A stretch of DNA of 64,000 nucleotides from Patescibacteria group bacterium. GTDB taxonomy: Bacteria > Patescibacteriota > Microgenomatia > UBA8517. Shown here piece after piece: positions 1 through 64,000 of the stretch (position 1 is the stretch's first letter; every line of letters starts with the position of its first letter). Where the stretch lies: contig JBGQJK010000001.1 in the NCBI GenBank assembly GCA_041499035.1, forward strand, positions 12,314-76,313. Reading direction: 5' to 3'. The notes beneath the pieces were generated by a model, which saw only the letters and a list, made by a program, of their open reading frames with translations, had not been told where the DNA came from and did not search any database. The translations under genes and the position numbers were made by a program.

Positions 1-1607
1 CTCCAGGCAATGCAATTTCGCAGGCAAAAACACCCAATATGGATAAACTCGTTAGTCTCTACCCGAATGGGGAGCTTGTTGCTTCGGGCGAGTCGGTTGG
101 ACTCCCTGCAAATGAAGTAGGCAATACCGAAGTAGGGCACCTAAACCTTGGGGCTGGTCGAGTTGTTCTTCAAGACCTTAAAAGGATAAGTAAGGCAATC
201 AAAGACGGGGATTTTTTTCTGAACAAAGCTTTAAGAGATGCGGCCGCTCATACCGCTTTAACTAAATCAAAGATGCACATAATAGGTCTTGTAAGTAGCG
301 GCGAGGTCCATTCCGCTATGGATCATTTTTATGCCACTCTTGATTTTTGCAAAAAAGAGGGTGTCAAGGATGTCTACCTCCATCTTTTTACCGACGGGCG
401 GGATGCTCCGCCCAGCGAGGGTCTTACAATCATTAAAAAAGTTCAAGAACATGTAGACGGTGCCGGCCTTGGGGTAATAGCGACAATTATGGGCCGGTAC
501 TATGCAATGGACAGAGACCGAAGATGGGACAGAACACAGGCGGCATTTGAAGCTCTGGTGCGCGGCAAAGGTCAAACCGCTACTTCCGCCTCGGAAGCCC
601 TTCAAAAATCTTATGCAGCAGGCAAAACAGATGAGTTTGTTGAGCCGACAGTCATTTTAAATAGTCAGGGTGCGCCAACCGCGACAATTGGGGACAGTGA
701 TTCGGTAATATTTTTTAATTTCAGAATTGACCGGCCGCGGCAATTAACCATGGCCCTAACCGTTGCCGATTTTACAAAAGCCAATATTTTTTGGGAATTT
801 GACCCTTATGCCGTTAAATACGGTCAAAAACATGCAGATACAGGCTCCGAAGTTCAAAAGAACGAACCGTTTGCCCGCGGAAGGCTCCCTTCTAATTTGT
901 TTTTTGTGACAATGACTCAATATCAAAAAAATTTGCCGGTTAGCGGTGTTGCTTTCCCCCCAGAGGTTATTAAGAATGGACTTGCGGAAACACTGGCAGG
1001 GGCAAATATTCCTCAAATGCATATGGCAGAAAGCGAAAAGGAAAGGTTTGTAACATACTACTTTGACGGTCAAAGGGAAGAGAAGTTCCGGCTGGAAGAT
1101 ACTTTAATAGTTCCATCCCCACGAGTTGCAACTTATGACAAAAAACCTGAAATGTCGGTACTCGAACTTGCTTATGAAGTTAAAAAAGTGCTAAGCAAGG
1201 ACAAATATAAATTTATTGTTATAAATTTTGCCAATGTTGATATGGTAGCCCATACCGGACAAATTAAGCCTACTATACGGGCGGTAGAAGTAGTCGATAC
1301 GGCCGTTGGTGAGGTGTTTGAGGCGGTATTAGCGATTGGAGGGACCTTGGTTATTACTGCGGATCACGGCAACGGGGAAGAACTTTTAACATATCCTCCC
1401 GGCTCATATTTTTTTACAACAAGCCAGGGGGAAGTAAATACAGATCATTCCAACTATCCCGTTCCGGTTATTTTTGTTAGTGCCGCCTATCAGGGTAAAG
1501 TAAAGACCATTACCGGCGGTACCCTGGGGGATGTAGCCCCGACGATTCTTACAATTTTGGGTATAGCAAAACCCGAGGCCATGACGGGACGGAATTTGCT
1601 AGAATGA
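1..1607 (+). CDS. gpmI: 2,3-bisphosphoglycerate-independent phosphoglycerate mutase, 5'-partial (reading frame open to the window edge)
   Basis: The translation aligns with iPGM from about residue 40 onward (ASGxxVGLPxxxxGNSEVGHxNLGAGRVV). There is no in-frame stop upstream of the listed ATG at 39, so the gene continues off the window. Confidence 0.85.
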   Translation, partial: PGNAISQAKTPNMDKLVSLYPNGELVASGESVGLPANEVGNTEVGHLNLGAGRVVLQDLKRISKAIKDGDFFLNKALRDAAAHTALTKSKMHIIGLVSSGEVHSAMDHFYATLDFCKKEGVKDVYLHLFTDGRDAPPSEGLTIIKKVQEHVDGAGLGVIATIMGRYYAMDRDRRWDRTQAAFEALVRGKGQTATSASEALQKSYAAGKTDEFVEPTVILNSQGAPTATIGDSDSVIFFNFRIDRPRQLTMALTVADFTKANIFWEFDPYAVKYGQKHADTGSEVQKNEPFARGRLPSNLFFVTMTQYQKNLPVSGVAFPPEVIKNGLAETLAGANIPQMHMAESEKERFVTYYFDGQREEKFRLEDTLIVPSPRVATYDKKPEMSVLELAYEVKKVLSKDKYKFIVINFANVDMVAHTGQIKPTIRAVEVVDTAVGEVFEAVLAIGGTLVITADHGNGEELLTYPPGSYFFTTSQGEVNTDHSNYPVPVIFVSAAYQGKVKTITGGTLGDVAPTILTILGIAKPEAMTGRNLLE

Positions 1608-1631
1608 AATGTAAGCACGAATGAATACAAA

Positions 1632-2063
1632 ATGAAAAATCCGAACATTGAACTAAAAAGAGCCAGAAAGCGTGGGAGGGCCATAGTCGAAGAGGCTAAA
1701 ATTAAGGCCTTAAGTATTATTGTTCAAGCTTACGGCGAGGAAATCCAGAAAATTGCCGCCGAAATTGCTGTCGAATTTAAAAATGAGGCGCTTCTGGAGG
1801 TGAGCCGATTTAAAGAAGAGCTTGAAAAAAGAGTTCTTGTCACTGAAGATGCCGCAGAGAGAGTTCTCGACGCCGAGTTTGATGAAGTTAAGAAGGAGGT
1901 TCAATCCTACAAGCAGGCAAAAATAAGCCAAATTGATTCTCAGGCAAAAGAAGTTCTAATTGACGTTACCAAAAAAGTACTCGGCAAGTCCATTGATCTC
2001 CGGGCTCACGAAGATCTGGTTATTAAATCTCTCGAAGATGCAAAACGACAAAACCTGTTCTGA
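1632..2063 (+). CDS. atpF: F-type ATP synthase Fo subunit b-like (coiled-coil stator stalk)
   Basis: 143-aa K/E-rich helical protein immediately upstream of delta-alpha-gamma-beta-epsilon. An N-terminal hydrophobic segment is weak or absent. Confidence 0.55.
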   Translation: MKNPNIELKRARKRGRAIVEEAKIKALSIIVQAYGEEIQKIAAEIAVEFKNEALLEVSRFKEELEKRVLVTEDAAERVLDAEFDEVKKEVQSYKQAKISQIDSQAKEVLIDVTKKVLGKSIDLRAHEDLVIKSLEDAKRQNLF

Positions 2064-2490
2064 AATAGTTAATTCACTTGCCCGTACACGAGCGGAAGCT
2101 AATTTGCTGGTTGCCGAGGTGGAGACTCTTGAGCGCTCACTCTATAAAATCGGCGAGGCCGACTTTGACCATACCCTCGAAACTGGAGTGCGCGCCAAAA
2201 CTGCCTACGCGATCGGGCAAGCCGTTAAGGGGGGCAACCATTCTGCACTCCTAATTGAGCTTAAGGCAAAAATAAATAGCCTTACCTATTTAGGGCTTAG
2301 GATTGCTTTTGAACCTAATTTGGAGGCAGTAGGTAAGTTTTATACCTGGGTGCGGCAGAATATAGGCGAGGGAGTGGCTCTCGATATTGTAATTGATAAA
2401 ACCGTCCTGGGCGGCGCTGTAATTGAGTATAAGGGCAAAATAAAAAACTTTTCGGTGTTAACCCTGGTTAACCAGTACTTTACTAACTAA
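1960..2490 (+). CDS. atpH: F-type ATP synthase delta (OSCP) subunit; start more likely ATG 2038
   Basis: C-terminal LDIVIDKTVLGGAVIEYKGKIKNFSVLTLVNQYF matches the OSCP/delta C-terminus. It overlaps atpF as listed, and an internal ATG at 2038 gives about 150 aa. Confidence 0.6.
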   Translation: MTLPKKYSASPLISGLTKIWLLNLSKMQNDKTCSEIVNSLARTRAEANLLVAEVETLERSLYKIGEADFDHTLETGVRAKTAYAIGQAVKGGNHSALLIELKAKINSLTYLGLRIAFEPNLEAVGKFYTWVRQNIGEGVALDIVIDKTVLGGAVIEYKGKIKNFSVLTLVNQYFTN

Positions 2491-2492
2491 TT

Positions 2493-3938
2493 ATGCTTAC
2501 TTTTGAAAAAGCCCTCCGCGACACCAGTGAGATTGGTACCGTTGTCGAAATTATTCATGTTCTGGCATTTGTGGAGGGGCTACCTGATGCCCGGATAGAC
2601 GAAATAGTCATTTTTGACAATGGAGAGATGGGGCAGGTTATTGCTATGAACGAGCACGTCGAGGTTCTCCTTTTGGGCAAGGGGGAGGTTAAGGTCGATT
2701 CAAAGGTCGGAAGAACCGGAAAGTTTTTGGATGTGGCGGTTGGACCGGAACTTCTCGGCAAGGTTATTGATCCACTCGGGAATTCACTCACTGAACCTTT
2801 TGTTATGGCCAACCCCGTTTACCATCCTATCGAGCGAATTCCCGATAAGATCCTCAACAGGGAAGTTATTCGTGAACCCCTTGTTACCGGGGTACCCATC
2901 GTTGACCTGGTTGTTCCACTGGGGAGGGGACAGCGGGAGCTTCTGGTCGGCGACCAAAAGACGGGCAAAACCGCGTTCCTACTGCAGACTGTTGTCAATC
3001 AGGCTTCCCATGGCAATATTTGTGTTTACTCGGCAATAGGCAAGAAACGGACTTCGATCAGGAGATTTATAGCCTATTTTAAAAGATGGGGGGTAGACAA
3101 AAATATTGTGATGGTAGCCTCGGGTTCTTCCGACTCTCCGGGACTCATATTTATTAATCCCTATGTTGCTATGACCATTGCCGAGTATTTTAGGGATTTG
3201 GGCCGCGATGTGGTTCTTATATTGGACGACCTCTCAACCCACGCAAAATATTATAGAGAAATAAGCCTTCTGGGAAAACGGTTTCCGGGCAGGAATTCAT
3301 ACCCCGGAGATATTTTTTATGTCCACAGTAGACTCTTGGAGCGGGCAGGCAAGTTTGTTAAAGGCTCAATTACGGCTCTGCCTGTAGTTGACACAATCCT
3401 TGGAGATCTGGCTGGATTTATTCAGACAAATGTTATGTCAATGACAGATGGACACCTTTTTTTTGATACGGAATACGCTAATTTGGGCAGGCACCCGGCG
3501 GTAAACCCTTTTTTATCGGTTACCCGTGTTGGTTTTCAGACTCAGACGGGACTCCTCCGTGACGTTAGCCGGCAGCTGGCTGCCTTTTTGGTAGAGCTGG
3601 AAAAACTCAGGCAGTTTTTGCATTTTGGGGCGGAGCTTTCCGAGAAGACTTTGAAAAGTATAGCTACGGGAGACAGACTGATTGCGTTTTTTAATCAGCC
3701 AACCGAAGTGGTGGTTCCACTGAACGTCAGTATTTTTGTTGTAGCCGCGATTATGGGCGGAGTATGGCGTGAAACCGAAATTGCAAAAATGAAACAAATT
3801 ATTGATATATTCCGAGATAGTTATATGAAGAAAGATGCATTTAGGTTAAATGTTGATAATGTTATAGCAAAATCTCAAAAACTTGAGGATTTGGTTCTTA
3901 ACATTAGGGATAATTCCGGGCCTTTTGAGCTATTATGA
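2493..3938 (+). CDS. atpA: F1 ATP synthase alpha subunit
   Basis: Walker A GDQKTGKTAF, a typical alpha N-terminal beta-barrel, and its position in the operon. Confidence 0.9.
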   Translation: MLTFEKALRDTSEIGTVVEIIHVLAFVEGLPDARIDEIVIFDNGEMGQVIAMNEHVEVLLLGKGEVKVDSKVGRTGKFLDVAVGPELLGKVIDPLGNSLTEPFVMANPVYHPIERIPDKILNREVIREPLVTGVPIVDLVVPLGRGQRELLVGDQKTGKTAFLLQTVVNQASHGNICVYSAIGKKRTSIRRFIAYFKRWGVDKNIVMVASGSSDSPGLIFINPYVAMTIAEYFRDLGRDVVLILDDLSTHAKYYREISLLGKRFPGRNSYPGDIFYVHSRLLERAGKFVKGSITALPVVDTILGDLAGFIQTNVMSMTDGHLFFDTEYANLGRHPAVNPFLSVTRVGFQTQTGLLRDVSRQLAAFLVELEKLRQFLHFGAELSEKTLKSIATGDRLIAFFNQPTEVVVPLNVSIFVVAAIMGGVWRETEIAKMKQIIDIFRDSYMKKDAFRLNVDNVIAKSQKLEDLVLNIRDNSGPFELL

Positions 3939-4801
3939 CAAAAAAAGAAATAAACGACAGGATAGAAACTCTGAGCATGCTCATTAGCTTGACCGAAGCA
4001 TACTCCGAAGTCTCATCGGAAAGAATGAAACGGATCCGCGCGGGAGTGGTCACCAGCAGGGATTTTTTGGCCTCGATTGATGCAATTTTCAGGGAGCTTA
4101 GAAATTCCCAGAAACGAGAGGTGGCGCGCATCGGAAGATCACGGGGAGGCAAGGGTCTTGTTACTTTTCTGGCTCACAACGGTAAAACAGCCTCAGTGTT
4201 TGTTGCATCAAATGCAGGTCTTTATGGAGACATTATAAGCCGGGTATTCAGTAGTTTCCTAACCGAGGTGCGGGCCAAAAACACCGAGGTAACCATTATC
4301 GGCAAGTTCGGTTTGAGTCTGTTTTTGTCCGCGGAACCCAGGCGTCCTTATACTTATTTTGACTATCCCGACTATGGCGATAGCCAGGAGGATCTGGCTC
4401 TAATCACCAGGCACCTGGTTAGTTATGAGCAGATTCACATTTTCTACGGCAAATTCAGAAATCTGGCATATCAGGAGCCCGTAACTGCTACAATTGCCGC
4501 CGAAACTGAGCTAGGCAAAGAGGAACCGGGCGCCAAAATTACCAAATACTTGTTTGAACCGGATCTTAGCGAAATTTTGGCTTTCTTTGAAGGGGAGATG
4601 TTTACATCAACTTTTGAACAGGCGCTTAGGGAATCTCAACTTGCCAAATATTCCTCAAGAATGATTTCTATGGACAAAGCGGGGGAAAAGGTCAAAGACG
4701 AGCTAAAAAAGGTACGACTGGATCATTTAAAGATGACCCACTACATTGCCGATAAAAAGCAGCAAAGCATGTTTGGTAGTTTTCATCTTTGGGGAACATA
4801 A
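3935..4801 (+). CDS. atpG: F1 ATP synthase gamma subunit
   Basis: 288 aa with gamma-like N- and C-terminal helices; its start overlaps the atpA stop (translational coupling). Confidence 0.8.
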   Translation: MTKKEINDRIETLSMLISLTEAYSEVSSERMKRIRAGVVTSRDFLASIDAIFRELRNSQKREVARIGRSRGGKGLVTFLAHNGKTASVFVASNAGLYGDIISRVFSSFLTEVRAKNTEVTIIGKFGLSLFLSAEPRRPYTYFDYPDYGDSQEDLALITRHLVSYEQIHIFYGKFRNLAYQEPVTATIAAETELGKEEPGAKITKYLFEPDLSEILAFFEGEMFTSTFEQALRESQLAKYSSRMISMDKAGEKVKDELKKVRLDHLKMTHYIADKKQQSMFGSFHLWGT

Positions 4802-4807
4802 GGCTGA

Positions 4808-6446
<1,639 letters not shown>

Positions 6447-6491
6447 TTGGCCACTCTGATTTATGAAATCCTCGTGGTAAAATAGGCTTTA

Positions 6492-7778
6492 ATGGATTAC
6501 AAATTACAGACTTTAAGCTCGGGGCTTCGGCTTCTGACAGTTCCCATGCCGGGGCTTGAATCGGTTACAGTCACTGTTTGGGTTAAAACGGGATCGCGCT
6601 TCGAAGAAGCAAAAGTTAGCGGCATTTCCCACTTTCTGGAGCATATGGTTTTTAAGGGTAGTAAAAAACGCCCCAGCGCCAAGGCAATTTCCGAGATAGT
6701 GGATTCCATTGGTGGTGAATTTAATGCCGGAACTAGTAAAGACTGGACAAATTTTTATATTAAAACCAGGGTAGGGAACATCGAAACCGCAATGGACGTG
6801 TTAGCCGATATGGTTTTAAATCCTCTATTAAAACCGGAAGAGATTGAAAGAGAAAAAGGCACGATTATCCAAGAAATTGCCATGTATGAAGACACGCCCA
6901 TGATGCATATCGGCGATGTTTTTGAAGAACTGGCTTTTGCAGGGAACCCCTTGGGTTGGGACACGGCGGGGACCCAGAAAACCGTTAAAGCGATTAAAAG
7001 AAATGATTTTCTGCGATATAGATTGATACATTATCATCCTGATCAAATGATGGTATCGGTGGTTGGGGGAATAACTGAAAATATTTCAAAGAAACTAACA
7101 GAAAAGTATTTTCAGAATTTCCAATTTCCAAATTCCAAGTTTCAATCAAATTCTAATTTCCAAAATTTCAAAAATAAACAAGCCAAGTCTCAATTAAAAC
7201 TTCAAACTAAAAAGTCAGAGCAGGCGCATTTGATATTGGGTTTTATATCCGAGGGCCGTAATTATGAAGGGCGCTTTGCCCAGAGTCTCCTGGCAACAAT
7301 CTTAGGTGGCGGTATGAGTTCCAGAATGTTTATAGAAGTCCGGGAACGTAGGGGTTTGGCCTATTCAATCAGGACTGGAGTAGACAGATATCAGGAGGTG
7401 GGCTACCTTTCTACATACGCAGGCGTAAGCGTAGATAAAGCACCTGAGGCGGTAAAAATAATACTTGAAGAGCAATATAAGCTTGCGGGAGGGGCTAAGC
7501 CCATTGGAAAACCGGAGCTCCGGAAAGCCAAGGAGTATCTTAAAGGCCATCTGGCATTGGCGCTGGAAGACACTAAAGATGTAACCGCTTTTTTTGCCGA
7601 TCAGGCATTATTTGCCAAAGAAATGTTGACTCCCGAGGAGGTCTACAAAAAAGTCGACAAAGTCACTATTGAAGATGTCCTAACTGAAGCTAAAAAGCTT
7701 TTCGTTCCTGCAAAATTGAACCTGGCCATAATTGGTCCTTTCACAGAAAAGGAAAAATTTGTACAATTGCTCCGATGA
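6492..7778 (+). CDS. M16-family zinc peptidase (insulinase/pitrilysin-like)
   Basis: Inverted zinc motif HFLEH plus downstream E. A Q/N/F-rich low-complexity insertion lies at about 7100-7210. Confidence 0.75.
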   Translation: MDYKLQTLSSGLRLLTVPMPGLESVTVTVWVKTGSRFEEAKVSGISHFLEHMVFKGSKKRPSAKAISEIVDSIGGEFNAGTSKDWTNFYIKTRVGNIETAMDVLADMVLNPLLKPEEIEREKGTIIQEIAMYEDTPMMHIGDVFEELAFAGNPLGWDTAGTQKTVKAIKRNDFLRYRLIHYHPDQMMVSVVGGITENISKKLTEKYFQNFQFPNSKFQSNSNFQNFKNKQAKSQLKLQTKKSEQAHLILGFISEGRNYEGRFAQSLLATILGGGMSSRMFIEVRERRGLAYSIRTGVDRYQEVGYLSTYAGVSVDKAPEAVKIILEEQYKLAGGAKPIGKPELRKAKEYLKGHLALALEDTKDVTAFFADQALFAKEMLTPEEVYKKVDKVTIEDVLTEAKKLFVPAKLNLAIIGPFTEKEKFVQLLR

Positions 7779-8839
7779 AAGGCCTGGAATTCCCTGTAGT
7801 CGGCACAAAAGTTAATGGTTTAACCAAAAAGTTTGACATTAATAGCCCCTCAGGCCGCAGCGCTTATTTCGAAGCGAAAGCGGGGGACGAAATTCGCACG
7901 ATCAAAAAGTATTTGGACAAAAATACTTTTGTGGCCTACCTTATAGGCAAGAAAAACTCCGGAAAAGGAACTTATTCCCAGATTTTTACGGAAATTTTTG
8001 GCGCTGACAAAGTCGCGCTGGTTTCGATTGGCGACGTTGTCCGTAATGTAAGTTCGGATTGGGATAATTTTAAGAAATCGGAAAAATATGACCGCCTCAA
8101 AAGTCTCTATAGAGGCTATATTTCGTTTGAGGATGCTTGCAATGCTCTGACAGGCAGGTCCCAGTCAAAATTACTGCCAACCGAGTTTATTCTGGCGCTT
8201 CTGAAGCTGACCATTGAAGACCTTAAAGGCAAAACAATATTTATTGACGGACTCCCGAGGGAGCTGGATCAGGTTTCCTATTCTCTATATTTTCGCGATT
8301 TGATCGGCTATAGGGATGATCCTGACATGTTTATTCTGATTGATATTCCCGAGTCTGTAATCGATGAGAGAATTAAATACCGTGTAGTTTGCCCCAATTG
8401 CAAAAATACCAGGAATATTAAGCTACTTATTACCAATAAGTATCAGTATGATGCAAAAACCAAACAGTTCTATTTGCTCTGTGACAGCCCGCGTTGCAGC
8501 GGGGGATTTCGGATGGAGCCCAAAGAAGGGGATAGCCTTGGGATTGGCCCGATCCGCGACCGCTTGAATAAAGATGAGGAAATTTTAAGAAAAGCTTTTG
8601 CGCTTCATGGAATCCCGAAAATCCTTTTGAGAAATCATGTTGCCCAGGCCGATTCTTTAAAATATTTCGACGATTATGAAATAACTCCGGAATATTCTTT
8701 CAAGCTGAATAAAGGTAGGGTTCAAGTTATAGAAAAGCCCTGGACAATAAAGGACGACAATGGAACACTTTCAGTTAGCCTCCTTTCGGCACCCGTAGTT
8801 GTCTCCATGCTCAAACAGATTGCGGAAGTCCTCTCATAA
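7775..8839 (+). CDS. adenylate kinase-family NMP kinase with Cys4 LID, extended (354 aa)
   Basis: P-loop GKKNSGKGT, an IDGLPRE segment (compare LDGFPRT) and a zinc-LID CPNC...CDSPRC. Confidence 0.5.
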   Translation: MKGLEFPVVGTKVNGLTKKFDINSPSGRSAYFEAKAGDEIRTIKKYLDKNTFVAYLIGKKNSGKGTYSQIFTEIFGADKVALVSIGDVVRNVSSDWDNFKKSEKYDRLKSLYRGYISFEDACNALTGRSQSKLLPTEFILALLKLTIEDLKGKTIFIDGLPRELDQVSYSLYFRDLIGYRDDPDMFILIDIPESVIDERIKYRVVCPNCKNTRNIKLLITNKYQYDAKTKQFYLLCDSPRCSGGFRMEPKEGDSLGIGPIRDRLNKDEEILRKAFALHGIPKILLRNHVAQADSLKYFDDYEITPEYSFKLNKGRVQVIEKPWTIKDDNGTLSVSLLSAPVVVSMLKQIAEVLS

Positions 8840-8851
8840 TAATTTCTCGGG

Positions 8852-8923
8852 TCGGGGTGCTGGGAATTGAACCCAGTGTCTTTACGTCCCGAACGTAACG
8901 TGATACCGATTCACTACACCCCG
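8852..8923 (-). tRNA. tRNA-Pro (anticodon CGG)
   Basis: A manual cloverleaf on the reverse complement: acceptor CGGGGTG/CACCCCG, D-arm GTGA/TCAC, anticodon loop TTCGGGA, T-loop TTCAATT. No CCA is encoded. Confidence 0.7.
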
Positions 8924-8927
8924 GTTG

Positions 8928-8999
8928 TGCCCTCGGAGGGAATTGAACCTCCATCTTACCCTTAGGACGGGTCTGCTCTGTCCGTTGAGCTACGAGGGC
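8928..8999 (-). tRNA. tRNA-Arg (anticodon CCT, tentative)
   Basis: Reverse complement: perfect 7-bp acceptor GCCCTCG/CGAGGGC, D-arm GCTC/GAGC, anticodon loop GTCCTAA, T-loop TTCAATT. The anticodon stem has one mismatch. Confidence 0.6.
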
Positions 9000-9040
9000 A
9001 AGTTAACGAGCCTCAAGCTAAATTATATCACGATCGGAGC

Positions 9041-10255
9041 TTACTTGATTGTGAGTGTGTAAAGGTTAGGGGATGCCGTTCCGGCTCCCAGGTTGGTCAG
9101 AATTAGAAGTCTTGTTGTATTATTGAACGGGAAAGCAAAGGAACCTATATACGAACCCGAATAGACGGTTTCTTTATTTGTTCCGTCATAATCCATAATT
9201 ACTACCTGCCCGGGTTGGGCCAGCAAGAGCTGACGGCTGGTAGACATCCAGCGCAAAGCCGGAGTTTGTGAGCTATTAACTGTTAACTGTTGACTGTTTA
9301 GTATTACTTCTTGATTTGTTATCAAAAAATTACGATCTTCTTTGATATCATAAATATAGGTATGACCACTTTGAACTGCCCTTTCCTGTTTTTGGGTGGA
9401 GGCCCCGGGGAGCGGTTTTATTAAGTTATCCGATAAAGTGCCCGAGCCGCTGGCGGTATAAAGGATCATGTTTGCGTCCGGAGAAAAAACGAAATCGCGG
9501 GTTTTGCGGGTTAAAATGTCGGTTAGTTCTGGCGGCAAATTCCTAATTAGGCTAGTATCTTTTACCGACTTTTCCTGTTGCCATTCCGTAATAGTTGCGG
9601 CCTTCTGGCTTGCAATGTTTACCCTTTGATTTTGAGGGGTAAATAAACCGGTATCGAGTACAGATATACCGTTTGATGTTGTTAGCATTATCTGTCTGCC
9701 GTCAGGTGAAAACGAATAACTGGCGTTTGTCAGGTCCCCGTCTGTAATTCGCCTCGGGTCATTGGAAAATCCTAAAGGGAGCGAGAACGTGTCGAGTGTC
9801 CAAAGACCGATTTTATCATCAGTAACGCCGTCACCGGGGAGAACAGTATAGGTAATCTTGCCCCCGTCGGGTGACATTAAGGGGTTTGAGGCTCCAGAGA
9901 AAGTTGCGGGGGAAAGGGATGGAACGTTCCTAAAAAGTGAGACAGTAGCCTGGGTCACAATCTCCTTATCAATTGTCAGGCGTTTGTACCAGCTAAAATA
10001 ACCGTCCTTCCTTACTTCGACGTCGTAAACACCGGGGGAGAGTGAGACTGTTGCGTTTGTGGCAGTTTTCAGGCTACCGTCAATCAGTACCGAAGCTCCG
10101 TCAGGCTCCGACTTAATTACCAGGATTCCGTTTGGCTGGAATTTAAGACTTCTAAAATCAAATCTGTAGCCTCTGGCATAATATGACACAAAAGCCCCGA
10201 CCGTACCAACTATTAATATACTTACGATAAAGGCAAGGAGGCGGATTCTAGCCAT
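9041..10255 (-). CDS. membrane-anchored PEGA-domain / beta-propeller (TolB-like) protein
   Basis: An N-terminal TM helix, a PEGA-like segment (VLIDGSLKTATNATVSLSPGVYDVEVRKDGY) and a beta-rich C-terminal region. Confidence 0.5.
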   Translation of the reverse strand: MARIRLLAFIVSILIVGTVGAFVSYYARGYRFDFRSLKFQPNGILVIKSEPDGASVLIDGSLKTATNATVSLSPGVYDVEVRKDGYFSWYKRLTIDKEIVTQATVSLFRNVPSLSPATFSGASNPLMSPDGGKITYTVLPGDGVTDDKIGLWTLDTFSLPLGFSNDPRRITDGDLTNASYSFSPDGRQIMLTTSNGISVLDTGLFTPQNQRVNIASQKAATITEWQQEKSVKDTSLIRNLPPELTDILTRKTRDFVFSPDANMILYTASGSGTLSDNLIKPLPGASTQKQERAVQSGHTYIYDIKEDRNFLITNQEVILNSQQLTVNSSQTPALRWMSTSRQLLLAQPGQVVIMDYDGTNKETVYSGSYIGSFAFPFNNTTRLLILTNLGAGTASPNLYTLTIK

Positions 10256-10327
10256 AGTCTATTATACCAGACTTGGCGTTTATCTGATCTGTTATAATCC
10301 TTTTATCCCGCTGTCGGGTGAACATCC

Positions 10328-11335
10328 ATGCTTAGGAAAAATATTGCTATTGATCTCGGCACTGCCAATACTCTGGTTTGGGTAGCCGGGGTAGGTTTAA
10401 TCGTAAACGAACCGACGGTTGTGGCTATATCTTCTGAGGATAACAAAGTTGTTGCTGTGGGAGAGGAGGCAAAATTGATGCTGGGGAGGACCCCGGAAGC
10501 CTTGATCGCAAGTAGGCCCATGCGAGACGGTGTTATCGCTGACTATCAGGTAACCGAGGCCATGCTCAGGTATTTTATAGGCAAAGTTACGGGCAGATTC
10601 CAGTTTTTTAAGCCTGAAGTCATGGTCTGCGTGCCTGCAGGGTGCACTCAAGTTGAGAGGCGAGCCGCTCTTGACGCGACTCTTTCCGCCGGTGCCGCGC
10701 ATGCATATTTGATTGATGAACCTCTGGCGGCCGCGATTGGGGCAGGAATACCCGTTTCCGCTCCCTCGGGGCACATGATTGTCGATATCGGTGGAGGCTC
10801 TACCGAGGCTGCCGTAATTTCGCTAGGAGGCGTTGTTACTCACAAATCGGTACGCGTGGCCGGGAATAAGATCGACGAAGCTATTCAAAGCCATCTTAAA
10901 AAGAAGCATAATTTAATTGTGGGGGATACTACTGCGGAAGACATTAAGCTCAAAATCGGCTCGGCAACCCTTCTGGCCAAGGAGGAGAAATTGGAAATTT
11001 CCGGACGCGATCTGGTCTTTGGACTCCCAAGGAGCGTAGTCATAACCAGCAACGAAATTTGCGAAGCTATTAAACCTGTTCTAATGCAAATAATCGGAGG
11101 AGTTAAAGCAGTTTTAGAAGATACGCCGCCGGAACTGGCGGCGGACATTATAGATAAGGGGATTGTAATGAGCGGCGGAACTTCGACGCTCAGGAATTTT
11201 GATAAACTCATGACGGAAGAGACCGGCGTTCCCGCGCACGTTGCGGACGAGCCGCTACTCTGCGTTGTCCGGGGCACAGGGCTGGTGCTTGAAAACATTG
11301 AGCTTTGGAAGAGGAGTATTACCAACAAAAGATAA
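10328..11335 (+). CDS. mreB: rod-shape-determining actin homologue MreB
   Basis: N-terminal IAIDLGTANTLVWV; the actin-fold phosphate and adenosine motifs run throughout. Confidence 0.9.
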   Translation: MLRKNIAIDLGTANTLVWVAGVGLIVNEPTVVAISSEDNKVVAVGEEAKLMLGRTPEALIASRPMRDGVIADYQVTEAMLRYFIGKVTGRFQFFKPEVMVCVPAGCTQVERRAALDATLSAGAAHAYLIDEPLAAAIGAGIPVSAPSGHMIVDIGGGSTEAAVISLGGVVTHKSVRVAGNKIDEAIQSHLKKKHNLIVGDTTAEDIKLKIGSATLLAKEEKLEISGRDLVFGLPRSVVITSNEICEAIKPVLMQIIGGVKAVLEDTPPELAADIIDKGIVMSGGTSTLRNFDKLMTEETGVPAHVADEPLLCVVRGTGLVLENIELWKRSITNKR

Positions 11336-11746
11336 TATAGGGTATATCTATAAATAGGGAAGAGTTTGTATTATAGGTAAAATATATCAATAATATGAGA
11401 GATGATATAAAGTCCGATGCCCCGGGAAATAGAATAATTTGGCGAGCTAAGGTATTTTTCTTATAGTATTAATAATATTCTGTAAATAATTGCGGATAGA
11501 TTGAGGATAAATGATTATAATTAAAGCAAAAAAAAGAGCTAATAAATTGCTCAAAAATGTGTATTTAAAGTAATTTTGTTTTAATAAATTTACCCTGTAG
11601 TTTAATTATATTAATAGTGAAAATGACAGAATTGTCAGCAAAATATATCAATTAATATAGGATAAATCGAAATGCGGGAAAAGTAGAGCCAGTAATACAA
11701 AAACTCTGAATTATAAGATAGATGGTAAAAATTTTACAAAAAATTA

Positions 11747-12538
11747 ATGAAAATTACTAACGAAACGTCCCAAAATCACGTCAATATATTAGGAATTAAA
11801 GTCCTTAGCACTCAGGTGGGCCGTTTGCTAGCAAACGTGAGAGACAATATAACCCATAATTATAGATTTTATATTGTAACCCCAAATCCTGAACTTGTTT
11901 TGGCTTCAACATCCAATTCATTACTCAAACTTGCCCTTAACTCTTCGGATTTTTCTATTCCGGATGGAGTAGGTTTAAATTATGCTTCAAGGTTTCTATA
12001 TGGAAAGCCGATAAACATTATTCCGGGCAGAAACCTTTTTCATAATCTAATAGAATTGGCTAACAAAAAAGGTTGGAGGGTATTTTTCTTAGGTGGAAAG
12101 GCATTGGAAGCCCAAAAAGCGGCGGATAGACTGAAATTGAATTACAAGAAAATAAGAATAGAAACCTTTTCCGGTCCTAAACTAAATAAAGATGGTCAAC
12201 CGCTAGGTGAAAATGATAAGTCTTTGCAAAAAGAGGCCGTTTCTATGATAAATAAATTTTCCCCCCAACTTCTCTTTGTGGCATTTGGTAATCCCAAGCA
12301 GGAGATTTGGCTCTATAAAAATCTTAAAGGCCTGAATATCGGGGGAGCAATGGCAGTAGGGGGTACTTTCCGCTACACCGCGGGGTTATCCAAACTTCCT
12401 CCAAAGTGGATGGAAAAAGCGGGCTTAGAATGGCTTTGGAGACTTATTACGGAGCCCCGGAGACTCGGAAGGATTATTAATGCATCAATTGTTTTCCCTT
12501 TAAGAGTTTTCCTATTTAAGATTGGAGTCCGAGACTAG
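11747..12538 (+). CDS. WecB/TagA/CpsF-family glycosyltransferase
   Basis: FVAFGNPKQEIW motif and a size typical of WecG/TagA. Confidence 0.7.
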   Translation: MKITNETSQNHVNILGIKVLSTQVGRLLANVRDNITHNYRFYIVTPNPELVLASTSNSLLKLALNSSDFSIPDGVGLNYASRFLYGKPINIIPGRNLFHNLIELANKKGWRVFFLGGKALEAQKAADRLKLNYKKIRIETFSGPKLNKDGQPLGENDKSLQKEAVSMINKFSPQLLFVAFGNPKQEIWLYKNLKGLNIGGAMAVGGTFRYTAGLSKLPPKWMEKAGLEWLWRLITEPRRLGRIINASIVFPLRVFLFKIGVRD

Positions 12539-12770
12539 GATTACAGGCCGCTCGGTCCAGGAAGTGTGATAAATCTGATGCTGAACCGTTTGTTTCAACT
12601 ATAGCTTCACCATTCGGTTGTATTCCGCCACAAATAGCTTCACCTAAGCGAATCGCGTTTGCTGCTCTTGCTGAGCAAGTTAGACATTTTGGGGCGATCT
12701 GCCTGGCTATTTCAGAATCTGAGGCCCTGATCACTGTCATATCTTTTCCTTCGATTAATTGTATAGACAT
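12516..12770 (-). CDS. small Cys-containing protein, DUF1858-like (tentative)
   Basis: CLTCSA...LGEA...GI pattern; it resembles the small minus-strand ORF at 31506-31784. Confidence 0.3.
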   Translation of the reverse strand: MSIQLIEGKDMTVIRASDSEIARQIAPKCLTCSARAANAIRLGEAICGGIQPNGEAIVETNGSASDLSHFLDRAACNPSLGLQS

Positions 12771-12902
12771 GTGTGGTATTTTATATGAAGCCGGATTTTT
12801 GTCAACCGGCCAAATATATATAGTAAGATTTTTTCAGAAGGATTTAAGTAGAGTTTCAAAATTGCCTATTGACATAGCCTGTGAAAGACGTAAATATATG
12901 CT

Positions 12903-13592
12903 ATGAAAAGGTTTTCAGTTGTTATTTTTCTTCTTGGACTGCTTGTGTTCCTTTCCGGTGCTTCATCCGCGAAAGCATTTTCGGCAGGTCCTGTTGGCAG
13001 AAATGCACTAAGAGCATATCCGGGCCCCGGAGTTGGTGAAGTTACAATTGATTGGCAGCGATATTTCCTGGATGGTGAGAATTTTTCGCTTCATTATGGC
13101 ACAGTCCCTGGTGGTTATCAGTGGGTTGCTCCTTATATTGGTTACATTAGTACTTATACAGTTAGAGGTTTGACTCCCGGTAAAAGATACTTTTTTGCGG
13201 TAGAGGGCATAAGAACGGGGGGATCGTCGGCAGGCTGGGATGGTGAAGTTTCGGCTATTGCGCCGAGTGCTCCGACTACTGTAGTTATAGGCGGCCCGAT
13301 TGGTAGAAACTCTTTGGTCGCAAAAACTGGAGCAAAAAGCGGTACGGTTGATCTTACCTGGAAGAGATTCTTTAATGATACCCAACTTTACAGCATCGTT
13401 TATGGTCTGCAACCGGGTAAGTTTATCTATGGAGTTTTAAACGCAGTTGATACAACTCCTGCAGATGTAGGTAATTATACCTACACAATTGGCGCTCTAC
13501 GCCCCGGAGTAAGATATTACTTCGCTCTGGTTCCTCAGAGGAATGGCCAGGCTATATACGTGAGTACTCAAACCTCGGCAGTAGCCAGATAA
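12903..13592 (+). CDS. secreted protein with two tandem FN3-like beta-sandwich repeats
   Basis: A signal peptide and an internal duplication (GPVGRNALRAYPG...DWQRYF and GPIGRNSLVAKTG...TWKRFF). Confidence 0.45.
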   Translation: MKRFSVVIFLLGLLVFLSGASSAKAFSAGPVGRNALRAYPGPGVGEVTIDWQRYFLDGENFSLHYGTVPGGYQWVAPYIGYISTYTVRGLTPGKRYFFAVEGIRTGGSSAGWDGEVSAIAPSAPTTVVIGGPIGRNSLVAKTGAKSGTVDLTWKRFFNDTQLYSIVYGLQPGKFIYGVLNAVDTTPADVGNYTYTIGALRPGVRYYFALVPQRNGQAIYVSTQTSAVAR

Positions 13593-13600
13593 ATTCTTCT

Positions 13601-14041
13601 CTATATTAGTTTAACTCTTTGAATCAAGCCGTCTATCTTGTCGGTAATTTTTTTGTAGATCTCCTCTGTTTCCGGAATTGCGATTGAATCCTGTTCCAGG
13701 CTATTTTTGAGATCTTCTATATCCCAGATTTCAAAATTCTTTCCCTCGAAGCCAAGCCCATCTACACACCAGTCGTACTGCATCTTCTGCATAAAGACTA
13801 TCAAATCCATGCCATCGAGCGATTCTTTAACTGTCTGGTGCCAAGTTGATGATTCAAAAGGAATCAAATTGTTATTCTTGATTATTCTTTGGGCTTGCCA
13901 AGTAATTGGCCCGTCAAGAGCATTACTGGCTTCAATGCCGCTCGAGCTAACCTCAAGCCCTTTTATCTGCTTCGAATTTAAATAAGCCTCAGCCATACGG
14001 CTTCTGAATGTATTTCCTTTGCAGACAAAGTGGATTTTCAT
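13601..14041 (-). CDS. low-molecular-weight protein-tyrosine phosphatase / ArsC-type
   Basis: P-loop VCKGNTFRSRMAEA (CX5R) at the N-terminus. The start is trimmed to the MKIHFVC Met to avoid overlapping the sigma-factor gene. Confidence 0.7.
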   Translation of the reverse strand: MKIHFVCKGNTFRSRMAEAYLNSKQIKGLEVSSSGIEASNALDGPITWQAQRIIKNNNLIPFESSTWHQTVKESLDGMDLIVFMQKMQYDWCVDGLGFEGKNFEIWDIEDLKNSLEQDSIAIPETEEIYKKITDKIDGLIQRVKLI

Positions 14042-14045
14042 TATA

Positions 14046-14588
14046 TTATTTTGATTGCTTTTCCCAAACTTCGGCAAAATCCTCTTTGGCCCTGTAAATT
14101 CTTCCCTCAACCGCTCGCTCGGAGATTCCCATTATCTTACCGATTTGCTCGTAGGAATAATCTTTCCAATACTTGAACCACAAGAGACGTCTTTTTTCAA
14201 ACGGTAGTAAGTTCAGACAATCGTTGACGGAAACTCTTAATTCTTTAAGCGCCAAAGTTTCTTCCGGCGACAATTTATCTGTGTCAATATATGTCAAACT
14301 ATCAAGTAGAGGAACAATAAAGCGCGAATTTTCGTTGACTTGGTCATGATAGTAGTCGGCAATTTTGTTTAAAGCGATTCTGCAAAGCCAGGTAAAATAT
14401 GAACTTTTGTGTTCAAAAGCTTTATAGCCTTTCCATCCGGCAACAATTGTTTCTTCAAAAACTTCCTCAACTGCCGTTTGATCCTTTCTCAAATGTTTGG
14501 CAATGAATTTAAAAAGGGCGGGGGAGTATTTTTTATACTGTGCCTCAAACCGTTTGTGATGTTTAAAACCGAAGCGTGGGTTTTGCAT
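14046..14588 (-). CDS. ECF-type sigma-70 family RNA polymerase sigma factor
   Basis: Region 2 (YFTWLCRIALNKIADYY) and a region-4 HTH (YEQIGKIMGISERAVEGRIYRAKE). Confidence 0.75.
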   Translation of the reverse strand: MQNPRFGFKHHKRFEAQYKKYSPALFKFIAKHLRKDQTAVEEVFEETIVAGWKGYKAFEHKSSYFTWLCRIALNKIADYYHDQVNENSRFIVPLLDSLTYIDTDKLSPEETLALKELRVSVNDCLNLLPFEKRRLLWFKYWKDYSYEQIGKIMGISERAVEGRIYRAKEDFAEVWEKQSK

Positions 14589-14612
14589 AAAACTTAGGAC
14601 TAATTATATACT

Positions 14613-14855
14613 ATGAACACTGCTGAAGGGATAAGGTCGGAGGAACGATACAGATTTGAAGCACCAACGGAAGAGATTAAGGCACCCAGAATTGATCTAA
14701 GCGAACTGCTGCAGGAGGGTGGCGAAATGTTACAGGAAGGCTGGAATTTGGTTTGGGAGTATCCCGGAAGCAAAGAAAATCATGAATGGTTTTTGGTAAA
14801 GTGGATTGATGGGAAGATCCAACAGGTTATAGGAAGTGGAAACGGAAGAAAATAA
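14613..14855 (+). CDS. hypothetical small protein
   Basis: An ORF only. Confidence 0.25.
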   Translation: MNTAEGIRSEERYRFEAPTEEIKAPRIDLSELLQEGGEMLQEGWNLVWEYPGSKENHEWFLVKWIDGKIQQVIGSGNGRK

Positions 14856-14916
14856 GTGAGAAAATACTGCTTCAAGTTAAAATATCGCTTAATAATGTAT
14901 AATTCCAAGTGAATTT

Positions 14917-16002
14917 ATGAACAAAATAAACGGGTTGTTAGGCAAAAAATACCTCTCTGATTATCTGAAGAAATCTGACCCGCTTTTTGAACGATTTCTC
15001 AAGAAAAAGGAAAATGAGTCCAGAATGAACGATCCTTTGGATGGGGAAATTATCAAGCGTTTTACAGAAGTTGCTAAATTAGGCAAGAAAATAAGGGGGG
15101 CGTTAGTTGTTTTGGGCTATCAGATCGGTGCCGGAAAGATAGATAAAAACATTATAGATACCAGTCTCTTCGTCGAGCTGTTTCACGCAGGCGTTTTGGT
15201 TCATGATGATATTCAAGATCGAGGTGATTTTCGTCGTGGGCTGCCTACGTTACACAGGCAGTTTGAAAAGTTGGGATCAAAACTAGGCGTGACAATTGAC
15301 AAGTATCACTATGGTGAATCAATCGCAATTGATGCAGGTATTTCCGCTTACTTTTATTCTTTTGATAAATTACTAAAATCCAAGTTTCCTCAAGATCGCC
15401 TGATAGAAACCGCCCTTCTATATTCCAAGTATGTTCAAAGAGTCTCTGACGGACAGTCACTAGACATTACAGGGATGACTTCCAAAAAAGTTGAAGAAAA
15501 ATACGTTTTAACAATGCTAAAACTAAAGGCTGCAGAATACACCGGCGTTATGCCATTGCTTTGTGGAGCTTCTCTGGCGGGTATGAAAGATGCAACGAGG
15601 CTAAAAGCGATGGAAGAATATGGGCTCTGTTTTGGATGGGCATTTCAAATTCAAGATGACCTTTTAGGTTTATATGGTAATGAGATCGAACTGGGTAAGG
15701 TAGTAGGGTCTGATATAAAAGAGGGGAAGAATACGTTATTTACTTTCTATTTATCTAAACATGGCAATAAAGATCAAATTGCCTTTATGAAAAAAACTCT
15801 GGGTAATCAGAATGCTAGCAGGAAAGACATAAAGAATTTCAAACGCATACTTAAGGAGACAGGATCTTACGATTATGTAATTAAAACTGGCTGGAATTAT
15901 GTGGAAAGGGGTAGAAAACAAATTCCGTATATTACCCATGACCGGAAAATTCAAGACATTTTAGAGTCCTTAATTTATTACATGATGGAGCGAACACTGT
16001 GA
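14917..16002 (+). CDS. trans-polyprenyl diphosphate synthase (GGPP/FPP synthase family)
   Basis: First DDxxD-type motif LVHDDIQD and second motif FQIQDDLLG. Confidence 0.8.
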   Translation: MNKINGLLGKKYLSDYLKKSDPLFERFLKKKENESRMNDPLDGEIIKRFTEVAKLGKKIRGALVVLGYQIGAGKIDKNIIDTSLFVELFHAGVLVHDDIQDRGDFRRGLPTLHRQFEKLGSKLGVTIDKYHYGESIAIDAGISAYFYSFDKLLKSKFPQDRLIETALLYSKYVQRVSDGQSLDITGMTSKKVEEKYVLTMLKLKAAEYTGVMPLLCGASLAGMKDATRLKAMEEYGLCFGWAFQIQDDLLGLYGNEIELGKVVGSDIKEGKNTLFTFYLSKHGNKDQIAFMKKTLGNQNASRKDIKNFKRILKETGSYDYVIKTGWNYVERGRKQIPYITHDRKIQDILESLIYYMMERTL

Positions 16003-16011
16003 TACTTTGGT

Positions 16012-16917
16012 ATGAACAAAGAAATTATAAATGGTGGCCATTTGGATATAGGAAAAGGACAGTATGAGTGGTGGTATTTCGATTTTGTCGGGAAAAACGG
16101 GGATGCTTTTAACATAATCATGCATGCCTCAGATGTCTTTGGAATTGATCAAAATACATACTATTCTGCATCTTTTTTATATAGAGATGGTGTCCAAAAA
16201 TATCTAAGGGGAAAGGAGAAGGGGTTTGAGATAAAAAGAGGGGGAGCCTTTCTTTCCGTCGAAAACGGACTCGTTCTTGAGGATGAAAAGTGGATTAAAT
16301 TTGACTTAGCATTTGACGACAGCACATCCATAAAAGGGAGGATCGAAAAAAATAAAAGATTAAAACCAATTAATAATGGTGTTTTATATGAGGCAGAAAG
16401 CCGGTTCGGGATGTGGGTTCCTTCGATTGTGAACGGGAAGTTTGATATCCAAATAACTAAAGATGGAAAAGAAAAGTTTTTTAGAGGGCATGCCTACCAT
16501 GATCACCAGTGGGGGAATTTACCGATACAAGAACATATCTATGACTGGGTGTGGGGCCACTTTAATCAAGGTAGCCTTGGGACCGTTTTTTTTAAGATTA
16601 GAACGAATTCCAACGATATAATAAATAGATACTATCTTATCGATTCCAATAATGTCATGTCCGGTTCGGATGAAATCAGAGAAGATTTTTTTGCGCAACT
16701 AATTAATAATCCTAAACCGGAAACTTCCAGATTAGATGTTAATATTGATATTGAAAGTAATGCACTATCCTTCAAGATTTCTCCCGATGAATTAATGCGG
16801 CGAAGAATAGGCGAAAGAGTTGGAGATAAGCTCTTTACCTATTTGCGGTGGAGCACGGATTGTGTATTTGGTTACAGAAAAATGCAAGGAATCACTGAAT
16901 ATATGAGGTTTAGATAA
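16012..16917 (+). CDS. CrtC/AttH-like (hydroxyneurosporene synthase-type lipocalin) protein
   Basis: N-terminal EWWYFD and a DHQWGN motif, both characteristic of the AttH/CrtC family. Confidence 0.45.
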   Translation: MNKEIINGGHLDIGKGQYEWWYFDFVGKNGDAFNIIMHASDVFGIDQNTYYSASFLYRDGVQKYLRGKEKGFEIKRGGAFLSVENGLVLEDEKWIKFDLAFDDSTSIKGRIEKNKRLKPINNGVLYEAESRFGMWVPSIVNGKFDIQITKDGKEKFFRGHAYHDHQWGNLPIQEHIYDWVWGHFNQGSLGTVFFKIRTNSNDIINRYYLIDSNNVMSGSDEIREDFFAQLINNPKPETSRLDVNIDIESNALSFKISPDELMRRRIGERVGDKLFTYLRWSTDCVFGYRKMQGITEYMRFR

Positions 16918-16918
16918 A

Positions 16919-17491
16919 ATGGATTTTACAATAGTTATTTTAGCTGGATATGCTGGTGCTGGTAAATCTACGATTGCCCGGTCTCTTTCGGGTCGATCTG
17001 GGCTTGGTTTTGTTGATCATCAAAAAGTCTTGCACGACATTGCGGCTTCCAAAGGTTTTGATCGATCAAGGTATTGGCTGGAGGAGGTCGGGTTTGAGGA
17101 ATTTACCAGAGAGTCTACCCGAAAATTAATTGAACTAACTGCGCAGGTTAAATCCGGCGGCGGTCGAGGTGTAATTTTAGACGCTGCTTATGGAACTCTG
17201 ATGGTAAAGGAGTTTAGAGATAAGTTTCCGGATTCTAAATTGCTAATTGGAGAGGTAATCGCAGGCCAAGAAATTCGCGCGGAAAGGATTGGGCATAGAA
17301 TGGGTGGTGTCAATAAAGAATCTGCTGCTTCTGAAATGAGATTCAGAGATGATTTTTTAGACAGTGTTGGCTTAGAACAAGTTCTCCCTCTTGTGGATTT
17401 TAGGATAGAAAATAAGGTGAATGGGAATTTAGATGAGGTTGTATTAGATATAGAGACAAAACTCAAAGGTCTTGGAGTCGGTATGGTATAA
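16919..17491 (+). CDS. P-loop NTPase/small-molecule kinase-fold protein
   Basis: Walker A GYAGAGKST; about 190 aa. Confidence 0.45.
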   Translation: MDFTIVILAGYAGAGKSTIARSLSGRSGLGFVDHQKVLHDIAASKGFDRSRYWLEEVGFEEFTRESTRKLIELTAQVKSGGGRGVILDAAYGTLMVKEFRDKFPDSKLLIGEVIAGQEIRAERIGHRMGGVNKESAASEMRFRDDFLDSVGLEQVLPLVDFRIENKVNGNLDEVVLDIETKLKGLGVGMV

Positions 17492-17500
17492 TCTTCAGGC

Positions 17501-18751
17501 ATGGCAGAACAGATTAGTCTCCCCAAAGGCACGGTTCTTCCCAACCACATAGCTATGATCCTTGATGGCAACCGTCGCTGGGCACGTTCGCGTGGGTTTG
17601 AACCGTGGCAGGGGCACTATTATGGTTATAAGGCTGTTAATGCATTAGCGCACGCTACGCGTAACCTTGGGATCCATACGTTCACAGTTTGGGCTTTCTC
17701 TACAGAAAATTGGGAGCGACCGAAGCATGAAATTGACGAGATAATGAATATTTTCAGGCGGGCTCTCAAAGAAACCGAAAAGGATTTCCATAAAGAGCAC
17801 GTTGCTATGGTTCACCTTGGTAGAAAAGATAGATTGCCCATCGATATTCGTTCTGAAGTTGCAAGAATCGAGGCCGAAACGGCAAAATACGCGCCTGAGC
17901 ATATTTTTAATATGGCCATTGATTATGGGGGTAGGGATGAAATTGTCCGCGCCGTTCAAAAAATTGTTAAGGACAAAGTTCCGGCGGATAAGGTTGACGA
18001 AAAAGCTTTTGAAAAATACTTAGATACTTACGGGCAACCTTATCCTGATCCGGACCTTTTCATCCGTACCAGTGGGGAACAGCGTACAAGCGGGCTTCTT
18101 CCGTGGCAGATGACCTATACGGAATTTTATTTTGAGCAGGAACATCTTCCTGACTTTTCTCCCGAAAAACTAAAAGAGGCAATTTTGGACTATAGCAGAC
18201 GCAGGCGCAGATTTGGTGGCAACGATGCCCTGGAGCATTTTGGCTTTGATCCGGAAGTTTTGGCACGCTTGGAACTTAAATGGTGGAGACTCGGGAACGT
18301 TCCGGAGGGAATGAAACTTCGCGAATATGCCATGAAACATATAAGGGAACAATACGGGCTATCAAAGGAGCTCGGTACCCGGGCAGCTCGGCTTCTATTG
18401 GAAGCAATAGCCGAGGAAAACAGGAATAAGCTTGATGAAGCCAAAAACAGTCTCAAAAAGTTTTACAAACTTATTAAGGCTGAAGTTAAGTTGGCATTTG
18501 AACCGGAGATAGTTGCCTCACTCGAGGTAAGGATGCGAGGCGAAAAAGGGGAAGTGGAGGATACCACCCGCGAATATTTGGCGGAAGTTTATAGAATTTC
18601 ACTTTTCCAGGCGGCAAAGGCCGCTCATCTTAAAGTTCTGGCGTCTGTCGAGCGCAATTTAGCCCAAGCGGGGATGGGCGAGAACCACTGGGTTAAGGCG
18701 GAAGATTATCTCCAAAAGTACTACCGCGCACTGAAGGAACGTGTCGCGTGA
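17501..18751 (+). CDS. uppS: cis-prenyltransferase (undecaprenyl-diphosphate synthase family) with a ~170-aa helical C-terminal extension
   Basis: DGNRRWA motif and the rest of the UPPS core; 416 aa in total against a typical ~250. Confidence 0.75.
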   Translation: MAEQISLPKGTVLPNHIAMILDGNRRWARSRGFEPWQGHYYGYKAVNALAHATRNLGIHTFTVWAFSTENWERPKHEIDEIMNIFRRALKETEKDFHKEHVAMVHLGRKDRLPIDIRSEVARIEAETAKYAPEHIFNMAIDYGGRDEIVRAVQKIVKDKVPADKVDEKAFEKYLDTYGQPYPDPDLFIRTSGEQRTSGLLPWQMTYTEFYFEQEHLPDFSPEKLKEAILDYSRRRRRFGGNDALEHFGFDPEVLARLELKWWRLGNVPEGMKLREYAMKHIREQYGLSKELGTRAARLLLEAIAEENRNKLDEAKNSLKKFYKLIKAEVKLAFEPEIVASLEVRMRGEKGEVEDTTREYLAEVYRISLFQAAKAAHLKVLASVERNLAQAGMGENHWVKAEDYLQKYYRALKERVA

Positions 18752-18840
18752 CGACTGCGTGCGGCCAGGCTATGATTGCAGAAGCAATCGCTTACAGAGC
18801 ACTTAAAGAAAGAGTTGCCTAAAAAATAGTACAATCAATT

Positions 18841-20406
18841 GTGTTTAACCGAAGGCGCTTACCGATGGAAGTTGAGCTTGTGGTTTTAAGCTTCCTGGCA
18901 GTTTCTTTATTCACTTTTGCTTACTCATTACAAAACAATTCCCAAAAACCCCAAAAATCAAAAGCTGCAGGCAACACTTACTATGTTTCAACAGGCGGAA
19001 ACGACGCTAATCCAGGCTCGCTTGTCCTGCCTTTTGGAAGTCTAGCAAAAGTGGCCAGTGTGGCCAGAAGCGGAGACACAATTTTTGTAAGAGGCGGAAA
19101 TTATACCTCCGTTGTTGGCGGAGTTAAGTTTTCTGATAGTAATGTCACACTTCGTAATTATCCAGGCGAGCAGGTAGTTATCAAAATGCCTGCCGGGTCG
19201 CATAATAACGATTGGTCGATGTTCCAGTGCTGGCATTCCCCCCCAGGAACAGCGGCTGCAAATGGTTTTGAAGCTGATGGAATCAAAGTTCTTGGAACAG
19301 ACGTTAGCCCTCAAACTTTGCGCGACGGAGTTGTTAGTAAAAAAGGTATTGTTCTTTATACCGATCCGGGTCAATCAAATGCAACTGAAGCCAGTGGGTT
19401 TGAAGTCTCGGGTTGCAACAACTGGGAGGTTTCCGGCGTTGATTTTGTCGGGATGGGCTATGGCATTTTCCAAAAGAAGTGGCTCTACTCGTATGCAGGA
19501 ACAGGAGGGGTAAACTATGCAACTCATGGCTGGTACGTTCATAACAACCGTGTTTACGGCTATACACGGGAGTCCGGATTTCAATTCAATGGTAACTCAA
19601 ACTTAATTGAGAATAATGAGATTCATAAAGTTCTAACCTATACTAACAGTCCATATGGGTGTCAAGGTCTTAACCTACTCGGCCACGACAACATCGTCAG
19701 AAATAATACCATCGATATTTATGGCTCGCCGGTCAGGTGTGACGGAATTCTTTTTGAGTGGGACATCTCGGATAATAACCTCATCGAAAATAATATTATT
19801 TATGGCACCATCGGGTCTTCCTTTAATGTTCAGGGTGGGGATGGCAATATCATTCGTAATAATCAGATATCAAACGGCTACAATGTGTTTGCCCCAAACG
19901 GCAGTACGGCTACATCCTGGCCCTGTGATGAACTTGCTCCGGGTAACTCTGCCGCCTCAATTGTTCCCGCGAATAGCCCCGCAGCTACCGACTATCAGTA
20001 CTTTTGGAATCCCCGCGATTGTGCCTCAAGGAACAATCAATTTAGCGGCAATGTTGTAATACCACCGAGCGGAGTAGGTGGAAACCCTGTTCCTACACCG
20101 ACACCAACAAAAACTCCAAGCCCTACCCCAACGTTAACACCAACCCATACACCGTCGTCTTCACCTACAAAAACGCCTTCCCCTGGACCAAGCGGAACAG
20201 GAAGCCATACTCCCACACCAATTCCTACAGGAACCGCTAAAGTGGGGGATGTGAATGCCGATGGGCTAATTAATATCGTTGATATAGGGTTGATAATTGA
20301 CAATTATGGACAAAGAAACCCTTCATACGTAAAAACAGATGTTAACGGAGACGGCATAGTTAATATAATCGATATTGGCATCGTGATAGACAACTACGGT
20401 AAGTAA
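18841..20406 (+). CDS. secreted right-handed beta-helix (pectate-lyase fold) protein with a Pro/Thr linker and C-terminal class-1 dockerin-like module
   Basis: PbH1-type repeats (NNxIxxN...), a PTPTPTKTPSPTPT linker, and a C-terminal GDVNADGLINIVDIGLIIDNYG ... DVNGDGIVNIIDIGIVIDNYGK. Confidence 0.6.
   Translation: MFNRRRLPMEVELVVLSFLAVSLFTFAYSLQNNSQKPQKSKAAGNTYYVSTGGNDANPGSLVLPFGSLAKVASVARSGDTIFVRGGNYTSVVGGVKFSDSNVTLRNYPGEQVVIKMPAGSHNNDWSMFQCWHSPPGTAAANGFEADGIKVLGTDVSPQTLRDGVVSKKGIVLYTDPGQSNATEASGFEVSGCNNWEVSGVDFVGMGYGIFQKKWLYSYAGTGGVNYATHGWYVHNNRVYGYTRESGFQFNGNSNLIENNEIHKVLTYTNSPYGCQGLNLLGHDNIVRNNTIDIYGSPVRCDGILFEWDISDNNLIENNIIYGTIGSSFNVQGGDGNIIRNNQISNGYNVFAPNGSTATSWPCDELAPGNSAASIVPANSPAATDYQYFWNPRDCASRNNQFSGNVVIPPSGVGGNPVPTPTPTKTPSPTPTLTPTHTPSSSPTKTPSPGPSGTGSHTPTPIPTGTAKVGDVNADGLINIVDIGLIIDNYGQRNPSYVKTDVNGDGIVNIIDIGIVIDNYGK
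20089..20230 (+). repeat. Pro/Thr-linker-coding low-complexity repeat (also at 30880-31080, 31190-31320 and 47330-47420)
   Basis: ccNacNccNac periodicity encoding PTPTPTKTPSPTPT. Confidence 0.6.
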
Positions 20407-20472
20407 TTCACTTTACACTTTTCACGGAAAAGTTTAAGCTTAAATATATTCGTGTTAGCGAATGTGTTTGGT

Positions 20473-22251
20473 ATGGAAAAAAGTAAATATATATTTTTCG
20501 TATTTCTTATAACCGTTTTAGTAAGCCTTGCGTTTCCCCAATTTATCCGTGCCTCAGATCTCACAATTGATTTTTCCCAAGTAACTGGCCCAGCCGAGCG
20601 CCATGCCACGGGGTTTGAATGGATTTTTCCGATGAATGTAACGGCCATAGGACCTTATGTAAGTCAATTAAAGCCAAACATTGTCAAGGACCCGTGGGGG
20701 AATGAGCAAACTGCGAGAGATCTTGGCGCACATAAAATTCAATGGCTGGTAGGAAATGCGGTGGTTACTAAAAATGGACCGGGTACGCATTGGTATCCGT
20801 GGCAGGACTATGCTGTCTGGCAGGCGTGGGTGGCAGGTCGAATAAACAGTTTAACTCAAAACGGCCAACCTCATGAGTGGGTTATTTGGCAAGAGGCCAA
20901 CTACGGTAATCCTGATGTTTGGTCAGGCACACAGGACCAATTTTTTAATACATGGAAAATTGCCGTTCAAACTATCCGTAGCATACGCCCCACTGATCCA
21001 ATAGTAGGCCCAAGCCCGGTACCGTTTGATGCAACATATCTTGAGGCGTTCTTACTCTATGCCAAAGCCAATAATGTTTTGCCGGACGTTCTTTCCTGGC
21101 ACGAACTTACTGATATTGGAGGTACTGTTCCTGCTTTTAATATATATTCATACACCCCAGACCAAATACCCTCGCATGTTAATACAATGAAGCAATTTAT
21201 GCAGGCGAATGGTATAACTTTGGTTAACAGATTTGATATTACGGAATACCAGGGTTTTTCCGACAATTACCGCCCGGGCCCGACGGTTGCGTTTATTGCA
21301 GACCTCGAACGCGTTGGGGCAGAAGGCACAAAAGGGAATTGGGCGGATGCAAATCAACTCGAAGGGCTAGTTACAGATCCGAGTACACCACAACCCCGCT
21401 CAATCTGGTGGGTTTACAAAAAATATGCAGATATGACGGGGAACTTGGTGACGACAACATTATCCAGCGCTATTAACGGATTTGGGTCGTATGACGTCGG
21501 AATGGGAAAGGCGATGGTCCTTGCAGGAAATCAGGGTGGGAGTGGTGCACGTACAATCCAATTAAATAATATTCCTTCTGCTATTGTAAGCGGCGGTAGT
21601 GTAGCCCTTACCCTGGAGCAAATTCCAGATACGGAAAAGGCTGCACTTACCAGCCCAACTATAATAAGCCAGTCAAATATTCCTGTTAGCGGCAACTCAG
21701 TTACGGTTTCGATACCTTCATTTGGTACATGGGATGCCTACGTGATAACTCTTAAAAAACCACTTCCTAATCCAATTAAATCTGCTGTGATATCTGCCAC
21801 TACAGTCACTGCTAGATTCGATACAGTTAATGCCTCTGCGGGTGATTGGCTTGGGGTTTATAAAACCGGAGCTTCCAATACGAGTTTCCTTTCTTGGAAA
21901 TGGATTGACAATACCACTGGGCCCAAACCCACAACAGCCATTACAAACGGAACAGTAGTACTAACGGTTCCAAATTCTACGGAAACTTATGAGGTTAGAT
22001 ATTTTACTAATGGATATCAACTGCTCGGATCGGCAAAGGTAACCACCGGTACCGGTCCTAGTCCCACACCAATTTCGATTAAACCTGGGGATCTTAATGA
22101 TGACGGTAAAGTTGACATTTTCGATTACAACATTCTGGTTGGAGATTATGGAAAAATAGGCTCTGCAGGATTTGTTCCCTCTGACATTGACAAAAACGGG
22201 AAGGTGGATATTTTTGACTACAATTTGCTAGTTGCGAATTATGGTAAATAA
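20473..22251 (+). CDS. secreted clan GH-A-like glycoside hydrolase with a beta-sandwich module and C-terminal class-2 dockerin-like module
   Basis: Conserved leader MEKSKYIF; WQEAN (acid/base) and ITEYQG (nucleophile) motifs; C-terminal GDLNDDGKVDIFDYNILVGDYGK...DIDKNGKVDIFDYNLLVANYGK. The ORF track starts at 20452. Confidence 0.55.
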   Translation: MEKSKYIFFVFLITVLVSLAFPQFIRASDLTIDFSQVTGPAERHATGFEWIFPMNVTAIGPYVSQLKPNIVKDPWGNEQTARDLGAHKIQWLVGNAVVTKNGPGTHWYPWQDYAVWQAWVAGRINSLTQNGQPHEWVIWQEANYGNPDVWSGTQDQFFNTWKIAVQTIRSIRPTDPIVGPSPVPFDATYLEAFLLYAKANNVLPDVLSWHELTDIGGTVPAFNIYSYTPDQIPSHVNTMKQFMQANGITLVNRFDITEYQGFSDNYRPGPTVAFIADLERVGAEGTKGNWADANQLEGLVTDPSTPQPRSIWWVYKKYADMTGNLVTTTLSSAINGFGSYDVGMGKAMVLAGNQGGSGARTIQLNNIPSAIVSGGSVALTLEQIPDTEKAALTSPTIISQSNIPVSGNSVTVSIPSFGTWDAYVITLKKPLPNPIKSAVISATTVTARFDTVNASAGDWLGVYKTGASNTSFLSWKWIDNTTGPKPTTAITNGTVVLTVPNSTETYEVRYFTNGYQLLGSAKVTTGTGPSPTPISIKPGDLNDDGKVDIFDYNILVGDYGKIGSAGFVPSDIDKNGKVDIFDYNLLVANYGK

Positions 22252-22280
22252 GCGGAGCTTGAAACTTATGAAGTTATAAA

Positions 22281-24071
22281 ATGAAAAAAAGTAAATATAT
22301 TTTTACATTTCTTCTGACATTTGCTGTGGCTTTAGTTTTTCCATACTCGGCTCATGCCTCTGACCTCACAATTGATTTTTCCCAGACGATTGGTCCAGCT
22401 CAGCGTCGTGCCACAGGATTTGAATGGCTTTACTTTCCAAATATGAATGCCATGCGCCCGTTCATAACTCAGCTGAAACCAAATATTATTAAAGATCCCC
22501 GTACTGAAGGTTTGGGCTTAAGTCCCGATAACTTTGGCACCGCACGATTTCAGGATATAATTGGACTGGAATATGCTCTCTTTAATTCTTCGTTCGATGG
22601 CGTATGGCCCTACAAGGACTATACAAAATGGCAAACGTTCGTTCAGAATAAAGTAACTACCTTAACCGCAAACGGTACAAAGTATGACTGGGCTATTTGG
22701 CAGGAACCCGACCAAGAGCTAGGAATGCCTGGCGATTACATTGACAAGGCGGTTTGGTCAGGTACCAGAGACCAGTTCTTTGAAACTTGGAAAGTCGCCG
22801 TTCAAGCAGTCCGTCAGCTTCGCCCAAACGATAAGATCGTAGGACCAAGCCTTAAAAGATTCCGTCCGGATTATCTGCAAAGCTTCCTATTGTATGCTAA
22901 AGGTAATAATGTTCTTCCAGACATTCTCTCGTGGAACCAAGTTGGAACCTATATAGGGGAAAATGGACAAACACCTAATGATATTCCCCCTCAGGTGGCA
23001 ACGATACGTCAATTTATGCAAAGTAATGGCATTCCAAATATTCCGATAGAAATAACTGAATACGGCATGTTTAAAAGTGAATATCAACCGGGCTATGCAG
23101 TGGCTTATATTACGAATATTGAACAGTCGCAAATAGAAGGGTCGATTGGTCAATGGGGATGGAGTGGAGTTGGAGGTGTGGTTGGAGGTGAGGGCGGAGA
23201 TTTTCCCAGATTATCCGGTCTGATTACAGATCCGAATGCCCCCCAACCACGTTCGGTCTGGTGGGTTTACAAAAGCTATGCGGATATGACAGGTAATATT
23301 GTTAAAACTACCGCGGCAACAGTCATTAACGGACTTGGAAGTTACGATACAGCCACCAATACTGCCAAAGTGCTTATTGGGAATCAAGCAGGAGTGATAG
23401 GTTCTAAGACAATAACCCTTAAAGGTCTTCCACAGGCCCTGCAAGGAAATGGCAATGTTTTGGCTAAAATTGAACACATTCCAAATACTGAAAGTAATCC
23501 TTTATATGTACCTAACGGAGTCTCAGTAATTCTCTTACCCTTTAGCAATGGTAATGTTGCGGTTACCGTACCTAACGTCGGCACACTCGACGCCGCAGTA
23601 ATTACGATTACCAAGCCGCCAACTATAAGTGCGAATGTTTCGTCAAATCAAATAAATGTCAGTTTTAATAATTCAATCGCACTGACAAATGATTGGATTG
23701 GCATTTTTAAACCGGGGGATGCAGTCAATGCTTATTTGGATTGGAAATGGTTGAATAATGCCCAAGGCGCAGCCCCTTCGAGTCCCGTTACCAACGGTTC
23801 TGTTACTTTAACTTTGCCAGCTGCGGGTAATTATGAAGTACGTTATATAAATGCAGGGTCAGTTTTAGCAACAACAAATGTATCTGTTGGTTCAACTGCT
23901 AAGATTGGCGATCTTAATGGTGACGGCAAGGTAGATTTTTATGATTACAACATTTTTGTTCCGGACTATGGTAAAACCGGTGCTCCCGGTTTTGTTGTTT
24001 CCGATATAGATAAGAATGGCAAGGTAGACATTTTTGATTACAACATTTTGGTCGGTAATTACGGGAAATAG
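22281..24071 (+). CDS. paralogous secreted GH-A-like hydrolase with class-2 dockerin-like module
   Basis: MKKSKYIF leader, WQEPD and ITEYGM motifs, and the same C-terminal dockerin. Confidence 0.55.
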   Translation: MKKSKYIFTFLLTFAVALVFPYSAHASDLTIDFSQTIGPAQRRATGFEWLYFPNMNAMRPFITQLKPNIIKDPRTEGLGLSPDNFGTARFQDIIGLEYALFNSSFDGVWPYKDYTKWQTFVQNKVTTLTANGTKYDWAIWQEPDQELGMPGDYIDKAVWSGTRDQFFETWKVAVQAVRQLRPNDKIVGPSLKRFRPDYLQSFLLYAKGNNVLPDILSWNQVGTYIGENGQTPNDIPPQVATIRQFMQSNGIPNIPIEITEYGMFKSEYQPGYAVAYITNIEQSQIEGSIGQWGWSGVGGVVGGEGGDFPRLSGLITDPNAPQPRSVWWVYKSYADMTGNIVKTTAATVINGLGSYDTATNTAKVLIGNQAGVIGSKTITLKGLPQALQGNGNVLAKIEHIPNTESNPLYVPNGVSVILLPFSNGNVAVTVPNVGTLDAAVITITKPPTISANVSSNQINVSFNNSIALTNDWIGIFKPGDAVNAYLDWKWLNNAQGAAPSSPVTNGSVTLTLPAAGNYEVRYINAGSVLATTNVSVGSTAKIGDLNGDGKVDFYDYNIFVPDYGKTGAPGFVVSDIDKNGKVDIFDYNILVGNYGK

Positions 24072-24073
24072 TT

Positions 24074-25345
24074 ATGAAAAAGAGTAAATATATTTTTATA
24101 GGATTTGTTTTAATTGCTTTTGCAGAATTCGTCTTTCCGTCATCAGCTCGTGCAGTTTCAATTCAATCTCAAGTCGACGCCGCGCCAGCCGGTTCCACAA
24201 TTCTCATTCAACCGGGCACTTATAACGAAGTTGTAACAATTAATAAAGCTATCATTTTAAAATGTGCTACCCAGAAGACCTGCGTCACGCATAGCTTTAT
24301 CATTAACGGCAGCGGGGTAACTGTAGACGGGTTTTACAGTTTAGGCTCGAGTAACTATGAGGGTGCAATGATTGTAAATGGAAATTCCAACACTGTCTCC
24401 AACAATGTTATCGAAAGTGCCTGTATGGCGGGAATTGTAATCAAAGGGAGTAGTAACCTGGCCCTGAACAATGAAATCTTAAAATCCCGGCAATGCCCGG
24501 GGAGCGGATCTGACGCTGACGGAATACGGATTTTTGCCGACGGAAACGTTGCCCGGGGAAATTATATTCATAATATTTCTTCACTTCAAAACCCGACCGC
24601 CCACATTGACTGTTTCCAGTCATGGGGAACACTTACTAATGCAACTATTGAAAATAATTATTGTTACAATTTGGAATCAGGTACAACCGGAGCCGGTACT
24701 ACAGGAGTTCAAACTGATGTTGGCAACGTTCACAATATCACAATCCGCAATAATGTCTTCCGTGTTGCCCACGGCCTTAACATGAGGGGAGATGGTATCT
24801 CTGCTACGAATAACGTTTTTGTTGGGGATTATTACAACACATCTTATGTGTTTTTGGATGTAATTACAGGTGCAATCTTCAAAAATAACATTATTTATAA
24901 TACTACCAACGGAATAATAGTCGGCTCAGCCTATAAAACAGGAATTACCGGCGGATATAATATTATTTACAATGCCAACGGCGCCGCTCCGAGTCGGGAT
25001 AGCGCCTATTTTTCCTCAACCGATAAATGGCAAACCATGAATCCGGCATTTGTTAATGCGAATTCAGGAGATTTTCATTTGCAATCAGGTTCACCCGCTT
25101 GTTCCGCCGGGGAAAACGGAACCTATGCCGGCGCATATTCTTGCGGAAGCGGTACGAGCCCGGTACTTTCCGCCAAACCCGGTGATCTTAATAATGACGC
25201 AAAGGTGGATATTTTTGATTACAATCTACTGGTTGGGGATTATGGAAAAACCGGTTCAGCCGGCTTTGTTCCTTCCGATATCGATAAAAACGGTAAGGTG
25301 GATATCTTCGATTACAACATTCTGGTGGGGAATTATGGGAAATAA
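24074..25345 (+). CDS. secreted beta-helix repeat protein with class-2 dockerin-like module
   Basis: MKKSKYIF leader, parallel beta-helix repeats (GNSNTVSNNVIESA... NNEILKS...) and the C-terminal dockerin. Confidence 0.55.
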   Translation: MKKSKYIFIGFVLIAFAEFVFPSSARAVSIQSQVDAAPAGSTILIQPGTYNEVVTINKAIILKCATQKTCVTHSFIINGSGVTVDGFYSLGSSNYEGAMIVNGNSNTVSNNVIESACMAGIVIKGSSNLALNNEILKSRQCPGSGSDADGIRIFADGNVARGNYIHNISSLQNPTAHIDCFQSWGTLTNATIENNYCYNLESGTTGAGTTGVQTDVGNVHNITIRNNVFRVAHGLNMRGDGISATNNVFVGDYYNTSYVFLDVITGAIFKNNIIYNTTNGIIVGSAYKTGITGGYNIIYNANGAAPSRDSAYFSSTDKWQTMNPAFVNANSGDFHLQSGSPACSAGENGTYAGAYSCGSGTSPVLSAKPGDLNNDAKVDIFDYNLLVGDYGKTGSAGFVPSDIDKNGKVDIFDYNILVGNYGK

Positions 25346-25347
25346 TT

Positions 25348-27435
25348 ATGGAAAAGAATAAATACATTTTTATATTTCTTTTAGTTTTTTTAATGTCCGT
25401 TACTTTTCCCAAAAGTGCCCGCGCCGCACTTCAACCATTTGATATAACCACTCTTGATACCGGAGTTACGTATTACGCTTCTTTCGGCAGCTACAACCAA
25501 AAAATTGTCCAAAACCAGTATGGAATCTTTCTTACTTATAAAATAACGGACGACGCCAATGATAATGGCGTATGGCGACTCCTTAGAAGCATCGACGGCG
25601 GCAAGACTTTTAATAAAATTTATGAAGCCAACTATAATACAAAACCCCCGGTAGTTGAAACAGACGGCAGCGGCGTAATCTATTTGGCAACCGGAGGAAC
25701 GAATGTTTCGCTTTACAGATTTTTACCCCAGAATAATTTTGCAAACCCGGTAATTACTTCTATTCCAAATTCAGGTTCCGGAAAGATGTCAATGATTATT
25801 GATGAGAGACGGGGCCAGCTTTATTTTTTCTCCCACTACGCTTACTTTTCCATTATCGGACTTGACGGAACTATCAGGAAAAGTTATCAGCTGGGCTCGC
25901 CCTTTTGCGGCCCCAACGCCTGTTACCAATACCCCCTTTTAACTATGGACGAAAATGGCAACTTGATTGCCGCCTGGACAACTATAAAAAATGGTGCTTA
26001 TTTATACTGGGACATTCATTTTATTATTTCTAAAGACGGGGGAAACTCGTGGCAGAAGTTGGACGGGACGCATTTGAATTTGCCGCTTGTACCTGATAAC
26101 ACGGGGTCAACAGACCGCGTTACACTTGATGATGAATTTAATGTTCATACCTGGTTATCATCGGTTCTGGCCAAAAATGGCAAGATTTATTTTCCTTATC
26201 TGGCTCAATTCACTCCTTACAGACAGCATTTTGCCCGCTATGACCTCTCAACCGCAAAAAAGGATTTGGATGTAAATCCAGTTTGGAAGGGAGAAACACT
26301 ACAGATCGACACACTCCATGGGTTTTGTGCTACAAAACTTCAGCAGTCAACTTTTCCGATTTATTGCATAGGGAATGTGGGAGGAACCAAGATCGGAGTA
26401 ATTGTAAGTTCTGATCAGGGAGCAACCTGGCACGATTATGCCGAAAGCGTTTTTCCGGAAGATTCCATTCCATGGTCCATCGCCGGAGCTCGGGAAATTA
26501 CCCCCGACGGCTATATGATCGGAACCTATACCAGTGAAAAAAGTACGGATTTGAATAATTCACAAGTGCGTTTTTTCCGGGTGAAAGTTGGCAATTCGGT
26601 AGAACCAAGTCCTCCTGCCTTTTATTGGCCGATGGATGAAACAACTGGAAATATAGTTAATGAGGTATCCAGCATTTATAATGGCACCACAACTGCGGGA
26701 GTAGTAGACGGGAAAATCGGTAAGGCCAGAAATTTCATTTCCACGGCCTGGACCAATAGCACCAGGTTGCAGTTTCCTCTTTTTGACGGGAATATTAACA
26801 CCAAATCTGGATTTTCCGTTGAAGCCTGGATAAAAAAGAATAGCAGTAGTGCCCTTTATGAACACCGTGTTATCGGCAACAGGTACAACTGGAATGACGC
26901 AAACGGCTGGTACCTTACATTCCCGACAAATGAAAATATTGCCTTTTCCGTTCAATCGATGAGTAACCCTTCGGCAAATTTATATTCGACTCAGCCCATC
27001 GCACCCGGTACTTGGTACCACGTAGTTGGAGTTTATGATAATGGAACAATAAAGTTATACATTAACGGTGTTTTGGACGGAACCTTAGCCGGAGTAAGCT
27101 ACACCCCATCTTATCGTGAGTTGACAATCGGGGGGCAGCCCGACACAACTAATTATGGTTTTGACGGCATTATTGATGAAGTTCATTTTTATCCGTTTGC
27201 TCTCTCAGCAGATATAGTCAAGCAGCATTACCTTGGTTCCGGTTCAGTCCCAACACCCATTCCTAAACCTGGAGACCTGAATAACGACGGCAAGGTGGAT
27301 TTTTACGATTACAATATTTTTGTTGGGGATTACGGCAAAACAGGAGTCGCCAGTTTTGTTCCCTCCGATATCGACAAAAACGGCAAGGTGGATTTTTACG
27401 ATTACAATATATTAGTAGGGAATTACGGAAAATAA
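25348..27435 (+). CDS. secreted BNR-repeat (sialidase-like propeller) + LamG/ConA-like lectin domain protein with class-2 dockerin-like module
   Basis: BNR motifs SIDGGKTF, SKDGGNSW and SSDQGATW; a LamG_3-like segment (FSVEAWIKK...WYHVVGVYDNGTIKLYINGV); and the dockerin. Confidence 0.55.
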   Translation: MEKNKYIFIFLLVFLMSVTFPKSARAALQPFDITTLDTGVTYYASFGSYNQKIVQNQYGIFLTYKITDDANDNGVWRLLRSIDGGKTFNKIYEANYNTKPPVVETDGSGVIYLATGGTNVSLYRFLPQNNFANPVITSIPNSGSGKMSMIIDERRGQLYFFSHYAYFSIIGLDGTIRKSYQLGSPFCGPNACYQYPLLTMDENGNLIAAWTTIKNGAYLYWDIHFIISKDGGNSWQKLDGTHLNLPLVPDNTGSTDRVTLDDEFNVHTWLSSVLAKNGKIYFPYLAQFTPYRQHFARYDLSTAKKDLDVNPVWKGETLQIDTLHGFCATKLQQSTFPIYCIGNVGGTKIGVIVSSDQGATWHDYAESVFPEDSIPWSIAGAREITPDGYMIGTYTSEKSTDLNNSQVRFFRVKVGNSVEPSPPAFYWPMDETTGNIVNEVSSIYNGTTTAGVVDGKIGKARNFISTAWTNSTRLQFPLFDGNINTKSGFSVEAWIKKNSSSALYEHRVIGNRYNWNDANGWYLTFPTNENIAFSVQSMSNPSANLYSTQPIAPGTWYHVVGVYDNGTIKLYINGVLDGTLAGVSYTPSYRELTIGGQPDTTNYGFDGIIDEVHFYPFALSADIVKQHYLGSGSVPTPIPKPGDLNNDGKVDFYDYNIFVGDYGKTGVASFVPSDIDKNGKVDFYDYNILVGNYGK

Positions 27436-27455
27436 GCGGAGCTTGTTAGAATATC

Positions 27456-28691
27456 ATGAAAAAAATATTATTCTGTTTCATAGTTTTCTTTATAGGTATC
27501 TCATCGATAGCTGTCACACCTGTCTATGCCGCTTTAGGGGATGCTACTATTACACATAATGGTGCTACTGTAACCACCCAAGCTTCTTTTGCCGGTGGTA
27601 TTACGTCGCTCAAATACCAAAATTTTGAATACATCTTTCAGCAAATATATCAAGGCGCTTTCATTCAGTATGCCTGGCAAAACGGCAACCACGGAGAGTG
27701 TTTTAATCCTACAGAACAGGGCGCTAAATGTGATTCTGAGGGGAAAACCACTTCTATACTCCAAAATTTTAGCTCTACAAGTACCAGCATTACCAAAACG
27801 GTTTTACCATCCTACTGGCTTAGCCCGGAAGCAACAAATACTTATTGCCATACAAGCCAATACTGTAATATTGATCAGGAAAACCACGCAGGAACAGCGG
27901 TTAATACGACGGCAGTTAGTAATAGCAGCTTGCAGACAACATTTACTCTTGATCCCGAAAATCTTCCCCACGCGCTCGGCCTAACAGGAACGATTACGTT
28001 TGGATCCACAGATACAGATCCGGGTTTGCCTTTTGTTATGCTTGCGCCGTCGCACTTTTTTTCCACCGCATTTACCAAATCCTACCGCTATAATTATGGA
28101 AACGGTGCACTTCTTCCCCCAACAGTGGGCAATTACTGGAACACGACATTACCCCCGGTGCTGGCAACAACAGATGACGCTCACGCAGTCAGCGTCTATT
28201 CAGCCGGCGTTCCGCGAATGATTCCCCTCTCCCTCCCCCAAACGACACCCAACAACATTACTGGTTATACGCTAAATCACCTCACTTCCCCCACGGACTT
28301 GTGGGAGTTGGACATCCGCCTTCCCTACGTGCCGCCGGGGAATACTACCGCAATTACTCCCGGCATGAAACTGTCCATACGTTCATATGTCGTTTTTGGT
28401 ACGCTTTCCGAAGTCACAGCACAACTCCACGCGTTATACCTGGCACATCCCCCGATTGCCGATAATTGCATGGGAATAGCCTGGAAGGGCAAATATGCAG
28501 CCACAGATTGTCCTGTCCCGCTTCCCGGAGATTTAAACGGTGACGGCAAGGTGGATATTTTTGATTACAATATTTTGGTTGGGGATTACGGAAAGACAGG
28601 TTCTGCCGGTTTCGTTCTTTCCGATATCGACAAAAACGGCAAAGTGGATATTTTTGACTACAACTTGCTTGTTGGAAATTATGGAAAATAG
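27456..28691 (+). CDS. secreted beta-rich protein of unknown function with class-2 dockerin-like module
   Basis: A signal peptide and the C-terminal GDLNGDGKVDIFDYNILVGDYGK...DIDKNGKVDIFDYNLLVGNYGK. Confidence 0.5.
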   Translation: MKKILFCFIVFFIGISSIAVTPVYAALGDATITHNGATVTTQASFAGGITSLKYQNFEYIFQQIYQGAFIQYAWQNGNHGECFNPTEQGAKCDSEGKTTSILQNFSSTSTSITKTVLPSYWLSPEATNTYCHTSQYCNIDQENHAGTAVNTTAVSNSSLQTTFTLDPENLPHALGLTGTITFGSTDTDPGLPFVMLAPSHFFSTAFTKSYRYNYGNGALLPPTVGNYWNTTLPPVLATTDDAHAVSVYSAGVPRMIPLSLPQTTPNNITGYTLNHLTSPTDLWELDIRLPYVPPGNTTAITPGMKLSIRSYVVFGTLSEVTAQLHALYLAHPPIADNCMGIAWKGKYAATDCPVPLPGDLNGDGKVDIFDYNILVGDYGKTGSAGFVLSDIDKNGKVDIFDYNLLVGNYGK

Positions 28692-28693
28692 AC

Positions 28694-30274
28694 ATGAAAA
28701 AGCGTAAATGTATTTTTTGGGCATTTTTTCTAACCTTATTCGCCAGTTTTGTTTTTCCTGTTTCAGCCCATGCGGCTATCTATTATCTTTCAACAAACGG
28801 AAATGACAACAGCCCCGGTAGTCAGGCCTCTCCCTGGCTCAGTCCAAACCACGCGGTTAGTTGCGGGGACACGATTTTAGCTGCTCCGGGACTTTCGTAT
28901 GCAGCGTCGAATTTTGCCGGCGGTAAATGGGGAAATGTAAACTGTCCTGCAGGGAATAATGTCGCCTGGCTTAAATGCGCGACGTTCGGTACCTGCAAAG
29001 TCATCGGGACGGGGTATGACGCAATACGCGTCAGCGCGAGTTACTGGGGAGTGCAGGGCTTTGAAGCTACTAATGCAACAGGGGCATGCTTCACGGCTAC
29101 GCCAACCGGTAGTTCGATGATTCATCATATTATTTTTGCAAACAATATAGCCAATGGTTGCCAAAATAACGGTTTTAGTTCCTACCCTTTTTATGCAGGA
29201 ACCGCGCCGCCCAGCGTTGATTATCTGGCAATTATAGGTAACCTTGCCTACAATGCAGCCGGTGGAAATAGTTATTGTTTTAGCGGTATTTCCGTCTATG
29301 AACCCAGGAATTTTGATACTGCTCCGGGCACGCACGTTTATATTGCCCAGAATATTTCCTGGTCGAACAATGATGGTCAATACTGTCCGGGTAATAGCGA
29401 TGGCGAGGGGATTATTTTAGACGACTGGAAAGGGGACCAGTCAGGTTATACTACAGGTTATTCCGGTCAGGGTGTTGTCGAAAACAACCTGGTTCTGGGT
29501 AACGGCAGTGCCGGAATCGAGCCGTTTCATAATTCGGTAGCCTCGATAATTATCCGGAATAATACGTCGTATGCCAATAACACAGATTTACATCATGCAG
29601 GAACGTATCTGGGAGAAATTCTGATCAGCCTCTCATCGTTCATAACTGTGAAATACAATATTGTCCATTCCATAGTGGCAACCTGCTGCGCATCTCATTA
29701 TCCGGTCTTTGCTCTCTATGTCGGATCGTCTGACAATACTAATATACTTGATTATAATTGGGTCTATAGTATTTCGGGAAACAATACGGGTATCAATGCT
29801 TCTCCTGGCTTTTCCTTTGGCAGTCATCAAACGTTTGGTATCAATCCGGGCTTTGTAAATCCTTTGGTTCCGGGAGCACCGAACTGCAGCGGCACCTCGA
29901 GCACACTAGATTGTATGAAGACAACGCTCGCAAATTTTGTGCCTTCCGCGTCAGGAATATCCGGATATGGTTATCAGCCGGTAACCGGTGCTTACTTATC
30001 GAATTCTTATTATCCCTCATGGCTCTGCAATGTAACAATTCCGAGTGGTATTATTTCCAATTATTGTTTGCCCACAGGTTCAGTTCCAACCCCTGTTCCA
30101 GTTATTCCAGGCGACCTTAATGGTGACGGCAAAGTGGACTTTTACGATTACAATCTTTTTGTAGGGGACTACGGGAAAACCGGCTCACCCGGCTTTGTTC
30201 CTTCCGATATCGACAAAAACGGCAAAGTTGATATTTTTGATTACAATTTACTTGTTGCAAATTATGGGAAGTGA
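28694..30274 (+). CDS. secreted beta-helix protein with class-2 dockerin-like module
   Basis: MKKRKCIF leader, repeats similar to the 18841 and 24074 proteins, and the dockerin. Confidence 0.55.
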   Translation: MKKRKCIFWAFFLTLFASFVFPVSAHAAIYYLSTNGNDNSPGSQASPWLSPNHAVSCGDTILAAPGLSYAASNFAGGKWGNVNCPAGNNVAWLKCATFGTCKVIGTGYDAIRVSASYWGVQGFEATNATGACFTATPTGSSMIHHIIFANNIANGCQNNGFSSYPFYAGTAPPSVDYLAIIGNLAYNAAGGNSYCFSGISVYEPRNFDTAPGTHVYIAQNISWSNNDGQYCPGNSDGEGIILDDWKGDQSGYTTGYSGQGVVENNLVLGNGSAGIEPFHNSVASIIIRNNTSYANNTDLHHAGTYLGEILISLSSFITVKYNIVHSIVATCCASHYPVFALYVGSSDNTNILDYNWVYSISGNNTGINASPGFSFGSHQTFGINPGFVNPLVPGAPNCSGTSSTLDCMKTTLANFVPSASGISGYGYQPVTGAYLSNSYYPSWLCNVTIPSGIISNYCLPTGSVPTPVPVIPGDLNGDGKVDFYDYNLFVGDYGKTGSPGFVPSDIDKNGKVDIFDYNLLVANYGK

Positions 30275-31497
30275 TAGTATTTAAAAGAATGGATACATTG
30301 GTTCTACGCAGTAAACTAAATCTCTTTTTTTCTTTTTTTAAAAGGAAAAAAGTGGCGGTTCCTATTATTTCTACTATTCTCACGATAGCAGTTGTTGTCA
30401 CGGGCGTTGCCTATATCCGCCAAAGGCAGGGACTCACTAAAGTTGGCGCGGCGGGTGTTGCTCTTCAGCTTCTTACAGCAAGTTCTACGGTAACTAAAGG
30501 TTCCGAGTTTAATGTTAATGTCTACATTGATACAAAAGGATTGGCCGTTACGGGTACACACTTAAGTGTTAAGTATGATCCGAATTTACTGCTTGGAGAA
30601 ACAATGACGGCAGGAACGGCTTTGCCGGTTGTATTTATTCCCGGACAAGTTTCCGCAGGCTCCGCAACCATTGATTTAGGTAGTACTCCCGCGGCTCCAC
30701 TTAACGGAACAGGAATCTTGGCAACAGTAAAGTTTAAAGTTTTAGGGCAGGGGACAACTACTGCCGTTTCAATGGATTCTTCAACCGGCGTTGCCGCTTT
30801 GGGACAGTCGGGTAACGTTGCGGGAACTCTACCTACTCTTAACCTGACGATTGCCGGTTTATCAACGCCCACGTCGACTCCGACCGCTACACCAACCCAC
30901 TCTCCTACGCCGACACCTTCCAAAACTCCTTCTCCCACACCAACCCCTACTAAAACTCCCACGCCTACGCCAACAAAAAGCCCATCGCCTACACCCACAC
31001 CGTCGAAAACACCAACACCTACTCCCAAACCGACGCCTACACCTAAACCAACTCCCACTCCTACCCCGGTGGCTCAGTGCAACAGTACTTGTACAACCAA
31101 TAGTAATTGTCCGTCAAACTTAATCTGCTCAGCAGGCAAGTGTAGAAATGCTGCCTGTACTGCTACGTTAAACTGTATTTGTGCTACGCCCACTCCCACA
31201 CCGAGTCCGACACCAACACCCACCCCCACGCCTACTCCGACACATTCTCCTACGCCTACACCATCACCCTCTCATTCCCCGGGAGCCTCGCCAACTGCCA
31301 GTCCATCTCCTTCAGGTATTGCTAAAGCGGGTGATGTTAACGGCGATGGCTTAGTTAACATTATCGATATAGGCATAATTATAGATAACTACGGGAAAAC
31401 TCCAGCAACAAGCAGCAACCCCAAAGCCGATATAAACGGCGACGGAATTATTAATATAGTTGATATCGGGGTAGTGGTAGATAACTACGGGAAGTAA
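30271..31497 (+). CDS. membrane-anchored scaffoldin-like protein: N-terminal TM, cohesin-like module, PT linker, Cys-rich module, PT linker, class-1 dockerin
   Basis: Cohesin-like hallmarks (LSVKYDPNLL ... ILATVKFKVLG); the Cys-rich stretch CNSTCTTNSNCPSNLICSAGKCRNAAC; and C-terminal GDVNGDGLVNIIDIGIIIDNYGK...DINGDGIINIVDIGVVVDNYGK. Confidence 0.55.
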   Translation: MIVFKRMDTLVLRSKLNLFFSFFKRKKVAVPIISTILTIAVVVTGVAYIRQRQGLTKVGAAGVALQLLTASSTVTKGSEFNVNVYIDTKGLAVTGTHLSVKYDPNLLLGETMTAGTALPVVFIPGQVSAGSATIDLGSTPAAPLNGTGILATVKFKVLGQGTTTAVSMDSSTGVAALGQSGNVAGTLPTLNLTIAGLSTPTSTPTATPTHSPTPTPSKTPSPTPTPTKTPTPTPTKSPSPTPTPSKTPTPTPKPTPTPKPTPTPTPVAQCNSTCTTNSNCPSNLICSAGKCRNAACTATLNCICATPTPTPSPTPTPTPTPTPTHSPTPTPSPSHSPGASPTASPSPSGIAKAGDVNGDGLVNIIDIGIIIDNYGKTPATSSNPKADINGDGIINIVDIGVVVDNYGK

Positions 31498-31505
31498 ACT
31501 TACAA

Positions 31506-31784
31506 TTATTTTGAAGTCCTCTGTTCTTGAACTCTGATAGTAATCTTACCAGTTGGTTGACCAGGAACCAGTAATGGGCAATAAAATGTATAGTACACCC
31601 CAGTGTGCTCTTGACTTCTGAAAAGACCTTCGTGTGCTGGATTGACCTTGGCTTTTGTAGCCAGAGCGTTTAGATCGATTGGCTCAGGCACGGTTTGGAC
31701 CAGCGATTTGAAAACATCCAAGTTACAGTTTCCAGGACATCCGGCACAGCGAGCAATATCTGCGACTAGTTCTGTAATAGCCAT
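31506..31784 (-). CDS. small DUF1858-like Cys protein (CxGCP ... IDLNAL)
   Basis: CAGCPGNC followed by an IDLNAL segment, resembling redox-disulfide DUF1858 proteins. Confidence 0.35.
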   Translation of the reverse strand: MAITELVADIARCAGCPGNCNLDVFKSLVQTVPEPIDLNALATKAKVNPAHEGLFRSQEHTGVYYTFYCPLLVPGQPTGKITIRVQEQRTSK

Positions 31785-31828
31785 AGGTCGTATTTATACC
31801 ACTTCCGTGCCTGTTAGTCAATTTTATA

Positions 31829-33367
31829 GTGTGGGAAAGAGTCATCTTGCCAAGCGGGGAGTGGCAGTTTAAACTACTAAACATGCAAAACTGGCTATTT
31901 AAGAATAAGACTATTCTTTCGATTCTCGATAAATATAAAGATATGTGGGCTCTAAGCTACGCCTCAGGAGTGGCCGGTTGGGATTTGGAGACATATATGC
32001 CAGAGATGGGCGCCATGGCCCGTGGTGAGGCACTAGGGAGGCTCTCAACTATCCGCCAGAGGCTCTTCTTGGACAAGGAGTTTATCGGTTTAATTCACCG
32101 GGCGGAAAAACAAAAAAATCTTACTGATCCAGAGCGCGGAGTCATCCGAGTTTTGCTTCACTCGCTCAAGTTCTACGAAAAGCTTCCACCCAAGTTTTTG
32201 GAGGATTTCAGCCGGCTTACAAGTCAGGCAACTGTAGTCTGGCGTGGGGCAAAAGCTAAAGACAACTTTAAACTCTTCGAGCCTCAGCTTTCAAAGATTT
32301 TTGATATGAATCGGCGAATGTCGGACTTCCTGGGCTACAAAGATTCACCATACGATGCGCTTCTCGATCAATTCGAGGAGGGCTTAACAAGCAGGGAAGT
32401 CGAACGCTTCTTTGGAGAAATAAAAGAACCACTTAAGAATCTACTTGTAAGAATCGAAAAGTCACCCAAGTTTTTCAAAAAACACAAACTGGAAAACGCT
32501 CTTTACGATGAAGCAACTATCAAGAGCTTAAATCTTAAAATAATGAAGCTCCTTTGGGCAGACTCCAGTCGTCTCCGGCTGGACATTTCAACTCATCCCT
32601 TCACCACCTCCTTTTCTAATACGGATACCCGTATAACTACATGGTATCACAAGAAGGATTTCGGTCGAAGCATACTGGCCGTGGTACACGAATTTGGTCA
32701 CGCTTTGTATGATTTGCAGTGTACAGATCAACTTGAGATGACTCCTATTCAAGGGGGGTCCTCCTTGGTGATACATGAGTCGCAAAGTAGGTTCTGGGAA
32801 AATTTTGTGGGCAGAAGCGAAAGCTTCATCCAATATTTCCTTAAAGACATGAGCGCTGCGGTACAACTTAAACTTTCCGCTGGCGAAGTCTACTCCTATT
32901 TCAATAAGGTCAGGCCCGGGCTCCTTAGAGTCGAGGCCGACGAGGTTACATACCACTTCCATATTATGCTCAGATTTGAAATCGAAAAAGGCTTAATCGA
33001 GGGTAAACTTAAAGTAAAAGACTTGCCGGAAATTTGGAATTCAAAAATGAAAGATTACCTGGGAATTGTACCAAAGCGCGATTCTGATGGGATCTTGCAG
33101 GATATTCATTGGAGCATGGGGAGCGTCGGCTACTTTCCGACATATTCGCTTGGAACTTTTCTCGGCGCGCAGTGGGAACATGAAATCTCAAATATGAAAA
33201 TAAGCAAATCTACAAATTACAAAGAAATAGAAAAATGGCTGGGGGAACATATTCATAAGTACGGATCTACCTACACACTCGAGGAGCTATTGAAGAAAAA
33301 TGGAATGAAGTTCGATCCCAAAGTGAATCTGAATTATCTCCTGGAAAAATACTCCAAGATATATTAA
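31829..33367 (+). CDS. M32 carboxypeptidase (Taq-type)
   Basis: HEFGHALYD (HEXXH) and the IQDIHWS...GYFPTYSLG motif. The start may be the later Met (MQNW..., about 31880). Confidence 0.75.
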   Translation: MWERVILPSGEWQFKLLNMQNWLFKNKTILSILDKYKDMWALSYASGVAGWDLETYMPEMGAMARGEALGRLSTIRQRLFLDKEFIGLIHRAEKQKNLTDPERGVIRVLLHSLKFYEKLPPKFLEDFSRLTSQATVVWRGAKAKDNFKLFEPQLSKIFDMNRRMSDFLGYKDSPYDALLDQFEEGLTSREVERFFGEIKEPLKNLLVRIEKSPKFFKKHKLENALYDEATIKSLNLKIMKLLWADSSRLRLDISTHPFTTSFSNTDTRITTWYHKKDFGRSILAVVHEFGHALYDLQCTDQLEMTPIQGGSSLVIHESQSRFWENFVGRSESFIQYFLKDMSAAVQLKLSAGEVYSYFNKVRPGLLRVEADEVTYHFHIMLRFEIEKGLIEGKLKVKDLPEIWNSKMKDYLGIVPKRDSDGILQDIHWSMGSVGYFPTYSLGTFLGAQWEHEISNMKISKSTNYKEIEKWLGEHIHKYGSTYTLEELLKKNGMKFDPKVNLNYLLEKYSKIY

Positions 33368-33396
33368 TTTTTGCTTTTTTATTTACAAAATGGGGC

Positions 33397-33425
33397 TTGA
33401 CACACTTGTAGTACTTTGATATTTT
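33397..33425 (+). promoter_or_regulatory. candidate sigma-70-type promoter (TTGACA-N17-TATTTT) upstream of the HTH gene
   Basis: The 11-mer CTTGACACACT is repeated at 33993-34003, upstream of the next gene. Confidence 0.3.
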
Positions 33426-33467
33426 CTGATTAAGAAAGATAAGTGATAGGCAGGGGAGTACATCAAA

Positions 33468-33686
33468 ATGGAACCAACTACTAAAAAGAAAGTCAGATTA
33501 GAAAATCTTCCGGACCTTCTTACAGTCCGTGAAGTTGCAGATATTTTAAGAGTCTCTCCTTTAACAATTAAACGGTGGGGCAAGCGCGGCAAGCTGCCCG
33601 CAATTCGCATTAACTCACGTGGCGACCGCAGATATAAAAAAGAAGCGGTCCTCTGGCTTCTCGGGATGCAGGGTAAGGAAGAATAA
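33468..33686 (+). CDS. excisionase-family helix-turn-helix DNA-binding protein
   Basis: LLTVREVADILRVSPLTIKRWGKRGKLPAIRI matches the excisionase/MerR-type HTH pattern. Confidence 0.55.
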   Translation: MEPTTKKKVRLENLPDLLTVREVADILRVSPLTIKRWGKRGKLPAIRINSRGDRRYKKEAVLWLLGMQGKEE

Positions 33687-33689
33687 TAC

Positions 33690-33980
33690 ATGGGTATTAG
33701 AGTTGAAGGAGATCTTACCTCAGAGGGAGTTGCGCTTCGAGTACTTAGCCCCACACCTCAACTAAAACTAATTTCAAAAGATGCAGAGGCCGGACTAATT
33801 TTTAATATTATTACTGAAACTTGTTCACGTTGTGAACTTTTTCAAAAAGACTGTAACGGTGCGGGATCGGTTTCAGAGGGCGGCAATAATATTGTTTTGG
33901 AAAAGGGCACAAAAGAACCGGTTAAGAGAAGGAACTGTAGAATTCCCGGCAGAAGCTTTGAGACTTTAGTAGATTCATAG
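33690..33980 (+). CDS. hypothetical protein
   Basis: An ORF only. Confidence 0.25.
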   Translation: MGIRVEGDLTSEGVALRVLSPTPQLKLISKDAEAGLIFNIITETCSRCELFQKDCNGAGSVSEGGNNIVLEKGTKEPVKRRNCRIPGRSFETLVDS

Positions 33981-34027
33981 GTTAGAATCCACTTGACACA
34001 CTCACCGGCAAAAGCTTAAATGTATGC

Positions 34028-34486
34028 ATGGTAGCTAGAGTTTTTGTCAAAAGGGGATTTGGTTTAATGTATCTTTCTATGGCGGTTTTAATGCTTCTTG
34101 TGGGCGCTTTTTTTGTTGTGAACGGAAATTTTAGTATTAACGCAGGTGCGCATTTTTTGAATTCAAAAAGGGGAATTTTGAGGAAAGACTTAAATCATAA
34201 TTATCCCTGCAACAGAGGAGTAAAGGCTGATTACGTAATCCAGGATCCGGCGAATGCTCAAAATTGTACTCCGGTAATTGCAAACCCAAGCGACGCGGAA
34301 AAGACAGTTGGTCATAATGTTCAGTTGAATGGAGTTGAGTTTGGAGGAAGATTTTTTACGACAGGTGTTACAACCATTCCTGATTCAGGAGTTTTGCCCA
34401 GTTCGCCTCCAACCTATCTTAAACCGTTTCATACTCCGGGCCCAACGGGTGGTTGGACGGGACCCGCAACGAGGAATCTTTATTAA
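34028..34486 (+). CDS. hypothetical membrane/secreted protein
   Basis: An N-terminal TM helix, and a TTGACACACT promoter-like motif upstream. Confidence 0.3.
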   Translation: MVARVFVKRGFGLMYLSMAVLMLLVGAFFVVNGNFSINAGAHFLNSKRGILRKDLNHNYPCNRGVKADYVIQDPANAQNCTPVIANPSDAEKTVGHNVQLNGVEFGGRFFTTGVTTIPDSGVLPSSPPTYLKPFHTPGPTGGWTGPATRNLY

Positions 34487-36213
34487 TCCAGTTTAATTTG
34501 TAGATTCCAGAAGTGGGAATAGAGGCTGTTCTTGTTCTTGAGCAAGCTCTCGTGAGTACCGACCTCTTTGATCTTACCGTATTCCATGACAACGATCTTA
34601 TCTGCTCTCATAACGGTAGATAAGCGGTGGGCGATAATAATAGTAGTTTTGCCCCTCCTGGCCTTCCAGAATGCATCCTGAATGAGCTTTTCGCTCTCGG
34701 AGTCCAAGTGGCTGGTTGCTTCATCAAAGACCACAATGTTGGGGTCGCTTAGTATCATCCTGGCGATTGCCAACCTTTGCTTCTGGCCTCCGGAAAGCTT
34801 GACCCCGCGTTCACCAACCTCTGTATTATATTTTTCTTTTAATCCCTCTATAAATTTATCGATATTGGCAAGGCGTGAGGCTGCTTTGATTTCGCTCAAA
34901 GTGGGGCTGTCTTTACCGTAGCCAATATTGTAGGCTATCGTGTTGTTGAACAGTATCGGTTCCTGGGGAACCACACCGACAAAACCCCGGAGTGTGCTCT
35001 TTGTAAAATCTTTAATGTTTATAGAGTCGACTGTAATTTCACCCGAGTCTATGTCATAAAATCTCATCAAAAGCTTTGCCAGAGTGGTTTTACCTGATCC
35101 ACTTCTCCCTACCAATGCTACAGACTCTCCCTGGTTAATTTTCAAACTAATACCGTTAATTGCATTTTTAGTCCGGCCGTTATAAGTAAAATGGACGTTA
35201 CTAAAGTTAATTTTGCCGTAAACATGGTCTATTTTGATAGGTTTTGCAGGATCTTTTACCTCAACTGAATAATCAAATAAGCCGATGTATTTTTGAATGT
35301 CGGAATAGCTCCTGGCGAAGTCCCTTAGACTCCAAACCACATCCCAAAGCCTGGGGAAAATGGTTGCTACAAATGCGGTGACCAGGACAAAATCGCCAAC
35401 GCTCATTTTAAGAGAGACTGTTGAATTGATGCTAAAAAGAAGCATTGCAAAGATTCCCAAATTTATTATTCCGCCGATAGTAAGATTAATTATTCTGTAG
35501 CTGTTTACAAATGTCCAAAGTTTGCTTTTCCAGGGGACAAAGGCTTGGCCCAGCCTGCCCAACTCCCATCTTTCTCTGGCAAACAGCTTGACTGTTTCAT
35601 AGTTAATAAGGTTATCTGTAATTACGTCAGTGACTTTATCCTCCTCGTCATTAAATGCGTTCCTTTTGGCGATATTATTTTCCAGAAGAAATTTTGTAGC
35701 AATAAGGGTTAGGATAATCGAAACAAGCACGATTAGGGCGATTATTGGGTCCAGTTGTGAAAAGAAGTACATCATCACGCCAAAGCTGACCAAAACGCTT
35801 AAAATTCTATGGTGGATAATGAACGAAAAATCAAAAAAGGCATTATCGCCACGCTTGAAAGCTGAAATCAGGGAACCGGTACTCTTATTTGAGTGGAAAA
35901 TAAAATCGAGATCCTGGACCCAGGAGAAAACCTCCGTTCTTAGTTTTGCTGCTCCCTCTATAAGCACATTATTTCCGGCCCAAAAAGCGAATTCATTAAG
36001 GACCAAACTTAATAGAGCAACCCCTATGTAGCTGATAAGTATTTGGAAGAGCCGGTCGTAGTTTTGTGCCGGAATAGCCTCAACAAAAAGTTTGTAAAAG
36101 TAGGGCGTGAGGCTCCCCAGGGCACTTGAGATGATAATCAGCAAAATATAGCCCGTGTATGCGAGGCGTTTTTCTGCTATAAACCTAAAGAACATTTTGA
36201 ATGTTTTATACAT
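34483..36213 (-). CDS. ABC exporter, fused permease-ATPase (MsbA-like)
   Basis: Six-TM N-terminal domain, Walker A GRSGSGKTT, signature LSGGQKQR, Walker B VVFDEATS. Confidence 0.85.
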   Translation of the reverse strand: MYKTFKMFFRFIAEKRLAYTGYILLIIISSALGSLTPYFYKLFVEAIPAQNYDRLFQILISYIGVALLSLVLNEFAFWAGNNVLIEGAAKLRTEVFSWVQDLDFIFHSNKSTGSLISAFKRGDNAFFDFSFIIHHRILSVLVSFGVMMYFFSQLDPIIALIVLVSIILTLIATKFLLENNIAKRNAFNDEEDKVTDVITDNLINYETVKLFARERWELGRLGQAFVPWKSKLWTFVNSYRIINLTIGGIINLGIFAMLLFSINSTVSLKMSVGDFVLVTAFVATIFPRLWDVVWSLRDFARSYSDIQKYIGLFDYSVEVKDPAKPIKIDHVYGKINFSNVHFTYNGRTKNAINGISLKINQGESVALVGRSGSGKTTLAKLLMRFYDIDSGEITVDSINIKDFTKSTLRGFVGVVPQEPILFNNTIAYNIGYGKDSPTLSEIKAASRLANIDKFIEGLKEKYNTEVGERGVKLSGGQKQRLAIARMILSDPNIVVFDEATSHLDSESEKLIQDAFWKARRGKTTIIIAHRLSTVMRADKIVVMEYGKIKEVGTHESLLKNKNSLYSHFWNLQIKLD

Positions 36214-36302
36214 TTTTTGGACGCCTAAAATCCCCCGTGGGGGAAATAGTGCGGCGAGACTAAATTGTATGCTATAATGCAGACACTTTCAACTAATTTT
36301 CC

Positions 36303-37199
36303 ATGCGAAAAGTAACCTTTTTGATATTTTTAGTGGTTTTGAGCCTGAATCTGGCTCTTCCTAGCCGTGCTCTGGCCAGAGCTATTCCGACAATCAGTCC
36401 GTCCCCGGAGGCCAGCGCCAGCGCTACACCCGTAGCTACGGTAGCCCCCACGCCTGTTCCCGACATCACTCAAAAGACTCAGGAAACGCTGGGCCCGCTT
36501 GAACAGCTTCTTAAATCTCAAAACTTGGCCTCGGTTTGGCCATATAATCCGATTAAATATGCTATCCGCGGGGCGGTTGCCGCGGGGGTGCCTGCCAACA
36601 CAATAGTCCTTCTGCTCCTACTCCCAATCATGACTTTTGTTATTGCGTTCAGCCGGAATGTGGTCGGGATCAGGGGCTTTGGAATTTTCCTGCCGGCTGC
36701 CTTATCTGTCGTATTTGTGGCTACCGGGCCAATTGTCGGAATAGGGCTTTTCCTTATTATCGTTGCGGTTTCAACATTTCTCAGGCTGGTTCTTAGAAAA
36801 CTTAAGATTAAGCTCCAGTACTTGCCCAGAATGGCATTTATTCTTTGGGGAGTGGTTATAGGCGTACTTGGTGCGTTATTCCTGGCTTCATACTTACGAT
36901 TTACAGAGCTTAGTAATGTTTCCATTTTCGCGGTTCTTATCCTTGTTCTTCTTTCGGAAGACTTTACTAGGGTGCAACTTGGTAAAAGCGCCAAAACGGC
37001 GGTAAACCTGACATTCGAGACTTTACTACTTTCCCTTATTTCTTACTTCTTTTTGACGCTTAAGCCATTGCAGGAGTATGTGCTTCTTAACCCGGAAATC
37101 TCCCTTATTGGCGTTGCCGCGCTCGATCTACTTTTAGGTAAATATACGGGACTCAGGATCATGGAGTTTTACCGTTTCAGAAAACTAATAAATTCATGA
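36303..37199 (+). CDS. polytopic membrane protein (7TM-like), possible partner of the downstream ATP-grasp
   Basis: A signal peptide, a P/A/T-rich linker and about six or seven hydrophobic helices. Confidence 0.45.
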   Translation: MRKVTFLIFLVVLSLNLALPSRALARAIPTISPSPEASASATPVATVAPTPVPDITQKTQETLGPLEQLLKSQNLASVWPYNPIKYAIRGAVAAGVPANTIVLLLLLPIMTFVIAFSRNVVGIRGFGIFLPAALSVVFVATGPIVGIGLFLIIVAVSTFLRLVLRKLKIKLQYLPRMAFILWGVVIGVLGALFLASYLRFTELSNVSIFAVLILVLLSEDFTRVQLGKSAKTAVNLTFETLLLSLISYFFLTLKPLQEYVLLNPEISLIGVAALDLLLGKYTGLRIMEFYRFRKLINS

Positions 37200-37305
37200 G
37201 GCAGATTTACCATTTTTCATTTTCCACTTTCCATTTATTTTCTAATTTCCAATTGACAAATTACAAATAGATGGCAGATGACAGATTGAAAATCGAAAAT
37301 TAAAT

Positions 37306-38622
37306 ATGAAGCTATCCTCAATTTTAGGATTAAATGCCCGGTCACAACTTTTTGCATACCGTTACAACAGTAGGCGCGGTAAAAACATTGCCGATTCAAA
37401 AATCCAGACAGCGGGGGTTCTGAAACGCGCGGGTGTAGCCACCCCAAAAATTTATAAGAAGTTTAGAGATCCAAACGATGTTACAACTTTTGACTGGAAC
37501 AGCCTGCCCGACAGGTTTGCTCTTAAACCGAGTAGAGGTTTGGGCGGGGAGGGAATCGTAGTTGTTAAAAAGAAGCTTAAAGATGGAGGCTGGCTTACAA
37601 CTCAGAAGGAACGTCTTACAGCAAGCGATCTGAAATTGCATAGCCTGGACACTCTGGAAGGCGCTTACTCAATGGGTAATATTCCGGATGTAGCATTTGT
37701 TCAGGAGTATGTTGGACGCCACCCCGTTTTTAGACGCTGGGCTTACCGCGGTACACCCGATATCCGTGTTATCATTTTCAATAAAGTTCCGGTAATGGCG
37801 ATGCTTAGGTTGCCCACAAAAGAGAGCGGCGGCAGGGCTAACCTGCACCAGGGAGCGGTCGGAGTAGGTGTTGATATAGCCACGGGGATAACCACAAAGG
37901 CGATTTGGCACGGGGACCAAATTGTATTCAAACCGGGGACAACCAGGAAACTCCGGGGAATAAAAATACCCGATTGGAATCAAATACTCGTTACCGCGGT
38001 TAACGCCCAAATAGCTTCACACCTCGGGTATATCGGGGTTGACATTGTTCTTCATCCGGAAAAAGGCCCCATGGTTCTTGAAATGAATGCCCAGCCGGGT
38101 CTTCAAATTCAGCTAGCAAATATGGAGGGCCTTAAGAGGAGGTTGGATAGAATTGATGAGTTGGAAGTTCGGGATGCAGAGCACGGAGTTAAAATTGCCA
38201 AAGCCCTTTTTGCCGGCCGTTTTGCGGATAGGGCGGCTGTTGAGGAAGGAATCAAAACAGTTAAGTCAGTGGAGGAAGTAAAAGTTTTATCCTCCGATTT
38301 AAATAGGGTTCCGGTACTTGCCAAAATAGACACCGGAGCTTGGTCTTCGGCAATTGATAAAAAGTTTGCCAAGGAGCTGGGAATTTTAAATAAAGACAAA
38401 GTCCTTTGGTATAAAAGAAAACTAAGCGCTTTGGGGGAAGAAGACCGACCGGTTATTCCTGTGACCTTCTGGCTTGCGGGTAGGAAAATTAAAACTGACA
38501 TGACTGTGGCTGACAGGAAACTCCTAAGGTATCAAATCCTGATCGGTAGGGTTGACCTGCAAGGCTTTTTAGTCAGCCCGGAAATAGACAAAGATAATTT
38601 GCGCGAGGCCAAGTGGAAATAG
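37306..38622 (+). CDS. RimK-like ATP-grasp ligase fused to a C-terminal retropepsin-like (DTG) domain
   Basis: ATP-grasp core (IVVVKK..., EMNAQPGL) and a C-terminal AKIDTGAWSSAID aspartic-protease-like motif. Confidence 0.6.
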   Translation: MKLSSILGLNARSQLFAYRYNSRRGKNIADSKIQTAGVLKRAGVATPKIYKKFRDPNDVTTFDWNSLPDRFALKPSRGLGGEGIVVVKKKLKDGGWLTTQKERLTASDLKLHSLDTLEGAYSMGNIPDVAFVQEYVGRHPVFRRWAYRGTPDIRVIIFNKVPVMAMLRLPTKESGGRANLHQGAVGVGVDIATGITTKAIWHGDQIVFKPGTTRKLRGIKIPDWNQILVTAVNAQIASHLGYIGVDIVLHPEKGPMVLEMNAQPGLQIQLANMEGLKRRLDRIDELEVRDAEHGVKIAKALFAGRFADRAAVEEGIKTVKSVEEVKVLSSDLNRVPVLAKIDTGAWSSAIDKKFAKELGILNKDKVLWYKRKLSALGEEDRPVIPVTFWLAGRKIKTDMTVADRKLLRYQILIGRVDLQGFLVSPEIDKDNLREAKWK

Positions 38623-39515
38623 TCGTGAAAAAAATATTGATTTTAACCAGTGGAAAAAAGAGCAAGCTCAGAGCTTTTAAATTGTCTCAACGCGACTTAA
38701 GTTTGGACCTGACAACGGCATCATTTAATGATGTCTATTTTGATTCGGGAAACCGTGAAGTATTTCTTAAAGGGAGAACGAATTTAAAAGCTTTTAATGT
38801 AATTTACTTCCGTTTGGTCGGGAAGTCGCTTGAAACGGCTGCGTTAGTTGCCGAGTATGCCAAGAGAAATAGAATACAAATTGTAGACAAAGTATATACT
38901 AAATCCCAAGTATTCCCCGTAACTCAGAGCAAGACTCAGGAAATGAAATCGTTATCAGATGCCAAAATCCCGATTCCCAAAACGTTCTTCGGGTCTCTGA
39001 CCCAAATTATCAAAAAATCTAAAGAAACCTTTGGATTTCCGTTTGTAATTAAAAGCACTTCGGGAAGCCGGGGACGCGAAGTATATAGTCCAAGGGACGG
39101 CGAAGAGCTTAAGAGTCTTGTTGGTATTCTTTCCAAGGAAGAAAAAGCCGGTAAAAAGTTTTTTGCTCAGGAATTTATCAATTGCACAAAAAGGGTTAGG
39201 GTACTCACCGTTGGAGGCAAAATAATGGGTTCGATTTCCCAGCTGACCAAATGGCGCAAGAGGGTTTCGGGTTACACGCCCCGGGAAGATGAAAAGAAGA
39301 TAGACAAGTTCTATCCTTCGAGTGACATGCAAAAGCTGGCTCTGTCTGCGGTCTCTGCCGTGGGGATCGATATTGCCGGGGTAGACATTTTAATTGACGA
39401 AAGAAGTGGCAGAAGTTTTGTCATTGAAGTTAACGCCGCCCCGAGTTGGAATTTAATTAAAAAATACTGCAAAGTTAATGTTGAATATGAAATCCTCAAA
39501 TTTATATCGAGATAA
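38613..39515 (+). CDS. RimK/LysX-family ATP-grasp peptide ligase
   Basis: FVIKSTSGSRGREV, RVLTVGGKIMG and VIEVNAAPSW. Confidence 0.6.
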   Translation: MEIVVKKILILTSGKKSKLRAFKLSQRDLSLDLTTASFNDVYFDSGNREVFLKGRTNLKAFNVIYFRLVGKSLETAALVAEYAKRNRIQIVDKVYTKSQVFPVTQSKTQEMKSLSDAKIPIPKTFFGSLTQIIKKSKETFGFPFVIKSTSGSRGREVYSPRDGEELKSLVGILSKEEKAGKKFFAQEFINCTKRVRVLTVGGKIMGSISQLTKWRKRVSGYTPREDEKKIDKFYPSSDMQKLALSAVSAVGIDIAGVDILIDERSGRSFVIEVNAAPSWNLIKKYCKVNVEYEILKFISR

Positions 39516-40089
39516 ATTCAAAAAATTTGGAGTTTATCCAAAGTCCCTTCTTTGGAAAACCCGGGGCGCAGCACACCAAAGGTTTAGGCAGTTTTGGGCC
39601 GAGATTGTTTTTAATGGTAAAAAAGTGTTGGACGTGGGCTGCGGGTTCGGGGAGTTCGGCAAGTTTCTTCTCAAACGCTACAAGAATGTTGACTATACGG
39701 GAACCGATATAGTGCCGGAATTTATTGAAAACGCGAAGAAAGAAGTTCCGGGAGGGCATTTCTTTGTCGCCGATTTTATGAATGACCCCACTTCGCCAAG
39801 GCTTCGCGGGGCAAGCGTCGTAATCGTGTCCGGGGTCTTAAACTCTGATAAGGGAAGTCAAAATTTAAAGTTCAGGATGGCAGCAATCAAAAAAATGTTT
39901 ACCTTGACCTCGTATATATTGGCTTTCAACATGCTTGGGGGGCATCCTAAGCCGGCGAACAAGAAAGGCAGCAACGTTTGGTATTCAAATTCTCTTGAGA
40001 TTCTCAACTACTGCATGTCCCTAACACCTCGCGTTATTCTCCGTACCAATTATCATCCCAAAGACTTTACAATAATAATGTACAAATAA
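39478..40089 (+). CDS. class I SAM-dependent methyltransferase
   Basis: Motif I VLDVGCGFGEFG. Confidence 0.65.
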   Translation: MLNMKSSNLYRDKFKKFGVYPKSLLWKTRGAAHQRFRQFWAEIVFNGKKVLDVGCGFGEFGKFLLKRYKNVDYTGTDIVPEFIENAKKEVPGGHFFVADFMNDPTSPRLRGASVVIVSGVLNSDKGSQNLKFRMAAIKKMFTLTSYILAFNMLGGHPKPANKKGSNVWYSNSLEILNYCMSLTPRVILRTNYHPKDFTIIMYK

Positions 40090-40113
40090 GCGAAGCTTGA
40101 AACTTATGAAGTT

Positions 40114-41025
40114 ATGAAAAAGATTTTAATTCTTGCGTCAAAACGAAGCGGTAAAAAAGAGGAGTTTATAAGTTATCTCCAAAAACAATTTGACAGAAAT
40201 GCCGAGGTTGTTTTGGGGGTCTTCTCCGATTTAATTTTTGAGATAGAAACCGGTAATATTACCGTGGAAATCGACGGCAGGAATATTAATGATTTTGATT
40301 TGGTCTACTTCAGAAACACGACAGGTCTTCAGTCAATGGCGGCGGGGCTGTCTATTTATTTGGAAAGCACGGGGGTTAAATTTTTTGACAAGTCTTTTGT
40401 TAACGGAAGTTTTGTCGGTGATAAATTTACAAGCTCTATGAGGCTGGCAGTCGAGGGTATCCCGATTGTACCGAGTTTTGTTTGCTGGAAGGATGCCATC
40501 AGTAAAAGTAAGAAAAGAATTGTTGAAAAGTTCGGTTTCCCGGTTGTTGCCAAGGAGGTCAGGAGTCAAAGAATGAAGCGGATTTACCTTCTAAAAACTC
40601 TGGCCGACTTTGATAAACTTCCCGAGACTGTAAGTAACGGCACGCCGGCCCGGTATTTGTTTCAAAAGTTTATTGATATAGACAGGGAGTTCAGGATTTT
40701 GGTATTGGGGGAGCGGATCGGAATAATTCATACAAAGACGTTGAGAGATAATACCGGGTTTAAAGTGGGGTATTTTGATATGAATGAATATCCAGAGTTT
40801 TTAAAACCGGAAGACGTGTCTTCTATAATCAAAGAAGCGGCCCTAAAAGCCGCGAATGTACTACATATTCAGATAGCGGGAGTGGACATTTGCAGGGAAC
40901 GGACTACCGGCAAGATTTTTGTCTTTGAAGTAAATAGAGGCCCGGGGATAGACTACGATACCAATGTTTCACAGGAACTTCCCGAGATTGCAAAATTCTT
41001 CTCTTCCCAGCTCGATATTAAATAA
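40114..41025 (+). CDS. RimK-family ATP-grasp peptide ligase (third paralogue)
   Basis: FPVVAKEVRSQRMK, FRILVLGERIG and VFEVNRGPG. Confidence 0.55.
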   Translation: MKKILILASKRSGKKEEFISYLQKQFDRNAEVVLGVFSDLIFEIETGNITVEIDGRNINDFDLVYFRNTTGLQSMAAGLSIYLESTGVKFFDKSFVNGSFVGDKFTSSMRLAVEGIPIVPSFVCWKDAISKSKKRIVEKFGFPVVAKEVRSQRMKRIYLLKTLADFDKLPETVSNGTPARYLFQKFIDIDREFRILVLGERIGIIHTKTLRDNTGFKVGYFDMNEYPEFLKPEDVSSIIKEAALKAANVLHIQIAGVDICRERTTGKIFVFEVNRGPGIDYDTNVSQELPEIAKFFSSQLDIK

Positions 41026-41185
41026 CCTTATTTCCGGTATTATCTTTCGATATTGGATACTTTTGCTATCCATCAAATCGTGAAAATGTTGACTTTTTCA
41101 CGAACCAAATATAATACGAAATTTGTTTATGCAACAAAAAATCCGCCCTTTTCGGACGGACTTTTTGATATCAGTTAAGTTTTAA

Positions 41186-41626
41186 TTACTTCAACTCAAC
41201 TGTAGCACCTGCCGCTTTAAGTTTTTCCGCTGCACTTTTTGCGTCTTCCGCTTTTGCGTCTTTCAAAACTTCGGCCGGTACGGCCTCTGTCATGCCTTTT
41301 GCGTCCATGAGAGTTAAATTAGGATTTATTTCTCGTAGAGCTTTGATGACATTAATTTTTTGGGCACCGCTAGCCGTCATAGTGACGGTTTGCAGACCGC
41401 CTTCGGTTGCCAACGGGGCGGCTTCACCTGCGGGAGCTGCACCTGCAACCGGCGCTGCGGCGGCCATAGGCATAGCACTCACGCCAAGTTTGTCCTGTAG
41501 AGCGGTAACTAGTTCAGAAAGTTCCAAAACAGAAAGTTTTGCAACTTCTTCGACCAGCTCATCTACTTTTTTACTAACCTTTTTTGTTTCTTCTGCCATA
41601 TTTCTCACCTCATTTCTGATTTTCAA
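41186..41626 (-). CDS. rplL: ribosomal protein L7/L12
   Basis: An Ala-rich hinge and a C-terminal AAGATVELK. Confidence 0.9.
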   Translation of the reverse strand: MKIRNEVRNMAEETKKVSKKVDELVEEVAKLSVLELSELVTALQDKLGVSAMPMAAAAPVAGAAPAGEAAPLATEGGLQTVTMTASGAQKINVIKALREINPNLTLMDAKGMTEAVPAEVLKDAKAEDAKSAAEKLKAAGATVELK

Positions 41627-41712
41627 TTTTCAGTTATCAATTTTCAATAAATTTACAATTATTCATTGAGTCAATGAAAATTCAATGTAAATTGAAAATT
41701 GGTAATTGTTAA

Positions 41713-42231
41713 TTAGCCTTTAGACTTTTGATCCAAAATAAACACCAATTTCTGTAAATTTCCATTTAGAGTACCGGTAAGTCCATACATAGGTGAGATT
41801 AAAGCCCTAAGAAGTTGTCCCAAAAGAACGTCGCGGCCGGGAAGAACGGAAAGCTTTACTAATGATTCACTATCCTGAAAAGTACCGTCAACCATGCCGA
41901 CTTTAAATTTAGGAAGTTCCGTTTCTTTGGCAAATTTACCAAGCACCTGGATTGGAGCAATCGGGTCCTGGTCGGCTAGGACTATGGCAGTTTGACCGGA
42001 CAGGATTTCGTCGGTTGCCATTTTGCTATCAATTTTTGCGGATTCAAATGCACGCTTAAGGAGAGTGTTTTTGACTACAACCATCCTGCCTCCCGCCTCC
42101 TTAAGCCTGCGCTTTAGGTCCTGCTGGGCTTTAACATTAAGGCCTGTATAGTTGACTAAGACCAGAGATTTGGCCCCTTTGAGCTCCTCGGTAAGACTGT
42201 CGACTAGTGTAACTTTTTGTGCTTTAAGCAT
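41713..42231 (-). CDS. rplJ: ribosomal protein L10
   Basis: L10-like N-terminus and its position upstream of rplL. Confidence 0.85.
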   Translation of the reverse strand: MLKAQKVTLVDSLTEELKGAKSLVLVNYTGLNVKAQQDLKRRLKEAGGRMVVVKNTLLKRAFESAKIDSKMATDEILSGQTAIVLADQDPIAPIQVLGKFAKETELPKFKVGMVDGTFQDSESLVKLSVLPGRDVLLGQLLRALISPMYGLTGTLNGNLQKLVFILDQKSKG

Positions 42232-42244
42232 TGTTTTAAGTACA

Positions 42245-42270
42245 TAAAAAAACGCGCTTTCGAGGCGCGT
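42245..42270 (-). terminator. GC hairpin plus T-run (attenuator/terminator) in the rplJ leader
   Basis: On the minus strand: ACGCGC-CTCGAAA-GCGCGT followed by TTTTTTT, about 14 nt before the rplJ ATG. Confidence 0.45.
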
Positions 42271-42658
42271 AAAATATTCGCTTCCTCGGTATGATTTACA
42301 GCTGCGTAGCAGATGCCAAGCTCCGCTTATGCCGCCGACATACTTTCTTAGGACAACCGTATTTTAACTCGATGGGAGGGTAAAAACAAGTCTTATTTTT
42401 TAGTGCTTGTGGTTCCCGTGCGGGGTACGCGTGGAGGCGGGGGCAAGGTTGAATTAGTCGGGGCGTATGGGTAGCCTGTTATATCATCAAGCTGTTTCTG
42501 TACGTTTTCCGGAAGTGGTAATAGAGGTAGTCCGGAATTGGTGTGGAACTGCCCTTCGAATTGCGAATCTTCAACTCGAACTGGACGTGGTTTGCTTTTG
42601 TCTTCTGACATAATCCTATTCTACAACACTTATTTAAATTTTTACAAGATGTGTAAAG

Positions 42659-43471
42659 CTAAAGCTGTAGTTTTACACTCGGGGACATGGTGGACTTGAT
42701 GAAGGCTCTTACGATTTGCTTGCTTCCACCCAGGGCCCTCAGGACCGCTTCGGCGTTATCCACAATTTCTTCGTCTTTCTGGCTATTTTTGCCGATTACG
42801 GTATGAATAAGTGGGGCTTCTTTCTCGGTTTTTAAGGTCAAGGCTCCCGCGGAGAAACTTTTGGCTTTCTTGAGGTCGGCAACCAAAGTTCCGTTTTTGG
42901 GATTTGGCATGAGTCCTTTGGGACCTAGGAGCCGTGCGAATGGAACCAGCTTTGGCATCATATCGACCGTTGCTACCAGAATATCAAAATCAATTTTGCC
43001 TTCTTTTAATTTCTTGACCGTGTCTTCATCCGCTATCTCGACTTTCTTGGTTCTTCCAGCTTGGAAGGGTAGAGTTACTTGGGCCGAGGTTCCCGTCTTT
43101 TTTACAACTATGTGGAGCTCCATAGTTCCGTCGAATTTTGAATAAGATGAAGTTTTTACCAGCTTGACTGCCTCCGCCGGTTTGTAGAACTTTTCGCGGT
43201 CAAATTTGGCTTTGGCCTCTACATATTTCTTGCCCCGGACCTTCTCCACGATTTTCTTTTCTTCGGTCCTCTTAAGTCCTTCTTTGGTACCTTCCTCAAT
43301 AATTGGGGCTTCTTCCGTAGGAGCTGCCTCAACAATTTTTACGCGCTGGCCGCCTTTAAGACCGGCCACGTGCACTTTTTCCGCCTCACCTTTGTGGGCT
43401 TTTTCGTGCTTCTTCTCGTTTTTGTTTTCGTCTTCGCCGACGAACGCTGTTTTCATTTTACCCATACACAT
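42659..43471 (-). CDS. rplA: ribosomal protein L1 with a ~70-aa Lys/Glu-rich N-terminal extension
   Basis: The L1 core begins at GKKYVEAKAKFD; alternatively the start is an internal GTG. Confidence 0.8.
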   Translation of the reverse strand: MCMGKMKTAFVGEDENKNEKKHEKAHKGEAEKVHVAGLKGGQRVKIVEAAPTEEAPIIEEGTKEGLKRTEEKKIVEKVRGKKYVEAKAKFDREKFYKPAEAVKLVKTSSYSKFDGTMELHIVVKKTGTSAQVTLPFQAGRTKKVEIADEDTVKKLKEGKIDFDILVATVDMMPKLVPFARLLGPKGLMPNPKNGTLVADLKKAKSFSAGALTLKTEKEAPLIHTVIGKNSQKDEEIVDNAEAVLRALGGSKQIVRAFIKSTMSPSVKLQL

Positions 43472-43507
43472 TTCGTACTTTCTTTAGAAGAAAGTACGGC
43501 AAAGAAC

Positions 43508-43930
43508 TTAATCTGTTTTAACTCCCATGGAACGGGCTGTTCCTTCCACAATCTTCATCGCGGCTTCAACATCTTTGGTATTCAGATCATCCATTTTGTC
43601 TTCGGCGATTTGTTTTACCTGAGCTTTCGTTAAAGTTCCGGCAATTTCGCGGGGGGTTTTGCCTGACCCTTTTTCTATCCCCAAAACTTTTTTGATCATG
43701 TCAGCTACAGGTGCCTTTTTGATTACAAACTCGAAACTTCTATCTTCATAAATTGTGATTACGGCCGGGGCAACTTGACCCTTCATATCTTTGGTCCTGT
43801 CGTTGTACTGTTTGACAAACTCCATGATGGCCACGCCATGCTGGCCCAGGGCCGTTCCCACGGGAGGGGCGGGGGTAGCCTCAGCCGCCTTTAGATTGAT
43901 TTTGACTACCGTTTTTATCTTTTTTGCCAT
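43508..43930 (-). CDS. rplK: ribosomal protein L11
   Basis: [33 protein letters not shown]. Confidence 0.9.
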
Positions 43931-44265
43931 ATTCCTTTTAGACTAGGCACAAATTGAAAACTAAACTGAAGTTTTCGACTTGCGTCTGCCACCTAAAATC
44001 AAGTGGTACAGGGATTGTACCAGAAGTGTATAATTTATTCAAATGGGAGATGGTGTTGAGAAGAAGGATTGGGAAATGCCCGGTGGGACAGTTGTCAGGC
44101 CCACGAAGGAAGTTTCTCTTGAGGAACTAGAAGAAGCTGGCAATCATGCTGTGGAAAATGGTGGACATCTGGTAATTGAAGGAACCGGCAGCGGACAGCA
44201 TATAAAAGTAACACCAGTCAAGACAGTTGTGGAAGGAATGCCCGCCCCGAAGAAAAAAAAGTAGA

Positions 44266-44901
44266 TTAAACCTTCTGAATTTGGAGAAAATCGAGCTCAA
44301 CCGGGGTTTCTCTTCCAAAAATGCTTACTAAAACTTTAACTTTGCCTTTTTCTTCATCCATCTCGTGGATTGTGCCCAAAAAGTCGGCAAACGGTCCATC
44401 TGTGATTTTAATGGCTTCGCCGACGCTGAATTTGGTTTTAAATCTTGGGGCGGGCGAGCTTATAAATTTCTGAATATTATTTACTTCCGCTTCGGAAAGA
44501 GGTGTGGGGTTATTGCCTGCGCCTACAAAACCGGTAATTCCTGCTGTGGTACGAACGGCAAGCCAGGTAGGGTCGTCCAAAATCATTTTGATGAGTAAAT
44601 ATCCGGGGAAAATCTTTTCCTTAACTGTGGCTTTTTTACCACCGCGGATTATGACTCTGTCCTGGGTGGGGACCAGCATTTCAAAAATGTGACCCGTTAA
44701 ATTCATGGTCTCAATTCTTTGCCTGAGAGTTTCCATAACCCTGACTTCGTGGCCCGAGCTGGTGTGGACTACATACCATTTGGCTTTGGGGTCCTCCGTT
44801 TGGGCAACAATAATGTGTCCCGGGATTTTCTTTTTTCCGGTTCCGCGCTCGTCAACACCCGCTACGATAGCGGCAGGCTGGTTGGTTGTGTCGTCTTTCA
44901 T
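44266..44901 (-). CDS. nusG: transcription termination/antitermination factor NusG (N-terminal extension)
   Basis: KWYVVHTSSGHE NGN domain and a KOW motif. Confidence 0.85.
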   Translation of the reverse strand: MKDDTTNQPAAIVAGVDERGTGKKKIPGHIIVAQTEDPKAKWYVVHTSSGHEVRVMETLRQRIETMNLTGHIFEMLVPTQDRVIIRGGKKATVKEKIFPGYLLIKMILDDPTWLAVRTTAGITGFVGAGNNPTPLSEAEVNNIQKFISSPAPRFKTKFSVGEAIKITDGPFADFLGTIHEMDEEKGKVKVLVSIFGRETPVELDFLQIQKV

Positions 44902-45083
44902 TTTGTTACTACTTTAGTCAGAAGCGTGGTAAAGAGGTAGTCTAAACCCCCTACGTAGGCTCCAAGAATGCCTGAAACTATGAATACGGTCAGAGTGAGC
45001 TTAATGACTTCGTCACGGGTGGGCCATGTAACGCGGCTTAGCTCAAGTCTTACCTCGCCAAAAAAATTGACTACAGCTTTCAT
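44898..45083 (-). CDS. secE: preprotein translocase subunit SecE
   Basis: EVRLELSRVTWPTRDEV followed by a TM helix. The internal Met start (MKAVVNFF) was chosen; the ORF track extends to 45161. Confidence 0.7.
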   Translation of the reverse strand: MKAVVNFFGEVRLELSRVTWPTRDEVIKLTLTVFIVSGILGAYVGGLDYLFTTLLTKVVTK

Positions 45084-45153
45084 TTGAGATTGTATTGTAG
45101 CAGAAAGATCGGGTAAAAAAAAGAGAGGGTTGATCAAGCTGGTATAATGAGAT

Positions 45154-45624
45154 ATGACCATTGATCACGGGCCGACCGGTTTTAGTAAAATGATAAAACC
45201 CGACAAACATGAAAAAGGTAAGTTCGAGGTCGGCGGTCAAACCTTTCGAAACCCTGTAAAAGAGACTCGAATTCCTAACTATCTTCTTGACAATCTTAGA
45301 CCTCTTGCAACAAGGGCATTTATAGCCGAAAGCGGGGATTCCGATACATCTGGTCAATCCCGTCTAGACCAGCAAATGGCGCAAATGAGTAAAAAATTCC
45401 GTGAGGAGCAGCCTGAAGAAGTTTGGAAGAGAACAATAGCTACAATTATGAAGCAGAAAGGTGTTACGGCTGAAAAAATTGCGACCGACCTTTTCGAAAC
45501 CGATGAGGACGCTTTTAGAAATTTGTGGATGGGACAGTCTCCACATAAAATATTGCCAAGGATCGTTGGGGCAATTGAGATTGAACTACATAAAAATTGG
45601 CCCGGTGCGCCTATTAGGAGATGA
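45154..45624 (+). CDS. hypothetical protein
   Basis: An ORF with a well-formed length and stop overlap with rnhB. Confidence 0.3.
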   Translation: MTIDHGPTGFSKMIKPDKHEKGKFEVGGQTFRNPVKETRIPNYLLDNLRPLATRAFIAESGDSDTSGQSRLDQQMAQMSKKFREEQPEEVWKRTIATIMKQKGVTAEKIATDLFETDEDAFRNLWMGQSPHKILPRIVGAIEIELHKNWPGAPIRR

Positions 45625-46358
45625 GACTTCCTGATTTCTCCTTTGAAAAAAAACTCCACAGACAAGGTTACAAATTAATTGCAGGTGTGGATGAAGTCGG
45701 GCGCGGATGTTTTGCGGGAGCGGTGGTTGCGGGATGTGTGGTGTTCGGTCTCGACGGGGTCCTGCCGCTCGGCAGCCCTAAGGCCTTTCCACCGGCTAAC
45801 AAGCTCGGGGCCCCTTCCTTAGGGCCTCCCGCCTCGCGTCACCCCTCAGTTATTATCAACGATTCCAAAAGACTTTCGCAAAAACAAAGGGAAATTGCCG
45901 ATAAGTGGATACGGAAAAACGCATATGCATTTGGAATTGGTTTAGCCAGTGTTGCCCAAATTAATAAATTAGGCATCAAAAAAGCTACTGAAATTGCATT
46001 CCGGAAAGCAATTGTAAATTGTAAATCCACATCCAGCTCTGCTGTGAAAATTGATTATTTGCTCATTGATGCATTTTATATCCCGTACGTAAAAGGCCTC
46101 AGGCGCAAAAATCAAAAAGCGATTGTTAAAGGGGATGCTCTCTCTATTTCCATAGCCGCGGCTTCAATCATCGCCAAAGTATACAGGGATAAATTAATGA
46201 CCGTTCTTGCCAAAGAACCTAAATTCAGAAAATATAAATGGCACAAAAACAAAGGCTATGGAACCACGGAACATAGGGAAATAATCCGAAAACACGGTGC
46301 AACGAGACTCCACAGAAAACAGTTCGTTAGAAGCTACGTTTCTTCTCCAGCTGAATAG
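45621..46358 (+). CDS. rnhB: ribonuclease HII with a low-complexity insertion
   Basis: GVDEVGRGCFAGAVV and DSKRLSQKQRE. Confidence 0.8.
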   Translation: MRLPDFSFEKKLHRQGYKLIAGVDEVGRGCFAGAVVAGCVVFGLDGVLPLGSPKAFPPANKLGAPSLGPPASRHPSVIINDSKRLSQKQREIADKWIRKNAYAFGIGLASVAQINKLGIKKATEIAFRKAIVNCKSTSSSAVKIDYLLIDAFYIPYVKGLRRKNQKAIVKGDALSISIAAASIIAKVYRDKLMTVLAKEPKFRKYKWHKNKGYGTTEHREIIRKHGATRLHRKQFVRSYVSSPAE

Positions 46359-46521
46359 AATGGGCGATCCTGTACTTTGCCTCTTTTCTTTTCTCTGACG
46401 GCTTTTTGTACTGGGCTCTGTCGCGGTATTCTCGTATCACGTCCTCATCGATGGTCTTTTTGCGAAACCGGGCAATAAGTTTATCCTCGCTTTCGCCCTT
46501 TTTCTTTTTAAGAATGAACAT
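46327..46521 (-). CDS. rpsU: ribosomal protein S21
   Basis: ARFRKK...REYRDRAQYKKPSEKRKEAK matches the S21 pattern. Confidence 0.7.
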   Translation of the reverse strand: MFILKKKKGESEDKLIARFRKKTIDEDVIREYRDRAQYKKPSEKRKEAKYRIAHSIQLEKKRSF

Positions 46522-46609
46522 CTTATATTATAAGTCACCTCCAGGGACACATTTTAACAGATTTTAAGTTGATCTACCAGAAGCACGATCGGAAGTTGAT
46601 GCCTCTCTT

Positions 46610-46963
46610 TTAGCTCTCGTGATGTTGACCCCAGTGGAAAAAATTGTGGAAGGAGTTGAAGAAGTTATGGTGGTCATGGTCATCCTCCTTGTGAGAATTT
46701 GGTGTTGGGGTTGGCCTTTTGTGGCCGTGATTATCATGGTCGTCATGCTCTTCGTGATCATTATTTTTATCGTGGTCGTCATCGTGTTTGGGTGTGGGGG
46801 CGGGTGTTGTTGCGGGCGGCTCGCCTGTAGCTTCTCCGGTGGCAGTGTGGGCGCGGACATAAAAATTAAAACTCTGGGAAGTTACGGCCCAGACAAGAAG
46901 AGGGAGCATTAGAGCAAGGATAATGGTTGTGATAAAGCGTAGAAGCCAATGATTATTTTTCAC
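46610..46963 (-). CDS. membrane-anchored His/Asp-rich (metal-binding) protein with PT linker
   Basis: An N-terminal TM helix, a TTPAPTP linker and an HDDDHDKNNDHEEHDDHDNHGH...HKEDDHDHH tract. Confidence 0.45.
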   Translation of the reverse strand: MKNNHWLLRFITTIILALMLPLLVWAVTSQSFNFYVRAHTATGEATGEPPATTPAPTPKHDDDHDKNNDHEEHDDHDNHGHKRPTPTPNSHKEDDHDHHNFFNSFHNFFHWGQHHES

Positions 46964-47010
46964 GGGTTTCCGATATTCTGACTGTCTGGCGGGGTATTGT
47001 CAATGTCTTC

Positions 47011-48144
47011 TTAGGGGACCGGTGGGAAAGGTGTGTCATTCTCTTCTTTGATCGGCCACTTGGGTTGCTGTCTTTTAAAGGCCGACGCCGTTTCGTCCAT
47101 ATATACTTCCGGAACTTTATTTTTTGAAGTTATAGTACGTACTAGGACTATAACTGCAGCAATAAAAACAATGGCGCCGATAATTGTAATAGCTATGTAC
47201 TTGAAGTCTAATGTGGAAGTCGAGTTGTTGTCGCCTGCCACGGCAACGAGTGTTGGCAGGGGGCTTAGGACGGGCTTTATTGTCGGGGGAAGGGTTGAGC
47301 TTGGGAAGTTTCCTGTGTAGTAAACAATTTCGGGGGCAGGGCTCGGTGTTTTAGTCTTTACAGTGCTTGCTCTGGTTGTTGTAGCTGTTGGAGTAGGGGC
47401 GGTGGTAGAACACCCGCAAGTTACGTCGCTTGGACAGGACGGGTTTCTGCAAAAACCCTGGTAGCAGATATAATTTGCCTGGCAGTTACTGTTGCTTCCA
47501 CAGGTTCCCCCGCAATAATTTGGTGTTCCCGGTGCCGGTGTTACCGTCGGTGTAGGAACAAGAGTTGGTGTTGGTGTATCTGTAGGTGACACTATCCCGC
47601 TCACAACCGTTATACTGGCGGGAAGCTTATCGGTTATGGCATTTTGGGTTTCGCCGACAGCAGACACTGCGGAGGAGCTGTCAAACGAAACGGCAGAAGT
47701 CCAAAATGGCGCATTGTTTACAACTCGCGCATTAATTTTCAATACTTCGGCGGAAGATCCGGACAGCGCCTGATTTTTATTTAGTGTGAAGATCGCATAA
47801 GATATTGATCCTGAGGTATTATTAAAATTGCTGGTAATAGTGTTATTTAGAGCTGCCACGTCCGCTCCTCTTTGGATAGAGCTAATCTGTATAGCCGCGG
47901 GATCAAATTTTATTAAGAGGTCGATACCCGTTATTTGATTGGCGCCGGTATCCATTTTTACAGCCAGTGTGATGTTTTCGCCGCGATTAACGTCGGAAGC
48001 TGCCGGAGTGATTGCTATTTTTGTAGTACCGGCTGCAAATTCATTAAGGCCTTGTCTTGTCTGAACAAGTTTTACCCCGGCTATTACCCCTGCCGCTAAA
48101 AAGAGGAAACCTGCAATTGACATTAAGATTTTTATTTTTTTCAT
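47011..48144 (-). CDS. membrane protein with cohesin-like module, PT linker, Cys-rich module and C-terminal TM helix
   Basis: An N-terminal TM helix; cohesin-like LLIKFDPAAIQIS ... AEVLKINARVV; CGGTCGSNSNCQANYICYQGFCRNPSC; and a C-terminal hydrophobic helix. Confidence 0.5.
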   Translation of the reverse strand: MKKIKILMSIAGFLFLAAGVIAGVKLVQTRQGLNEFAAGTTKIAITPAASDVNRGENITLAVKMDTGANQITGIDLLIKFDPAAIQISSIQRGADVAALNNTITSNFNNTSGSISYAIFTLNKNQALSGSSAEVLKINARVVNNAPFWTSAVSFDSSSAVSAVGETQNAITDKLPASITVVSGIVSPTDTPTPTLVPTPTVTPAPGTPNYCGGTCGSNSNCQANYICYQGFCRNPSCPSDVTCGCSTTAPTPTATTTRASTVKTKTPSPAPEIVYYTGNFPSSTLPPTIKPVLSPLPTLVAVAGDNNSTSTLDFKYIAITIIGAIVFIAAVIVLVRTITSKNKVPEVYMDETASAFKRQQPKWPIKEENDTPFPPVP

Positions 48145-48147
48145 TTT

Positions 48148-48822
48148 CTAGGGTTGGTAATGGTCTATGACAATGCCAATATCCACTATATTCACAATTC
48201 CATCGTGGTTGAGGTCTGCCCTCGGATCATTCGGGGGTGAAGTTCTGTAGTTATCGATAATTATGCCAATATCAACAATATTAACATGTCCGTCCCCATT
48301 GACGTCACCGGGCATCGGAGATGCTTGCGGTGTAGAAGTTGCTGTTGGGGTTGGTGTGGGGCTTGCTGAGCAATTTGATGTGCCGTTTGATTTTACACAT
48401 ATACCAGATTGGTCCGGGTACGAGGGGTTGGGTGAACATACCAAGTTTGGGCCGCACAATATTCCCGCAATGCCTCCGCACATCTGACATTCACTTGCCG
48501 CTATTGGAGTGGGAGTCGGTGTTGGTGTTGGGCACCAGCCTTCTATGGGAACGGCAATTTCACAAGCAGGATGTGTATCAAGACATGCGGGTCTCGGGAG
48601 GCATGTTGGAAAAGGTGTCGGGGTGGGTGGTTCGCCGCTGGCTGCCTTTTGGTTAATGAGGAACGTTTGTGTTACTACCGCCCACACAAAAAGAGGTAGG
48701 GCAACGAACATCCCGAGAACTATACTAACACTCAGAAGTCTTTGACTTTTAACAGGAAGCGACTTAAACCTGTGAATAAAGTTCATCATATCCATGTTAT
48801 GCATAAATGACGCGGTCGTCAA
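48148..48822 (-). CDS. small membrane protein with PT linker, Cys-rich module and class-1 dockerin-like module
   Basis: A TM helix, Cys-rich stretches, and C-terminal GDVNGDGHVNIVDIGIIIDNY...DLNHDGIVNIVDIGIVIDHY. Confidence 0.5.
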   Translation of the reverse strand: MTTASFMHNMDMMNFIHRFKSLPVKSQRLLSVSIVLGMFVALPLFVWAVVTQTFLINQKAASGEPPTPTPFPTCLPRPACLDTHPACEIAVPIEGWCPTPTPTPTPIAASECQMCGGIAGILCGPNLVCSPNPSYPDQSGICVKSNGTSNCSASPTPTPTATSTPQASPMPGDVNGDGHVNIVDIGIIIDNYRTSPPNDPRADLNHDGIVNIVDIGIVIDHYQP

Positions 48823-49915
48823 TTGCTTACTATCCGGTTATACTAAACTAGTGAAAATTGTTAAAAGTTTAGAAAAATTGTTCATAATTTCCGTGTGTTT
48901 GCTGCCTTTCGTAATTTGGAAAAACACATTCGAAGGACCAAAAGTATGGGTTCTTCTTATCGGCGGGTTTTTGCTAACAGCTTTTTGGATTTGCAGAACT
49001 TTAGCCAAAAGAGAAGCCCTGGCTTTTAGCAAGGTTGACTATTTCTTTCTTTTGTGGCTTTTGGTTCTTCTAATCTCCAGTGTGTTTGGGGTCCATCCCT
49101 TAGAGTCTGTAATTGGCGGGAGCTATAGACATCAGGGAATTTTATTCTTCCTGACACTTTGGCTTATCGGTAAAACCGTAGAGATACTTAGCCTAAAGCA
49201 AAAAGGACTTTTATCTAAAGGGCTGGGGATTGCAATCCTTGCCGAGTCGGTCGTTGTGCTTTTGCAATTTATAACGGGGAACGTTTATTTCGGCCGTCCC
49301 CTAGGAACCATTGGCGAGGCAAATGCAGTGGCAGGATTCCTGGCAATCGGTTATGTCTTTGTTCTTGAAAATTTCAACTATTTGTTTTTTGCGTTTCCGG
49401 TGATTTCTATATTGATCGCTGAGTCCCGCGCGGGTATTCTTGCGCTTCTTCCGAGTTTGATGCCGCTCGTTATAAACTTCGGAAGACACACACGAAACGC
49501 TTTGATGATTCTAACAATAGTTTTATCAATTATTTTTTTGGTTTTCGTTTCCGGAGAAAAGGGCAGCTCACCCTTTGAAAACAGGCAGGTTATTTGGAAG
49601 CTCGGTTTTGGGCAAATCCTAAGCCGTCCTGTTCTCGGGTTTGGTGCCGAATCGGGTGAGGTTGTCTATAACAAAGCTTTCTATCAATATGGATTCCCTC
49701 TAAGTAATTTAATAGTTGATAGAGCTCATAACCTTCTACTGGATGTCGCCATGTGGTCGGGGGGGATCGGGCTTTTAGTATTCTGCCTTTTTCTTTTTGA
49801 GCGCTTCAAAGGAATCAAGTTACCCGCCAGAAAGTTTGCATTTCTTTCCTTCCTCATCTATTCAATGTTTCAGCCGCTTTCGGTTGTCCATTGGCTTTTC
49901 CTTTTTTTGTTGTAA
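48794..49915 (+). CDS. O-antigen ligase/polymerase (Wzy_C)-family membrane protein
   Basis: A polytopic membrane protein with a large periplasmic loop. Confidence 0.5.
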   Translation: MLCINDAVVNCLLSGYTKLVKIVKSLEKLFIISVCLLPFVIWKNTFEGPKVWVLLIGGFLLTAFWICRTLAKREALAFSKVDYFFLLWLLVLLISSVFGVHPLESVIGGSYRHQGILFFLTLWLIGKTVEILSLKQKGLLSKGLGIAILAESVVVLLQFITGNVYFGRPLGTIGEANAVAGFLAIGYVFVLENFNYLFFAFPVISILIAESRAGILALLPSLMPLVINFGRHTRNALMILTIVLSIIFLVFVSGEKGSSPFENRQVIWKLGFGQILSRPVLGFGAESGEVVYNKAFYQYGFPLSNLIVDRAHNLLLDVAMWSGGIGLLVFCLFLFERFKGIKLPARKFAFLSFLIYSMFQPLSVVHWLFLFLL

Positions 49916-49927
49916 TATAATGTCTAG

Positions 49928-50935
49928 ATGGCAAAAAAGACGGCTCTTATTACTGGAATTACAGGTCAGGATGGTTCTTATTTAGCGGAGTTTCTTCTTA
50001 AAAAAGGTTACATAGTTGCCGGGACCGTCAGGAAAACCAGCAATATGCAATATGACAACATCGGTCATATTCAAGACGAGCTAAGACTTATTCAGGCCGA
50101 TCTACTGGACCCCGTCTCTCTTCGGGAAGCCGTACAAAAAGTTCATCCGGACGAAGTTTACAATTTGGCGGCGCAAAGCCATCCGGCCGAAAGTTTTAAG
50201 CAGCCTATTCATACCGCGGAAATTACGGCGATTGGTGCACATAGGGTTCTAGACGCAGTTTGGGATGTGGTTCCAGAAGCAAAGTTTTATCAAGCATCCA
50301 GTTCCGAAATGTACGGTTGGGTAAAAGAAATTCCACAAAGTGAAGATACTCCATTCAATCCCGCAAATCCTTACGCTGCAGCCAAACTCTATGCACATAA
50401 CATGACCAAAATTTATAGGAGGAGCTATAACATGTTCGCCACATGTGGAATTTTGTTCAACCATGAGTCCCCGCGGAGGCACTTGAATTTTGTTACTCAG
50501 AAGGTTACTTACGCTGCTGCGGCAGCTAAATTGGGGATAAAAAACTCAGAGCATTTAAATGAGGAGGGCGAACCGATGGTCAAAAATGGAAAGGTCGGAC
50601 TCGGAAATCTTGAAGCAAAACGTGATTGGGGATTTACGGCAGACTATGTTGAAGCTATGTGGCTTGTAATGCAGCAACCTAAAGCTGATGATTTTGTAAT
50701 TGGAACCGGGGTAACCCATACGATTCAAGAGCTGTGCGAAGAAGCCTTTAACTATATTGGTATGAATTGGAAGAATCACGTCTATGTTGATAAAAGGTTT
50801 ATCCGTCCTACAGAGACGGGCCCGTTAATTGCCAACCCGGCAAAAGCCAAAAAAGTTTTAGGCTGGACTCCCAGGACCACCTTTAAAGAACTGGTTCACC
50901 TGATGGTTGATGCTCACCTTGCAAGGTTGAAATAA
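49928..50935 (+). CDS. gmd: GDP-mannose 4,6-dehydratase
   Basis: ALITGITGQDGSYLAEFLL and an SDR core. Confidence 0.85.
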   Translation: MAKKTALITGITGQDGSYLAEFLLKKGYIVAGTVRKTSNMQYDNIGHIQDELRLIQADLLDPVSLREAVQKVHPDEVYNLAAQSHPAESFKQPIHTAEITAIGAHRVLDAVWDVVPEAKFYQASSSEMYGWVKEIPQSEDTPFNPANPYAAAKLYAHNMTKIYRRSYNMFATCGILFNHESPRRHLNFVTQKVTYAAAAAKLGIKNSEHLNEEGEPMVKNGKVGLGNLEAKRDWGFTADYVEAMWLVMQQPKADDFVIGTGVTHTIQELCEEAFNYIGMNWKNHVYVDKRFIRPTETGPLIANPAKAKKVLGWTPRTTFKELVHLMVDAHLARLK

Positions 50936-50961
50936 CTTCTTTTATGCTTCATTATTAAGCT

Positions 50962-52221
50962 GTGAAAAAGTATTATTTGTTTTTTAGGGGGAATCCCATG
51001 TGGACAAAAATACTTCTTTTCTCCCTGATTCTGTTTTTTATCCGTCTTTCGGATTCTATAATCTCGTATTGGGCTCCAAACCAAATCCAGCAAAGCCTCG
51101 GTAGCCCAATCATAATGGGAGCTATTATAAGTTTTCAGTCTGTTGTCGGCATGGCGGCTGACCTGATTTTTCCCCGGCTTCTTAAATCGATCCGGGTGCG
51201 GAGGCTTATCTTTTGGGCTATTATTCTTTCTGCGCTAACCTCGTTCTTTCTCACAGCGGGTACCCTTAAGCCGATTATCGCTATTTTTATCGCAACAATG
51301 ACGCTTTGGGGAATTTACTATGAACTCATCAGTTTTGCCAGCTTTCAATTTATTGGCGAGGTGGTGCCTCCAGAGATGAGAGCCGGATCCTGGGCCTTCA
51401 CGGGAATTTTTCTAAACCTGGCTTACTTTCTTGGCCCGTTTATAGCCAACCAGATTTTGGGTAAAGGCTATTTAATTACACAGGGAACTGTCGTGATTTT
51501 TCTGGTTTCTGCTTTGGCTCTTTTAACTTTTACCAAACATGTTCACGATGCTCCGGCTTCGGTTGATTTTTCAGCACTAAATCCTTGGACTGAATTTAAA
51601 CGCTGGTTAACACTATCCGAACATATCTGGCCCGTTATAGTTATAAGTTTGGTCCTGGGATTTATTGATTCCACTTTTTACACGGTAGGGTCTGTCTGGA
51701 CGCAAAAACTGAGTGCAGTTAACCCGTGGGGCGTTTGGTTTTTGCCTTTATACCTCTTGCCCTCAATATGTTTGGGCATACCTCTAGCCAGGTGGGAAAT
51801 AAACTCCGGTAAGAAAAAATTGAGTGAAAAATATCTTGCCCTTGCCGGACTGATCATGGCAGGAATCGGTATTTCGGAAAGTGTTTCCTGGCAGCTTGCG
51901 GTGGTTTGCCTAAGTTCCGCGGCGCTTGCGGTATGCTTCCCGCTAATCGGGGGCGTCTATAGCGATATAATTTCCAGAATGGGCAGTAAAAAGAACGACA
52001 TGATCGGACTTACCAATTCGGTAACCAATATCTCCTACATAATCTGGCCTACTTTTGCAGGACTCATTGCCTCAAAGGTAGGGGAAAGGCTTACTTTTAG
52101 TTACTTGGGTGTGGGGGTTTTTATGGTTGCAATTGCCTTGATTTTAGTGACTCCGAAGAAGTTAAAACTTCCGCAGTCCGAGATTAAAAGTTGGGATATC
52201 ATTGACAAAAGTCTGAGCTGA
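50962..52221 (+). CDS. MFS-type transporter
   Basis: Twelve predicted TM helices. Confidence 0.55.
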   Translation: MKKYYLFFRGNPMWTKILLFSLILFFIRLSDSIISYWAPNQIQQSLGSPIIMGAIISFQSVVGMAADLIFPRLLKSIRVRRLIFWAIILSALTSFFLTAGTLKPIIAIFIATMTLWGIYYELISFASFQFIGEVVPPEMRAGSWAFTGIFLNLAYFLGPFIANQILGKGYLITQGTVVIFLVSALALLTFTKHVHDAPASVDFSALNPWTEFKRWLTLSEHIWPVIVISLVLGFIDSTFYTVGSVWTQKLSAVNPWGVWFLPLYLLPSICLGIPLARWEINSGKKKLSEKYLALAGLIMAGIGISESVSWQLAVVCLSSAALAVCFPLIGGVYSDIISRMGSKKNDMIGLTNSVTNISYIIWPTFAGLIASKVGERLTFSYLGVGVFMVAIALILVTPKKLKLPQSEIKSWDIIDKSLS

Positions 52222-52238
52222 AACTATATATTAGTCTC

Positions 52239-53669
52239 ATGGGGGTGCTCCTACTTGGAATTAACATCCCTGCCCCAAAAGTAAAAATTAAGCCGGCAAT
52301 GCTCGAAAAGTATGCGGATTTGTTCCGTGGGATCCGCGACCGCAAAGATACCGTTTCCTGGCGGACCCTGATAATTACTATCCGCGAGCTTTTAGGGCAA
52401 AGCGTTCCCGACTATAAAAAAGTTGAGAGGCGGTTGCATCTCAAGGGCAGAAAATTAATTAAGACCTTGGTATCAAAGACTTATCTTGAACCTTTAACAC
52501 CTGAAATTGAATTCGCTGTGGGAATCAGAAATTCCGCCGGCAGAAATAGTACCGACCTCGACTTCCTGCTTCTTAGCGGACGTCATCATCCGGAACCGAT
52601 ACTTTGGACGTTAGCGGATTTTGCAAAGTCTCAAGGCAAAAAAGTTGCCGTAGTAAACCCCGTCGGGCATTATAATGACGGGCAGACAAGAGTAGTGGGG
52701 CCCGCAAAATACTTCCGGAGAATCAAAAAACTTGTAGTTCTGGCATCGACCCAGACCGACCTTGGCGGCAGTATTTCGGTTCTTGCAAATGTAATTCGTC
52801 AGTTGAGGAACCCCGAGCTGGCTAAAAAAGTTGGAAGTGTGGAAATAGTAATTCCCATGTTCGGAGGGTCGCGCGGTCATAAGTTAAACCAGTCCCAGGA
52901 AGTCGGATTTGAAGTAATGGAAGCAAGTTTTAATGCTAAAATCCTATCTCTCATTACAAAAGATATTGTTGCCCACCTTGCACCGGAAATTCCCAAAGTC
53001 CCGGGCATTCGGTTTTCCTCTGTCGATATTCATAATAGCGAGCATCCGATAAAATCCTTTAACAAAGAGGGATTTGAGTTTGCTTCAATTAGCTCCGCCG
53101 GCAGTTTGGCAAAAGGCATTATGAGTCTTTTGATTTCTAAAACAGCAAAGATCCCTCTAAAACTTGTTGTTTGCGATAAAGGATCGGTCGAGAGGACTGA
53201 AGACTTAGCCAAGGAACTAATTCTCGGTCAGAATAAATTATTGAACAGTTTACAGATAATTTATATTGAAAAGAAAAGGGTAACTGCAGGGGTTGTGGAA
53301 GGCGCCGAAATCTCGCACATTAGTGAGTGGAAAAGAAAAGGCAAGGAGGTTCAGATTAAAAATTTGAGGCTCCCTGTAAAGCCGGTTTTTAAAAATACGA
53401 TAATTGTTTATTCGGACGATATGATCGACACGGGTGGTACCGCCGAGCGGGACCTAAAATTTATTTCCGGCTTTTATCCGAATGCAAGTTTAAAAATTTT
53501 TGCGGCAAGCCATCCTGTTTTTTCCAAAGGTTTTGGGGCTGTAAAAAAAATCGGCGCCGATATATATGTTTTGGGAAATACCCTGAGTTGGGAAGCCTTG
53601 GGGGACGTTAAGGGTGTTGAGGTGGTTGATTTTGCCGAAGCAATTTACAAATTCATTCAAGGCCGATGA
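52239..53669 (+). CDS. ribose-phosphate pyrophosphokinase-family (PRTase) protein with an N-terminal extension
   Basis: PRPP-binding loop IIVYSDDMIDTGGT and a C-terminal Prs-like segment. Confidence 0.55.
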   Translation: MGVLLLGINIPAPKVKIKPAMLEKYADLFRGIRDRKDTVSWRTLIITIRELLGQSVPDYKKVERRLHLKGRKLIKTLVSKTYLEPLTPEIEFAVGIRNSAGRNSTDLDFLLLSGRHHPEPILWTLADFAKSQGKKVAVVNPVGHYNDGQTRVVGPAKYFRRIKKLVVLASTQTDLGGSISVLANVIRQLRNPELAKKVGSVEIVIPMFGGSRGHKLNQSQEVGFEVMEASFNAKILSLITKDIVAHLAPEIPKVPGIRFSSVDIHNSEHPIKSFNKEGFEFASISSAGSLAKGIMSLLISKTAKIPLKLVVCDKGSVERTEDLAKELILGQNKLLNSLQIIYIEKKRVTAGVVEGAEISHISEWKRKGKEVQIKNLRLPVKPVFKNTIIVYSDDMIDTGGTAERDLKFISGFYPNASLKIFAASHPVFSKGFGAVKKIGADIYVLGNTLSWEALGDVKGVEVVDFAEAIYKFIQGR

Positions 53670-54078
53670 GTTTAGCCAGTTTGGTAGAGGAGAGATCAGG
53701 AGTTTTTTTTATTTCAATCAATTTTGCCCCAACATACGTTGCGTGTTCTGCCTTTTTAGTTTTCATCAAATCTCCTTCTGTAATTGCAATCACGTCGGGC
53801 GCCACTTTCATCACCAAATCTTTATAGTCTTTATCGTTTTTCATTTCCGGAAGTTCGATTACTTCATCAACAAAACTTAGCGCCTCGAGGATTTCCTTCC
53901 TCTGTTTTTGGTTGTGGATGGGCCTGCCCGGTCCTTTTAGTTTTTTGGTGTTCTCATCACTCTCGAGAGCCACAATAAGATAATCTCCGTGTTTTTTGGC
54001 TTCTTTCAAAAAACAAACATGGCCGTAGTGGAGAATATCAAAGCAGCCGCCGACCAGAACCTTCTTCTTTACATCCAT
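53653..54078 (-). CDS. cytidylyl/adenylyltransferase (TagD/RfaE domain II-like nucleotidyltransferase)
   Basis: GGCFDILHYGHVCFLKEAKKHGDYLIVAL (HxGH motif). Confidence 0.7.
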   Translation of the reverse strand: MDVKKKVLVGGCFDILHYGHVCFLKEAKKHGDYLIVALESDENTKKLKGPGRPIHNQKQRKEILEALSFVDEVIELPEMKNDKDYKDLVMKVAPDVIAITEGDLMKTKKAEHATYVGAKLIEIKKTPDLSSTKLAKLIGLE

Positions 54079-54102
54079 ATTGGTATGATATCATGAATTA
54101 TC

Positions 54103-55191
54103 ATGCCTGCCGTGAAAAGTGACTTTGTCAAAAAGAACGGGGAAGAGGTTGAACCAAAAAAGAGTCCGAAAAATTCTAAACTCACCATTGACCGTGAAGC
54201 CCTAAAAAAATTTCGTCTAGTTGTTGTGGCATACAGTAGCGTTCAGCGGGAACATTTTGCTACAAAAGATGCATACGAAGCAGAAGTTGAAGTTGAACAA
54301 AGGGCGATAGAAGTTTCGGAAGAAGTCAGGAAATTGGGGATTCCCGTTAGGACACTGCCAGGCGATCAGTACTTCTATACAAATCTGCTGGTAGATAAAC
54401 CCGATTTGGTTATTAATCTTGTAGATACGCTTAAAGGCCGCGACCAGCTGCAGCCAAGCGTTCCCGCTGCCTTGGAACTTGCTAATATTCCATACACCGG
54501 CGCCGGTATGGAGGGCCTTATAATCGGCAATAACAGGAACTTAACCAAAAGGCTTCTGATGGCTTATGACATTCCGACGCCTCCCTTTCAGTTTATCCGC
54601 CGGGCGGGTACAAATATTGACGAAGACTTGGGAATTCCCTTGATCGTTAAACTGAATGAGGGCGGGGGAAGCGTAGGTATTAACAACAATGCCGTTAAAG
54701 AAACTGCAAGAGCGGCAAAGCTTAGGGCCAATAGCATGATTTCAACCTATCGTTTCCCCGTGATTGTTGAAAAGTTTATTGACGGTCCCGAGGTTACCGT
54801 GGTTGTTTTTGATGACGGCCTTAAGCGCCATGTTTATATGGCCCAGAAAAAGTTTGGCATAAAGCCGGATGGCAAGCACGAGTTTACCAGCATTGAGTCT
54901 TACGCGGATTGGAAATCTTATAAATATATTCCGGTTGATGAAAACAATAAGTATGAAATTAAAAAGCTCGCCGTTCGCGCTTTCGGGGGACTACATCACA
55001 AGGACTATGCCAAGTTTGATGTAAGGGTGGATAGCGACACGGGCATCCCTTACTTTACGGACAGTAACCCCAATACTGCCTTTGGGCCCGATAAGGGGCT
55101 GCCCATGACCGAGGTTTTAGCTATGAACGGGGTAGAGTTTCCCGACGTTCTGGCCAGCCTTCTATCGAAATACGCCAGAGATTTGAGCTGA
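54103..55191 (+). CDS. ATP-grasp ligase, D-Ala-D-Ala ligase-like
   Basis: LIVKLNEGGGSVGI and an ATP-grasp C-terminal half. Confidence 0.55.
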   Translation: MPAVKSDFVKKNGEEVEPKKSPKNSKLTIDREALKKFRLVVVAYSSVQREHFATKDAYEAEVEVEQRAIEVSEEVRKLGIPVRTLPGDQYFYTNLLVDKPDLVINLVDTLKGRDQLQPSVPAALELANIPYTGAGMEGLIIGNNRNLTKRLLMAYDIPTPPFQFIRRAGTNIDEDLGIPLIVKLNEGGGSVGINNNAVKETARAAKLRANSMISTYRFPVIVEKFIDGPEVTVVVFDDGLKRHVYMAQKKFGIKPDGKHEFTSIESYADWKSYKYIPVDENNKYEIKKLAVRAFGGLHHKDYAKFDVRVDSDTGIPYFTDSNPNTAFGPDKGLPMTEVLAMNGVEFPDVLASLLSKYARDLS

Positions 55192-55239
55192 AAACTCCTG
55201 TGGACAACCACGACTATCGTCCGTATAATTGGGCGAAAT

Positions 55240-55878
55240 ATGGTACTTGAAAAAAATCCCAAAACCAGGCCGGTTTATAAGAAACTTCTTGAGCTTGAAG
55301 ACAAAGTCTCCGGCCTTCCATTCCCCAAAATGATAAGGCCCAAGCAGATCACAAGTTCACACTGCGGACCGGCAGTTTTAACCTCGCTTTATTCAAACTT
55401 TGGCGTCAAAGCCAGCCAGAAAGGTATAGTTGCCTCACTCAGGCTCCAAAAGAAGATTATGAAGTACGGGCTGAATATTAAAGAATTAGGCAAGGCCAGT
55501 AGAATCATTGGCAAGGGGGCCTTCGTATTTTGGAAAAAATCCGGCGCGAGGATCAGCGATTTGGAGCTTGCAGTTAATAAATATAAAAATCCCGTCGCGG
55601 TTGAATGGCAGGGGATTTTTTATGAGGAGTCGGACGAGGATAACGGCCACTATAGTATCGTAACCAAGATTGACAAAAAGGCGGGAATAATGAGGATATG
55701 TGATTCGTATCCGCTCTTTGCCGGGGTAGACAGGAAGTTCAAAACTCACGATTTTGAAAAGCGCTGGTGGGACGTAAACATTGTCAAAGGGCGTACATTA
55801 AGGGATAACAAAGTCATGTTTTTGGTAGCTCCAAAAGGCGAGTCCTGGCCCAAAAAACTGGGGATGGTTAAATCCTAA
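55240..55878 (+). CDS. C39-like papain-fold cysteine peptidase domain protein
   Basis: QITSSHCGPAVLTSLYSNFG resembles the C39 Q...CGxAxL catalytic-Cys motif. Confidence 0.45.
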   Translation: MVLEKNPKTRPVYKKLLELEDKVSGLPFPKMIRPKQITSSHCGPAVLTSLYSNFGVKASQKGIVASLRLQKKIMKYGLNIKELGKASRIIGKGAFVFWKKSGARISDLELAVNKYKNPVAVEWQGIFYEESDEDNGHYSIVTKIDKKAGIMRICDSYPLFAGVDRKFKTHDFEKRWWDVNIVKGRTLRDNKVMFLVAPKGESWPKKLGMVKS

Positions 55879-55886
55879 TAAATCAA

Positions 55887-56237
55887 ATGGGTTATGCAAA
55901 TCCAAATTCTGCCAAGTTAAAAATCGGGAGGTATTTGGCGGAGAAATGTAGAGATGGCGTGATGGAGTTTTCTTCAGACGAACTTTCTGAAATCGGCGAA
56001 ATAAGTGATAGTTACAAGGTGCCGGATATTATAAGAAGTGCGTATCCGGGGTTATTTAAATTCCACAGGGGCATGGTAAATTTTATCGCTACGGATTGGA
56101 ATGTTAGAGCGGAAGCTTTGGAAAATCTTGAGTCTCAAGTTCAAAGTTTAGAGGTTTACTCAAGACACGAAAATAAGCCCGCAGAGAGCCTCAGGGAACG
56201 CTTGTTATATCAGGTGACCATGGCAAGAAGAAAATAG
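55887..56237 (+). CDS. hypothetical protein
   Basis: An ORF only. Confidence 0.3.
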   Translation: MGYANPNSAKLKIGRYLAEKCRDGVMEFSSDELSEIGEISDSYKVPDIIRSAYPGLFKFHRGMVNFIATDWNVRAEALENLESQVQSLEVYSRHENKPAESLRERLLYQVTMARRK

Positions 56238-56255
56238 TTTGGAATTCCTCGTTGT

Positions 56256-57320
56256 GTGCTTCCGTTAAACCTGTTAGATTTATCTTTACACAAATTTATG
56301 AATGTAGCGCTAACTTATAACGTCAAGAAAAGCAAACCTTCAGTTAGCCTGGAAAAACAGACGGATATAGAGTTTGATTACCCGGAGGTTAGCTATGCCG
56401 AAAAGGAGGCCATTAAGAGTTTTGGGCATAAGGTTTTTATGGTCGAGGCCGATGAAAACGCATTTATAAAATTAAAGAAATTAAAAGGCAAAATCGACAT
56501 CGTTTTCAATGTTGCAGAAGGACTTTGGGGGGAAGCCCGGGAGACCCAAATCCCCATGATCTGCGAGATCCTCAGGATTCCATATACCCACTCAGGCCCG
56601 ACCACGCACGCAATTTCCCTTGATAAATCTTTTACCAAACTGATTTTAAAAGGCGCCGACGGCATAAACGTGCCCGACTCTCACGTAGTCAGATCTAGTG
56701 ATTATATGATTCCAAAAACATTGAAATATCCATTGATAGTTAAACCAAATTCAGAGGGATCGAGCAGGGGAGTTCTCGATAAGAATGTTGTCCGTGACGC
56801 AAAAGACTTAAAAAAACGGATTGAGATAACCTCCGAAAAGTTCACAAAGGAAGTCTTGGTGGAGGAGTATATAGAAGGCAGGGAGTTTACGGTTTCCGTT
56901 ATAGGGAATGAACAGCCGGTGGTACTCCCTATCGTCGAGCAAAAATTCGGCTTCTTACCTCCCGGCATGAACAAAATTGCCAGTTACGAGCTTAAATGGT
57001 TATATGAAGACACCCTAAAAGATTTGCACGACGCCTATGACTGTCCCGCAAAGTTGACTAAAAAACAGAAAGATTTAGTTGTAAGCACTTCCGAAGAAAT
57101 CTACAAACTTTTGGATATCCGCGATTGTGCCAGAATTGATTACAGGTTGGACAAAGATGGGACTCTCTATTTTTTGGAAATTAATACTCTTCCGGGCATG
57201 AACCCAACCCTTGACGGGATTTCATACCTCCCGATTGCGGCAAGAGCCGCAGGAATGAGTTACAAAGAGCTAGTGGGGAAAATACTGTCTTTGGCTTGTG
57301 CCAGATATGGCCTCGATTGA
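56256..57320 (+). CDS. D-alanine--D-alanine ligase-family ATP-grasp enzyme
   Basis: LIVKPNSEGSSRGV and EINTLPGM. Confidence 0.65.
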   Translation: MLPLNLLDLSLHKFMNVALTYNVKKSKPSVSLEKQTDIEFDYPEVSYAEKEAIKSFGHKVFMVEADENAFIKLKKLKGKIDIVFNVAEGLWGEARETQIPMICEILRIPYTHSGPTTHAISLDKSFTKLILKGADGINVPDSHVVRSSDYMIPKTLKYPLIVKPNSEGSSRGVLDKNVVRDAKDLKKRIEITSEKFTKEVLVEEYIEGREFTVSVIGNEQPVVLPIVEQKFGFLPPGMNKIASYELKWLYEDTLKDLHDAYDCPAKLTKKQKDLVVSTSEEIYKLLDIRDCARIDYRLDKDGTLYFLEINTLPGMNPTLDGISYLPIAARAAGMSYKELVGKILSLACARYGLD

Positions 57321-57330
57321 AATCCACCGG

Positions 57331-57401
57331 CAGGCCGAGAGGGAATCGAACCCCCAATGATGGTTTTGGAGACCACCGGTATACCATTTACCTATCGGCC
57401 T
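57331..57401 (-). tRNA. tRNA-Trp (anticodon CCA)
   Basis: Reverse complement: acceptor AGGCCGA/TCGGCCT, D-arm GGTA/TACC, anticodon loop CTCCAAA, T-loop TTCGATT. Confidence 0.7.
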
Positions 57402-57660
57402 ATTTCAAAGAATTATTAATTTGCTCTTTTAATGTGACTTTTGCTTTTCCTCCGCCTTTCAGATATCTTTCCCGAGCCTGAGCGTCTTTTTGGTCCAGGT
57501 ATGCCTCGTAGTATATCAATTTTAAAGGTTTTCTAAAAGAAGTTGAGATTACAAGTCCATCCTCATGCTCCTTCAATCTTAATTTCAAATTTGAAGTGTA
57601 ACCTGTGTAAATTTGTCCATCTTTAAGACTTTTTAGAATATAAACGTAATACACAAGCAA
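57400..57660 (-). CDS. GIY-YIG nuclease-domain protein
   Basis: VYYVYILKS...GQIYTGYTSNLKLRLKEHE. Confidence 0.75.
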   Translation of the reverse strand: MLVYYVYILKSLKDGQIYTGYTSNLKLRLKEHEDGLVISTSFRKPLKLIYYEAYLDQKDAQARERYLKGGGKAKVTLKEQINNSLK

Positions 57661-57689
57661 TTATAACCTTTTGGAGGGAATCGCCCCGC

Positions 57690-57745
57690 AGCTGCGGGGT
57701 TGGAGACCGCTGTCCGACCACTGAACGACACCCCTATAACCGCCT
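57690..57745 (-). pseudogene. tRNA-Trp-derived partial copy (anticodon arm to T-arm)
   Basis: It shares GGTCTCCAA and CGATTCCCTC with tRNA-Trp at 57331-57401. The intervening sequence is replaced by the palindrome CCCCGCAGCTGCGGGG, and no acceptor-stem complement is present. Confidence 0.4.
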
Positions 57746-57800
57746 AATTATACTTTATATGTGGTCAAACTAGAATCCCTATGTTAAAATACTCTCTACT

Positions 57801-58193
57801 ATGGGCTTTTTTAACAAGGGTAAGGATCGAAAATTGAGCACCGCCTTGAACGGGGGTGTTGATGGCGGATCTGGTACTGATTTTCACAAACAGCGAGAGA
57901 TAGACATTATAGAGGCAGTTTTTGGTACTCGTTCATCAGATTTGGATCAAAATGTATTAGCCATTGATAATCCGCGGACTATCGGAAAAAGAGGCGGCCG
58001 CACGGTTTCTTTGGATACTTTAGCTGGGGACACGCTTGACCAGCAAAGGCTTTTGGATAAACAGATCGTTGAGGAAAATATGGGTCATGGGGCCGAAGCA
58101 CCTAAAACAGGAGGAAAAGCACCTTGCCAATTAGTTCAGGAAGAAAAGGCCGGGAAAACCGGTTGGTTTGGCAAAAGAAACAAGGAAGGCTAA
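57801..58193 (+). CDS. hypothetical protein
   Basis: An ORF only. Confidence 0.3.
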   Translation: MGFFNKGKDRKLSTALNGGVDGGSGTDFHKQREIDIIEAVFGTRSSDLDQNVLAIDNPRTIGKRGGRTVSLDTLAGDTLDQQRLLDKQIVEENMGHGAEAPKTGGKAPCQLVQEEKAGKTGWFGKRNKEG

Positions 58194-58387
58194 AGATGAA
58201 GGTTGAGGGAGGTCAAATTACAATTGGTGAGAGGATATTTAGAATTGGTGGACTAAATTCCGTCACTCCTGTGGGGTCTCAGCAGCTCAGACAAAGAGTT
58301 GACGAAATTCGGCAGTTCTTAAAAGAGAAAAGTACAAAAAAAGTTCAAGCAGCTAAAAAGGGCGTAGTATAAAATTACTCACTTCAG

Positions 58388-58573
58388 TTATTTTAACTTC
58401 GAGGATTCTTTGTGAAGCTGGACTTTCTTGCAAAACCTGCAGTACTTATTAAGGCCAAGCTTACCCTTGCCTTTTGTGTCCATGTTTACCTTGTTTCTGT
58501 CTGTGATGTAATTCTGGTTTTTACAGACAGAGCAAATCAAAGCTACAATTTCGCGCGCCCCTTTTTTAGCCAT
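58388..58573 (-). CDS. rpmG: ribosomal protein L33 (Cys4 zinc-ribbon form)
   Basis: CSVCKNQNY...CRFCKK. Confidence 0.75.
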   Translation of the reverse strand: MAKKGAREIVALICSVCKNQNYITDRNKVNMDTKGKGKLGLNKYCRFCKKVQLHKESSKLK

Positions 58574-58651
58574 ACTTGGCGTATTGTAGCATGAGGCTAA
58601 TCACATAAACAATAGTCCGGTACGGCTGGTTCTGATATAATTGCGGTTGAG

Positions 58652-58723
58652 GCCTGGGTAGCTCAGTGGCAGAGCACGTACTTGGTAAGTACGGGGTCGT
58701 GAGTTCAATCCTCACCTCAGGCT
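58652..58723 (+). tRNA. tRNA-Thr (anticodon GGT)
   Basis: Acceptor GCCTGGG/CTCAGGC (one G-U pair), D-arm GCTC/GAGC, anticodon loop TTGGTAA, T-loop TTCAATC. Confidence 0.7.
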
Positions 58724-58747
58724 CAAATATATACCGATCAAATATTA

Positions 58748-58819
58748 GCCGATGTAGCTCAGCGGTAGAGCACCTGTTTTGTAAACAGGGGGTCGATGGT
58801 CCGAATCCATTCGTCGGCT
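58748..58819 (+). tRNA. tRNA-Thr (anticodon TGT)
   Basis: Acceptor GCCGATG/CGTCGGC, anticodon stem CCTGT/ACAGG, anticodon loop TTTGTAA. Confidence 0.7.
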
Positions 58820-58823
58820 CAGC

Positions 58824-58908
58824 GCTGAGGTGGCGGAGTGGACAAACGCACGAGACTGTAAATCTCGCGGCCGAAAGGCCTACATAGGTTCGAATCCTGT
58901 CCTCAGCA
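58824..58908 (+). tRNA. tRNA-Tyr (anticodon GTA), class II with long variable arm
   Basis: Acceptor GCTGAGG/CCTCAGC, anticodon loop CTGTAAA, variable arm CGGCCGAAAGGCC. Confidence 0.75.
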
Positions 58909-58995
58909 CTCACATACGTTCGTGCTTTGGCCAGTTTTCGATAGTGCAGATTGAGGATTTACTTTTTGCACACGAATCCTGTCCTCAGAACTCGT

Positions 58996-59015
58996 CGAAA
59001 CTTGTTTCGCTTTTT
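58996..59015 (+). terminator. weak intrinsic terminator downstream of the tRNA cluster
   Basis: CGAAA-CTTG-TTTCG hairpin followed by CTTTTT. Confidence 0.35.
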
Positions 59016-59037
59016 GCAAAGCAAGAGAAGATTTATT

Positions 59038-59616
59038 ATGTTCAAGATCTTAACGATTGCCTTAATGGCCTATGCTTTGATTCATACATTTATAACAATG
59101 TATGCAGTGGTACATTTCAAAAAATATAATCCGGAAAGGCTGTCTATAAGCAGGCTCGGAACCAGACGGTCTCCAAAGTACAAATTGTTTAATGCTTCGG
59201 GCTTCATTTTAGGACTATTGATAATACTTTTTGGACTGCAGTTGGGTTCCGATATGTCGTTATACCCAATGATTCTAGTAACGATAACCGGTACGTTTTT
59301 GGCGCTTTCTGCCTTATTTCCGTTTGATAGATTTCCCGAAATACACGATTGGGTTGGAAGGTTTCTGGTTATTTCCTCCTTAATTCTTTCGGCGTTTTTG
59401 ATCATTCGTGTTTTGTCGCCCAACCGATTTTCCGATTTTTTAATATTGGGGATGTCAGGAATTCCGATACTCGCAGTAACGTCTTTATTTAGACCACAAA
59501 ATAAATCAGGAAAAGAAAGCTATCCCAAACATACATGGTTTTGGGAGTGGGGAGTTTTTACATTCGAAATGCTGTTTATTGTTACTACCTGTTTTTCAAT
59601 AATAATTAGGGGATAA
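59038..59616 (+). CDS. polytopic membrane protein of unknown function
   Basis: The start is moved to the ATG after the terminator. There are several hydrophobic helices. Confidence 0.4.
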   Translation: MFKILTIALMAYALIHTFITMYAVVHFKKYNPERLSISRLGTRRSPKYKLFNASGFILGLLIILFGLQLGSDMSLYPMILVTITGTFLALSALFPFDRFPEIHDWVGRFLVISSLILSAFLIIRVLSPNRFSDFLILGMSGIPILAVTSLFRPQNKSGKESYPKHTWFWEWGVFTFEMLFIVTTCFSIIIRG

Positions 59617-59793
59617 AGTCGACCCCGTCATCAAGGGGCCGGTACTCTTCCTGGAAATCTCCAGGTGGGTAGGCTGCCATCTATCAATTACTCTCAAGAC
59701 GGACTCCGCCTTCCCGGTTTATAAAATAGTCAGAAAGTTTAAACCGGACTACCTTTTTAACAGGGTCAACATATTATACCATTCGAAGCAAGC

Positions 59794-60432
59794 TTAAATT
59801 AGCCCAAATCCAGGGATTAATAAGTTCAAAACGAAGCTGATTACCGGGTACAAAAAGTAAGAAATAAGGGAGACCCCACCAAATACAGGGAAGATTATAA
59901 AAAAGAGTAAAATTAGTCCAAATCGGTTCATAAAAACATCAAACTCCCGAGCTTCTTTGTTAGGCAAAATACCGATGAGTATCTTTCCGCCATCCAGAGG
60001 GTGGATCGGGATTAAATTAAATACCGCAAGGGCCACATTGAACTGAACAATCTGCATAATGAGGCCGGAAATGATTTGGTTAGGGATAAACCGGTAAATT
60101 ACGGCCAAAACTGTTGCGATGATCATATTGCTCAAAGGTCCCGCCAAAGAAATAAGTGCAGAATCTTTCTTGGGATCTTTAAGGTTATAAGGGTCAAAGG
60201 GAACCGGTTTTGCCCAGCCGAACAAAAACGGGGAATGGGCGAGGATTAGAAATATAGGCAGAAGTATCGTGCCATAGAGGTCAATATGCGGGATAGGGTT
60301 AAGGGTAAGCCTGCCCAGCAGCTTTGCCGTAGGATCGCCAAGCCTGTTAGCCATCCAGCCATGGGCGACTTCATGAATAATAATAGTGAGCGCAAAGCCG
60401 GCAATTCCCAGAATAAGGATTAGTGTTTCCAT
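59794..60432 (-). CDS. site-2 protease (M50) family zinc metalloprotease
   Basis: HEVAHG (HExxH) inside a TM helix; polytopic. Confidence 0.7.
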   Translation of the reverse strand: METLILILGIAGFALTIIIHEVAHGWMANRLGDPTAKLLGRLTLNPIPHIDLYGTILLPIFLILAHSPFLFGWAKPVPFDPYNLKDPKKDSALISLAGPLSNMIIATVLAVIYRFIPNQIISGLIMQIVQFNVALAVFNLIPIHPLDGGKILIGILPNKEAREFDVFMNRFGLILLFFIIFPVFGGVSLISYFLYPVISFVLNLLIPGFGLI

Positions 60433-60480
60433 TGCGGTTAAAAGCGATTAATAGTATAATCTACCACAGCTAAAAATTAT

Positions 60481-60735
60481 ATGGCATACATTTGCGACAA
60501 CTGCGGAAAAAGCTTAGTTTACGGGCGTCAGAGCTCACATCACAGGGGTGTGGCCGGAAAACGCTGGAAAAAGCGTGCCCAAGTTACGCTTAGAACATTC
60601 AAACCGAATTTGCAAAAGATTTCGGTTTTGGTTGGTGGGGTAAAAACCCAGATGCGGCTTTGTACGGACTGCATCAGCAGGTTTAAGAAAGAGGGGAAAA
60701 TTGGGGGTAGGCACTTACAAACTGCTTCGCTGTAA
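60481..60735 (+). CDS. rpmB: ribosomal protein L28
   Basis: CDNCGK...SHH...FKPNLQ matches the L28 pattern. Confidence 0.65.
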   Translation: MAYICDNCGKSLVYGRQSSHHRGVAGKRWKKRAQVTLRTFKPNLQKISVLVGGVKTQMRLCTDCISRFKKEGKIGGRHLQTASL

Positions 60736-61564
60736 CCGGTAATTTTCCTTCGAGCTGAACTTCATCCAGAATCAATTTTCCGGCTTCATCCAGATGGCTC
60801 TTCAAGAGTTTTAGCCTTTTGGCTTGCCCTTCCGAAGCTCCGGGGAAATGGAGGAGGGTCCAGGCGCCCGGCCATGGGTGCATGGCTCTTATAAATCTTT
60901 CGGCTTCAACTCCCGATTTCTCCTTGAGATCAATAAACCCGTCTTGCTTTGTCACAAGCTTGGTGTAAGTTGCCGCTTCCTCGTCCTGTTTTTTCAACTT
61001 TATCTTACCCTGGATATAAGGCATAATGGTCTCGACCAAAACTTCGGCGCTTTTTTCAAAAAGCCTGTTTCTTAGGACATCCGAGGTGTCACTGGCAAGA
61101 ACATCTTCTTTAAATTGGGAAACAATTGGGCCATGGTCCAATTTCTCATCCATCCTGAGGATTGTTACGCCTGTTATTTCATCACCATTTTTGATAGCCT
61201 CGGGAACGGGCGAGGCGCCGCGATAAGTCGGCAGCAAGGAAGGGTGAACGACTAGTATGCCTTGGGGAAAAAGGTCAATAACATCCTTTTTGATAATCTC
61301 CCCGTAGGATGCCAAGATTCCAATCTCAACATCCGGCTTTGCTTTGAGGAGGTCCGCGGACGAGTAAAAAGTAGAGATCTTGTGCTCATGGGCCCATCTA
61401 TCAATCGGGGAATAGGACAGATATTGCTTTCTTCCAATCGGTTTTGGGGATTGAGTAACAACAGCGACAATAGGGGATTTGCCCGGTCCTGTCACAAATT
61501 CTTTATGCAGCCTCGTAAGGATCGGCAGAACATATTCCGGCGTGCCAAAAAATACAATTTTCAT
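60683..61564 (-). CDS. fmt: methionyl-tRNA formyltransferase
   Basis: MKIVFFGTPEY and SLLPTYRG. Confidence 0.85.
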   Translation of the reverse strand: MKIVFFGTPEYVLPILTRLHKEFVTGPGKSPIVAVVTQSPKPIGRKQYLSYSPIDRWAHEHKISTFYSSADLLKAKPDVEIGILASYGEIIKKDVIDLFPQGILVVHPSLLPTYRGASPVPEAIKNGDEITGVTILRMDEKLDHGPIVSQFKEDVLASDTSDVLRNRLFEKSAEVLVETIMPYIQGKIKLKKQDEEAATYTKLVTKQDGFIDLKEKSGVEAERFIRAMHPWPGAWTLLHFPGASEGQAKRLKLLKSHLDEAGKLILDEVQLEGKLPVTAKQFVSAYPQFSPLS

Positions 61565-62134
61565 CTAGATGAGTTCAACCTCCTCCCATTCGTCGTTTTC
61601 AACTTTGTATAGCGGTTTTTTCTCCTTTAGCAGATGGTCAATAAATAAAATGCCGTTAAGATGATCCAGCTCGTGGAGTATTATTTGGGCATCAAAACCT
61701 TTAAATTTTTCAACAACTTCCTTGCCTTGCTCGTTAAGGTATTCGAGTTTTACCGCCTTTGCGCGCTTGAGGGGACCATAGTAGTAGGGAAGCGACAGGC
61801 AGCCTTCCAGAATCTCGCGTTTTGACTTTTTCTCTTTTTCGGCTTTTGTCATCTCGGTGAGATCGAGGATTTTTGGATTTATGACCACTTTATTAAAGTT
61901 TTTATAGTTGCAAACAAAGACTTGGAGATTTTTTCCAACCTGAGGAGCAGCCAGACCTACCCCCTGTGGGTCTTTTTGAATGGCAAGAGTATCTTTTAGG
62001 TCGCGGATAAGACCTTGGACCTTCTTGTCCACACTTGATACTGGTTTTGACTTAGCCCTGAGTACGGGATCGCCGGACTGTAAAATTTTTCTGACCATAC
62101 CCGGATTATACCAGAAACTCGGGCTATAAAGCAC
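61565..62134 (-). CDS. def: peptide deformylase
   Basis: EGCLSLP and HELDHLNG. Confidence 0.9.
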   Translation of the reverse strand: MLYSPSFWYNPGMVRKILQSGDPVLRAKSKPVSSVDKKVQGLIRDLKDTLAIQKDPQGVGLAAPQVGKNLQVFVCNYKNFNKVVINPKILDLTEMTKAEKEKKSKREILEGCLSLPYYYGPLKRAKAVKLEYLNEQGKEVVEKFKGFDAQIILHELDHLNGILFIDHLLKEKKPLYKVENDEWEEVELI

Positions 62135-62188
62135 TTTATATAATCTAGCGAAGCTCTCAAAACGAGGTAACGAGTTTTGAAACAGATT

Positions 62189-63994
62189 CTATTTGATGTT
62201 TGCCAGAGCTTCCTTAGCGGTAGCGTCGTTGGGATCAATATTAATCAGAACGTACATTAATTGTTTTTTGGCTTCGTCATTTTGCCCGGCATGTACCAGA
62301 AGAGCTGCGTATTCAATTCTTGCGGCGCCGTAGTTCGGTTTCAGCCCGATTGCTTTTTGGAAGTCGGCAAGTGAACCCTCATATGACCCCAAATTTGCAT
62401 CGGCAATCCCGAGGTTATAATAAAGTTTAGCGTCGGTCGGGGCCAGCTTTATTGCAGCAATTTCCACGTCCCTTGCGGTAGCAAGATATTTTTCATCGAT
62501 CGTGGAGAGCCTTACATATGTCCCAAATGCGGTACGCCTTAAATTGATGTTTGAAGGGGAGATGTCGACAGCTTTTTGTATTTCGGTTATGGCGAGGTTT
62601 GTAAGGGTAGCGGCGGTGGTTGCGTCTTTGATTTGGTCGTAGGCAATCGCTGCTGCGCTATAAGAGTTTGCGATTTCTGCGTGATAAAGCGCCTGCCAGG
62701 GCTCAAGTTGTATTGCTTGTGATAATACAGGGATGGCAAGATCGGGGCGTGGGATTGCGTTAAGACCTTTACCTCTGGCGTATAAGGTATCGGCGTACCA
62801 GTAATTTGCGATAAAGTACAAGAGCATAAGAGCGAGAGAGCATGAGATTGCGATTCCCGTTTTCTGCAGACCGTCAAGTTTCAACTTATAGTCTTTCACC
62901 TTTTCATTCTCTTGTCCCAGAGCGGTAGCCAGTGCCGGGAATAAAAAGAATTCGAGCTGGGTTGGCACCACGGAAAAACCGAAAAAATTAGTTGCAGATA
63001 AACTTATAAAACCAGATAGAAGCGCGAAGTTTAAAACACGATCTCCGTTCTTCTTAAAAATAAGATAAACCGAAAACCCGATGACGGTTATGTACGAAAG
63101 GAGCCCCACCGTACCAGTGTTTGCCGCGAAATTCAAAAACTCGTTATGAGCTTTGTTGTAAATAAAATCCCATTCGGAGGTAATATTATGGGCTACAGGG
63201 CGGTACGAATAATAAGAATAGGCAAAAGTTTCGACTCCGGTTCCAAAAATCGGGTAATGCTGCCAGATCTGTATCGCTCCGCTCCAAACGATTTTCCTAA
63301 TGACCCCCGACTCGGTCCCACCCGTCTCAAGCGCTGTATCAGCGGGAGCGGCTGTTAACTGTTGACTCTTAACTGTCGACTTTTGTTTGAGCATACTGCC
63401 CAAACTCGGTGTCCACTGCGTGCCGCTTATCAAACAAATGGCCACGAAAGTTGATCCAACAATCAAAAGATGGGGGAATACAGCGGGCAGTTTCTTGATA
63501 TTTTGCCAGGCCACTAGTCCCCAAAAAAAGATTGTGCCGACACCAAAGCCCAGGAAGTCCGAACGAGACTTTGTATATATTAAAGTCCAAAAGAAAAGAA
63601 TCGAGAGACCGAAATACAACCAAAAATTCAGCGTTTTAACTTTTGATCTTAAGGCAAAAGCCCAGGCAATCGGAATTAAAGCCACTACCCATGCTCCAAG
63701 CCAGTTGGGTTGCCCGAGAGAGGAAAAAACGCGAGACTGCACATCCTGAACCCAAATGTTTTTGTCAATTCCAAAATGTTCCAAAACTCCGTAAGTTGAT
63801 ACCAAAAATGCTGAGGCGAACCAGACTTTTATAAGTTTTAGCGTTTCTTTTACATCAAAATTACTAACGAACGCCCAATAGAGCAGTAAATAGCAAATCG
63901 TGGAAAGAAGTCCGCCGTTAAATCTTGAATAATAGCCGAATATTGAAGTGTAAAAGTCAATTGAAAGGAAAGTGGAAATAAGTTGGGACCCCAA
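62189..63994 (-). CDS. O-antigen ligase-like polytopic membrane protein with C-terminal TPR repeats (the start may lie at or beyond the window edge)
   Basis: A hydrophobic N-terminal two-thirds and a TPR-like C-terminus (AIAYDQ..., LGSYEGSLADFQKAIGL...). Confidence 0.5.
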   Translation of the reverse strand: MGSQLISTFLSIDFYTSIFGYYSRFNGGLLSTICYLLLYWAFVSNFDVKETLKLIKVWFASAFLVSTYGVLEHFGIDKNIWVQDVQSRVFSSLGQPNWLGAWVVALIPIAWAFALRSKVKTLNFWLYFGLSILFFWTLIYTKSRSDFLGFGVGTIFFWGLVAWQNIKKLPAVFPHLLIVGSTFVAICLISGTQWTPSLGSMLKQKSTVKSQQLTAAPADTALETGGTESGVIRKIVWSGAIQIWQHYPIFGTGVETFAYSYYSYRPVAHNITSEWDFIYNKAHNEFLNFAANTGTVGLLSYITVIGFSVYLIFKKNGDRVLNFALLSGFISLSATNFFGFSVVPTQLEFFLFPALATALGQENEKVKDYKLKLDGLQKTGIAISCSLALMLLYFIANYWYADTLYARGKGLNAIPRPDLAIPVLSQAIQLEPWQALYHAEIANSYSAAAIAYDQIKDATTAATLTNLAITEIQKAVDISPSNINLRRTAFGTYVRLSTIDEKYLATARDVEIAAIKLAPTDAKLYYNLGIADANLGSYEGSLADFQKAIGLKPNYGAARIEYAALLVHAGQNDEAKKQLMYVLINIDPNDATAKEALANIK

Positions 63995-64000
63995 AAAAAC

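Follow-up and report, generated by a model that had tools for sequence, protein, structure and literature searches.

A CrtC/AttH-fold protein and a P-loop kinase form a coupled pair at a lipid-carrier locus of Microgenomates

A protein of the CrtC/AttH fold and a P-loop kinase encoded side by side in a patescibacterial genome are partners in one functional unit, and in some relatives the two are joined in a single polypeptide. The pair lies on the + strand of the window, the 64,000-nucleotide stretch of DNA analysed here, as gene 2 (16012-16917; 301 aa, assigned by fold, family profile and motif to a kinase-associated subfamily) and gene 3 (16919-17491; 190 aa, a putative small-molecule kinase of the NMP-kinase fold, assigned by its Walker A motif and family profile). 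The original prediction had regarded the P-loop protein as a speculative kinase in its own right and missed its pairing with the CrtC-like protein. We tentatively propose that the pair would carry out an ATP-driven kinase-then-lyase reaction, a dehydration, on an isoprenoid or an isoprenoid precursor.

The coupling is most direct in at least nine fusion proteins (P0007, P0134, P0143, P0145, P0147, P0159, P0164, P0168 and L108), in which a CrtC-like domain is N-terminal and a kinase C-terminal. Identity between the kinase halves and the stand-alone kinase is 28-35%, with the Walker A motif, D88 and R120/R123/R127 retained. Gene order is conserved as well: CrtC-like gene, kinase and UppS, a cis-prenyltransferase, follow one another in the window and in L002/3, L004/5/107, L006, L007/8, L091, L098 and L111, and in part in L099 and L113. 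The trans-isoprenyl diphosphate synthase (IPPS) lies upstream in every full-order locus but L091, which meets a contig end, and about ten diverged loci place the pair between trans-synthase and UppS, with cassette genes 1-10 nt apart or overlapping. Across the syntenic loci, the CrtC-like proteins share only 32-48% identity with that of the window. The pair evolves faster than UppS: identities are 35-48% for the CrtC-like protein and 38-61% for the kinase, as compared with 60-84% for UppS. A relative of the kinase was found near none of 103 loci with distant CrtC/AttH superfamily members, and the family members at L097 and L100-L104 have no detectable adjacent kinase.

The neighborhood of the pair is isoprenoid in two arrangements. 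Besides the IPPS/UppS setting, in which isopentenyl phosphate kinase (IPK) adjoins the locus in L002, L006, L007/8 and L111, the fusion P0159 occupies the same slot behind PEGA, MreB and WecG genes and is immediately followed by a type-2 isopentenyl diphosphate isomerase (IDI-2; TIGR02151, 390 bits against a cut-off of 281), with no prenyltransferase nearby.

The original prediction of a CrtC/AttH-family protein stands at the level of superfamily and fold only. In Pfam searches, gene 2 was matched by neither PF07143 (CrtC) nor PF17186 (Lipocalin_9), and it was not recognized by NCBIfam CrtC models, whereas 19 of 53 family members do match PF07143. A Foldseek search with the AF2 model (pLDDT 84) gave as its best match the AttH-like protein NE1406 (2ich; E 4e-12, TM 0.67), a two-domain lipocalin-like structure that is also the best sequence-profile match of the family (E 7e-8). 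It is 12% identical to gene 2 and lacks the HETDIFG, R263 and EYMRFR features of the kinase-linked subfamily. Further fold neighbors are fungal decalin pericyclases, kievitone hydratase (7a0q), which like CrtC has the same fold, and the 25-phosphosteroid lyase (9fzn, 9g4c; E 7e-8, TM 0.61); identity to every fold neighbor is 10-13%. Both predicted motifs are present: the Trp-rich N-terminal EWWY at residues 19-22 (16066-16077), and DHQWG as part of HDHQWG at residues 163-168 (16498-16515), inside GHAYHDHQWGN, which carries the CrtC signature G-H-A-Y-x-D-x-x-W-G. Tyr162 and Asp164, invariant in the family, align with Y266 and D268 of CrtC, which are essential there (PMC4717167), and catalytic-type Trp residues are likewise strictly retained; His239 of CrtC is not conserved. 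In contrast to CrtC, gene 2 has a dedicated kinase partner, is shorter and, judged from its sequence, is cytoplasmic, since it lacks the N-terminal leader of distant members, in which the match begins 25-70 residues in. Carotenoid genes are absent. The kinase-linked subfamily is set apart by largely polar or charged residues (N34, H38, T40, D41, S52, E90, R263 and R299).

The kinase fold anticipated for gene 3, whose start codon lies 1 nt past the stop of gene 2, is confirmed by a Walker A motif (GYAGAGKS, 16946-16969) and by kinase-fold profile matches. Pfam matches are weak (AAA_33, AAA_18 and SKI), and the animal-type P-loop phosphomevalonate kinase model is not among them, while the family profile is best matched, over the whole domain, by the archaeal UPF0200/AdkA-like proteins 3lw7 and 3h0k (E 3e-10). 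Asp88 is accompanied by R120, R123 and R127, a possible lid arginine cluster. Annotation pipelines name the protein "cytidylate kinase" or "dephospho-CoA kinase", which would agree with a nucleotide or cofactor kinase whose synteny is merely the inherited gene order of one CPR clade, as would the position of the pair or fusion at L106 and L108 among unrelated housekeeping genes of replication and translation, and the MutT-like Nudix gene that is paired with the cassette in one sub-lineage. However, the curated kinase models all score far under their cut-offs, the association with isoprenoid genes recurs in both arrangements, and the CrtC/AttH superfamily works on isoprenoid-type substrates; a pair unrelated to isoprenoids is therefore very improbable.

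Based on precedent, in the most likely mechanism the kinase would spend ATP on phosphorylating a hydroxyl group, probably that of a tertiary alcohol, on an isoprenoid or one of its precursors. Its CrtC-fold partner, with a Tyr/Asp acid-base pocket and aromatic residues, would then expel the phosphate via a tertiary carbocation to leave an alkene, and the net reaction would be an ATP-dependent dehydration. A tertiary alcohol on an isoprenoid side chain is dehydrated in this manner by two separate enzymes, a kinase and a lyase that eliminates phosphate (PMC8449060, PMC11061730), namely the 25-hydroxysteroid kinase and 25-phosphosteroid lyase of Sterolibacterium denitrificans (9fzn, 9g2i, 9g4c), the closest mechanistic precedent. 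That lyase has the CrtC fold, as does gene 2, although the two have no sequence-level match, and the kinases are likened here by pathway role. The steroid genes are non-adjacent (PMC8449060), whereas those of the window family are adjacent or fused, and the steroid system belongs to other organisms with, likely, other substrates; for the window pair, the order of steps, the chemistry and the substrate are inferences. Several observations count against the dehydration reading. The 25-phosphosteroid lyase is one among several fold neighbors and not the closest, the CrtC histidine is not conserved, and the barrel might serve to bind lipid instead of being the catalytic subunit; in addition, the cassette is absent from L009 and L010, some pairs or fusions lie among unrelated housekeeping genes and some family members have no detectable kinase beside them.

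If the barrel were such a lipid-binding subunit, it could hand scavenged farnesol, geranylgeraniol or undecaprenol to the kinase for salvage, and a second phosphate may come from IPK or another kinase. AttH and CrtC share a calycin fold that binds lipids (PMC2954199), CrtC accepts geranylgeraniol (PMC6013536), the cassette is apparently co-transcribed with UppS and has IPK nearby, and a fusion would place the lipid pocket beside the kinase site. Yet a passive carrier would have no need of strictly kept Tyr/Asp and Trp residues, the residues peculiar to the subfamily are polar and not hydrophobic, and a membrane anchor is absent, which leaves salvage of prenols or polyprenols unlikely.

The flanking genes bear on another reading. 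Four tightly packed genes occupy the same strand, with gaps of 9, 1 and 9 nt; the original prediction had placed the cluster at 14917-18751, and all four genes are real and fall exactly within these limits. Gene 1 (14917-16002, +; 361 aa) is an ordinary GGPPS-like trans-prenyl synthase, identified by PF00348 (polyprenyl_synt, E 3e-48) and annotated by JGI as "GGPP synthase type I"; its best NCBIfam matches are short- and medium-chain synthases, every one under its equivalog cut-off. The predicted DDxxD type holds for the first Asp-rich motif (DDIQD, residues 97-101, 15205-15219), but not for the second, which is DDLLG (residues 247-251, 15655-15669). DDLLG is shared with the best solved relative, the actinobacterial-type GGPPS 3lk5 (E 8e-29), to which identity is modest. 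At the equivalent position, relatives usually carry a different IPPS of about 296 aa on the opposite strand, only 25-29% identical to that of the window. Given this low identity and a conserved unit that consists of CrtC-like protein, kinase and UppS, the four-gene module of prenyl synthesis and modification that had been proposed is not supported. Nor is prenyl-chain synthesis unusual for a CPR genome of this group: the mevalonate pathway is found in most Microgenomates, its genes as a rule syntenic with that for the cis-prenyltransferase (PMC6107057), and the IPPS-UppS pair occupies the same conserved locus in relatives. Upstream lies a backbone of mixed strand (9041-14855), recognized by Pfam and by an order common to relatives (L002, L006, L007, L009, L010 and L094): a PEGA protein (-), MreB, a WecG/TagA glycosyltransferase, an ECF-type sigma factor (-) and a small 80-aa ORF, with an fn3-like protein and an LMW phosphatase as an insert specific to the window. 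The trans-synthase would make an allylic primer that UppS would extend to polyprenyl diphosphate for cell-wall synthesis.

The placement of the cassette between trans- and cis-prenyltransferases, the hydration of prenyl double bonds by characterized CrtC and kievitone hydratase, and the WecG/TagA and Wzy_C genes of the window would fit the original prediction of a modified lipid carrier for glycan assembly, with the CrtC-like protein adding water to a double bond, such as that of the omega-terminal isoprene, in a prenyl primer or polyprenyl product. This account, with the kinase acting elsewhere or unrelated, leaves the obligatory kinase partner and the fusions unexplained, as well as a fusion beside IDI-2 away from any prenyltransferase. 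If the tertiary alcohol formed by hydration were then phosphorylated, the ester would be very labile (PMC8449060), and the cassette has no evidenced tie to the Wzy_C (O-antigen-ligase-like) genes, which, at 48.8 and 62.2 kb, lie 30-45 kb away. Carrier modification is accordingly quite improbable.

The catalytic part of UppS is ordinary, whereas its tail is not found in solved bacterial UppS chains of 225-296 aa. The whole gene (17501-18751, +; 416 aa) matches PF01255 (E 2e-70, confined to residues 20-239) and TIGR00055 (213 bits, cut-off 110). Its catalytic domain (residues 1-240, 17501-18220, +) is complete by comparison with bacterial UppS (1jp3, 1f75), with the motifs DGNRRWA, FSTENW and RTSGE and an RxG end (RRRRRFGG), and matches to UppS and DHDDS in the PDB are limited to residues ~3-252. 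The helical C-terminal extension, originally put at about 170 aa, comprises 176 aa (residues 241-416, 18221-18751, +) and is always present on UppS in this clade. A frameshift or assembly artefact is ruled out because the best 120 homologues, 396-434 aa in length, align over 96-100% of the query (identity 68-100%); at full length, the tail is conserved in at least 120 protein clusters, with 52-80% identity between lineages in the extension. It is a tandem duplication of a helical unit of ~80 aa (repeat 1, 18251-18487; repeat 2, 18503-18745), the halves aligning in hhalign with a probability of 96-97% (E 4e-10 to 8e-9). AF2 models seven helices (pLDDT 56), and no match was found in Pfam, among PDB sequences or by Foldseek. 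The tail may mediate oligomerization, or may dock the enzyme to the membrane or to a partner. A shorter helical extension, used for oligomerization, is found at the C terminus of human DHDDS.

Finally, the pair could act upstream of the prenyltransferases in a bypass of the mevalonate pathway, the kinase phosphorylating mevalonate 5-phosphate (alternatively mevalonate or mevalonate 5-diphosphate) on its tertiary 3-OH and the CrtC-fold protein eliminating phosphate with decarboxylation to yield isopentenyl phosphate (or isopentenyl diphosphate). The tertiary alcohols of this pathway are mainly derivatives of mevalonate, the cassette adjoins IPK, IDI-2 and both prenyltransferases, the CrtC-fold protein is predicted to be cytoplasmic, free of a leader, and its polar or charged subfamily-specific residues would suit a small anionic substrate. 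In Thermoplasma, phosphorylation of the 3-OH and ATP-independent decarboxylative elimination of phosphate are likewise split between two proteins, mevalonate 3-kinase and mevalonate 3,5-bisphosphate decarboxylase, upstream of IPK, which acts on the isopentenyl phosphate formed (PMC5177888). Those enzymes have the GHMP fold, whereas the window pair has P-loop and lipocalin-like folds, so that any similarity would be analogy and not homology. IPK in CPR bacteria has been called "enigmatic", its role unexplained, but the same study reports the full GHMP set of MVK, PMVK and DPMD in Microgenomates (PMC6107057). Moreover, close relatives lacking the pair retain IPK or IDI at the locus, and therefore the pair cannot be the sole route; known members of the CrtC/AttH fold use large hydrophobic substrates, and evolution faster than that of UppS would not be expected of a step in a core pathway. 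The bypass is thus rather unlikely.

More generally, the locus is an ordinary Microgenomates lipid-carrier locus with two additions, the UppS tail and the CrtC-like/kinase cassette. The cassette is missing from the close relatives L009 and L010, whose UppS is 70-86% identical, and is therefore dispensable; it looks accessory, and in the minority of genomes that carry it appears to be co-transcribed with the downstream UppS. Were salvage its function, the lipid-carrier pool would be refilled in a symbiont unable to make most lipids; were it a mevalonate bypass, the pair would feed the IPK of CPR bacteria and would parallel, outside the GHMP fold, the Thermoplasma-type division of labor between 3-kinase and decarboxylase.

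Four open reading frames make up the cluster, all on the forward strand and separated by gaps of 9, 1, and 9 nucleotides, in the positions originally predicted. They encode a trans-isoprenyl diphosphate synthase (IPPS, 361 residues; 14917-16002; PF00348, 3e-48), a CrtC-like protein (301 residues; 16012-16917) in which the EWWY and HDHQWG motifs were found as described, a P-loop kinase (190 residues; 16919-17491) bearing a Walker A motif and matching generic P-loop kinase families weakly, and the cis-prenyltransferase UppS (416 residues; 17501-18751; PF01255 and TIGR00055). A promoter scan returned one weak promoter-like site (14856-14883), and no terminator-like site was found on the forward strand between the end of UppS (18751) and 19107.

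The original prediction named the genes and the superfamily correctly, but it placed the interest of the locus elsewhere, in a prenyl-chain synthesis module within a CPR genome. The mevalonate pathway is present in most Microgenomates, with genes that typically cluster with the cis-prenyltransferase gene (PMC6107057), so that a trans- and cis-prenyltransferase pair is expected here; the pair provides the cell wall with its polyprenyl-phosphate carrier. Mevalonate-pathway genes were absent among all major open reading frames of the window. The closest homologues of the cluster proteins come from Patescibacteria, Microgenomates, and Woesebacteria metagenome-assembled genomes, and the window and its relatives share a backbone of peptidase M16, PEGA, MreB, WecG/TagA, an ECF sigma factor, and a small open reading frame, together with an ABC transporter and ATP-grasp cluster beyond UppS. 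In the relatives, the small open reading frame is followed by isopentenyl phosphate kinase (IPK) or type-1 isopentenyl diphosphate (IPP) isomerase (IDI-1), IPPS, and UppS, and then by a MerR-like HTH gene. Curated models identify the IPK at 196-205 bits (cut-off 120) and the type-1 isomerase at 151 bits (cut-off 127); the role of the Microgenomates IPK homologue is unexplained (PMC6107057).

The window departs from this arrangement at the first gene of the cluster. IPK or IDI-1, just upstream in the relatives, is absent at that place, and the IPPS is only 25-29% identical to the well-conserved enzyme of about 296 residues that the relatives encode on the opposite strand (L002:5063-5953, L009:9055-9954, and L010:9074-9955), which carries a Trp at position -5 before DDxxD. 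Both Asp-rich motifs are present in the window protein; the predicted DDxxD signature holds for the first (DDIQD) and not for the second, a DDLLG variant shared with the best solved relative, an annotated GGPPS (3lk5; 8e-29). By these comparisons, a different IPPS gene appears to have taken the place of the usual one in the window.

Several further features surround this region. At 14046-14855, the ECF-type sigma-70 gene (reverse strand) is paired with a divergent open reading frame of 80 residues, which measures 73-90 residues in the relatives, has no family match, and may encode an anti-sigma factor or regulator. L002, L009, and L010 keep the two immediately before their isoprenoid genes; in L007 the sigma gene occupies this place and no small open reading frame was called. 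Between WecG/TagA and the sigma factor, the window carries a secreted fn3/purple-acid-phosphatase-N-like protein (12903-13592) and a low-molecular-weight phosphotyrosine phosphatase (13601-14110, reverse strand), an insertion (12903-14110) specific to the window, with nothing at that position in the relatives. A 354-residue protein (7775-8839), whose sole match is a partial one to adenylate kinase (residues 130-202), takes the place of the nucleoside diphosphate kinase of L009 and L010.

The assignment of the second gene to the CrtC/AttH group held at the level of superfamily and fold but not of family models. PF07143 and PF17186 gave no match to the window protein (PF07143 was not reported at E<=0.01), AsqO_C matched below threshold only, the NCBIfam CrtC model NF045922 scored 23 bits against a cut-off of 400, and phmmer found no match among PDB sequences; the superfamily homology is detectable only by profiles and fold comparison. 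By these means it is solid. An AF2 model (pLDDT 84) shows a two-domain beta-barrel fold whose best Foldseek match is AttH (2ich; E 4e-12, TM 0.67), and all 27 matches at E<=1e-3 fall within the AttH/CrtC superfamily, including fungal decalin-forming pericyclases, kievitone hydratase, and 25-phosphosteroid lyase. A 53-sequence family profile (A4) likewise matches AttH 2ich at 7e-8, and 19 of these 53 relatives match PF07143 (best E 2e-8). An exhaustive profile search recovered 1,591 relatives, 74 of them at E<=1e-30, compared to nine in a word-index search.

The residues essential in CrtC are His239, Trp241, Tyr266, and Asp268 (R. gelatinosus numbering), and alanine mutants of Tyr266 and Asp268 are inactive (PMC4717167). 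Tyr162 and Asp164, within the GHAYHDHQWGN segment of the window protein, align with Tyr266 and Asp268 and are invariant in the family, as are W20, W21, Y22, W135, W167, W179, W181, Y277, R279, and E296. The equivalent of His239 is not conserved, being Gly, Asn, Phe, or Val, and a set of polar residues is specific to the subfamily (N34, H38, T40, D41, S52, E90, R263, and R299). The alignment shows that the acid-base and aromatic residues of enzymes forming or quenching tertiary carbocations on prenyl groups are preserved in the predicted barrel. Carotenoid biosynthesis genes, the context expected of CrtC, were found neither in the window nor in the related loci examined.

The third gene encodes an NMP-kinase-fold protein whose best solved relative is an uncharacterised archaeal UPF0200/AdkA-like protein (3e-10 over the full length). 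Its Pfam matches are generic (AAA_17, AAA_18, and AAA_33), and its SKI match is marginal, at 22.9 bits against 22.1 and over half the model. Pipeline names are inconsistent ('cytidylate kinase' and 'dephospho-CoA kinase'). Identity with a named P-loop kinase (shikimate, CMP, dephospho-CoA, or homoserine) was not supported, as all curated models scored far below their thresholds; the NCBIfam matches reach 15-29 bits against cut-offs of 102-560. A P-loop-type phosphomevalonate kinase had been suggested, but the animal-type phosphomevalonate kinase family is absent from the profile matches. The kinase profile was also run as a word-index search, where generic P-loop words overwhelmed the signal; seven proteins came back.

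Gene fusions link the second and third genes. In nine proteins (P0007, P0134, P0143, P0145, P0147, P0159, P0164, which was found on a 2.6-kb contig, P0168, and an open reading frame in L108), a CrtC-like domain at the N terminus is joined to a kinase domain at the C terminus. The fused kinase domains are 28-35% identical to the stand-alone window kinase, and G10, G15, K16, D88, R51, R120, R123, and R127 are invariant between the two forms. As separate genes, the kinase adjoins the CrtC-like gene in about 13 loci. The order CrtC-like protein, kinase, UppS recurs in the window and in L002/3, L004/5/107, L006, L007/8, L091, L098, and L111, and in truncated form in L099 and L113, with IPPS upstream wherever the contig extends that far. 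In five loci compared in full, identity to the window is 35-48% for the CrtC-like protein, 38-61% for the kinase, and 60-84% for UppS. A second isoprenoid context is seen in L094, where fusion P0159 fills the same PEGA-MreB-WecG slot and the next gene is a type-2 IPP isomerase (390 bits; cut-off 281).

This association is specific. A contig profile search with a broad family alignment retrieved no CPR loci and served only as a negative control; among its 103 loci, which hold distant superfamily members (20-34% identity) from unrelated phyla, none carries a relative of the kinase nearby. Taken together, fusions, synteny, and specificity show that the CrtC-like protein and the kinase are coupled in their predicted function, the kinase being the predicted partner, and gene context shows the cassette to reside in isoprenoid loci. 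A literature search found no paper on such a pair. What is new here is an uncharacterised two-component enzyme made up of a predicted kinase and a CrtC/AttH-fold protein, which is encoded within the isoprenoid locus of certain Microgenomates and in some cases occurs as a fusion.

Other contexts qualify this picture. L009 and L010 lack the cassette and place IPPS directly beside a UppS that is 70% and 86% identical to that of the window; since such close relatives do without it, the cassette is accessory or has been lost repeatedly. The pair or fusion also occurs among housekeeping genes (L106 and L108). In another sub-lineage, a third context, it is always preceded by a divergent small Nudix gene (L093:7516-7926, L095:58-504, L103:1-284, and L105:98-538; -), which is MutT-like by NCBIfam and not IDI-1. 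Nudix enzymes are able to dephosphorylate prenyl diphosphates, and this gene may therefore be functionally linked to the cassette. In L097 and L100-L104, the barrel protein has no detectable kinase alongside, and the CrtC-fold subfamily may have other partners. These kinase-less members measure 326-352 residues (L097:4995-5618 and L100-L104), and in L102 and L104 the barrel gene is followed by an open reading frame for a predicted membrane-like protein of about 200 residues. In the L004/L005/L107 lineage, the kinase is truncated to 137 residues (L004:6909-7322), having lost the lid and the C-terminal part, and a gap of about 150 nucleotides separates it from UppS; the truncation may represent cassette decay.

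The closest mechanistic precedent is, we infer by analogy, anaerobic steroid side-chain degradation, in which a tertiary alcohol is first phosphorylated by a kinase and a distinct lyase then removes the phosphate, leaving an alkene (PMC8449060 and PMC11061730). Recently released structures of the 25-phosphosteroid lyase (9fzn, 9g4c, and 9g2i) match the CrtC-like protein at fold level only (E 7e-8 to 6e-7, TM 0.59-0.61). As in the tandem of 25-hydroxysteroid kinase and this lyase, the CrtC-like protein has a dedicated predicted kinase partner, next to it in about 13 loci and joined to it in nine proteins. A simple model would have the kinase phosphorylate an isoprenoid-type hydroxyl, likened to the tertiary alcohol step of the steroid pathway, whereupon the CrtC-fold partner would eliminate the phosphate to form an alkene. 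A tertiary phosphoester is very energy-rich (PMC8449060), and a cell would make one mainly for its elimination; this argues for ATP-dependent dehydration or elimination on an isoprenoid-type hydroxyl, the reading that we tentatively favor.

Candidate substrates for this elimination include prenols or polyprenols, for salvage, and a hydrated prenyl chain, for the carrier modification proposed originally. Mevalonate phosphates are a further candidate by analogy: the two proteins would form a non-GHMP, sometimes fused, replacement for the mevalonate-phosphate decarboxylase step, in which the tertiary 3-hydroxyl would be phosphorylated and the lipocalin-fold lyase would decarboxylate and eliminate phosphate to give isopentenyl phosphate. 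The arrangement would be analogous to that in Thermoplasma, where 3-kinase and decarboxylase are split and feed IPK (PMC5177888), and it agrees with the IPK and IDI neighbors and with the polar residues specific to the subfamily. However, the cassette is dispensable, and a complete GHMP set is reported for Microgenomates (PMC6107057), both in conflict with this reading; the replacement is unlikely. None of the four cluster proteins matches a GHMP family in Pfam or NCBIfam, so any mevalonate-pathway role would be by analogy.

The second new element of the locus is a tail on UppS. The catalytic portion is conventional, with 213 bits to TIGR00055 (cut-off 109.55), PF01255 at 2e-70, and all catalytic motifs (DGNRRWA, FSTENW, and RTSGE), the domain ending in RRRRRFGG at residues 233-240. 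Single-domain enzymes comprise about 225-300 residues, whereas PF01255 covers only residues 20-239 of the 416 and residues 241-416 lie outside every UppS match. The predicted C-terminal extension is genuine: the best 120 of 7,934 matches are 396-434 residues long, with 96-100% query coverage and 68-100% identity, and this full-length conservation rules out a frameshift or assembly artefact.

The tail begins right after the RxG motif (residue 241, window position 18221), and its identity of 52-80% across lineages is slightly below the conservation of the catalytic domain. It consists of two copies of a helical unit of about 80 residues (251-329 and 335-415), which hhalign aligns half against half with a probability of 96-97% (E 4e-10 to 8e-9). 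An AF2 model of the isolated tail is all-helical but of low confidence (pLDDT 56) and gave no Foldseek match at E<=1e-3; no Pfam family matched the tail, and no PDB sequence matched past about residue 252. The tail might serve in oligomerisation, or dock the enzyme onto a partner or the membrane. The literature search found no paper on an extended UppS, and the clade-wide tandem-repeat tail is new here.

Further genes of the window lie downstream. About 13 kb of large secreted-looking proteins (18841-31497) follow UppS directly, with a Pel9A-like beta-helix, dockerin, cohesin, a weak GH39 match, and Laminin_G_3; L010 has at the same place only a 339-residue open reading frame before peptidase M32. 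Elsewhere, one more protein with cohesin (47011-48144) and one with dockerin (48148-48822) are encoded; the presence of a cohesin-dockerin system in a Microgenomates genome may merit separate attention. A cluster conserved downstream of UppS in L002, L009, and L010 (36303-41025) comprises a 7TM_transglut membrane protein, ATPgrasp_ST, two RimK-like ATP-grasp ligases, and a methyltransferase, and resembles a system for ligating peptides or amino acids. The window also encodes two O-antigen-ligase-like membrane proteins of the Wzy_C family (48794-49915 and, on the reverse strand, 62189-63994), one of them a fusion with TPR repeats, and two D-Ala-D-Ala-ligase-family genes flank a C39 peptidase-like gene (54103-57320). 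These genes show no evident connection to the isoprenoid cluster.

UppS is an essential enzyme and an antibiotic target, and the conserved 176-residue tail is a clade-wide modification of it. More generally, CPR metabolism is minimal, so that conserved genes with no assigned role in its small number of biosynthetic loci offer promising routes to missing chemistry. With anaerobic steroid degradation as the first, the kinase and CrtC/AttH-fold enzyme would give this fold a second independent case of 'ATP-dependent dehydration' by kinase and phospho-lyase, here in an anabolic isoprenoid setting. Were the substrate a mevalonate phosphate, the pair would constitute a fifth variant of the mevalonate pathway and explain why an archaeal-type IPK is kept in CPR bacteria; were it a prenol or polyprenol, the pair would reveal the means by which symbionts poor in lipids keep up their cell-wall lipid carrier.

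Follow-up and report, generated by a model that had tools for sequence, protein, structure and literature searches.

A candidate minimal cohesin–dockerin assembly with two dockerin classes in a Microgenomates-like bacterium

The gene array, its host and its cargo proteins

In the window, the whole 64-kb stretch of DNA that was analysed, ORF calling places eight plus-strand ORFs (P1 to P8) between positions 18841 and 31497. Seven secreted, dockerin-tailed proteins are followed by a cohesin protein on the same strand, just as an earlier note on this DNA had described. The intergenic gaps from P1 to P8 are, in order, 45, 29, 2, 2, 20, 2 and -4 nt; the 2-nt spacings and the 4-nt overlap indicate an operon, in which P8 would be the co-transcribed last gene. 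Signal peptides can be read directly at the N-termini of the array proteins. A second locus, on the opposite strand, contains an anchor cohesin gene and, directly upstream of it, the gene for a ninth dockerin protein (P9). The window totals nine proteins ending in Ca-loop dockerins of two classes, A and B, and two proteins with one cohesin each; all of them have an N-terminal secretion or anchor segment.

18841..20406 (+): P1, secreted Pel9A/PL9-like right-handed beta-helix protein with a PT linker and a class-A dockerin (nt 20248-20403)
20452..22251 (+): P2, secreted, predicted GH39-like glycosidase with a beta-sandwich module and a class-B dockerin (nt 22090-22248)
22281..24071 (+): P3, secreted, predicted GH39-like glycosidase with a class-B dockerin (nt 23910-24068)
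24074..25345 (+): P4, secreted probable beta-helix protein with a class-B dockerin (nt 25184-25342)
25348..27435 (+): P5, secreted protein; N-terminal region with weak BNR/Asp-box signals, then LamG and, at nt 27274-27432, a class-B dockerin
27456..28691 (+): P6, secreted; uncharacterised domain of ~325 aa, then a class-B dockerin at nt 28530-28688
28694..30274 (+): P7, secreted, with a possible beta-helix; class-B dockerin at nt 30113-30271
30271..31497 (+): P8, N-terminal hydrophobic segment, cohesin, PT linkers, 8-Cys module and class-A dockerin (Pfam, AF2, Foldseek)
nt 30352-30417 (+): hydrophobic N-terminal segment of P8
nt 30451-30855 (+): single cohesin of P8 (Pfam Cohesin, 29.0 bits)
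nt 31078-31182 (+): 8-Cys module of P8, with a PT linker on either side
nt 31333-31494 (+): class-A dockerin of P8 (Dockerin_1, 33.8 bits)
47011..48144 (-): anchor cohesin protein (Pfam Cohesin, 44.1 bits, E 2.9e-11)
about nt 47605-48036 (-): cohesin of the anchor protein (Pfam)
nt 47410-47514 (-): 8-Cys module of the anchor protein, after a PT linker
nt 47140-47199 (-): C-terminal transmembrane helix of the anchor protein, followed by a charged, basic tail of ~42 aa
48148..48822 (-): P9, a small protein, either secreted or anchored, that contains two Cys-rich modules (Dockerin_1, 34.8 bits)
nt 48151-48306 (-): class-A dockerin of P9 (class-A HMM, 95 bits)

No rRNA gene lies in the 64-kb window. 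The nearest named relatives of AtpD belong to Candidatus Woesebacteria (62-64% identity) and to a Patescibacteria group bacterium, and relatives at 77-84% identity include proteins on contigs of 0.93 and 0.95 Mb; one P6 orthologue is labelled Patescibacteria. On these protein relationships the assignment of the host to a Microgenomates-like CPR/Patescibacteria bacterium holds, in agreement with the CPR-like genome suspected from the first reading.

P2 and P3 are paralogues (47% identity). In P3, the Pfam Glyco_hydro_39 score of 27.2 bits exceeds the cutoff of 26, which P2 fails to reach (19.9 bits). Both proteins match the same PDB entries, 8uwt (E 8.5e-20 for P2, 7.6e-25 for P3) and 5u22 (1.6e-18 and 3e-22), and P3 also matches the GH39 xylosidases 6yyh, 1px8 and 1w91 at 1e-7 to 1e-5, with 6yyh and 1px8 at ~1e-7. 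The WQEPD motif of P3 aligns with IWNEPD/IWNEPN, carrying Gln in place of Asn before the Glu, and its ITEYG aligns with INEYS/INEYC/ITEFN. Both Glu residues are kept, and we take them to occupy the acid/base and nucleophile positions of GH39. The two clan GH-A hydrolases first proposed are thus confirmed as GH39-like glycosidases of predicted activity.

The remaining cargo is more diverse. P1 scores 25.2 bits against Pfam Pel9A-like_beta_helix, exactly the cutoff, and its N-terminal region matches the PL9 rhamnogalacturonan lyase 5olq in the PDB (E 2.4e-5). P4 stays below the cutoff for Beta_helix (18.4 bits) and finds no PDB match by sequence search, while P7 has no Pfam domain other than Dockerin_1 and has in common with P1 an N-terminal cap motif, YY.ST.GND..PGS (E 4e-4). 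Of the three beta-helix proteins claimed at first, then, P1 stands at the Pfam threshold, P4 beneath it, and P7 by the cap motif only. The BNR-propeller and LamG protein is P5, in which LamG is clear (Laminin_G_3, 96.5 bits) and BNR weak (24.8 bits, cutoff 27). P6, rightly set apart as the protein of unknown function, contains a ~325-aa domain with no match in Pfam or the PDB; full HMMER finds 277 remote representatives, the AF2 model has a pLDDT of 33, and the close orthologues end in a class-B dockerin in 4/4 cases.

No Pfam cellulase or cellulose-binding family is matched in P1-P9 or in the cargo of related loci, where M10/M12 proteases, phosphoesterases and a GDSL lipase occur instead; the system would thus be cellulosome-like in assembly, not in function. 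With this limit, the HMM matches and the predicted cohesin fold for which the earlier note asked speak in favour of its cellulosome enzyme and scaffoldin architecture. A true cellulosome that degrades plant cell walls or cellulose could be argued from the cohesin and dockerin modules, from the glycoside-hydrolase cargo and from Bell et al., who read the cohesin/dockerin proteins of Shapirobacterales in this way. Beyond the missing cellulase families, however, every cohesin protein in the window or in related loci bears a single cohesin, the relatives' cargo extends to proteases, lipases and phosphoesterases, and the nearest structures to the GH39-type enzymes are diverged GH39/xylosidase-like ones, not cellulases. 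We regard a true cellulosome as very unlikely.

Two dockerin classes and two cohesin proteins

In a search with a regular expression for the Ca loop of 12 residues, eight ORFs end in a pair of loops, and nine do so with the relaxed pattern that P4 needs, the first Ca loop of which has Ala at position 6; these nine are P1-P8 and 48148-48822(-). A lone chance loop match occurs in one His/Asp-rich ORF. In all nine dockerins two segments lie 30-32 residues apart, somewhat closer than the ~35 residues first estimated, with 13-16/22 internal identities and D/N at Ca-loop positions 1, 3, 5, 9 and 12, in the numbering that we assume for these dockerins. All nine match Pfam Dockerin_1 (PF00404, cutoff 22.9 bits): P1 (24.0 bits), P8 and P9 lie above the cutoff, and P2-P7 individually below it at 16.5-22.4 bits (P4, 16.6). 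As a class profile, P2-P7 match the PDB dockerin 2y3n_B with both repeats aligned (E 8.2e-10), and many other dockerins too.

Judged by sequence, the array dockerins are of two classes, not one. Class B comprises P2-P7, class A P1, P8 and P9; the class-B dockerins are 76-88% identical to one another and ~20% identical to class A. The class-B HMM gives P2 119, P4 121, P5 116 and P7 120 bits, and the P1 dockerin scores 81 bits with the class-A HMM against 23 with that of class B. The classes contrast at helix positions, I-G-x-x-I-D against Y-N-x-x-V-G, presumably the ones that usually set dockerin specificity.

The window contains exactly two cohesin ORFs, with one cohesin each, both above the Pfam cutoff (PF00963, 24.1 bits). 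All modules first read from the sequence of P8 (cohesin, PT linkers, Cys-rich module, its own dockerin) are present. Residues 61-195 of P8 yield an all-beta AF2 model with pLDDT above 90, a cohesin beta-sandwich whose top 46 PDB matches in Foldseek are all cohesins (TM 0.82 to 2vo8, 0.78 to 1g1k). The P8 family profile matches the PDB cohesins 3ghp, 5aoz and 5m2o at ~1e-6, and PDB dockerins as well. A PT/Cys stalk of ~155 residues carries the P8 dockerin, and the hydrophobic segment at the N-terminus probably keeps P8 in the membrane.

The anchor protein also starts with a hydrophobic segment. Its cohesin corresponds to the second module suspected near 47619-48048, and Pfam and the loop scan find no dockerin in 47011-48144(-). 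The Cys spacing of its 8-Cys module is identical to that in P8, and the cohesins of the two proteins fall in separate clades. The relatives in its clade have IPETG/IPVTG-like motifs at the C-terminal end, with a hydrophobic tail behind them; no sortase gene lies in the 64-kb window.

The dockerin-like repeats might instead be generic Ca-binding tails without a cohesin partner, and the cohesin-like domains unrelated Ig-like surface modules. The sub-threshold Pfam scores of P2-P7, their additional weak FG-GAP matches and the EF-hand proteins among the weak PDB matches of the class-B profile lean this way. Set against them are the best PDB matches of both dockerin classes, which are dockerins, the two cohesins over the Pfam cutoff, one with a predicted cohesin fold, and an adjacency of dockerin and cohesin genes far above chance (see below); such an explanation is hardly credible. 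We take the cohesin and dockerin modules to be genuine, with support from Pfam and profile-versus-PDB searches and, for the P8 cohesin, from AF2 and Foldseek.

No primary scaffoldin with several cohesins is found within the 64-kb window, which is part of a 247-kb contig. With its one cohesin, P8 counts as a monovalent adaptor or an anchor, not as a multi-enzyme scaffoldin, and one such cohesin for six cargo proteins means that no fixed multi-enzyme complex could form on a single P8 molecule.

Gene neighbourhoods and the proposed assembly

The pairing of classes was followed in 50 informative, non-duplicate metagenome loci chosen solely by their class-B dockerin, with adjacency defined as a same-strand cohesin ORF starting -100 to +400 nt downstream. 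Such a cohesin is present in 27/50 loci and absent in 23/50, and 26/27 of these cohesins are P8-class, which supports the docking of class-B cargo on the P8 cohesin. For comparison, an upstream cohesin occurs in 2/22 loci, and 162 kb of farther flanks contain 4 cohesins. The syntenic relatives L024 and L028 have the same arrangement of a class-B array and a P8-type cohesin. In the window and in four loci (L009, L011, L012, L013), the gene immediately before an anchor-clade cohesin gene encodes a class-A dockerin. Many P8-class proteins consist of an N-terminal hydrophobic segment and a cohesin, and nothing else.

A less ordered arrangement, in which the cohesins bind either class or P8 proteins chain head to tail into a mesh or cell-cell bridges, draws on several of the related loci. 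In L001-L004 and L029, class-A enzyme genes adjoin P8-class cohesin-dockerin proteins and class A is the only dockerin class; P0012, in the same cohesin subclade as those cohesins, adjoins class-B genes. The neighbourhood is thus not one-to-one with specificity. The P8-class cohesin proteins of L032, L050 and L076 moreover bear class-B dockerins, and the length of the P8 stalk would suit chaining. Yet class-B arrays lie beside P8-class rather than anchor-class cohesins by 26 to 1, the classes differ at the helix positions given above and, as a weak point, the P8 dockerin is not docked on its own cohesin in the AF2 model, where the dockerin region has low confidence (pLDDT 40-60). An assembly lacking hierarchy therefore seems rather improbable.

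In the hierarchical arrangement, for which we infer the binding partners and the substrate, P2-P7 would be exported as two GH39-like glycosidases, beta-helix proteins, a LamG protein and an unknown-domain protein. Their class-B dockerins would plug, in a Ca2+-dependent manner, into the P8 cohesin. The class-A dockerins of P1, P9 and P8 would plug into the cohesin of 47011-48144(-), anchored by its C-terminal transmembrane helix, and that of P8 would reach it on the long PT stalk. Since the P1 dockerin shares its class with that of P8 itself, probably only P2-P7 dock on P8. A very small cell would in this way display hydrolases and lyases as a surface layer with two specificities. The most likely role of this layer would be to depolymerise external or host-envelope glycans near the cell and to capture the products, and capture close to the cell would suit an organism with little biosynthetic capacity. 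We give this reading, a minimal, non-cellulolytic cohesin-dockerin assembly for two-specificity surface display of enzymes in a Microgenomates bacterium, a probability of roughly 0.55.

Both loci lie amid envelope-glycan genes, and self-remodelling fits this setting as well as foraging does. The array is just downstream of genes for a polyprenyl synthase, UppS and a WecG/TagA glycosyltransferase; the anchor locus adjoins a Wzy_C protein and a GDP-mannose 4,6-dehydratase; and a cohesin-dockerin protein, a cohesin protein, GH39 and a Wzy_C-TPR protein recur together in relatives. The docked GH39-like and beta-helix enzymes might then trim the cell's own surface glycopolymer or exopolysaccharide rather than foreign substrates, in parallel with PslG-type GH39 enzymes, which act in Psl biosynthesis. 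However, glycan biosynthesis does not readily account for the metalloprotease, lipase and phosphoesterase cargo of related loci, a set of seven secreted enzymes, all different, seems large for one polymer, and the neighbourhood may be a coincidence in a small, gene-dense genome. Trimming of the own envelope is on balance unlikely, if a serious candidate. The suggestion of the earlier note that the system mediates host attachment or cell-wall remodelling is speculation.

Relation to known systems and possible meaning for small cells

The Ruminococcus flavefaciens cellulosome combines ScaC-type adaptors, with one cohesin and one dockerin, and a ScaE-type single cohesin that is anchored by sortase. 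The Foldseek matches to P8 include 5lxv, 2zf9 and 4uyp, which we take to be structures related to this ScaC/ScaE-type system. As there, P8 appears to be a one-cohesin, one-dockerin adaptor that switches dockerin specificity, a separate single-cohesin protein is probably tethered to the cell, the organism has dockerins of more than one class, and the anchor-protein relatives end in LPXTG-like signals. Unlike R. flavefaciens, the 64-kb window has no multi-cohesin primary scaffoldin, and its cargo and scaffoldin proteins match no cellulase or cellulose-binding family; the predicted anchor in the window is a transmembrane helix, P8 adds a putative N-terminal hydrophobic anchor, and instead of a Bacillota fibre degrader the system belongs to a CPR bacterium whose genome measures roughly 1 Mb.

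In Clostridium perfringens, NagH, NagJ and NanJ (2vo8, 2jh2, 2ozn, 2w1n) are likewise secreted enzymes combined through non-cellulosomal cohesin-dockerin contacts for non-cellulosic glycans of host type. P8 finds some of its best structural matches in C. perfringens cohesins (2vo8, TM 0.82; 2jh2, TM 0.73-0.80), which its family sequence profile matches as well. There, in contrast, cohesins and dockerins are on the enzymes themselves, with neither a dedicated membrane-anchored cohesin protein nor an operon in which a cohesin gene comes after dockerin cargo. Archaeoglobus fulgidus 2xdh offers a stand-alone cohesin from another non-cellulolytic prokaryote, in this case an archaeal host; it matches P8 at structural rank 8 (Foldseek, TM 0.70) and weakly by profile. 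We know of no dockerin-cargo array adjacent to it.

A 2024 RefSeq survey (PMC11557425) described 'scaffoldin-containing' non-cellulolytic bacteria, including Limihaloglobus, with monovalent adaptors in Paenibacillus guangzhouensis and transmembrane-anchored single cohesins in Lachnoclostridium sp. MSJ-17. Monovalent adaptors, C-terminal-transmembrane single cohesins and dockerins on non-lignocellulose-degrading enzymes are features in common with the present system; those bacteria belong to other phyla, however, and no conserved order of cargo array and then cohesin is described there. As the survey covered RefSeq and counted only bacteria whose scaffoldin has two or more cohesins, systems of the present kind lay outside its scope.

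The earlier note could name no described CPR cohesin-dockerin system, but the parts had already been mentioned once, in passing, for Microgenomates: metaproteomics found expressed cohesin/dockerin proteins in Candidatus Shapirobacterales BG1-G2 (bioRxiv 10.1101/2021.08.21.457207 / PMC9123182). The likeness, drawn by description, lies in the superphylum and in the cohesin/dockerin proteins. That mention is one paragraph with a cellulosome reading and does not go into gene architecture, anchoring, classes of dockerin or the cargo. The present analysis adds the two dockerin classes, the second cohesin with its predicted membrane anchor, the gene coupling of class B to P8 and the non-cellulase cargo.

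The order of cargo array and then cohesin is seen in the examined CPR-labelled genomes and in many metagenome contigs of unassigned taxonomy. More tentatively, and at well under even odds, the cargo array with its membrane-tethered single cohesin could be a widespread system of ultra-small bacteria, in which two orthogonal pairs serve to strip the envelope of a host of building blocks. If so, it would replace the large envelope machinery of bigger cells and give a genome of ~1 Mb interchangeable surface glycosidases, lyases, proteases, lipases and phosphoesterases. Through its PT-stalked class-A dockerin, P8 could moreover link up with the cohesins of other cells, and cohesin-dockerin pairing would be a host-interaction device rather than one for fibre degradation.

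The dockerin array and its cargo

The ORF listing confirms the eight consecutive forward-strand genes of the earlier note, at exactly the same coordinates. P1-P7 are secreted dockerin-bearing cargo proteins, and P8 combines a cohesin with a dockerin.

18841-20406, forward strand: P1, Pel9A/PL9-like protein
20452-22251, forward strand: P2, diverged GH39 member
22281-24071, forward strand: P3, diverged GH39 member
24074-25345, forward strand: P4, candidate beta-helix protein
25348-27435, forward strand: P5, LamG protein
27456-28691, forward strand: P6, protein with a domain outside Pfam
28694-30274, forward strand: P7, protein with an N-terminal cap motif
30271-31497, forward strand: P8, cohesin-dockerin protein

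The intergenic gaps from P1 to P8 measure 45, 29, 2, 2, 20, 2 and -4 nt, so short that at least P3-P8 look co-transcribed. In a promoter and terminator scan of 18500-32000, terminator-like sites were no more numerous than in shuffled sequence, and operon boundaries did not stand out clearly. As claimed before, P2-P7 begin with classical signal peptides, composed of M(K/E)K..YIF, a hydrophobic stretch and A-x-A. Those of P2-P5 and P7 are near-identical (M(K/E)K(S/N/R)K(Y/C)IF..., ending SA(H/R)A) and precede unrelated mature domains; with leader and dockerin both in common, the ends of these five proteins suggest a conserved cassette that encloses variable cargo. A 178-aa ORF antisense within P8 (30522-31058, reverse strand; GVGVGLGVGV...) is produced by the PT-linker codon repeats and is not a gene.

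The assignment of two cargo proteins to clan GH-A holds, and PDB profile matches place both in GH39. P2 and P3 are paralogues with 47% identity, and P3 matches 8uwt (7.6e-25), 5u22 (3e-22) and GH39 xylosidases (~1e-7). Both motif Glu residues of P3 align with the Glu of the NEP and (N/T)E(Y/F) motifs in these structures, the acid/base and nucleophile positions of GH39. In both paralogues, the GH39 domain and the dockerin are separated by a beta-sandwich-like module of ~100 aa (~21800-22090 in P2 and ~23640-23910 in P3, forward strand), with weak, sub-cutoff Pfam matches to SKICH (18.7-21.9 bits); it may be an unclassified carbohydrate-binding module. For P5, the LamG part of the former BNR-LamG assignment is strong (96.5 bits), and the BNR part drops to weak signals. 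The three proposed beta-helix proteins fare unequally: P1 reaches the Pfam threshold, P4 stays below it, and the only feature that P7 has in common with these two is the N-terminal cap motif. The P6 domain has 277 remote representatives; no Pfam family was found among 36 remote relatives and no PDB relative by profile, and its AlphaFold2 model from a 5-sequence alignment has a pLDDT of 33.

Across the window and related CPR loci, the cargo comprises GH39-like, beta-helix and LamG proteins, M10/M12 metalloproteases, a GDSL lipase, calcineurin-like and PLC-type phosphoesterases, and DUF4832/4874 proteins, with no match to any cellulase or cellulose-binding family.

Two cohesins and two dockerin classes

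Exactly two cohesin ORFs are present in the 64-kb window. The second belongs to a cohesin-dockerin locus at 47011-48822 (reverse strand), of which the earlier note named only the module at 47619-48048, for structure prediction.

48148-48822, reverse strand: P9, 224 aa, two Cys-rich modules and a dockerin
47011-48144, reverse strand: anchor protein, 377 aa, directly after P9
46610-46963, reverse strand: 117-aa ORF directly downstream of the anchor protein gene
31078-31182, forward strand: 8-Cys module of P8, 35 residues
47410-47514, reverse strand: 8-Cys module of the anchor protein, 35 residues

Pfam Cohesin matches P8 with 29.0 bits and the anchor protein with 44.1 bits (cutoff 24.1). A profile of 18 P8 homologues retrieves the cohesins 3ghp, 5aoz, 5m2o, 1g1k, 1ohz and NagJ from the PDB at 1e-6 to 1e-3, and in the AlphaFold2 model built from the 18-homologue alignment residues 61-195 of P8 are all beta with pLDDT >90; the dockerin part of this model is of low confidence. 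The first 46 Foldseek matches of the model in the PDB are all cohesins, with TM scores of 0.78 to 1g1k and 0.82 to 2vo8, and cohesins of C. perfringens glycosidases are among the best. The cohesin fold proposed for P8 is thus borne out.

The anchor protein consists of an N-terminal hydrophobic segment, the cohesin, a PT linker, the 8-Cys module, a C-terminal transmembrane helix and a charged tail, without a dockerin. Its cohesin is ~26% identical to that of P8, and the two fall into separate clades of the cohesin tree, referred to here as anchor-class and P8-class. A third, small cohesin class of the relatives was searched for in the window and not found. The 8-Cys spacing is identical in P8 and the anchor protein (C-x3-C-x6-C-x5-C-x4-C-x5-C-x5-C-x-C), and the sole Pfam signal of the module is a sub-threshold Dumpy_DPY match. 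The two Cys-rich modules of P9 (48370-48603, reverse strand) are different from it; one of them (C..PAC..(8)..C...GWC) also lies between the cohesin and dockerin of a related protein, P0013. In the 117-aa ORF, an N-terminal hydrophobic segment precedes a body extremely rich in His, Asp and Glu (HDDDHDKNNDHEEHDDHDNHGHK...HKEDDHDHH), and Pfam gives no match; the ORF may encode a secreted protein that binds metal or Ca and is connected with the Ca-dependent dockerins.

A regular expression for the dockerin Ca loop was run over all six frames of the window. The strict pattern finds paired C-terminal loops in eight ORFs, and a relaxed pattern, needed because the first loop of P4 has Ala at position 6, brings the total to nine (P1-P8 and P9); one further single match, a chance one, lies in a His/Asp-rich ORF. 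The loops lie 30-32 residues apart, which corrects the previous value of ~35. Pfam Dockerin_1 matches all nine proteins, three above the cutoff of 22.9 bits (P1 24.0, P8 33.8, P9 34.8) and six below it (P2-P7, 16.5-22.4 bits). A profile of 13 dockerins of the P2-P7 type aligns both repeats with the Bacteroides cellulosolvens dockerin 2y3n_B (E 8.2e-10), followed by many more solved dockerins in the PDB.

The nine dockerins form two classes, only ~20% identical to each other: class B in P2-P7 (GDLNxDGKVDxFDYNxLVGxYGK) and class A in P1, P8 and P9 (GDVNxDGxVNIxDIGxxIDNYG). Within class B, identity is 76-88% in protein and only 70-79% in DNA, which indicates conservation by selection and not recent gene conversion. 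Inside each dockerin here, 13-16 of 22 residues are common to both segments; such symmetry accompanies a dual binding mode in dockerins that have been characterised.

Gene order in related loci

The related-locus search used a 7-sequence alignment with dockerin-based patterns, and for this reason also returned unrelated dockerin proteins of Chloroflexota and Clostridia. Close P8 relatives measure 265-344 aa and consist of an N-terminal hydrophobic segment, cohesin, PT linker and class-A dockerin. Their recurring neighbourhood contains a small cohesin-like protein, an anchor-clade cohesin protein, a GH39 gene and a Wzy_C-TPR gene, and the anchor-clade proteins end in an IPETG/IPVTG-like motif and a hydrophobic tail. 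Class-B dockerin genes adjoin the P8-class cohesin gene in locus L024, where they encode a GDSL lipase and an unknown protein, and in L028, where the downstream M32 peptidase gene is kept as in the window.

In an independent test, a metagenome collection was scanned with the class-B dockerin profile alone, which returned 79 loci; those counted (n=50) are non-duplicate, with 500 nt or more of downstream sequence after the last class-B gene. A cohesin ORF starts at -100 to +400 nt downstream on the same strand in 27 of the 50 (26 P8-class, one anchor-class). As controls, a cohesin is found just upstream in 2 of 22 loci, and 162 kb of more distant flanks contain 4 cohesin ORFs in all. Nearly all cohesin proteins of the class-B loci carry the N-terminal hydrophobic segment, and many, at ~200-230 aa, comprise this segment and the cohesin alone; the segment is therefore the likely membrane anchor. 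Class-B dockerin genes often turn up in contigs that are, by their names, from 0.1-0.2 um groundwater-well filter fractions (ERZ12926xx 'Hain-H43/H51-01um/02um'; L030, L042, L069, L075, L088, L103), which would agree with ultra-small cells as the carriers.

For class A, the window and the loci L009, L011, L012 and L013 agree: a class-A dockerin gene lies immediately before a cohesin gene of the anchor clade. The exceptions are L001-L004 and L029, in which class-A enzyme genes adjoin P8-class cohesins. A division of the P8-class cohesins into two clean subclades, one adjacent to class B and the other to class A, was rejected, as the related protein P0012 breaks the pattern. A separate CPR locus, L014 (JACZRW010000011.1, Patescibacteria group bacterium), carries four consecutive dockerin-protein genes with M10/M12-like metalloprotease domains, Big_7, CARDB and fn3. 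After them come a cohesin protein, a cohesin-dockerin protein and a further cohesin protein; the dockerins of the locus score equally with the class-A and class-B models.

From the modules, module classes, secretion signals and conserved gene order, all directly observed, an assembly can be proposed. Class-B cargo (P2-P7) would dock Ca2+-dependently onto the cohesin of P8, itself probably held at the membrane. The class-A dockerins of P1, P9 and P8, the last on a PT/Cys stalk of ~155 residues, would dock onto the cohesin of the anchor protein, presumably anchored through its C-terminal transmembrane helix. The cohesin proteins are monovalent, so the outcome would be many anchors that each carry one partner, and not a fixed multi-enzyme particle.

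Host, function and known systems

The window's host was described as CPR-like, and this is upheld. The window is a section of a 247,313-bp contig found in both NCBI and JGI data (JGI samples 3300052991 and 3300052992), in which P8 is called as the same 408-aa gene (L005 and L006). AtpD relatives at 77-84% identity include proteins on 0.93 and 0.95 Mb contigs, the closest named ones are from Candidatus Woesebacteria (62-64% identity) and a Patescibacteria group bacterium, and a P6 orthologue (83% identical) is labelled Patescibacteria. By these sequence relationships, the host lineage is most likely Microgenomates. Several housekeeping proteins of the window score below NCBIfam cutoffs, which fits a divergent lineage; a search for an rRNA gene in the window found none. 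Some public close-relative MAG records (L009, L010, L012, L013) are titled 'uncultured Gammaproteobacteria bacterium', and one L11 (protein P0142) that clusters at 90% identity with the L11 of the window bears the name 'Alphaproteobacteria bacterium'; since AtpD has relatives of CPR type, these labels look wrong.

Both loci are surrounded by housekeeping genes (phosphoglycerate mutase, ATP synthase, MreB, Ddl, UppS, peptidase M32), and an L11 and NusG gene block lies nearby, its other ribosomal proteins read from translations. Further neighbours are:

17501-18751, forward strand: undecaprenyl-diphosphate synthase gene, 416 aa, Prenyltransf domain at residues 20-239 only; the C-terminal extension of ~175 aa has no Pfam match
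36303-41025, forward strand: ATP-grasp/RimK-like gene cluster with a 7TM_transglut membrane protein, a RimK-like protein, a methyltransferase, an alpha-L-glutamate ligase-like protein (C-terminus weakly retropepsin-like) and one more ORF, ATP-grasp-like by eye
42659-43471, reverse strand: ribosomal protein L1 by eye, with a Lys/Glu-rich N-terminal extension of ~60 aa
54103-55191, 55240-55878 and 56256-57320, forward strand: Peptidase_C39-domain protein between two D-Ala-D-Ala ligase-type genes

A serious rival account of function is that the docked enzymes remodel the glycan on the surface of the cell itself: genes for UppS, WecG/TagA, Wzy_C and GDP-mannose dehydratase lie nearby, and the association of GH39 with Wzy_C is conserved. 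The non-cellulolytic, mixed hydrolase cargo points to the reading we favour, surface display of assorted depolymerases that would harvest external or host-envelope polymers. A classical cellulosome was rejected on the cargo content and the single cohesins. The features of a strict cellulosome were looked for (a multi-cohesin scaffoldin, cellulase cargo, a cellulose-binding module), and none of them was found in the window. Of the cellulosome-type architecture claimed earlier, the assembly logic therefore stands and the strict class does not; with such refinements, the earlier interpretation is supported.

The closest analogues in assembly logic are the ScaC-type monovalent adaptor and the ScaE-type anchored cohesin of R. 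flavefaciens, and the non-cellulosomal cohesin-dockerin pairs known from C. perfringens glycosidases are another similar case. Non-cellulosomal cohesin-dockerin modules were reportedly found to be widespread by Peer et al. in 2009. For CPR, such proteins already have a mention in the literature: in one paper, a Microgenomates MAG (Candidatus Shapirobacterales) expresses cohesin-domain and dockerin-domain proteins, termed a cellulosome (bioRxiv 10.1101/2021.08.21.457207 / PMC9123182). In another, the essential envelope proteins of a cultivated Saccharibacterium include one with a dockerin domain (PMC10633639). Among 305,693 RefSeq genomes surveyed in 2024, cellulosomes occur in Bacillota only, with four 'scaffoldin-containing' oddities besides; that survey admitted scaffoldins with two or more cohesins only (PMC11557425), so that single-cohesin systems like this one lie outside its net. 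Our literature search found no paper on the architecture of this system, its two dockerin classes, its anchoring or its cargo.

Surveys built on RefSeq and multi-cohesin scaffoldins would miss such a system, and cellulosome research gains from outside Bacillota a minimal system with two probable specificities, which may also yield new orthogonal cohesin-dockerin pairs of use to protein engineers. CPR bacteria account for much of bacterial diversity and for the most part rely on other cells, and little is known of how their surfaces interact with hosts or substrates. The compact, sequence-defined module set described here (two cohesins, two dockerin classes, ten genes) is arranged in a like manner in numerous metagenome contigs, some of them from 0.1-um groundwater fractions, and offers a testable hypothesis for enzyme display by CPR cells. 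The order from cargo array to anchored cohesin, the two putative specificities and the non-cellulolytic cargo provide a testable handle on CPR surface biology.

Follow-up and report, generated by a model that had tools for sequence, protein, structure and literature searches.

The short sequence that recurs at gene junctions of the window (the whole stretch of 64,000 nt analysed here) very probably belongs to a dispersed repeat family in which a three-codon mini-ORF is incidental. Judging from its copies, the real unit is the 13-mer TAAGCGRAGCTTG (T-AAGC-GRA-GCTT-G), and not the 28/29-nt match or the mini-ORF. The best overall explanation, to which we give a probability of about 0.45, is a strand-specific dispersed repeat that acts on the sense strand, probably at the RNA level, as a cis-element for the downstream gene. 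Counted for an RNA-level element are the non-chance recurrence in the window, the uniform co-orientation with downstream genes (18/18), an orientation that follows transcription, conservation at orthologous sites, hairpin-preserving variation, copies in structured RNA, no Shine-Dalgarno (SD) enrichment, and the unrelated nature of the genes served. Counted against it are the marginal predicted RNA stability, the near lack of covariation in the 13-mer, the placement of family B by a TATAAT box, junctions in L006 and L009 without the element, and the fact that natural GCGNAGC analogues (N4 promoters, ops, and ssi signals) act as single-stranded DNA.

Patescibacteria (candidate phyla radiation, CPR) account for a large share of bacterial diversity, and their gene expression is largely unknown. 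The 13-mer is a concrete candidate for a lineage-specific expression signal in a lineage without SD enrichment, because it is strictly conserved before unrelated genes, can be tandemly amplified, and is inserted in the leader of the L10 gene and in a 16S rRNA insertion. An element of this kind would escape gene callers and motif finders or be mis-annotated by them, as in the case of the "MKL ORF".

Copies and predicted structure in the window

The preliminary description had reported a junction sequence shared by the dockerin genes and the ATP-grasp cluster, and this recurrence is real. The first copy, c1 (TAAGCGGAGCTTGAAACTTATGAAGTTAT, 22249–22277, plus strand), and the second, c2 (40087–40115, plus strand), are identical at 28 of 29 positions, the sole difference being a G to A change at motif position 7. 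With up to 3 mismatches allowed, exactly 2 matches were found in the window and none in 100 dinucleotide-preserving shuffles, which served as the null model. The starts of c1 and c3 were as originally given, whereas c2 begins at 40087 and not at 40088. The supposed partial copy at 27433 was borne out as an exact 13-mer TAAGCGGAGCTTG (c3), and a fourth exact copy (c4), overlooked at first reading, is located within the L10 leader (Table 1). The core GCGRAGCTTG was observed 4 times in the window versus 0.16 expected. The likeness of c1 and c2 is bounded by the stop codon on one side and the following start codon on the other, with unrelated flanks. An upstream likeness is present between c1 and c3 because both follow paralogous dockerin 3′ ends, and the context of c4 is unrelated. 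The c3 copy continues as TTAGAATATC to the ATG at 27456, with neither the second hairpin nor the mini-ORF.

Table 1 Positions of the 13-mer copies and associated features in the window.
Feature	Position	Strand	Remarks
c1 mini-hairpin TAAGC-GGA-GCTTG	22249–22261	+	Predicted fold (((((...))))); TAA is the stop codon of a dockerin/GH39-like gene (20452–22251)
c1 variable hairpin 2 (AACTT-ATG-AAGTT), then TATAAA	22263–22280	+	From fold and comparative variants; contains the "MKL" mini-ORF (22268–22279), whose TAA is 1 nt from the adjoining ATG at 22281 of the next dockerin/GH39-like gene
c3 mini-hairpin TAAGC-GGA-GCTTG	27433–27445	+	TAA is the stop codon of gene 25348–27435
c2 mini-hairpin TAAGC-GAA-GCTTG	40087–40099	+	TAA is the stop codon of a methyltransferase gene (39478–40089); orthologous copy in L007
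c2 hairpin 2 (AACTT-ATG-AAGTT)	40101–40116	+	TGA of the mini-ORF overlaps the ATG at 40114 of the third RimK-like gene (40114–41025)
c4 mini-hairpin TAAGC-GGA-GCTTG	42317–42329	-	Inside the rplJ (L10) leader
L10 (rplJ) leader RNA	42238–42370	-	Conserved CCUAAGAAAG...CCGAGG core; terminator-like hairpin and U7 just before the rplJ ATG at 42231

Around a GCGNAGC "mini-hairpin" core, the 13-mer is predicted to fold into a hairpin whose 5-bp stem is closed by a U.G pair and whose triloop is G-N-A. Variation across the 22 exact copies collected from all sources is confined to the middle base of the loop (GAA in 14 and GGA in 8), and the flanking TAA...TTG, including T12-G13, is invariant. The loop variants AAA and GUGA also preserve the pairing, and in TAAGTAAAACTTG the hairpin is kept by a compensatory change from C:G to T:A; covariation in the 13-mer itself is almost nil and its sequence conservation is near-absolute. 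Position −1 is A in 18 of the 22, and the 5′ flank is often rich in A, with A4 in several copies. On the 3′ side, the usual neighbour AAACTT...GTTAT is a small second hairpin with a variable top, which is lengthened by symmetric additions (AAC-TTC-GTT, AACT-TTC-AGTT, and AACTT-ATG-AAGTT), and the flanking hairpins of L045 and L025 covary. The RNA-structure prediction advised in the preliminary description gave two hairpins, but the predicted RNA stability is marginal, the 13-mer having −1.5 kcal/mol and hairpin 2 having −0.7 or less.

The mini-ORF ATG-AAG-TTA-stop (M-K-L) was originally proposed to pass ribosomes from the stop codon to the next start by coupling or re-initiation. Its description in c1 and c2 was accurate; in these copies and in L024 it ends 1 nt before the next start codon or overlaps it. 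In line with such a relay, GGAG is located 10 nt before the mini-ORF ATG in c1, GTG in L016 and in-frame TTG in L007 and L013 could serve as starts, and the host depends on tight stop-start coupling elsewhere. As a conserved unit, however, the mini-ORF did not survive comparison. The "start" triplet is ATG in three cases (c1, c2, and L024), GTG in one (L016), and ATA in two (L068 and L033), and c2 has GAAG in place of GGAG. Most copies have no mini-ORF, and the 13-mer is kept without it in c3, c4, and families B, C, and D; L007 offers only a possible TTG-TTA-TGA. The varying triplet (RTR) behaves as a hairpin loop between conserved complementary arms, and by the predicted fold the MKL triplet is the loop of the variable hairpin AACTT-NNN-AAGTT and incidental. 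The same description had supposed an organism without strong SD sequences, and this was supported: SD-like motifs precede 6 of 64 genes, compared with 7.2 ± 2.5 at random positions, a background that also disfavours the relay, which we consider highly improbable. Host −10 boxes adjoin ATG codons, and from its sequence the host looks leaderless-type.

Distribution of the repeat family across Patescibacteria

Metagenome and genome searches yielded 22 exact 13-mers in 17 loci on many contigs of Patescibacteria. When metagenomes were scanned with an 18-mer, 13 distinct low-GC loci showed extended similarity, and these contained additional exact 13-mers, versus ~0.005 expected. The wider motif search thus supports the earlier view that the element is real and associated with gene junctions and 5′ ends in a non-random manner: each of the 22 exact copies is intergenic, and every credible copy is just upstream of a co-oriented start codon. 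In all 18 copies with a callable downstream gene, the 13-mer shares the orientation of that gene, whose start is 10–118 nt away (mostly 10–35 nt), and none of the callable copies is in a convergent 3′ spacer. In c1, c2, c3, L068, and L013, the motif's TAA doubles as the upstream stop codon. The downstream genes are unrelated and encode YchF, S6, SecE, L10, DksA-like, LAGLIDADG, and RimK-like proteins, dockerin enzymes, and an FtsL-like protein (L024). The settings comprise intra-operon junctions, divergent promoter regions, the L10 leader, and a 16S rRNA insertion before a homing-endonuclease ORF, and the operon leaders or junctions with the 13-mer include rplJL, secE-nusG-rplKA, rpsF, the dcw cluster, and the dockerin array.

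This distribution leaves little room for the suggestion that the element is the footprint of one recombination event that linked the ATP-grasp locus to the dockerin array. The 28/29 identity of c1 and c2 between unrelated flanks would fit such an event, but the module is present at many unrelated loci and in other organisms (the 13-mer in at least 17 loci), an identical copy of the c2 31-mer precedes the ftsL-like gene in L024, the orthologous RimK junction in L007 already carries the module, and the two loci have no further sequence in common. A recombination footprint is thus unneeded, and this already disfavoured explanation can hardly be correct.

The main rival is a selfish or neutral mini-repeat resembling REP/BIME or MITE elements, in which a tiny palindrome without a dedicated function spreads by insertion, gene conversion, and tandem duplication and survives only where it is tolerated, such as in short spacers and RNA apical loops. 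Several features of the family speak for mobility, among them the unrelated downstream genes. Its phylogeny is patchy: the 13-mer is present in the window and in the distant L038 and L007 and lacking in the closer L006, L008, and L009, and in the nearer relatives L006 and L009 the same junctions occur without it. Tandem arrays contain up to four copies (L024, four copies with a 28–31 nt period; also L013 and L063), a 20-nt unit is tandemly duplicated in L013 versus L068, and a composite 13-mer-GCCAGTTAARGCCCTGG-13-mer block is common to non-orthologous loci.

The copies in transcribed structured RNAs (the 16S insertion and, in two lineages, the apical loop of the L10 leader) also agree with insertion. 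The leader that hosts c4 matches Rfam RF00557 (L10_leader) over the full length with 25.4 bits (E = 0.024), below the gathering score of 44, and its core is conserved upstream of rplJ in six relatives. Near the apex of its first hairpin, this leader has an insertion specific to the lineage, and c4 is located in that insertion. From a comparison of the L038 and L006 leaders, TAAGCGGAGCTTGAAACTTCGTTA would be a clean insertion of 24 nt with TA at its borders.

On the other side, the uniform co-orientation with a nearby start and the lack of copies in convergent 3′ spacers are not expected of a selfish repeat. The GC skew of the window is positive throughout, yet c1–c3 are on the plus strand and c4 on the minus strand; because the sign of the skew is constant while the strands differ, orientation tracks transcription rather than replication, unlike the relatives of single-stranded DNA (HUH) transposons. 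The 13-mer is conserved at the orthologous sites c2/L007 (RimK-like proteins with 73% amino acid identity; 18/18 nt identical), c4/L038 (L10 with 60% amino acid identity), and L013/L068, and 13/13 identity is kept despite protein identities of 60–73%. A unit of 13–24 nt is much smaller than known mobile repeats, and no transposase or RAYT was seen within the ~71 kb of this genome inspected. Like REP/BIME, the copies are short intergenic hairpins that are dispersed, arrayed with variable linkers, patchy, and often a few nt from a stop codon. They differ from REP/BIME in length (13 nt versus an imperfect palindrome of ~20–40 nt), in having an A-rich flank instead of a 5′ GTAG-like tetranucleotide, in being direct rather than alternating, and in their strictly 5′-proximal, co-oriented placement, which extends to divergent promoter regions. 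On balance, we regard a selfish origin as somewhat unlikely; if correct, the family would be among the smallest dispersed repeat families described and a useful marker of genome dynamics.

Candidate modes of action and known hairpin signals

If the preferred cis-element works at the RNA level, a mechanism we favor only tentatively, the transcribed 13-mer would be a compact stem-loop that is recognised by its sequence and positioned immediately 5′ of start codons without SD. The stem-loop would most likely serve as a handle for protein binding or as a structural insulator, through which initiation is permitted or tuned or the downstream cistron changes in stability, and it may be used where neither tight stop-start coupling nor a leaderless 5′ end can serve. 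A known RNA hairpin of this kind is the boxB of lambdoid nut sites, which has a sequence-specific 5-bp stem, a GNRA-like pentaloop, and an accompanying boxA, and is read by a protein to modify transcription complexes. The 13-mer may be compared with boxB, as a resemblance only, in its 5-bp stem, its small purine-rich loop, and its position, which is within a 5′ leader or directly behind a stop codon, but it has no boxA and no evidence of an N-like protein.

At the DNA level, GCGNAGC and its 8-mer form GCGNNAGC are reportedly the mini-hairpin motif of Hirao et al. The 13-mer core (GCGAAGC in 14 and GCGGAGC in 8) agrees with the heptamer in 22/22 copies, with two G-C pairs and a G-N-A loop containing a sheared G.A pair, and the N of the loop corresponds to the one variable base of the 13-mer; a degenerate family copy, TAAAGCGTGAGCTTG, is the 8-mer form itself. 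GCGNAGC is extraordinarily stable as DNA, against heat and nucleases, and much less stable as RNA, and nearest-neighbour models, which gave just −1.6 kcal/mol here, miss its DNA stability (PMC13037366). The mini-hairpin is, however, a physical-chemistry class, whereas the 13-mer is a dispersed genomic repeat at gene 5′ ends with invariant TAA...TTG, which may act as RNA.

A DNA-level promoter hairpin would be either an N4-type single-strand promoter or primase signal on the GRA strand, or a supercoil-extruded cruciform or operator tuning an adjacent sigma-70-type promoter. The P1–P3 promoters of the N4 virion RNA polymerase, extracted from EF056009, share with the 13-mer a 5-bp stem, a GGA/GAA triloop, a GC-G-R-A-GC core, and an A-rich tract 5′ of the hairpin (CCAAAA in N4), and P2 (GAAGC-GGA-GCTTC) is identical at 11 of 13 positions. 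The 13-mer also has the 5–7 bp stem (with T.G as the outer pair), the 3-nt loop, and the central purine at −11 and G at −8 that are determinants in N4 (PMC4496689; PMC13037366). In four promoters, the distance from the hairpin to the downstream TATAAT box of a leaderless start is exactly 11 nt; in family B (L014, L037, and L063), where this spacing applies and 6 nt separate the box from the ATG, the 13-mer may be upstream of the transcription start. The AAGC-N3-GCTT palindrome would suit an operator.

The polarity is nevertheless wrong, as N4 hairpins are on the template strand and direct transcription away from the 5′ side, and the GRA strand of the 13-mer is the sense strand in 18/18 callable cases. 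Of the 16 loci with a callable upstream gene, 13 have that gene co-directional, so that transcription from an N4-like start would enter it antisense. The outer stem bases vary in N4 and are invariant in the 13-mer; against the N4 −4 to +1 sequence (AAAA or ATAA, then C at +1), the copies mostly have the A at −1, but the +1-equivalent base varies and is not a conserved template C. No related contig was found in the viral scan and no single-subunit RNA polymerase was found in the part of the genome inspected; the host is a cellular genome. As an operator, the duplex palindrome has just 4 bp per arm, with T1 and G13 unpaired on the other strand, no −35 hexamer or spacing is matched, the 18/18 orientation bias is unexpected for a symmetric double-stranded site, and there is no promoter to regulate at the intra-operon and L10-leader copies. 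We consider a DNA-level promoter hairpin quite improbable.

An ops-like element, which would recruit a NusG-family or other factor to suppress termination and/or load ribosomes onto SD-less mRNAs, accounts for the sense-strand position. The ops element is a non-template hairpin with a pausing TG, and RfaH links RNA polymerase to the ribosome and brings 30S to SD-less leaders (PMC5995543). Like ops, the 13-mer is a small GCG..AGC hairpin, with a DNA-stable core, on the non-template strand and 5′ of SD-less genes, and it ends in nn-TG (the invariant T12-G13, for which pausing is putative); its layout GCG-R-AG-CT-TG fits the GCG-GT-AG-nn-TG of ops less one loop base. The copies at leaders and junctions of long operons and the absence of SD enrichment in the host are also as expected. 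However, compared with the ops consensus GGCGGTAGnnTG and its loop G5-T6, the 13-mer (AGCG-R-AGCTTG) lacks T6, the flipped base read by RfaH, and has A in place of G1; at −10 of the consensus pause it has A3 and not G. Its 5-bp stem exceeds what a bubble of 10–11 nt can hold (PMC5995543). Also unlike ops, it occurs in tandem arrays, very near start codons (10–25 nt), and repeatedly, at intervals of a few genes, instead of a single time in each operon leader. Within ~71 kb of the genome, no RfaH-like protein or other specialised NusG paralogue was found, the window having one housekeeping NusG (44266–44901), and a literature search for one in this phylum gave nothing. An ops-like role is thus unlikely.

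We give similarly little weight to a bolder combination, in which GCGRAGC on the sense strand would be a genome-wide ops/N4-like single-stranded nucleic-acid signal, read by a dedicated factor during transcription, that hands the nascent SD-less cistron to the ribosome or blocks termination. It would stand in for the Shine-Dalgarno sequence at genes neither leaderless nor tightly coupled, with tandem amplification where stronger output is needed. The near-identity to an N4 promoter and the ops-like layout tie the 13-mer to the few known GCG(N)NAGC hairpins that are read by the transcription machinery.

Copies of the element in the window and their placement

Four copies of the element, designated c1 to c4, are present in the window. 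The preliminary description of this DNA had reported a full repeat at two gene junctions and a partial repeat at a third place. The full repeat was recovered at both places, the second of them 1 nt from the coordinate first assigned, and the partial one proved to be an exact 13-mer, TAAGC-GRA-GCTTG (TAAGCGRAGCTTG), while the fourth copy had been overlooked. The short reading frame ATG-AAG-TTA-stop (MKL mini-ORF) of c1 and c2 lies against the next start codon as described, and the observation as a whole was confirmed and extended.

Window copies of the element, families of 13-mer loci in relatives and metagenomes, and the early promoters of phage N4 used for comparison
Feature	Position	Strand	Sequence or composition	Loci
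c1	22249-22277	+	TAAGCGGAGCTTGAAACTTATGAAGTTAT	window
c2	40087-40115	+	c1 sequence with one mismatch	window
c3	27433-27445	+	exact 13-mer TAAGCGGAGCTTG	window
c4	42317-42329	-	fourth exact 13-mer	window
Family A			13-mer + AAACTT-NNN-AAGTT + ATG	L016, L024, L033, L068, L013, L034 (=L007)
Family B			13-mer + AAACTTTCAGT + TATAAT/TATACT + 6 nt + ATG	L014, L037, L063
Family C			L10 leader with motif in apical loop	L038
Family D			TATAAGCGRAGCTTGAAACTTCGTTATAG, longer hairpin flanked by covarying hairpins	L045 (upstream of secE), L025, L049
N4 P1		template	CCATAA-GTTGC-GAA-GCAAC	EF056009
N4 P2		template	CCAAAA-GAAGC-GGA-GCTTC	EF056009
N4 P3		template	CCAAAA-GCTGC-GGA-GCAGC	EF056009

With up to 3 mismatches allowed, the 29-mer of c1 had exactly two matches in the window (c1 and c2) and none in 100 dinucleotide-preserving shuffles, and the 10-nt core GCGRAGCTTG was observed 4 times against 0.16 expected. 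Chance recurrence was ruled out by these counts and by the extra exact 13-mer copy. A general enrichment of any GNA heptamer was also rejected, as the 26 GCGNAGC heptamers in the window are consistent with the ~18 roughly estimated from composition. Those outside ORFs are the four motif copies, one on the opposite strand overlapping the downstream hairpin of c4, and a stemless one at 62148; all the others lie inside ORFs. Decayed 13-mer copies were not found elsewhere in the window or in the following 7.5 kb. The spacer (AAAGTCTGAGCTGAAAC) of a canonical promoter at 52198-52241 (+), TTGACA-N17-TATATA-N8-ATG, is similar to the motif (TAAGCGGAGCTTGAAAC) at about 12/17 positions, possibly by chance.

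In-register comparison of the copies showed that the genes upstream of c1 and c2 are unrelated and that the similarity spans exactly the segment from the stop codon to the next start. The dockerin 3' ends before c1 and c3 are paralogous (~80% identity), and the similarity of these two copies stops directly after the 13-mer. Because the c3 13-mer is continuous with the dockerin 3' end shared with c1, the two may represent one duplication, and the reading of c3 as an independent copy was rejected. The context of c4 is unrelated to that of the other copies.

All 22 exact 13-mer copies are intergenic. A downstream gene could be called for 18 of them, and each of these 18 has the orientation of that gene and precedes its start by 10-118 nt, with modes of 14 and 23 nt. 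The element is located at gene junctions and 5' ends and not at random positions, in agreement with the preliminary description. Upstream genes run in the same direction in 13 cases and diverge in 3, and no copy lies in a convergent spacer. The downstream genes are unrelated, encoding YchF, S6, SecE, L10, a DksA/TraR-type protein, a LAGLIDADG endonuclease inside a 16S insertion, an FAD oxidoreductase, membrane and secreted proteins, RimK-like proteins and dockerin enzymes. GC skew is positive over the whole window taken together, which places c1-c3 (+) and c4 (-) on one replichore, so the orientation of the 13-mer follows transcription. A replication-oriented signal (ssDNA transposon or primase) was rejected because orientation tracks genes and not GC skew. 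Between 24 and 34 kb the skew drops locally to about 0 or below, in contrast to the remainder of the window.

The genes flanking the window copies encode GH39-like and other dockerin-domain enzymes and a further cluster of 7TM-transglutaminase-like, three RimK/ATP-grasp and methyltransferase proteins. The region 18841-31497 (+) contains an array of nine genes for secreted enzymes with dockerin modules at the C-terminus; one of the enzymes (30271-31497) carries both cohesin and dockerin. A separate cohesin protein is encoded at 47011-48144 (-), and together these genes constitute a cellulosome-like system in a Patescibacteria MAG. The ATP-grasp cluster at 36303-41025 (+) comprises 7TM_transglut, ATPgrasp_ST fused to a RimB-like protease, two RimK-like ligases and the methyltransferase, and is kept in relatives.

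Hairpin anatomy and related loci

The 13-mer is predicted to fold as U-AAGC [G-R-A] GCUU-G. Its core is the GCGNAGC "mini-hairpin" of Hirao and colleagues, which contains two G-C pairs and a sheared G.A pair and is extraordinarily stable as DNA but much less so as RNA (PMC13037366). The loop N is the sole variable base of the exact copies (A in 14, G in 8). Degenerate copies keep the hairpin, with a compensatory C:G to T:A change (TAAGTAAAACTTG), a GUGA loop (TAAAGCGTGAGCTTG, of the GCGNNAGC form) or an AAA loop (TAAGCAAAGCTTG). Downstream lies a second hairpin, AACTT-NNN-AAGTT (hairpin 2), whose base AAC/GTT is conserved and which grows by symmetric additions (AAC-TTC-GTT, AACT-TTC-AGTT, AACTT-ATG-AAGTT).

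At the orthologous RimK junction of the relative L007 (protein identity 73%), TAAGCGAAGCTTGAAACT is followed by GTTGTTATG, with 18/18 identity to c2. The MKL ORF is absent there, the TAA of the motif is not the stop codon, and an extra 203-aa ORFan (6663-7274) precedes the last ligase, directly upstream of the motif. In L006 and L009 the motif is absent from this junction and tight coupling is found in its place.

A metagenome scan with the 18-mer returned 64 loci, which is about the rough estimate of chance expectation, and about 30 of the 45 distinct matches (high-GC, coding or from other taxa) were set aside as unrelated. At 13 distinct low-GC loci, the similarity extends past the 18-mer and defines families A-D. 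These 13 loci contain additional exact 13-mers (about 0.005 expected). Tandem copies occur in L024 (four, repeating every 28-31 nt, located between rsmH and an ftsL-like gene), in L063 (mutually homologous arrays upstream of ychF and rpsF) and in L013, where a 20-nt unit is duplicated relative to the orthologue L068. The array spacers are self-complementary at their ends (P = 0.014-0.1 each; about 4e-4 by Fisher combination over five independent spacers). Pairing is also possible between GCUUG of one unit and UAAGC of the following one, with the spacer hairpin enclosed, and the L024 array has an MFE z-score of -3.2.

In family D, L045 (2440-2600, -) and L025 (1180-1310, -) share a conserved three-hairpin module with covariation, before different genes (secE and a 239-aa membrane protein, respectively). 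The stems of H1 vary and its loop is CTTGA, the 13-mer lies in H2, and H3 is ATTCCGGA/TCCGGAAT in one locus and ATTCCTGC/GCAGGAAT in the other. The ATG in the module end GGAATGACA is the gene start in L025 and lies ahead of the secE start in L045. The loop CUUGAAA of the long D-type hairpin was raised as a candidate mimic of the tRNA-Ser(UGA) anticodon arm. In L049 (1-925), the 13-mer lies 118 nt upstream of a LAGLIDADG homing-endonuclease ORF (Pfam E=3e-19) in an insertion just before the final ~55 nt (AAGTCGTAACAAGG...) of the 16S rRNA gene, and a one-mismatch variant, TAAGCGGAGCTTC, is present at position 1040 in the 16S-23S spacer.

A phage origin was rejected, since the 6 viral matches and 7 metagenome matches trace to one unrelated conserved coding region. 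In a freshwater phage contig family (L015, L022, L036, L046, L054, L061, L062, L077-L082), the 18-mer is antisense within a conserved coding region and appears to have no connection with the element. Eight contigs of unrelated higher-GC organisms (L019, L040, L041, L048, L050, L053, L065, L073; GC about 0.5-0.54) carry the 18-mer within a different conserved, non-coding-looking sequence, ...ACCGCTT-TAAGCGAAGCTTGAAACT-GAAATGTCAGG....

Expression signals, the mini-ORF and proposed mode of action

Shine-Dalgarno (SD)-like motifs precede 6/64 window genes compared with 7.2 ± 2.5 at random positions, which supports the supposition of an organism without strong SD sequences. Strong -10-like hexamers were found 4-18 nt before the ATG of 15/64 genes (2.9 ± 1.7 at random). 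These two results imply that leaderless mRNAs, or mRNAs with very short leaders, would be widespread in the genome. About a quarter of window genes have a strong -10 box (TATAAT, often TGnTATAAT) 5-10 nt ahead of the ATG; examples are at 9041-10255(-), 17501, 31506-31784(-), 45154, 49928 and 55240. Canonical TTGACA-N16-18-TATAAT promoters are also present. Reading the element as a sigma-70 promoter (TTGAAA as -35, TATAAA/TATAAG as -10) was rejected because the spacing is 6-10 nt, not 16-18. Most operon-internal genes overlap or lie 0-3 nt apart, the junctions of c1-c3 (29, 24 and 20 nt) being exceptions.

The preliminary interpretation is supported as regards an element of junctions or 5' ends in an organism poor in SD sequences, and is not supported in its two specific proposals. 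A mini-ORF serving translational coupling or re-initiation is contradicted by the family A "start" triplet, which is ATG in c1, c2 and L024, GTG in L016 and ATA in L068 and L033, with TTG as the only possible start in L007 and L013; the mini-ORF is entirely absent from c3, c4 and families B-D. Because the triplet varies and most copies have no mini-ORF, the latter is not the selected feature, and its ATG is just the loop of hairpin 2. An SD serving the mini-ORF was rejected, as GGAG occurs only in c1 and c3 and the organism has no SD enrichment. A recombination footprint linking the ATP-grasp locus to the dockerin array is unnecessary because the 31-mer of c2 also precedes an unrelated gene in L024.

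The element is a strand-specific, 5'-proximal, hairpin-forming and amplifiable repeat family in a host without SD enrichment. It most probably acts at the level of the sense transcript, in which the stem-loop would be recognised sequence-specifically and would support or tune expression of the downstream SD-less cistron. The invariant closing U.G pair, the occurrence within transcribed structured RNAs, the GNRA-type loop variants and the covarying neighbour hairpins on the same strand point to RNA. Against it stand the marginal predicted RNA stability (-1.5 kcal/mol for the 13-mer and -0.7 kcal/mol for hairpin 2), the DNA-type nature of the core, and the family B hairpin, which lies 11 nt upstream of the -10 box of a leaderless start and may be untranscribed.

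One of the two main rivals is a signal in non-template DNA similar to ops (GGCGGTAGnnTG), a non-template-strand hairpin followed by a pause-inducing TG; it recruits RfaH, and RfaH in turn brings 30S to SD-less leaders (PMC5995543). The element (GCG-R-AG-CT-TG) has the same layout and strand but no flipped T, and differs in its longer stem, tandem copies and closeness to starts. The other is a selfish or neutral mini-repeat, suggested by the patchy phylogeny, by the tandem duplications and by what looks like a 24-nt insertion, bounded by TA, in the leader of L038. Dispersal, arrays and closeness to stop codons are shared with REP/BIME elements, whereas size, 5' motif, orientation pattern and placement 5' of genes differ.

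The early promoters of phage N4, extracted from EF056009 and read on the template strand, also form such hairpins. The P2 hairpin shares 11/13 positions with the element (AAAA-TAAGC-GRA-GCTTG), in which the -11 purine and -8G determinants are also present. However, the N4 hairpins work on the template strand and that of the element is on the sense strand, with the consequence that, at most loci, transcription from an N4-type start would proceed antisense into the upstream gene. No related phage was found in the viral scan. A CsrA-type GGA hairpin site was rejected because most copies have GAA, and base-pairing with 16S rRNA (epsilon-like enhancer) because complementarity, at partial 16S coverage, was no greater than in shuffles. 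Rfam gave no family at gathering score, only a weak L10_leader match for the c4 context, and no relevant account of such a repeat in CPR, of leaderless usage or of NusG paralogues turned up in the literature searched. The element seems not to have been described.

The L10 leader containing c4

The copy c4 is located between rplA and rplJ, within an L10 leader that matches Rfam RF00557 over its full length (25.4 bits, E=0.024, below the gathering score). The 13-mer lies inside a 42-nt insertion where the RF00557 consensus has 17 nt; six relatives have the conserved leader core in common, and the 13-mer is absent from all six. L038 provides a second L10 leader with the motif in the same apical loop, and its L10 protein is only 60% identical to that of the window. 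At 42232-42300 (-), a terminator-like hairpin, CGCGC-CTCGAAA-GCGCG followed by U7, directly precedes the rplJ ATG, with a possible competing CGAGG/CCTCG pairing. This attenuator-type leader is missing in several relatives, which have GAGGA near the ATG. A 72-aa Pro-rich ORF without a Pfam match lies between rplA and the leader (42393-42611, -). The L1 protein (42659-43471, -) has a Lys/Glu-rich N-terminal extension of about 75 aa, and L1 of the relatives L010 and L011 aligns only from residues 70-79.
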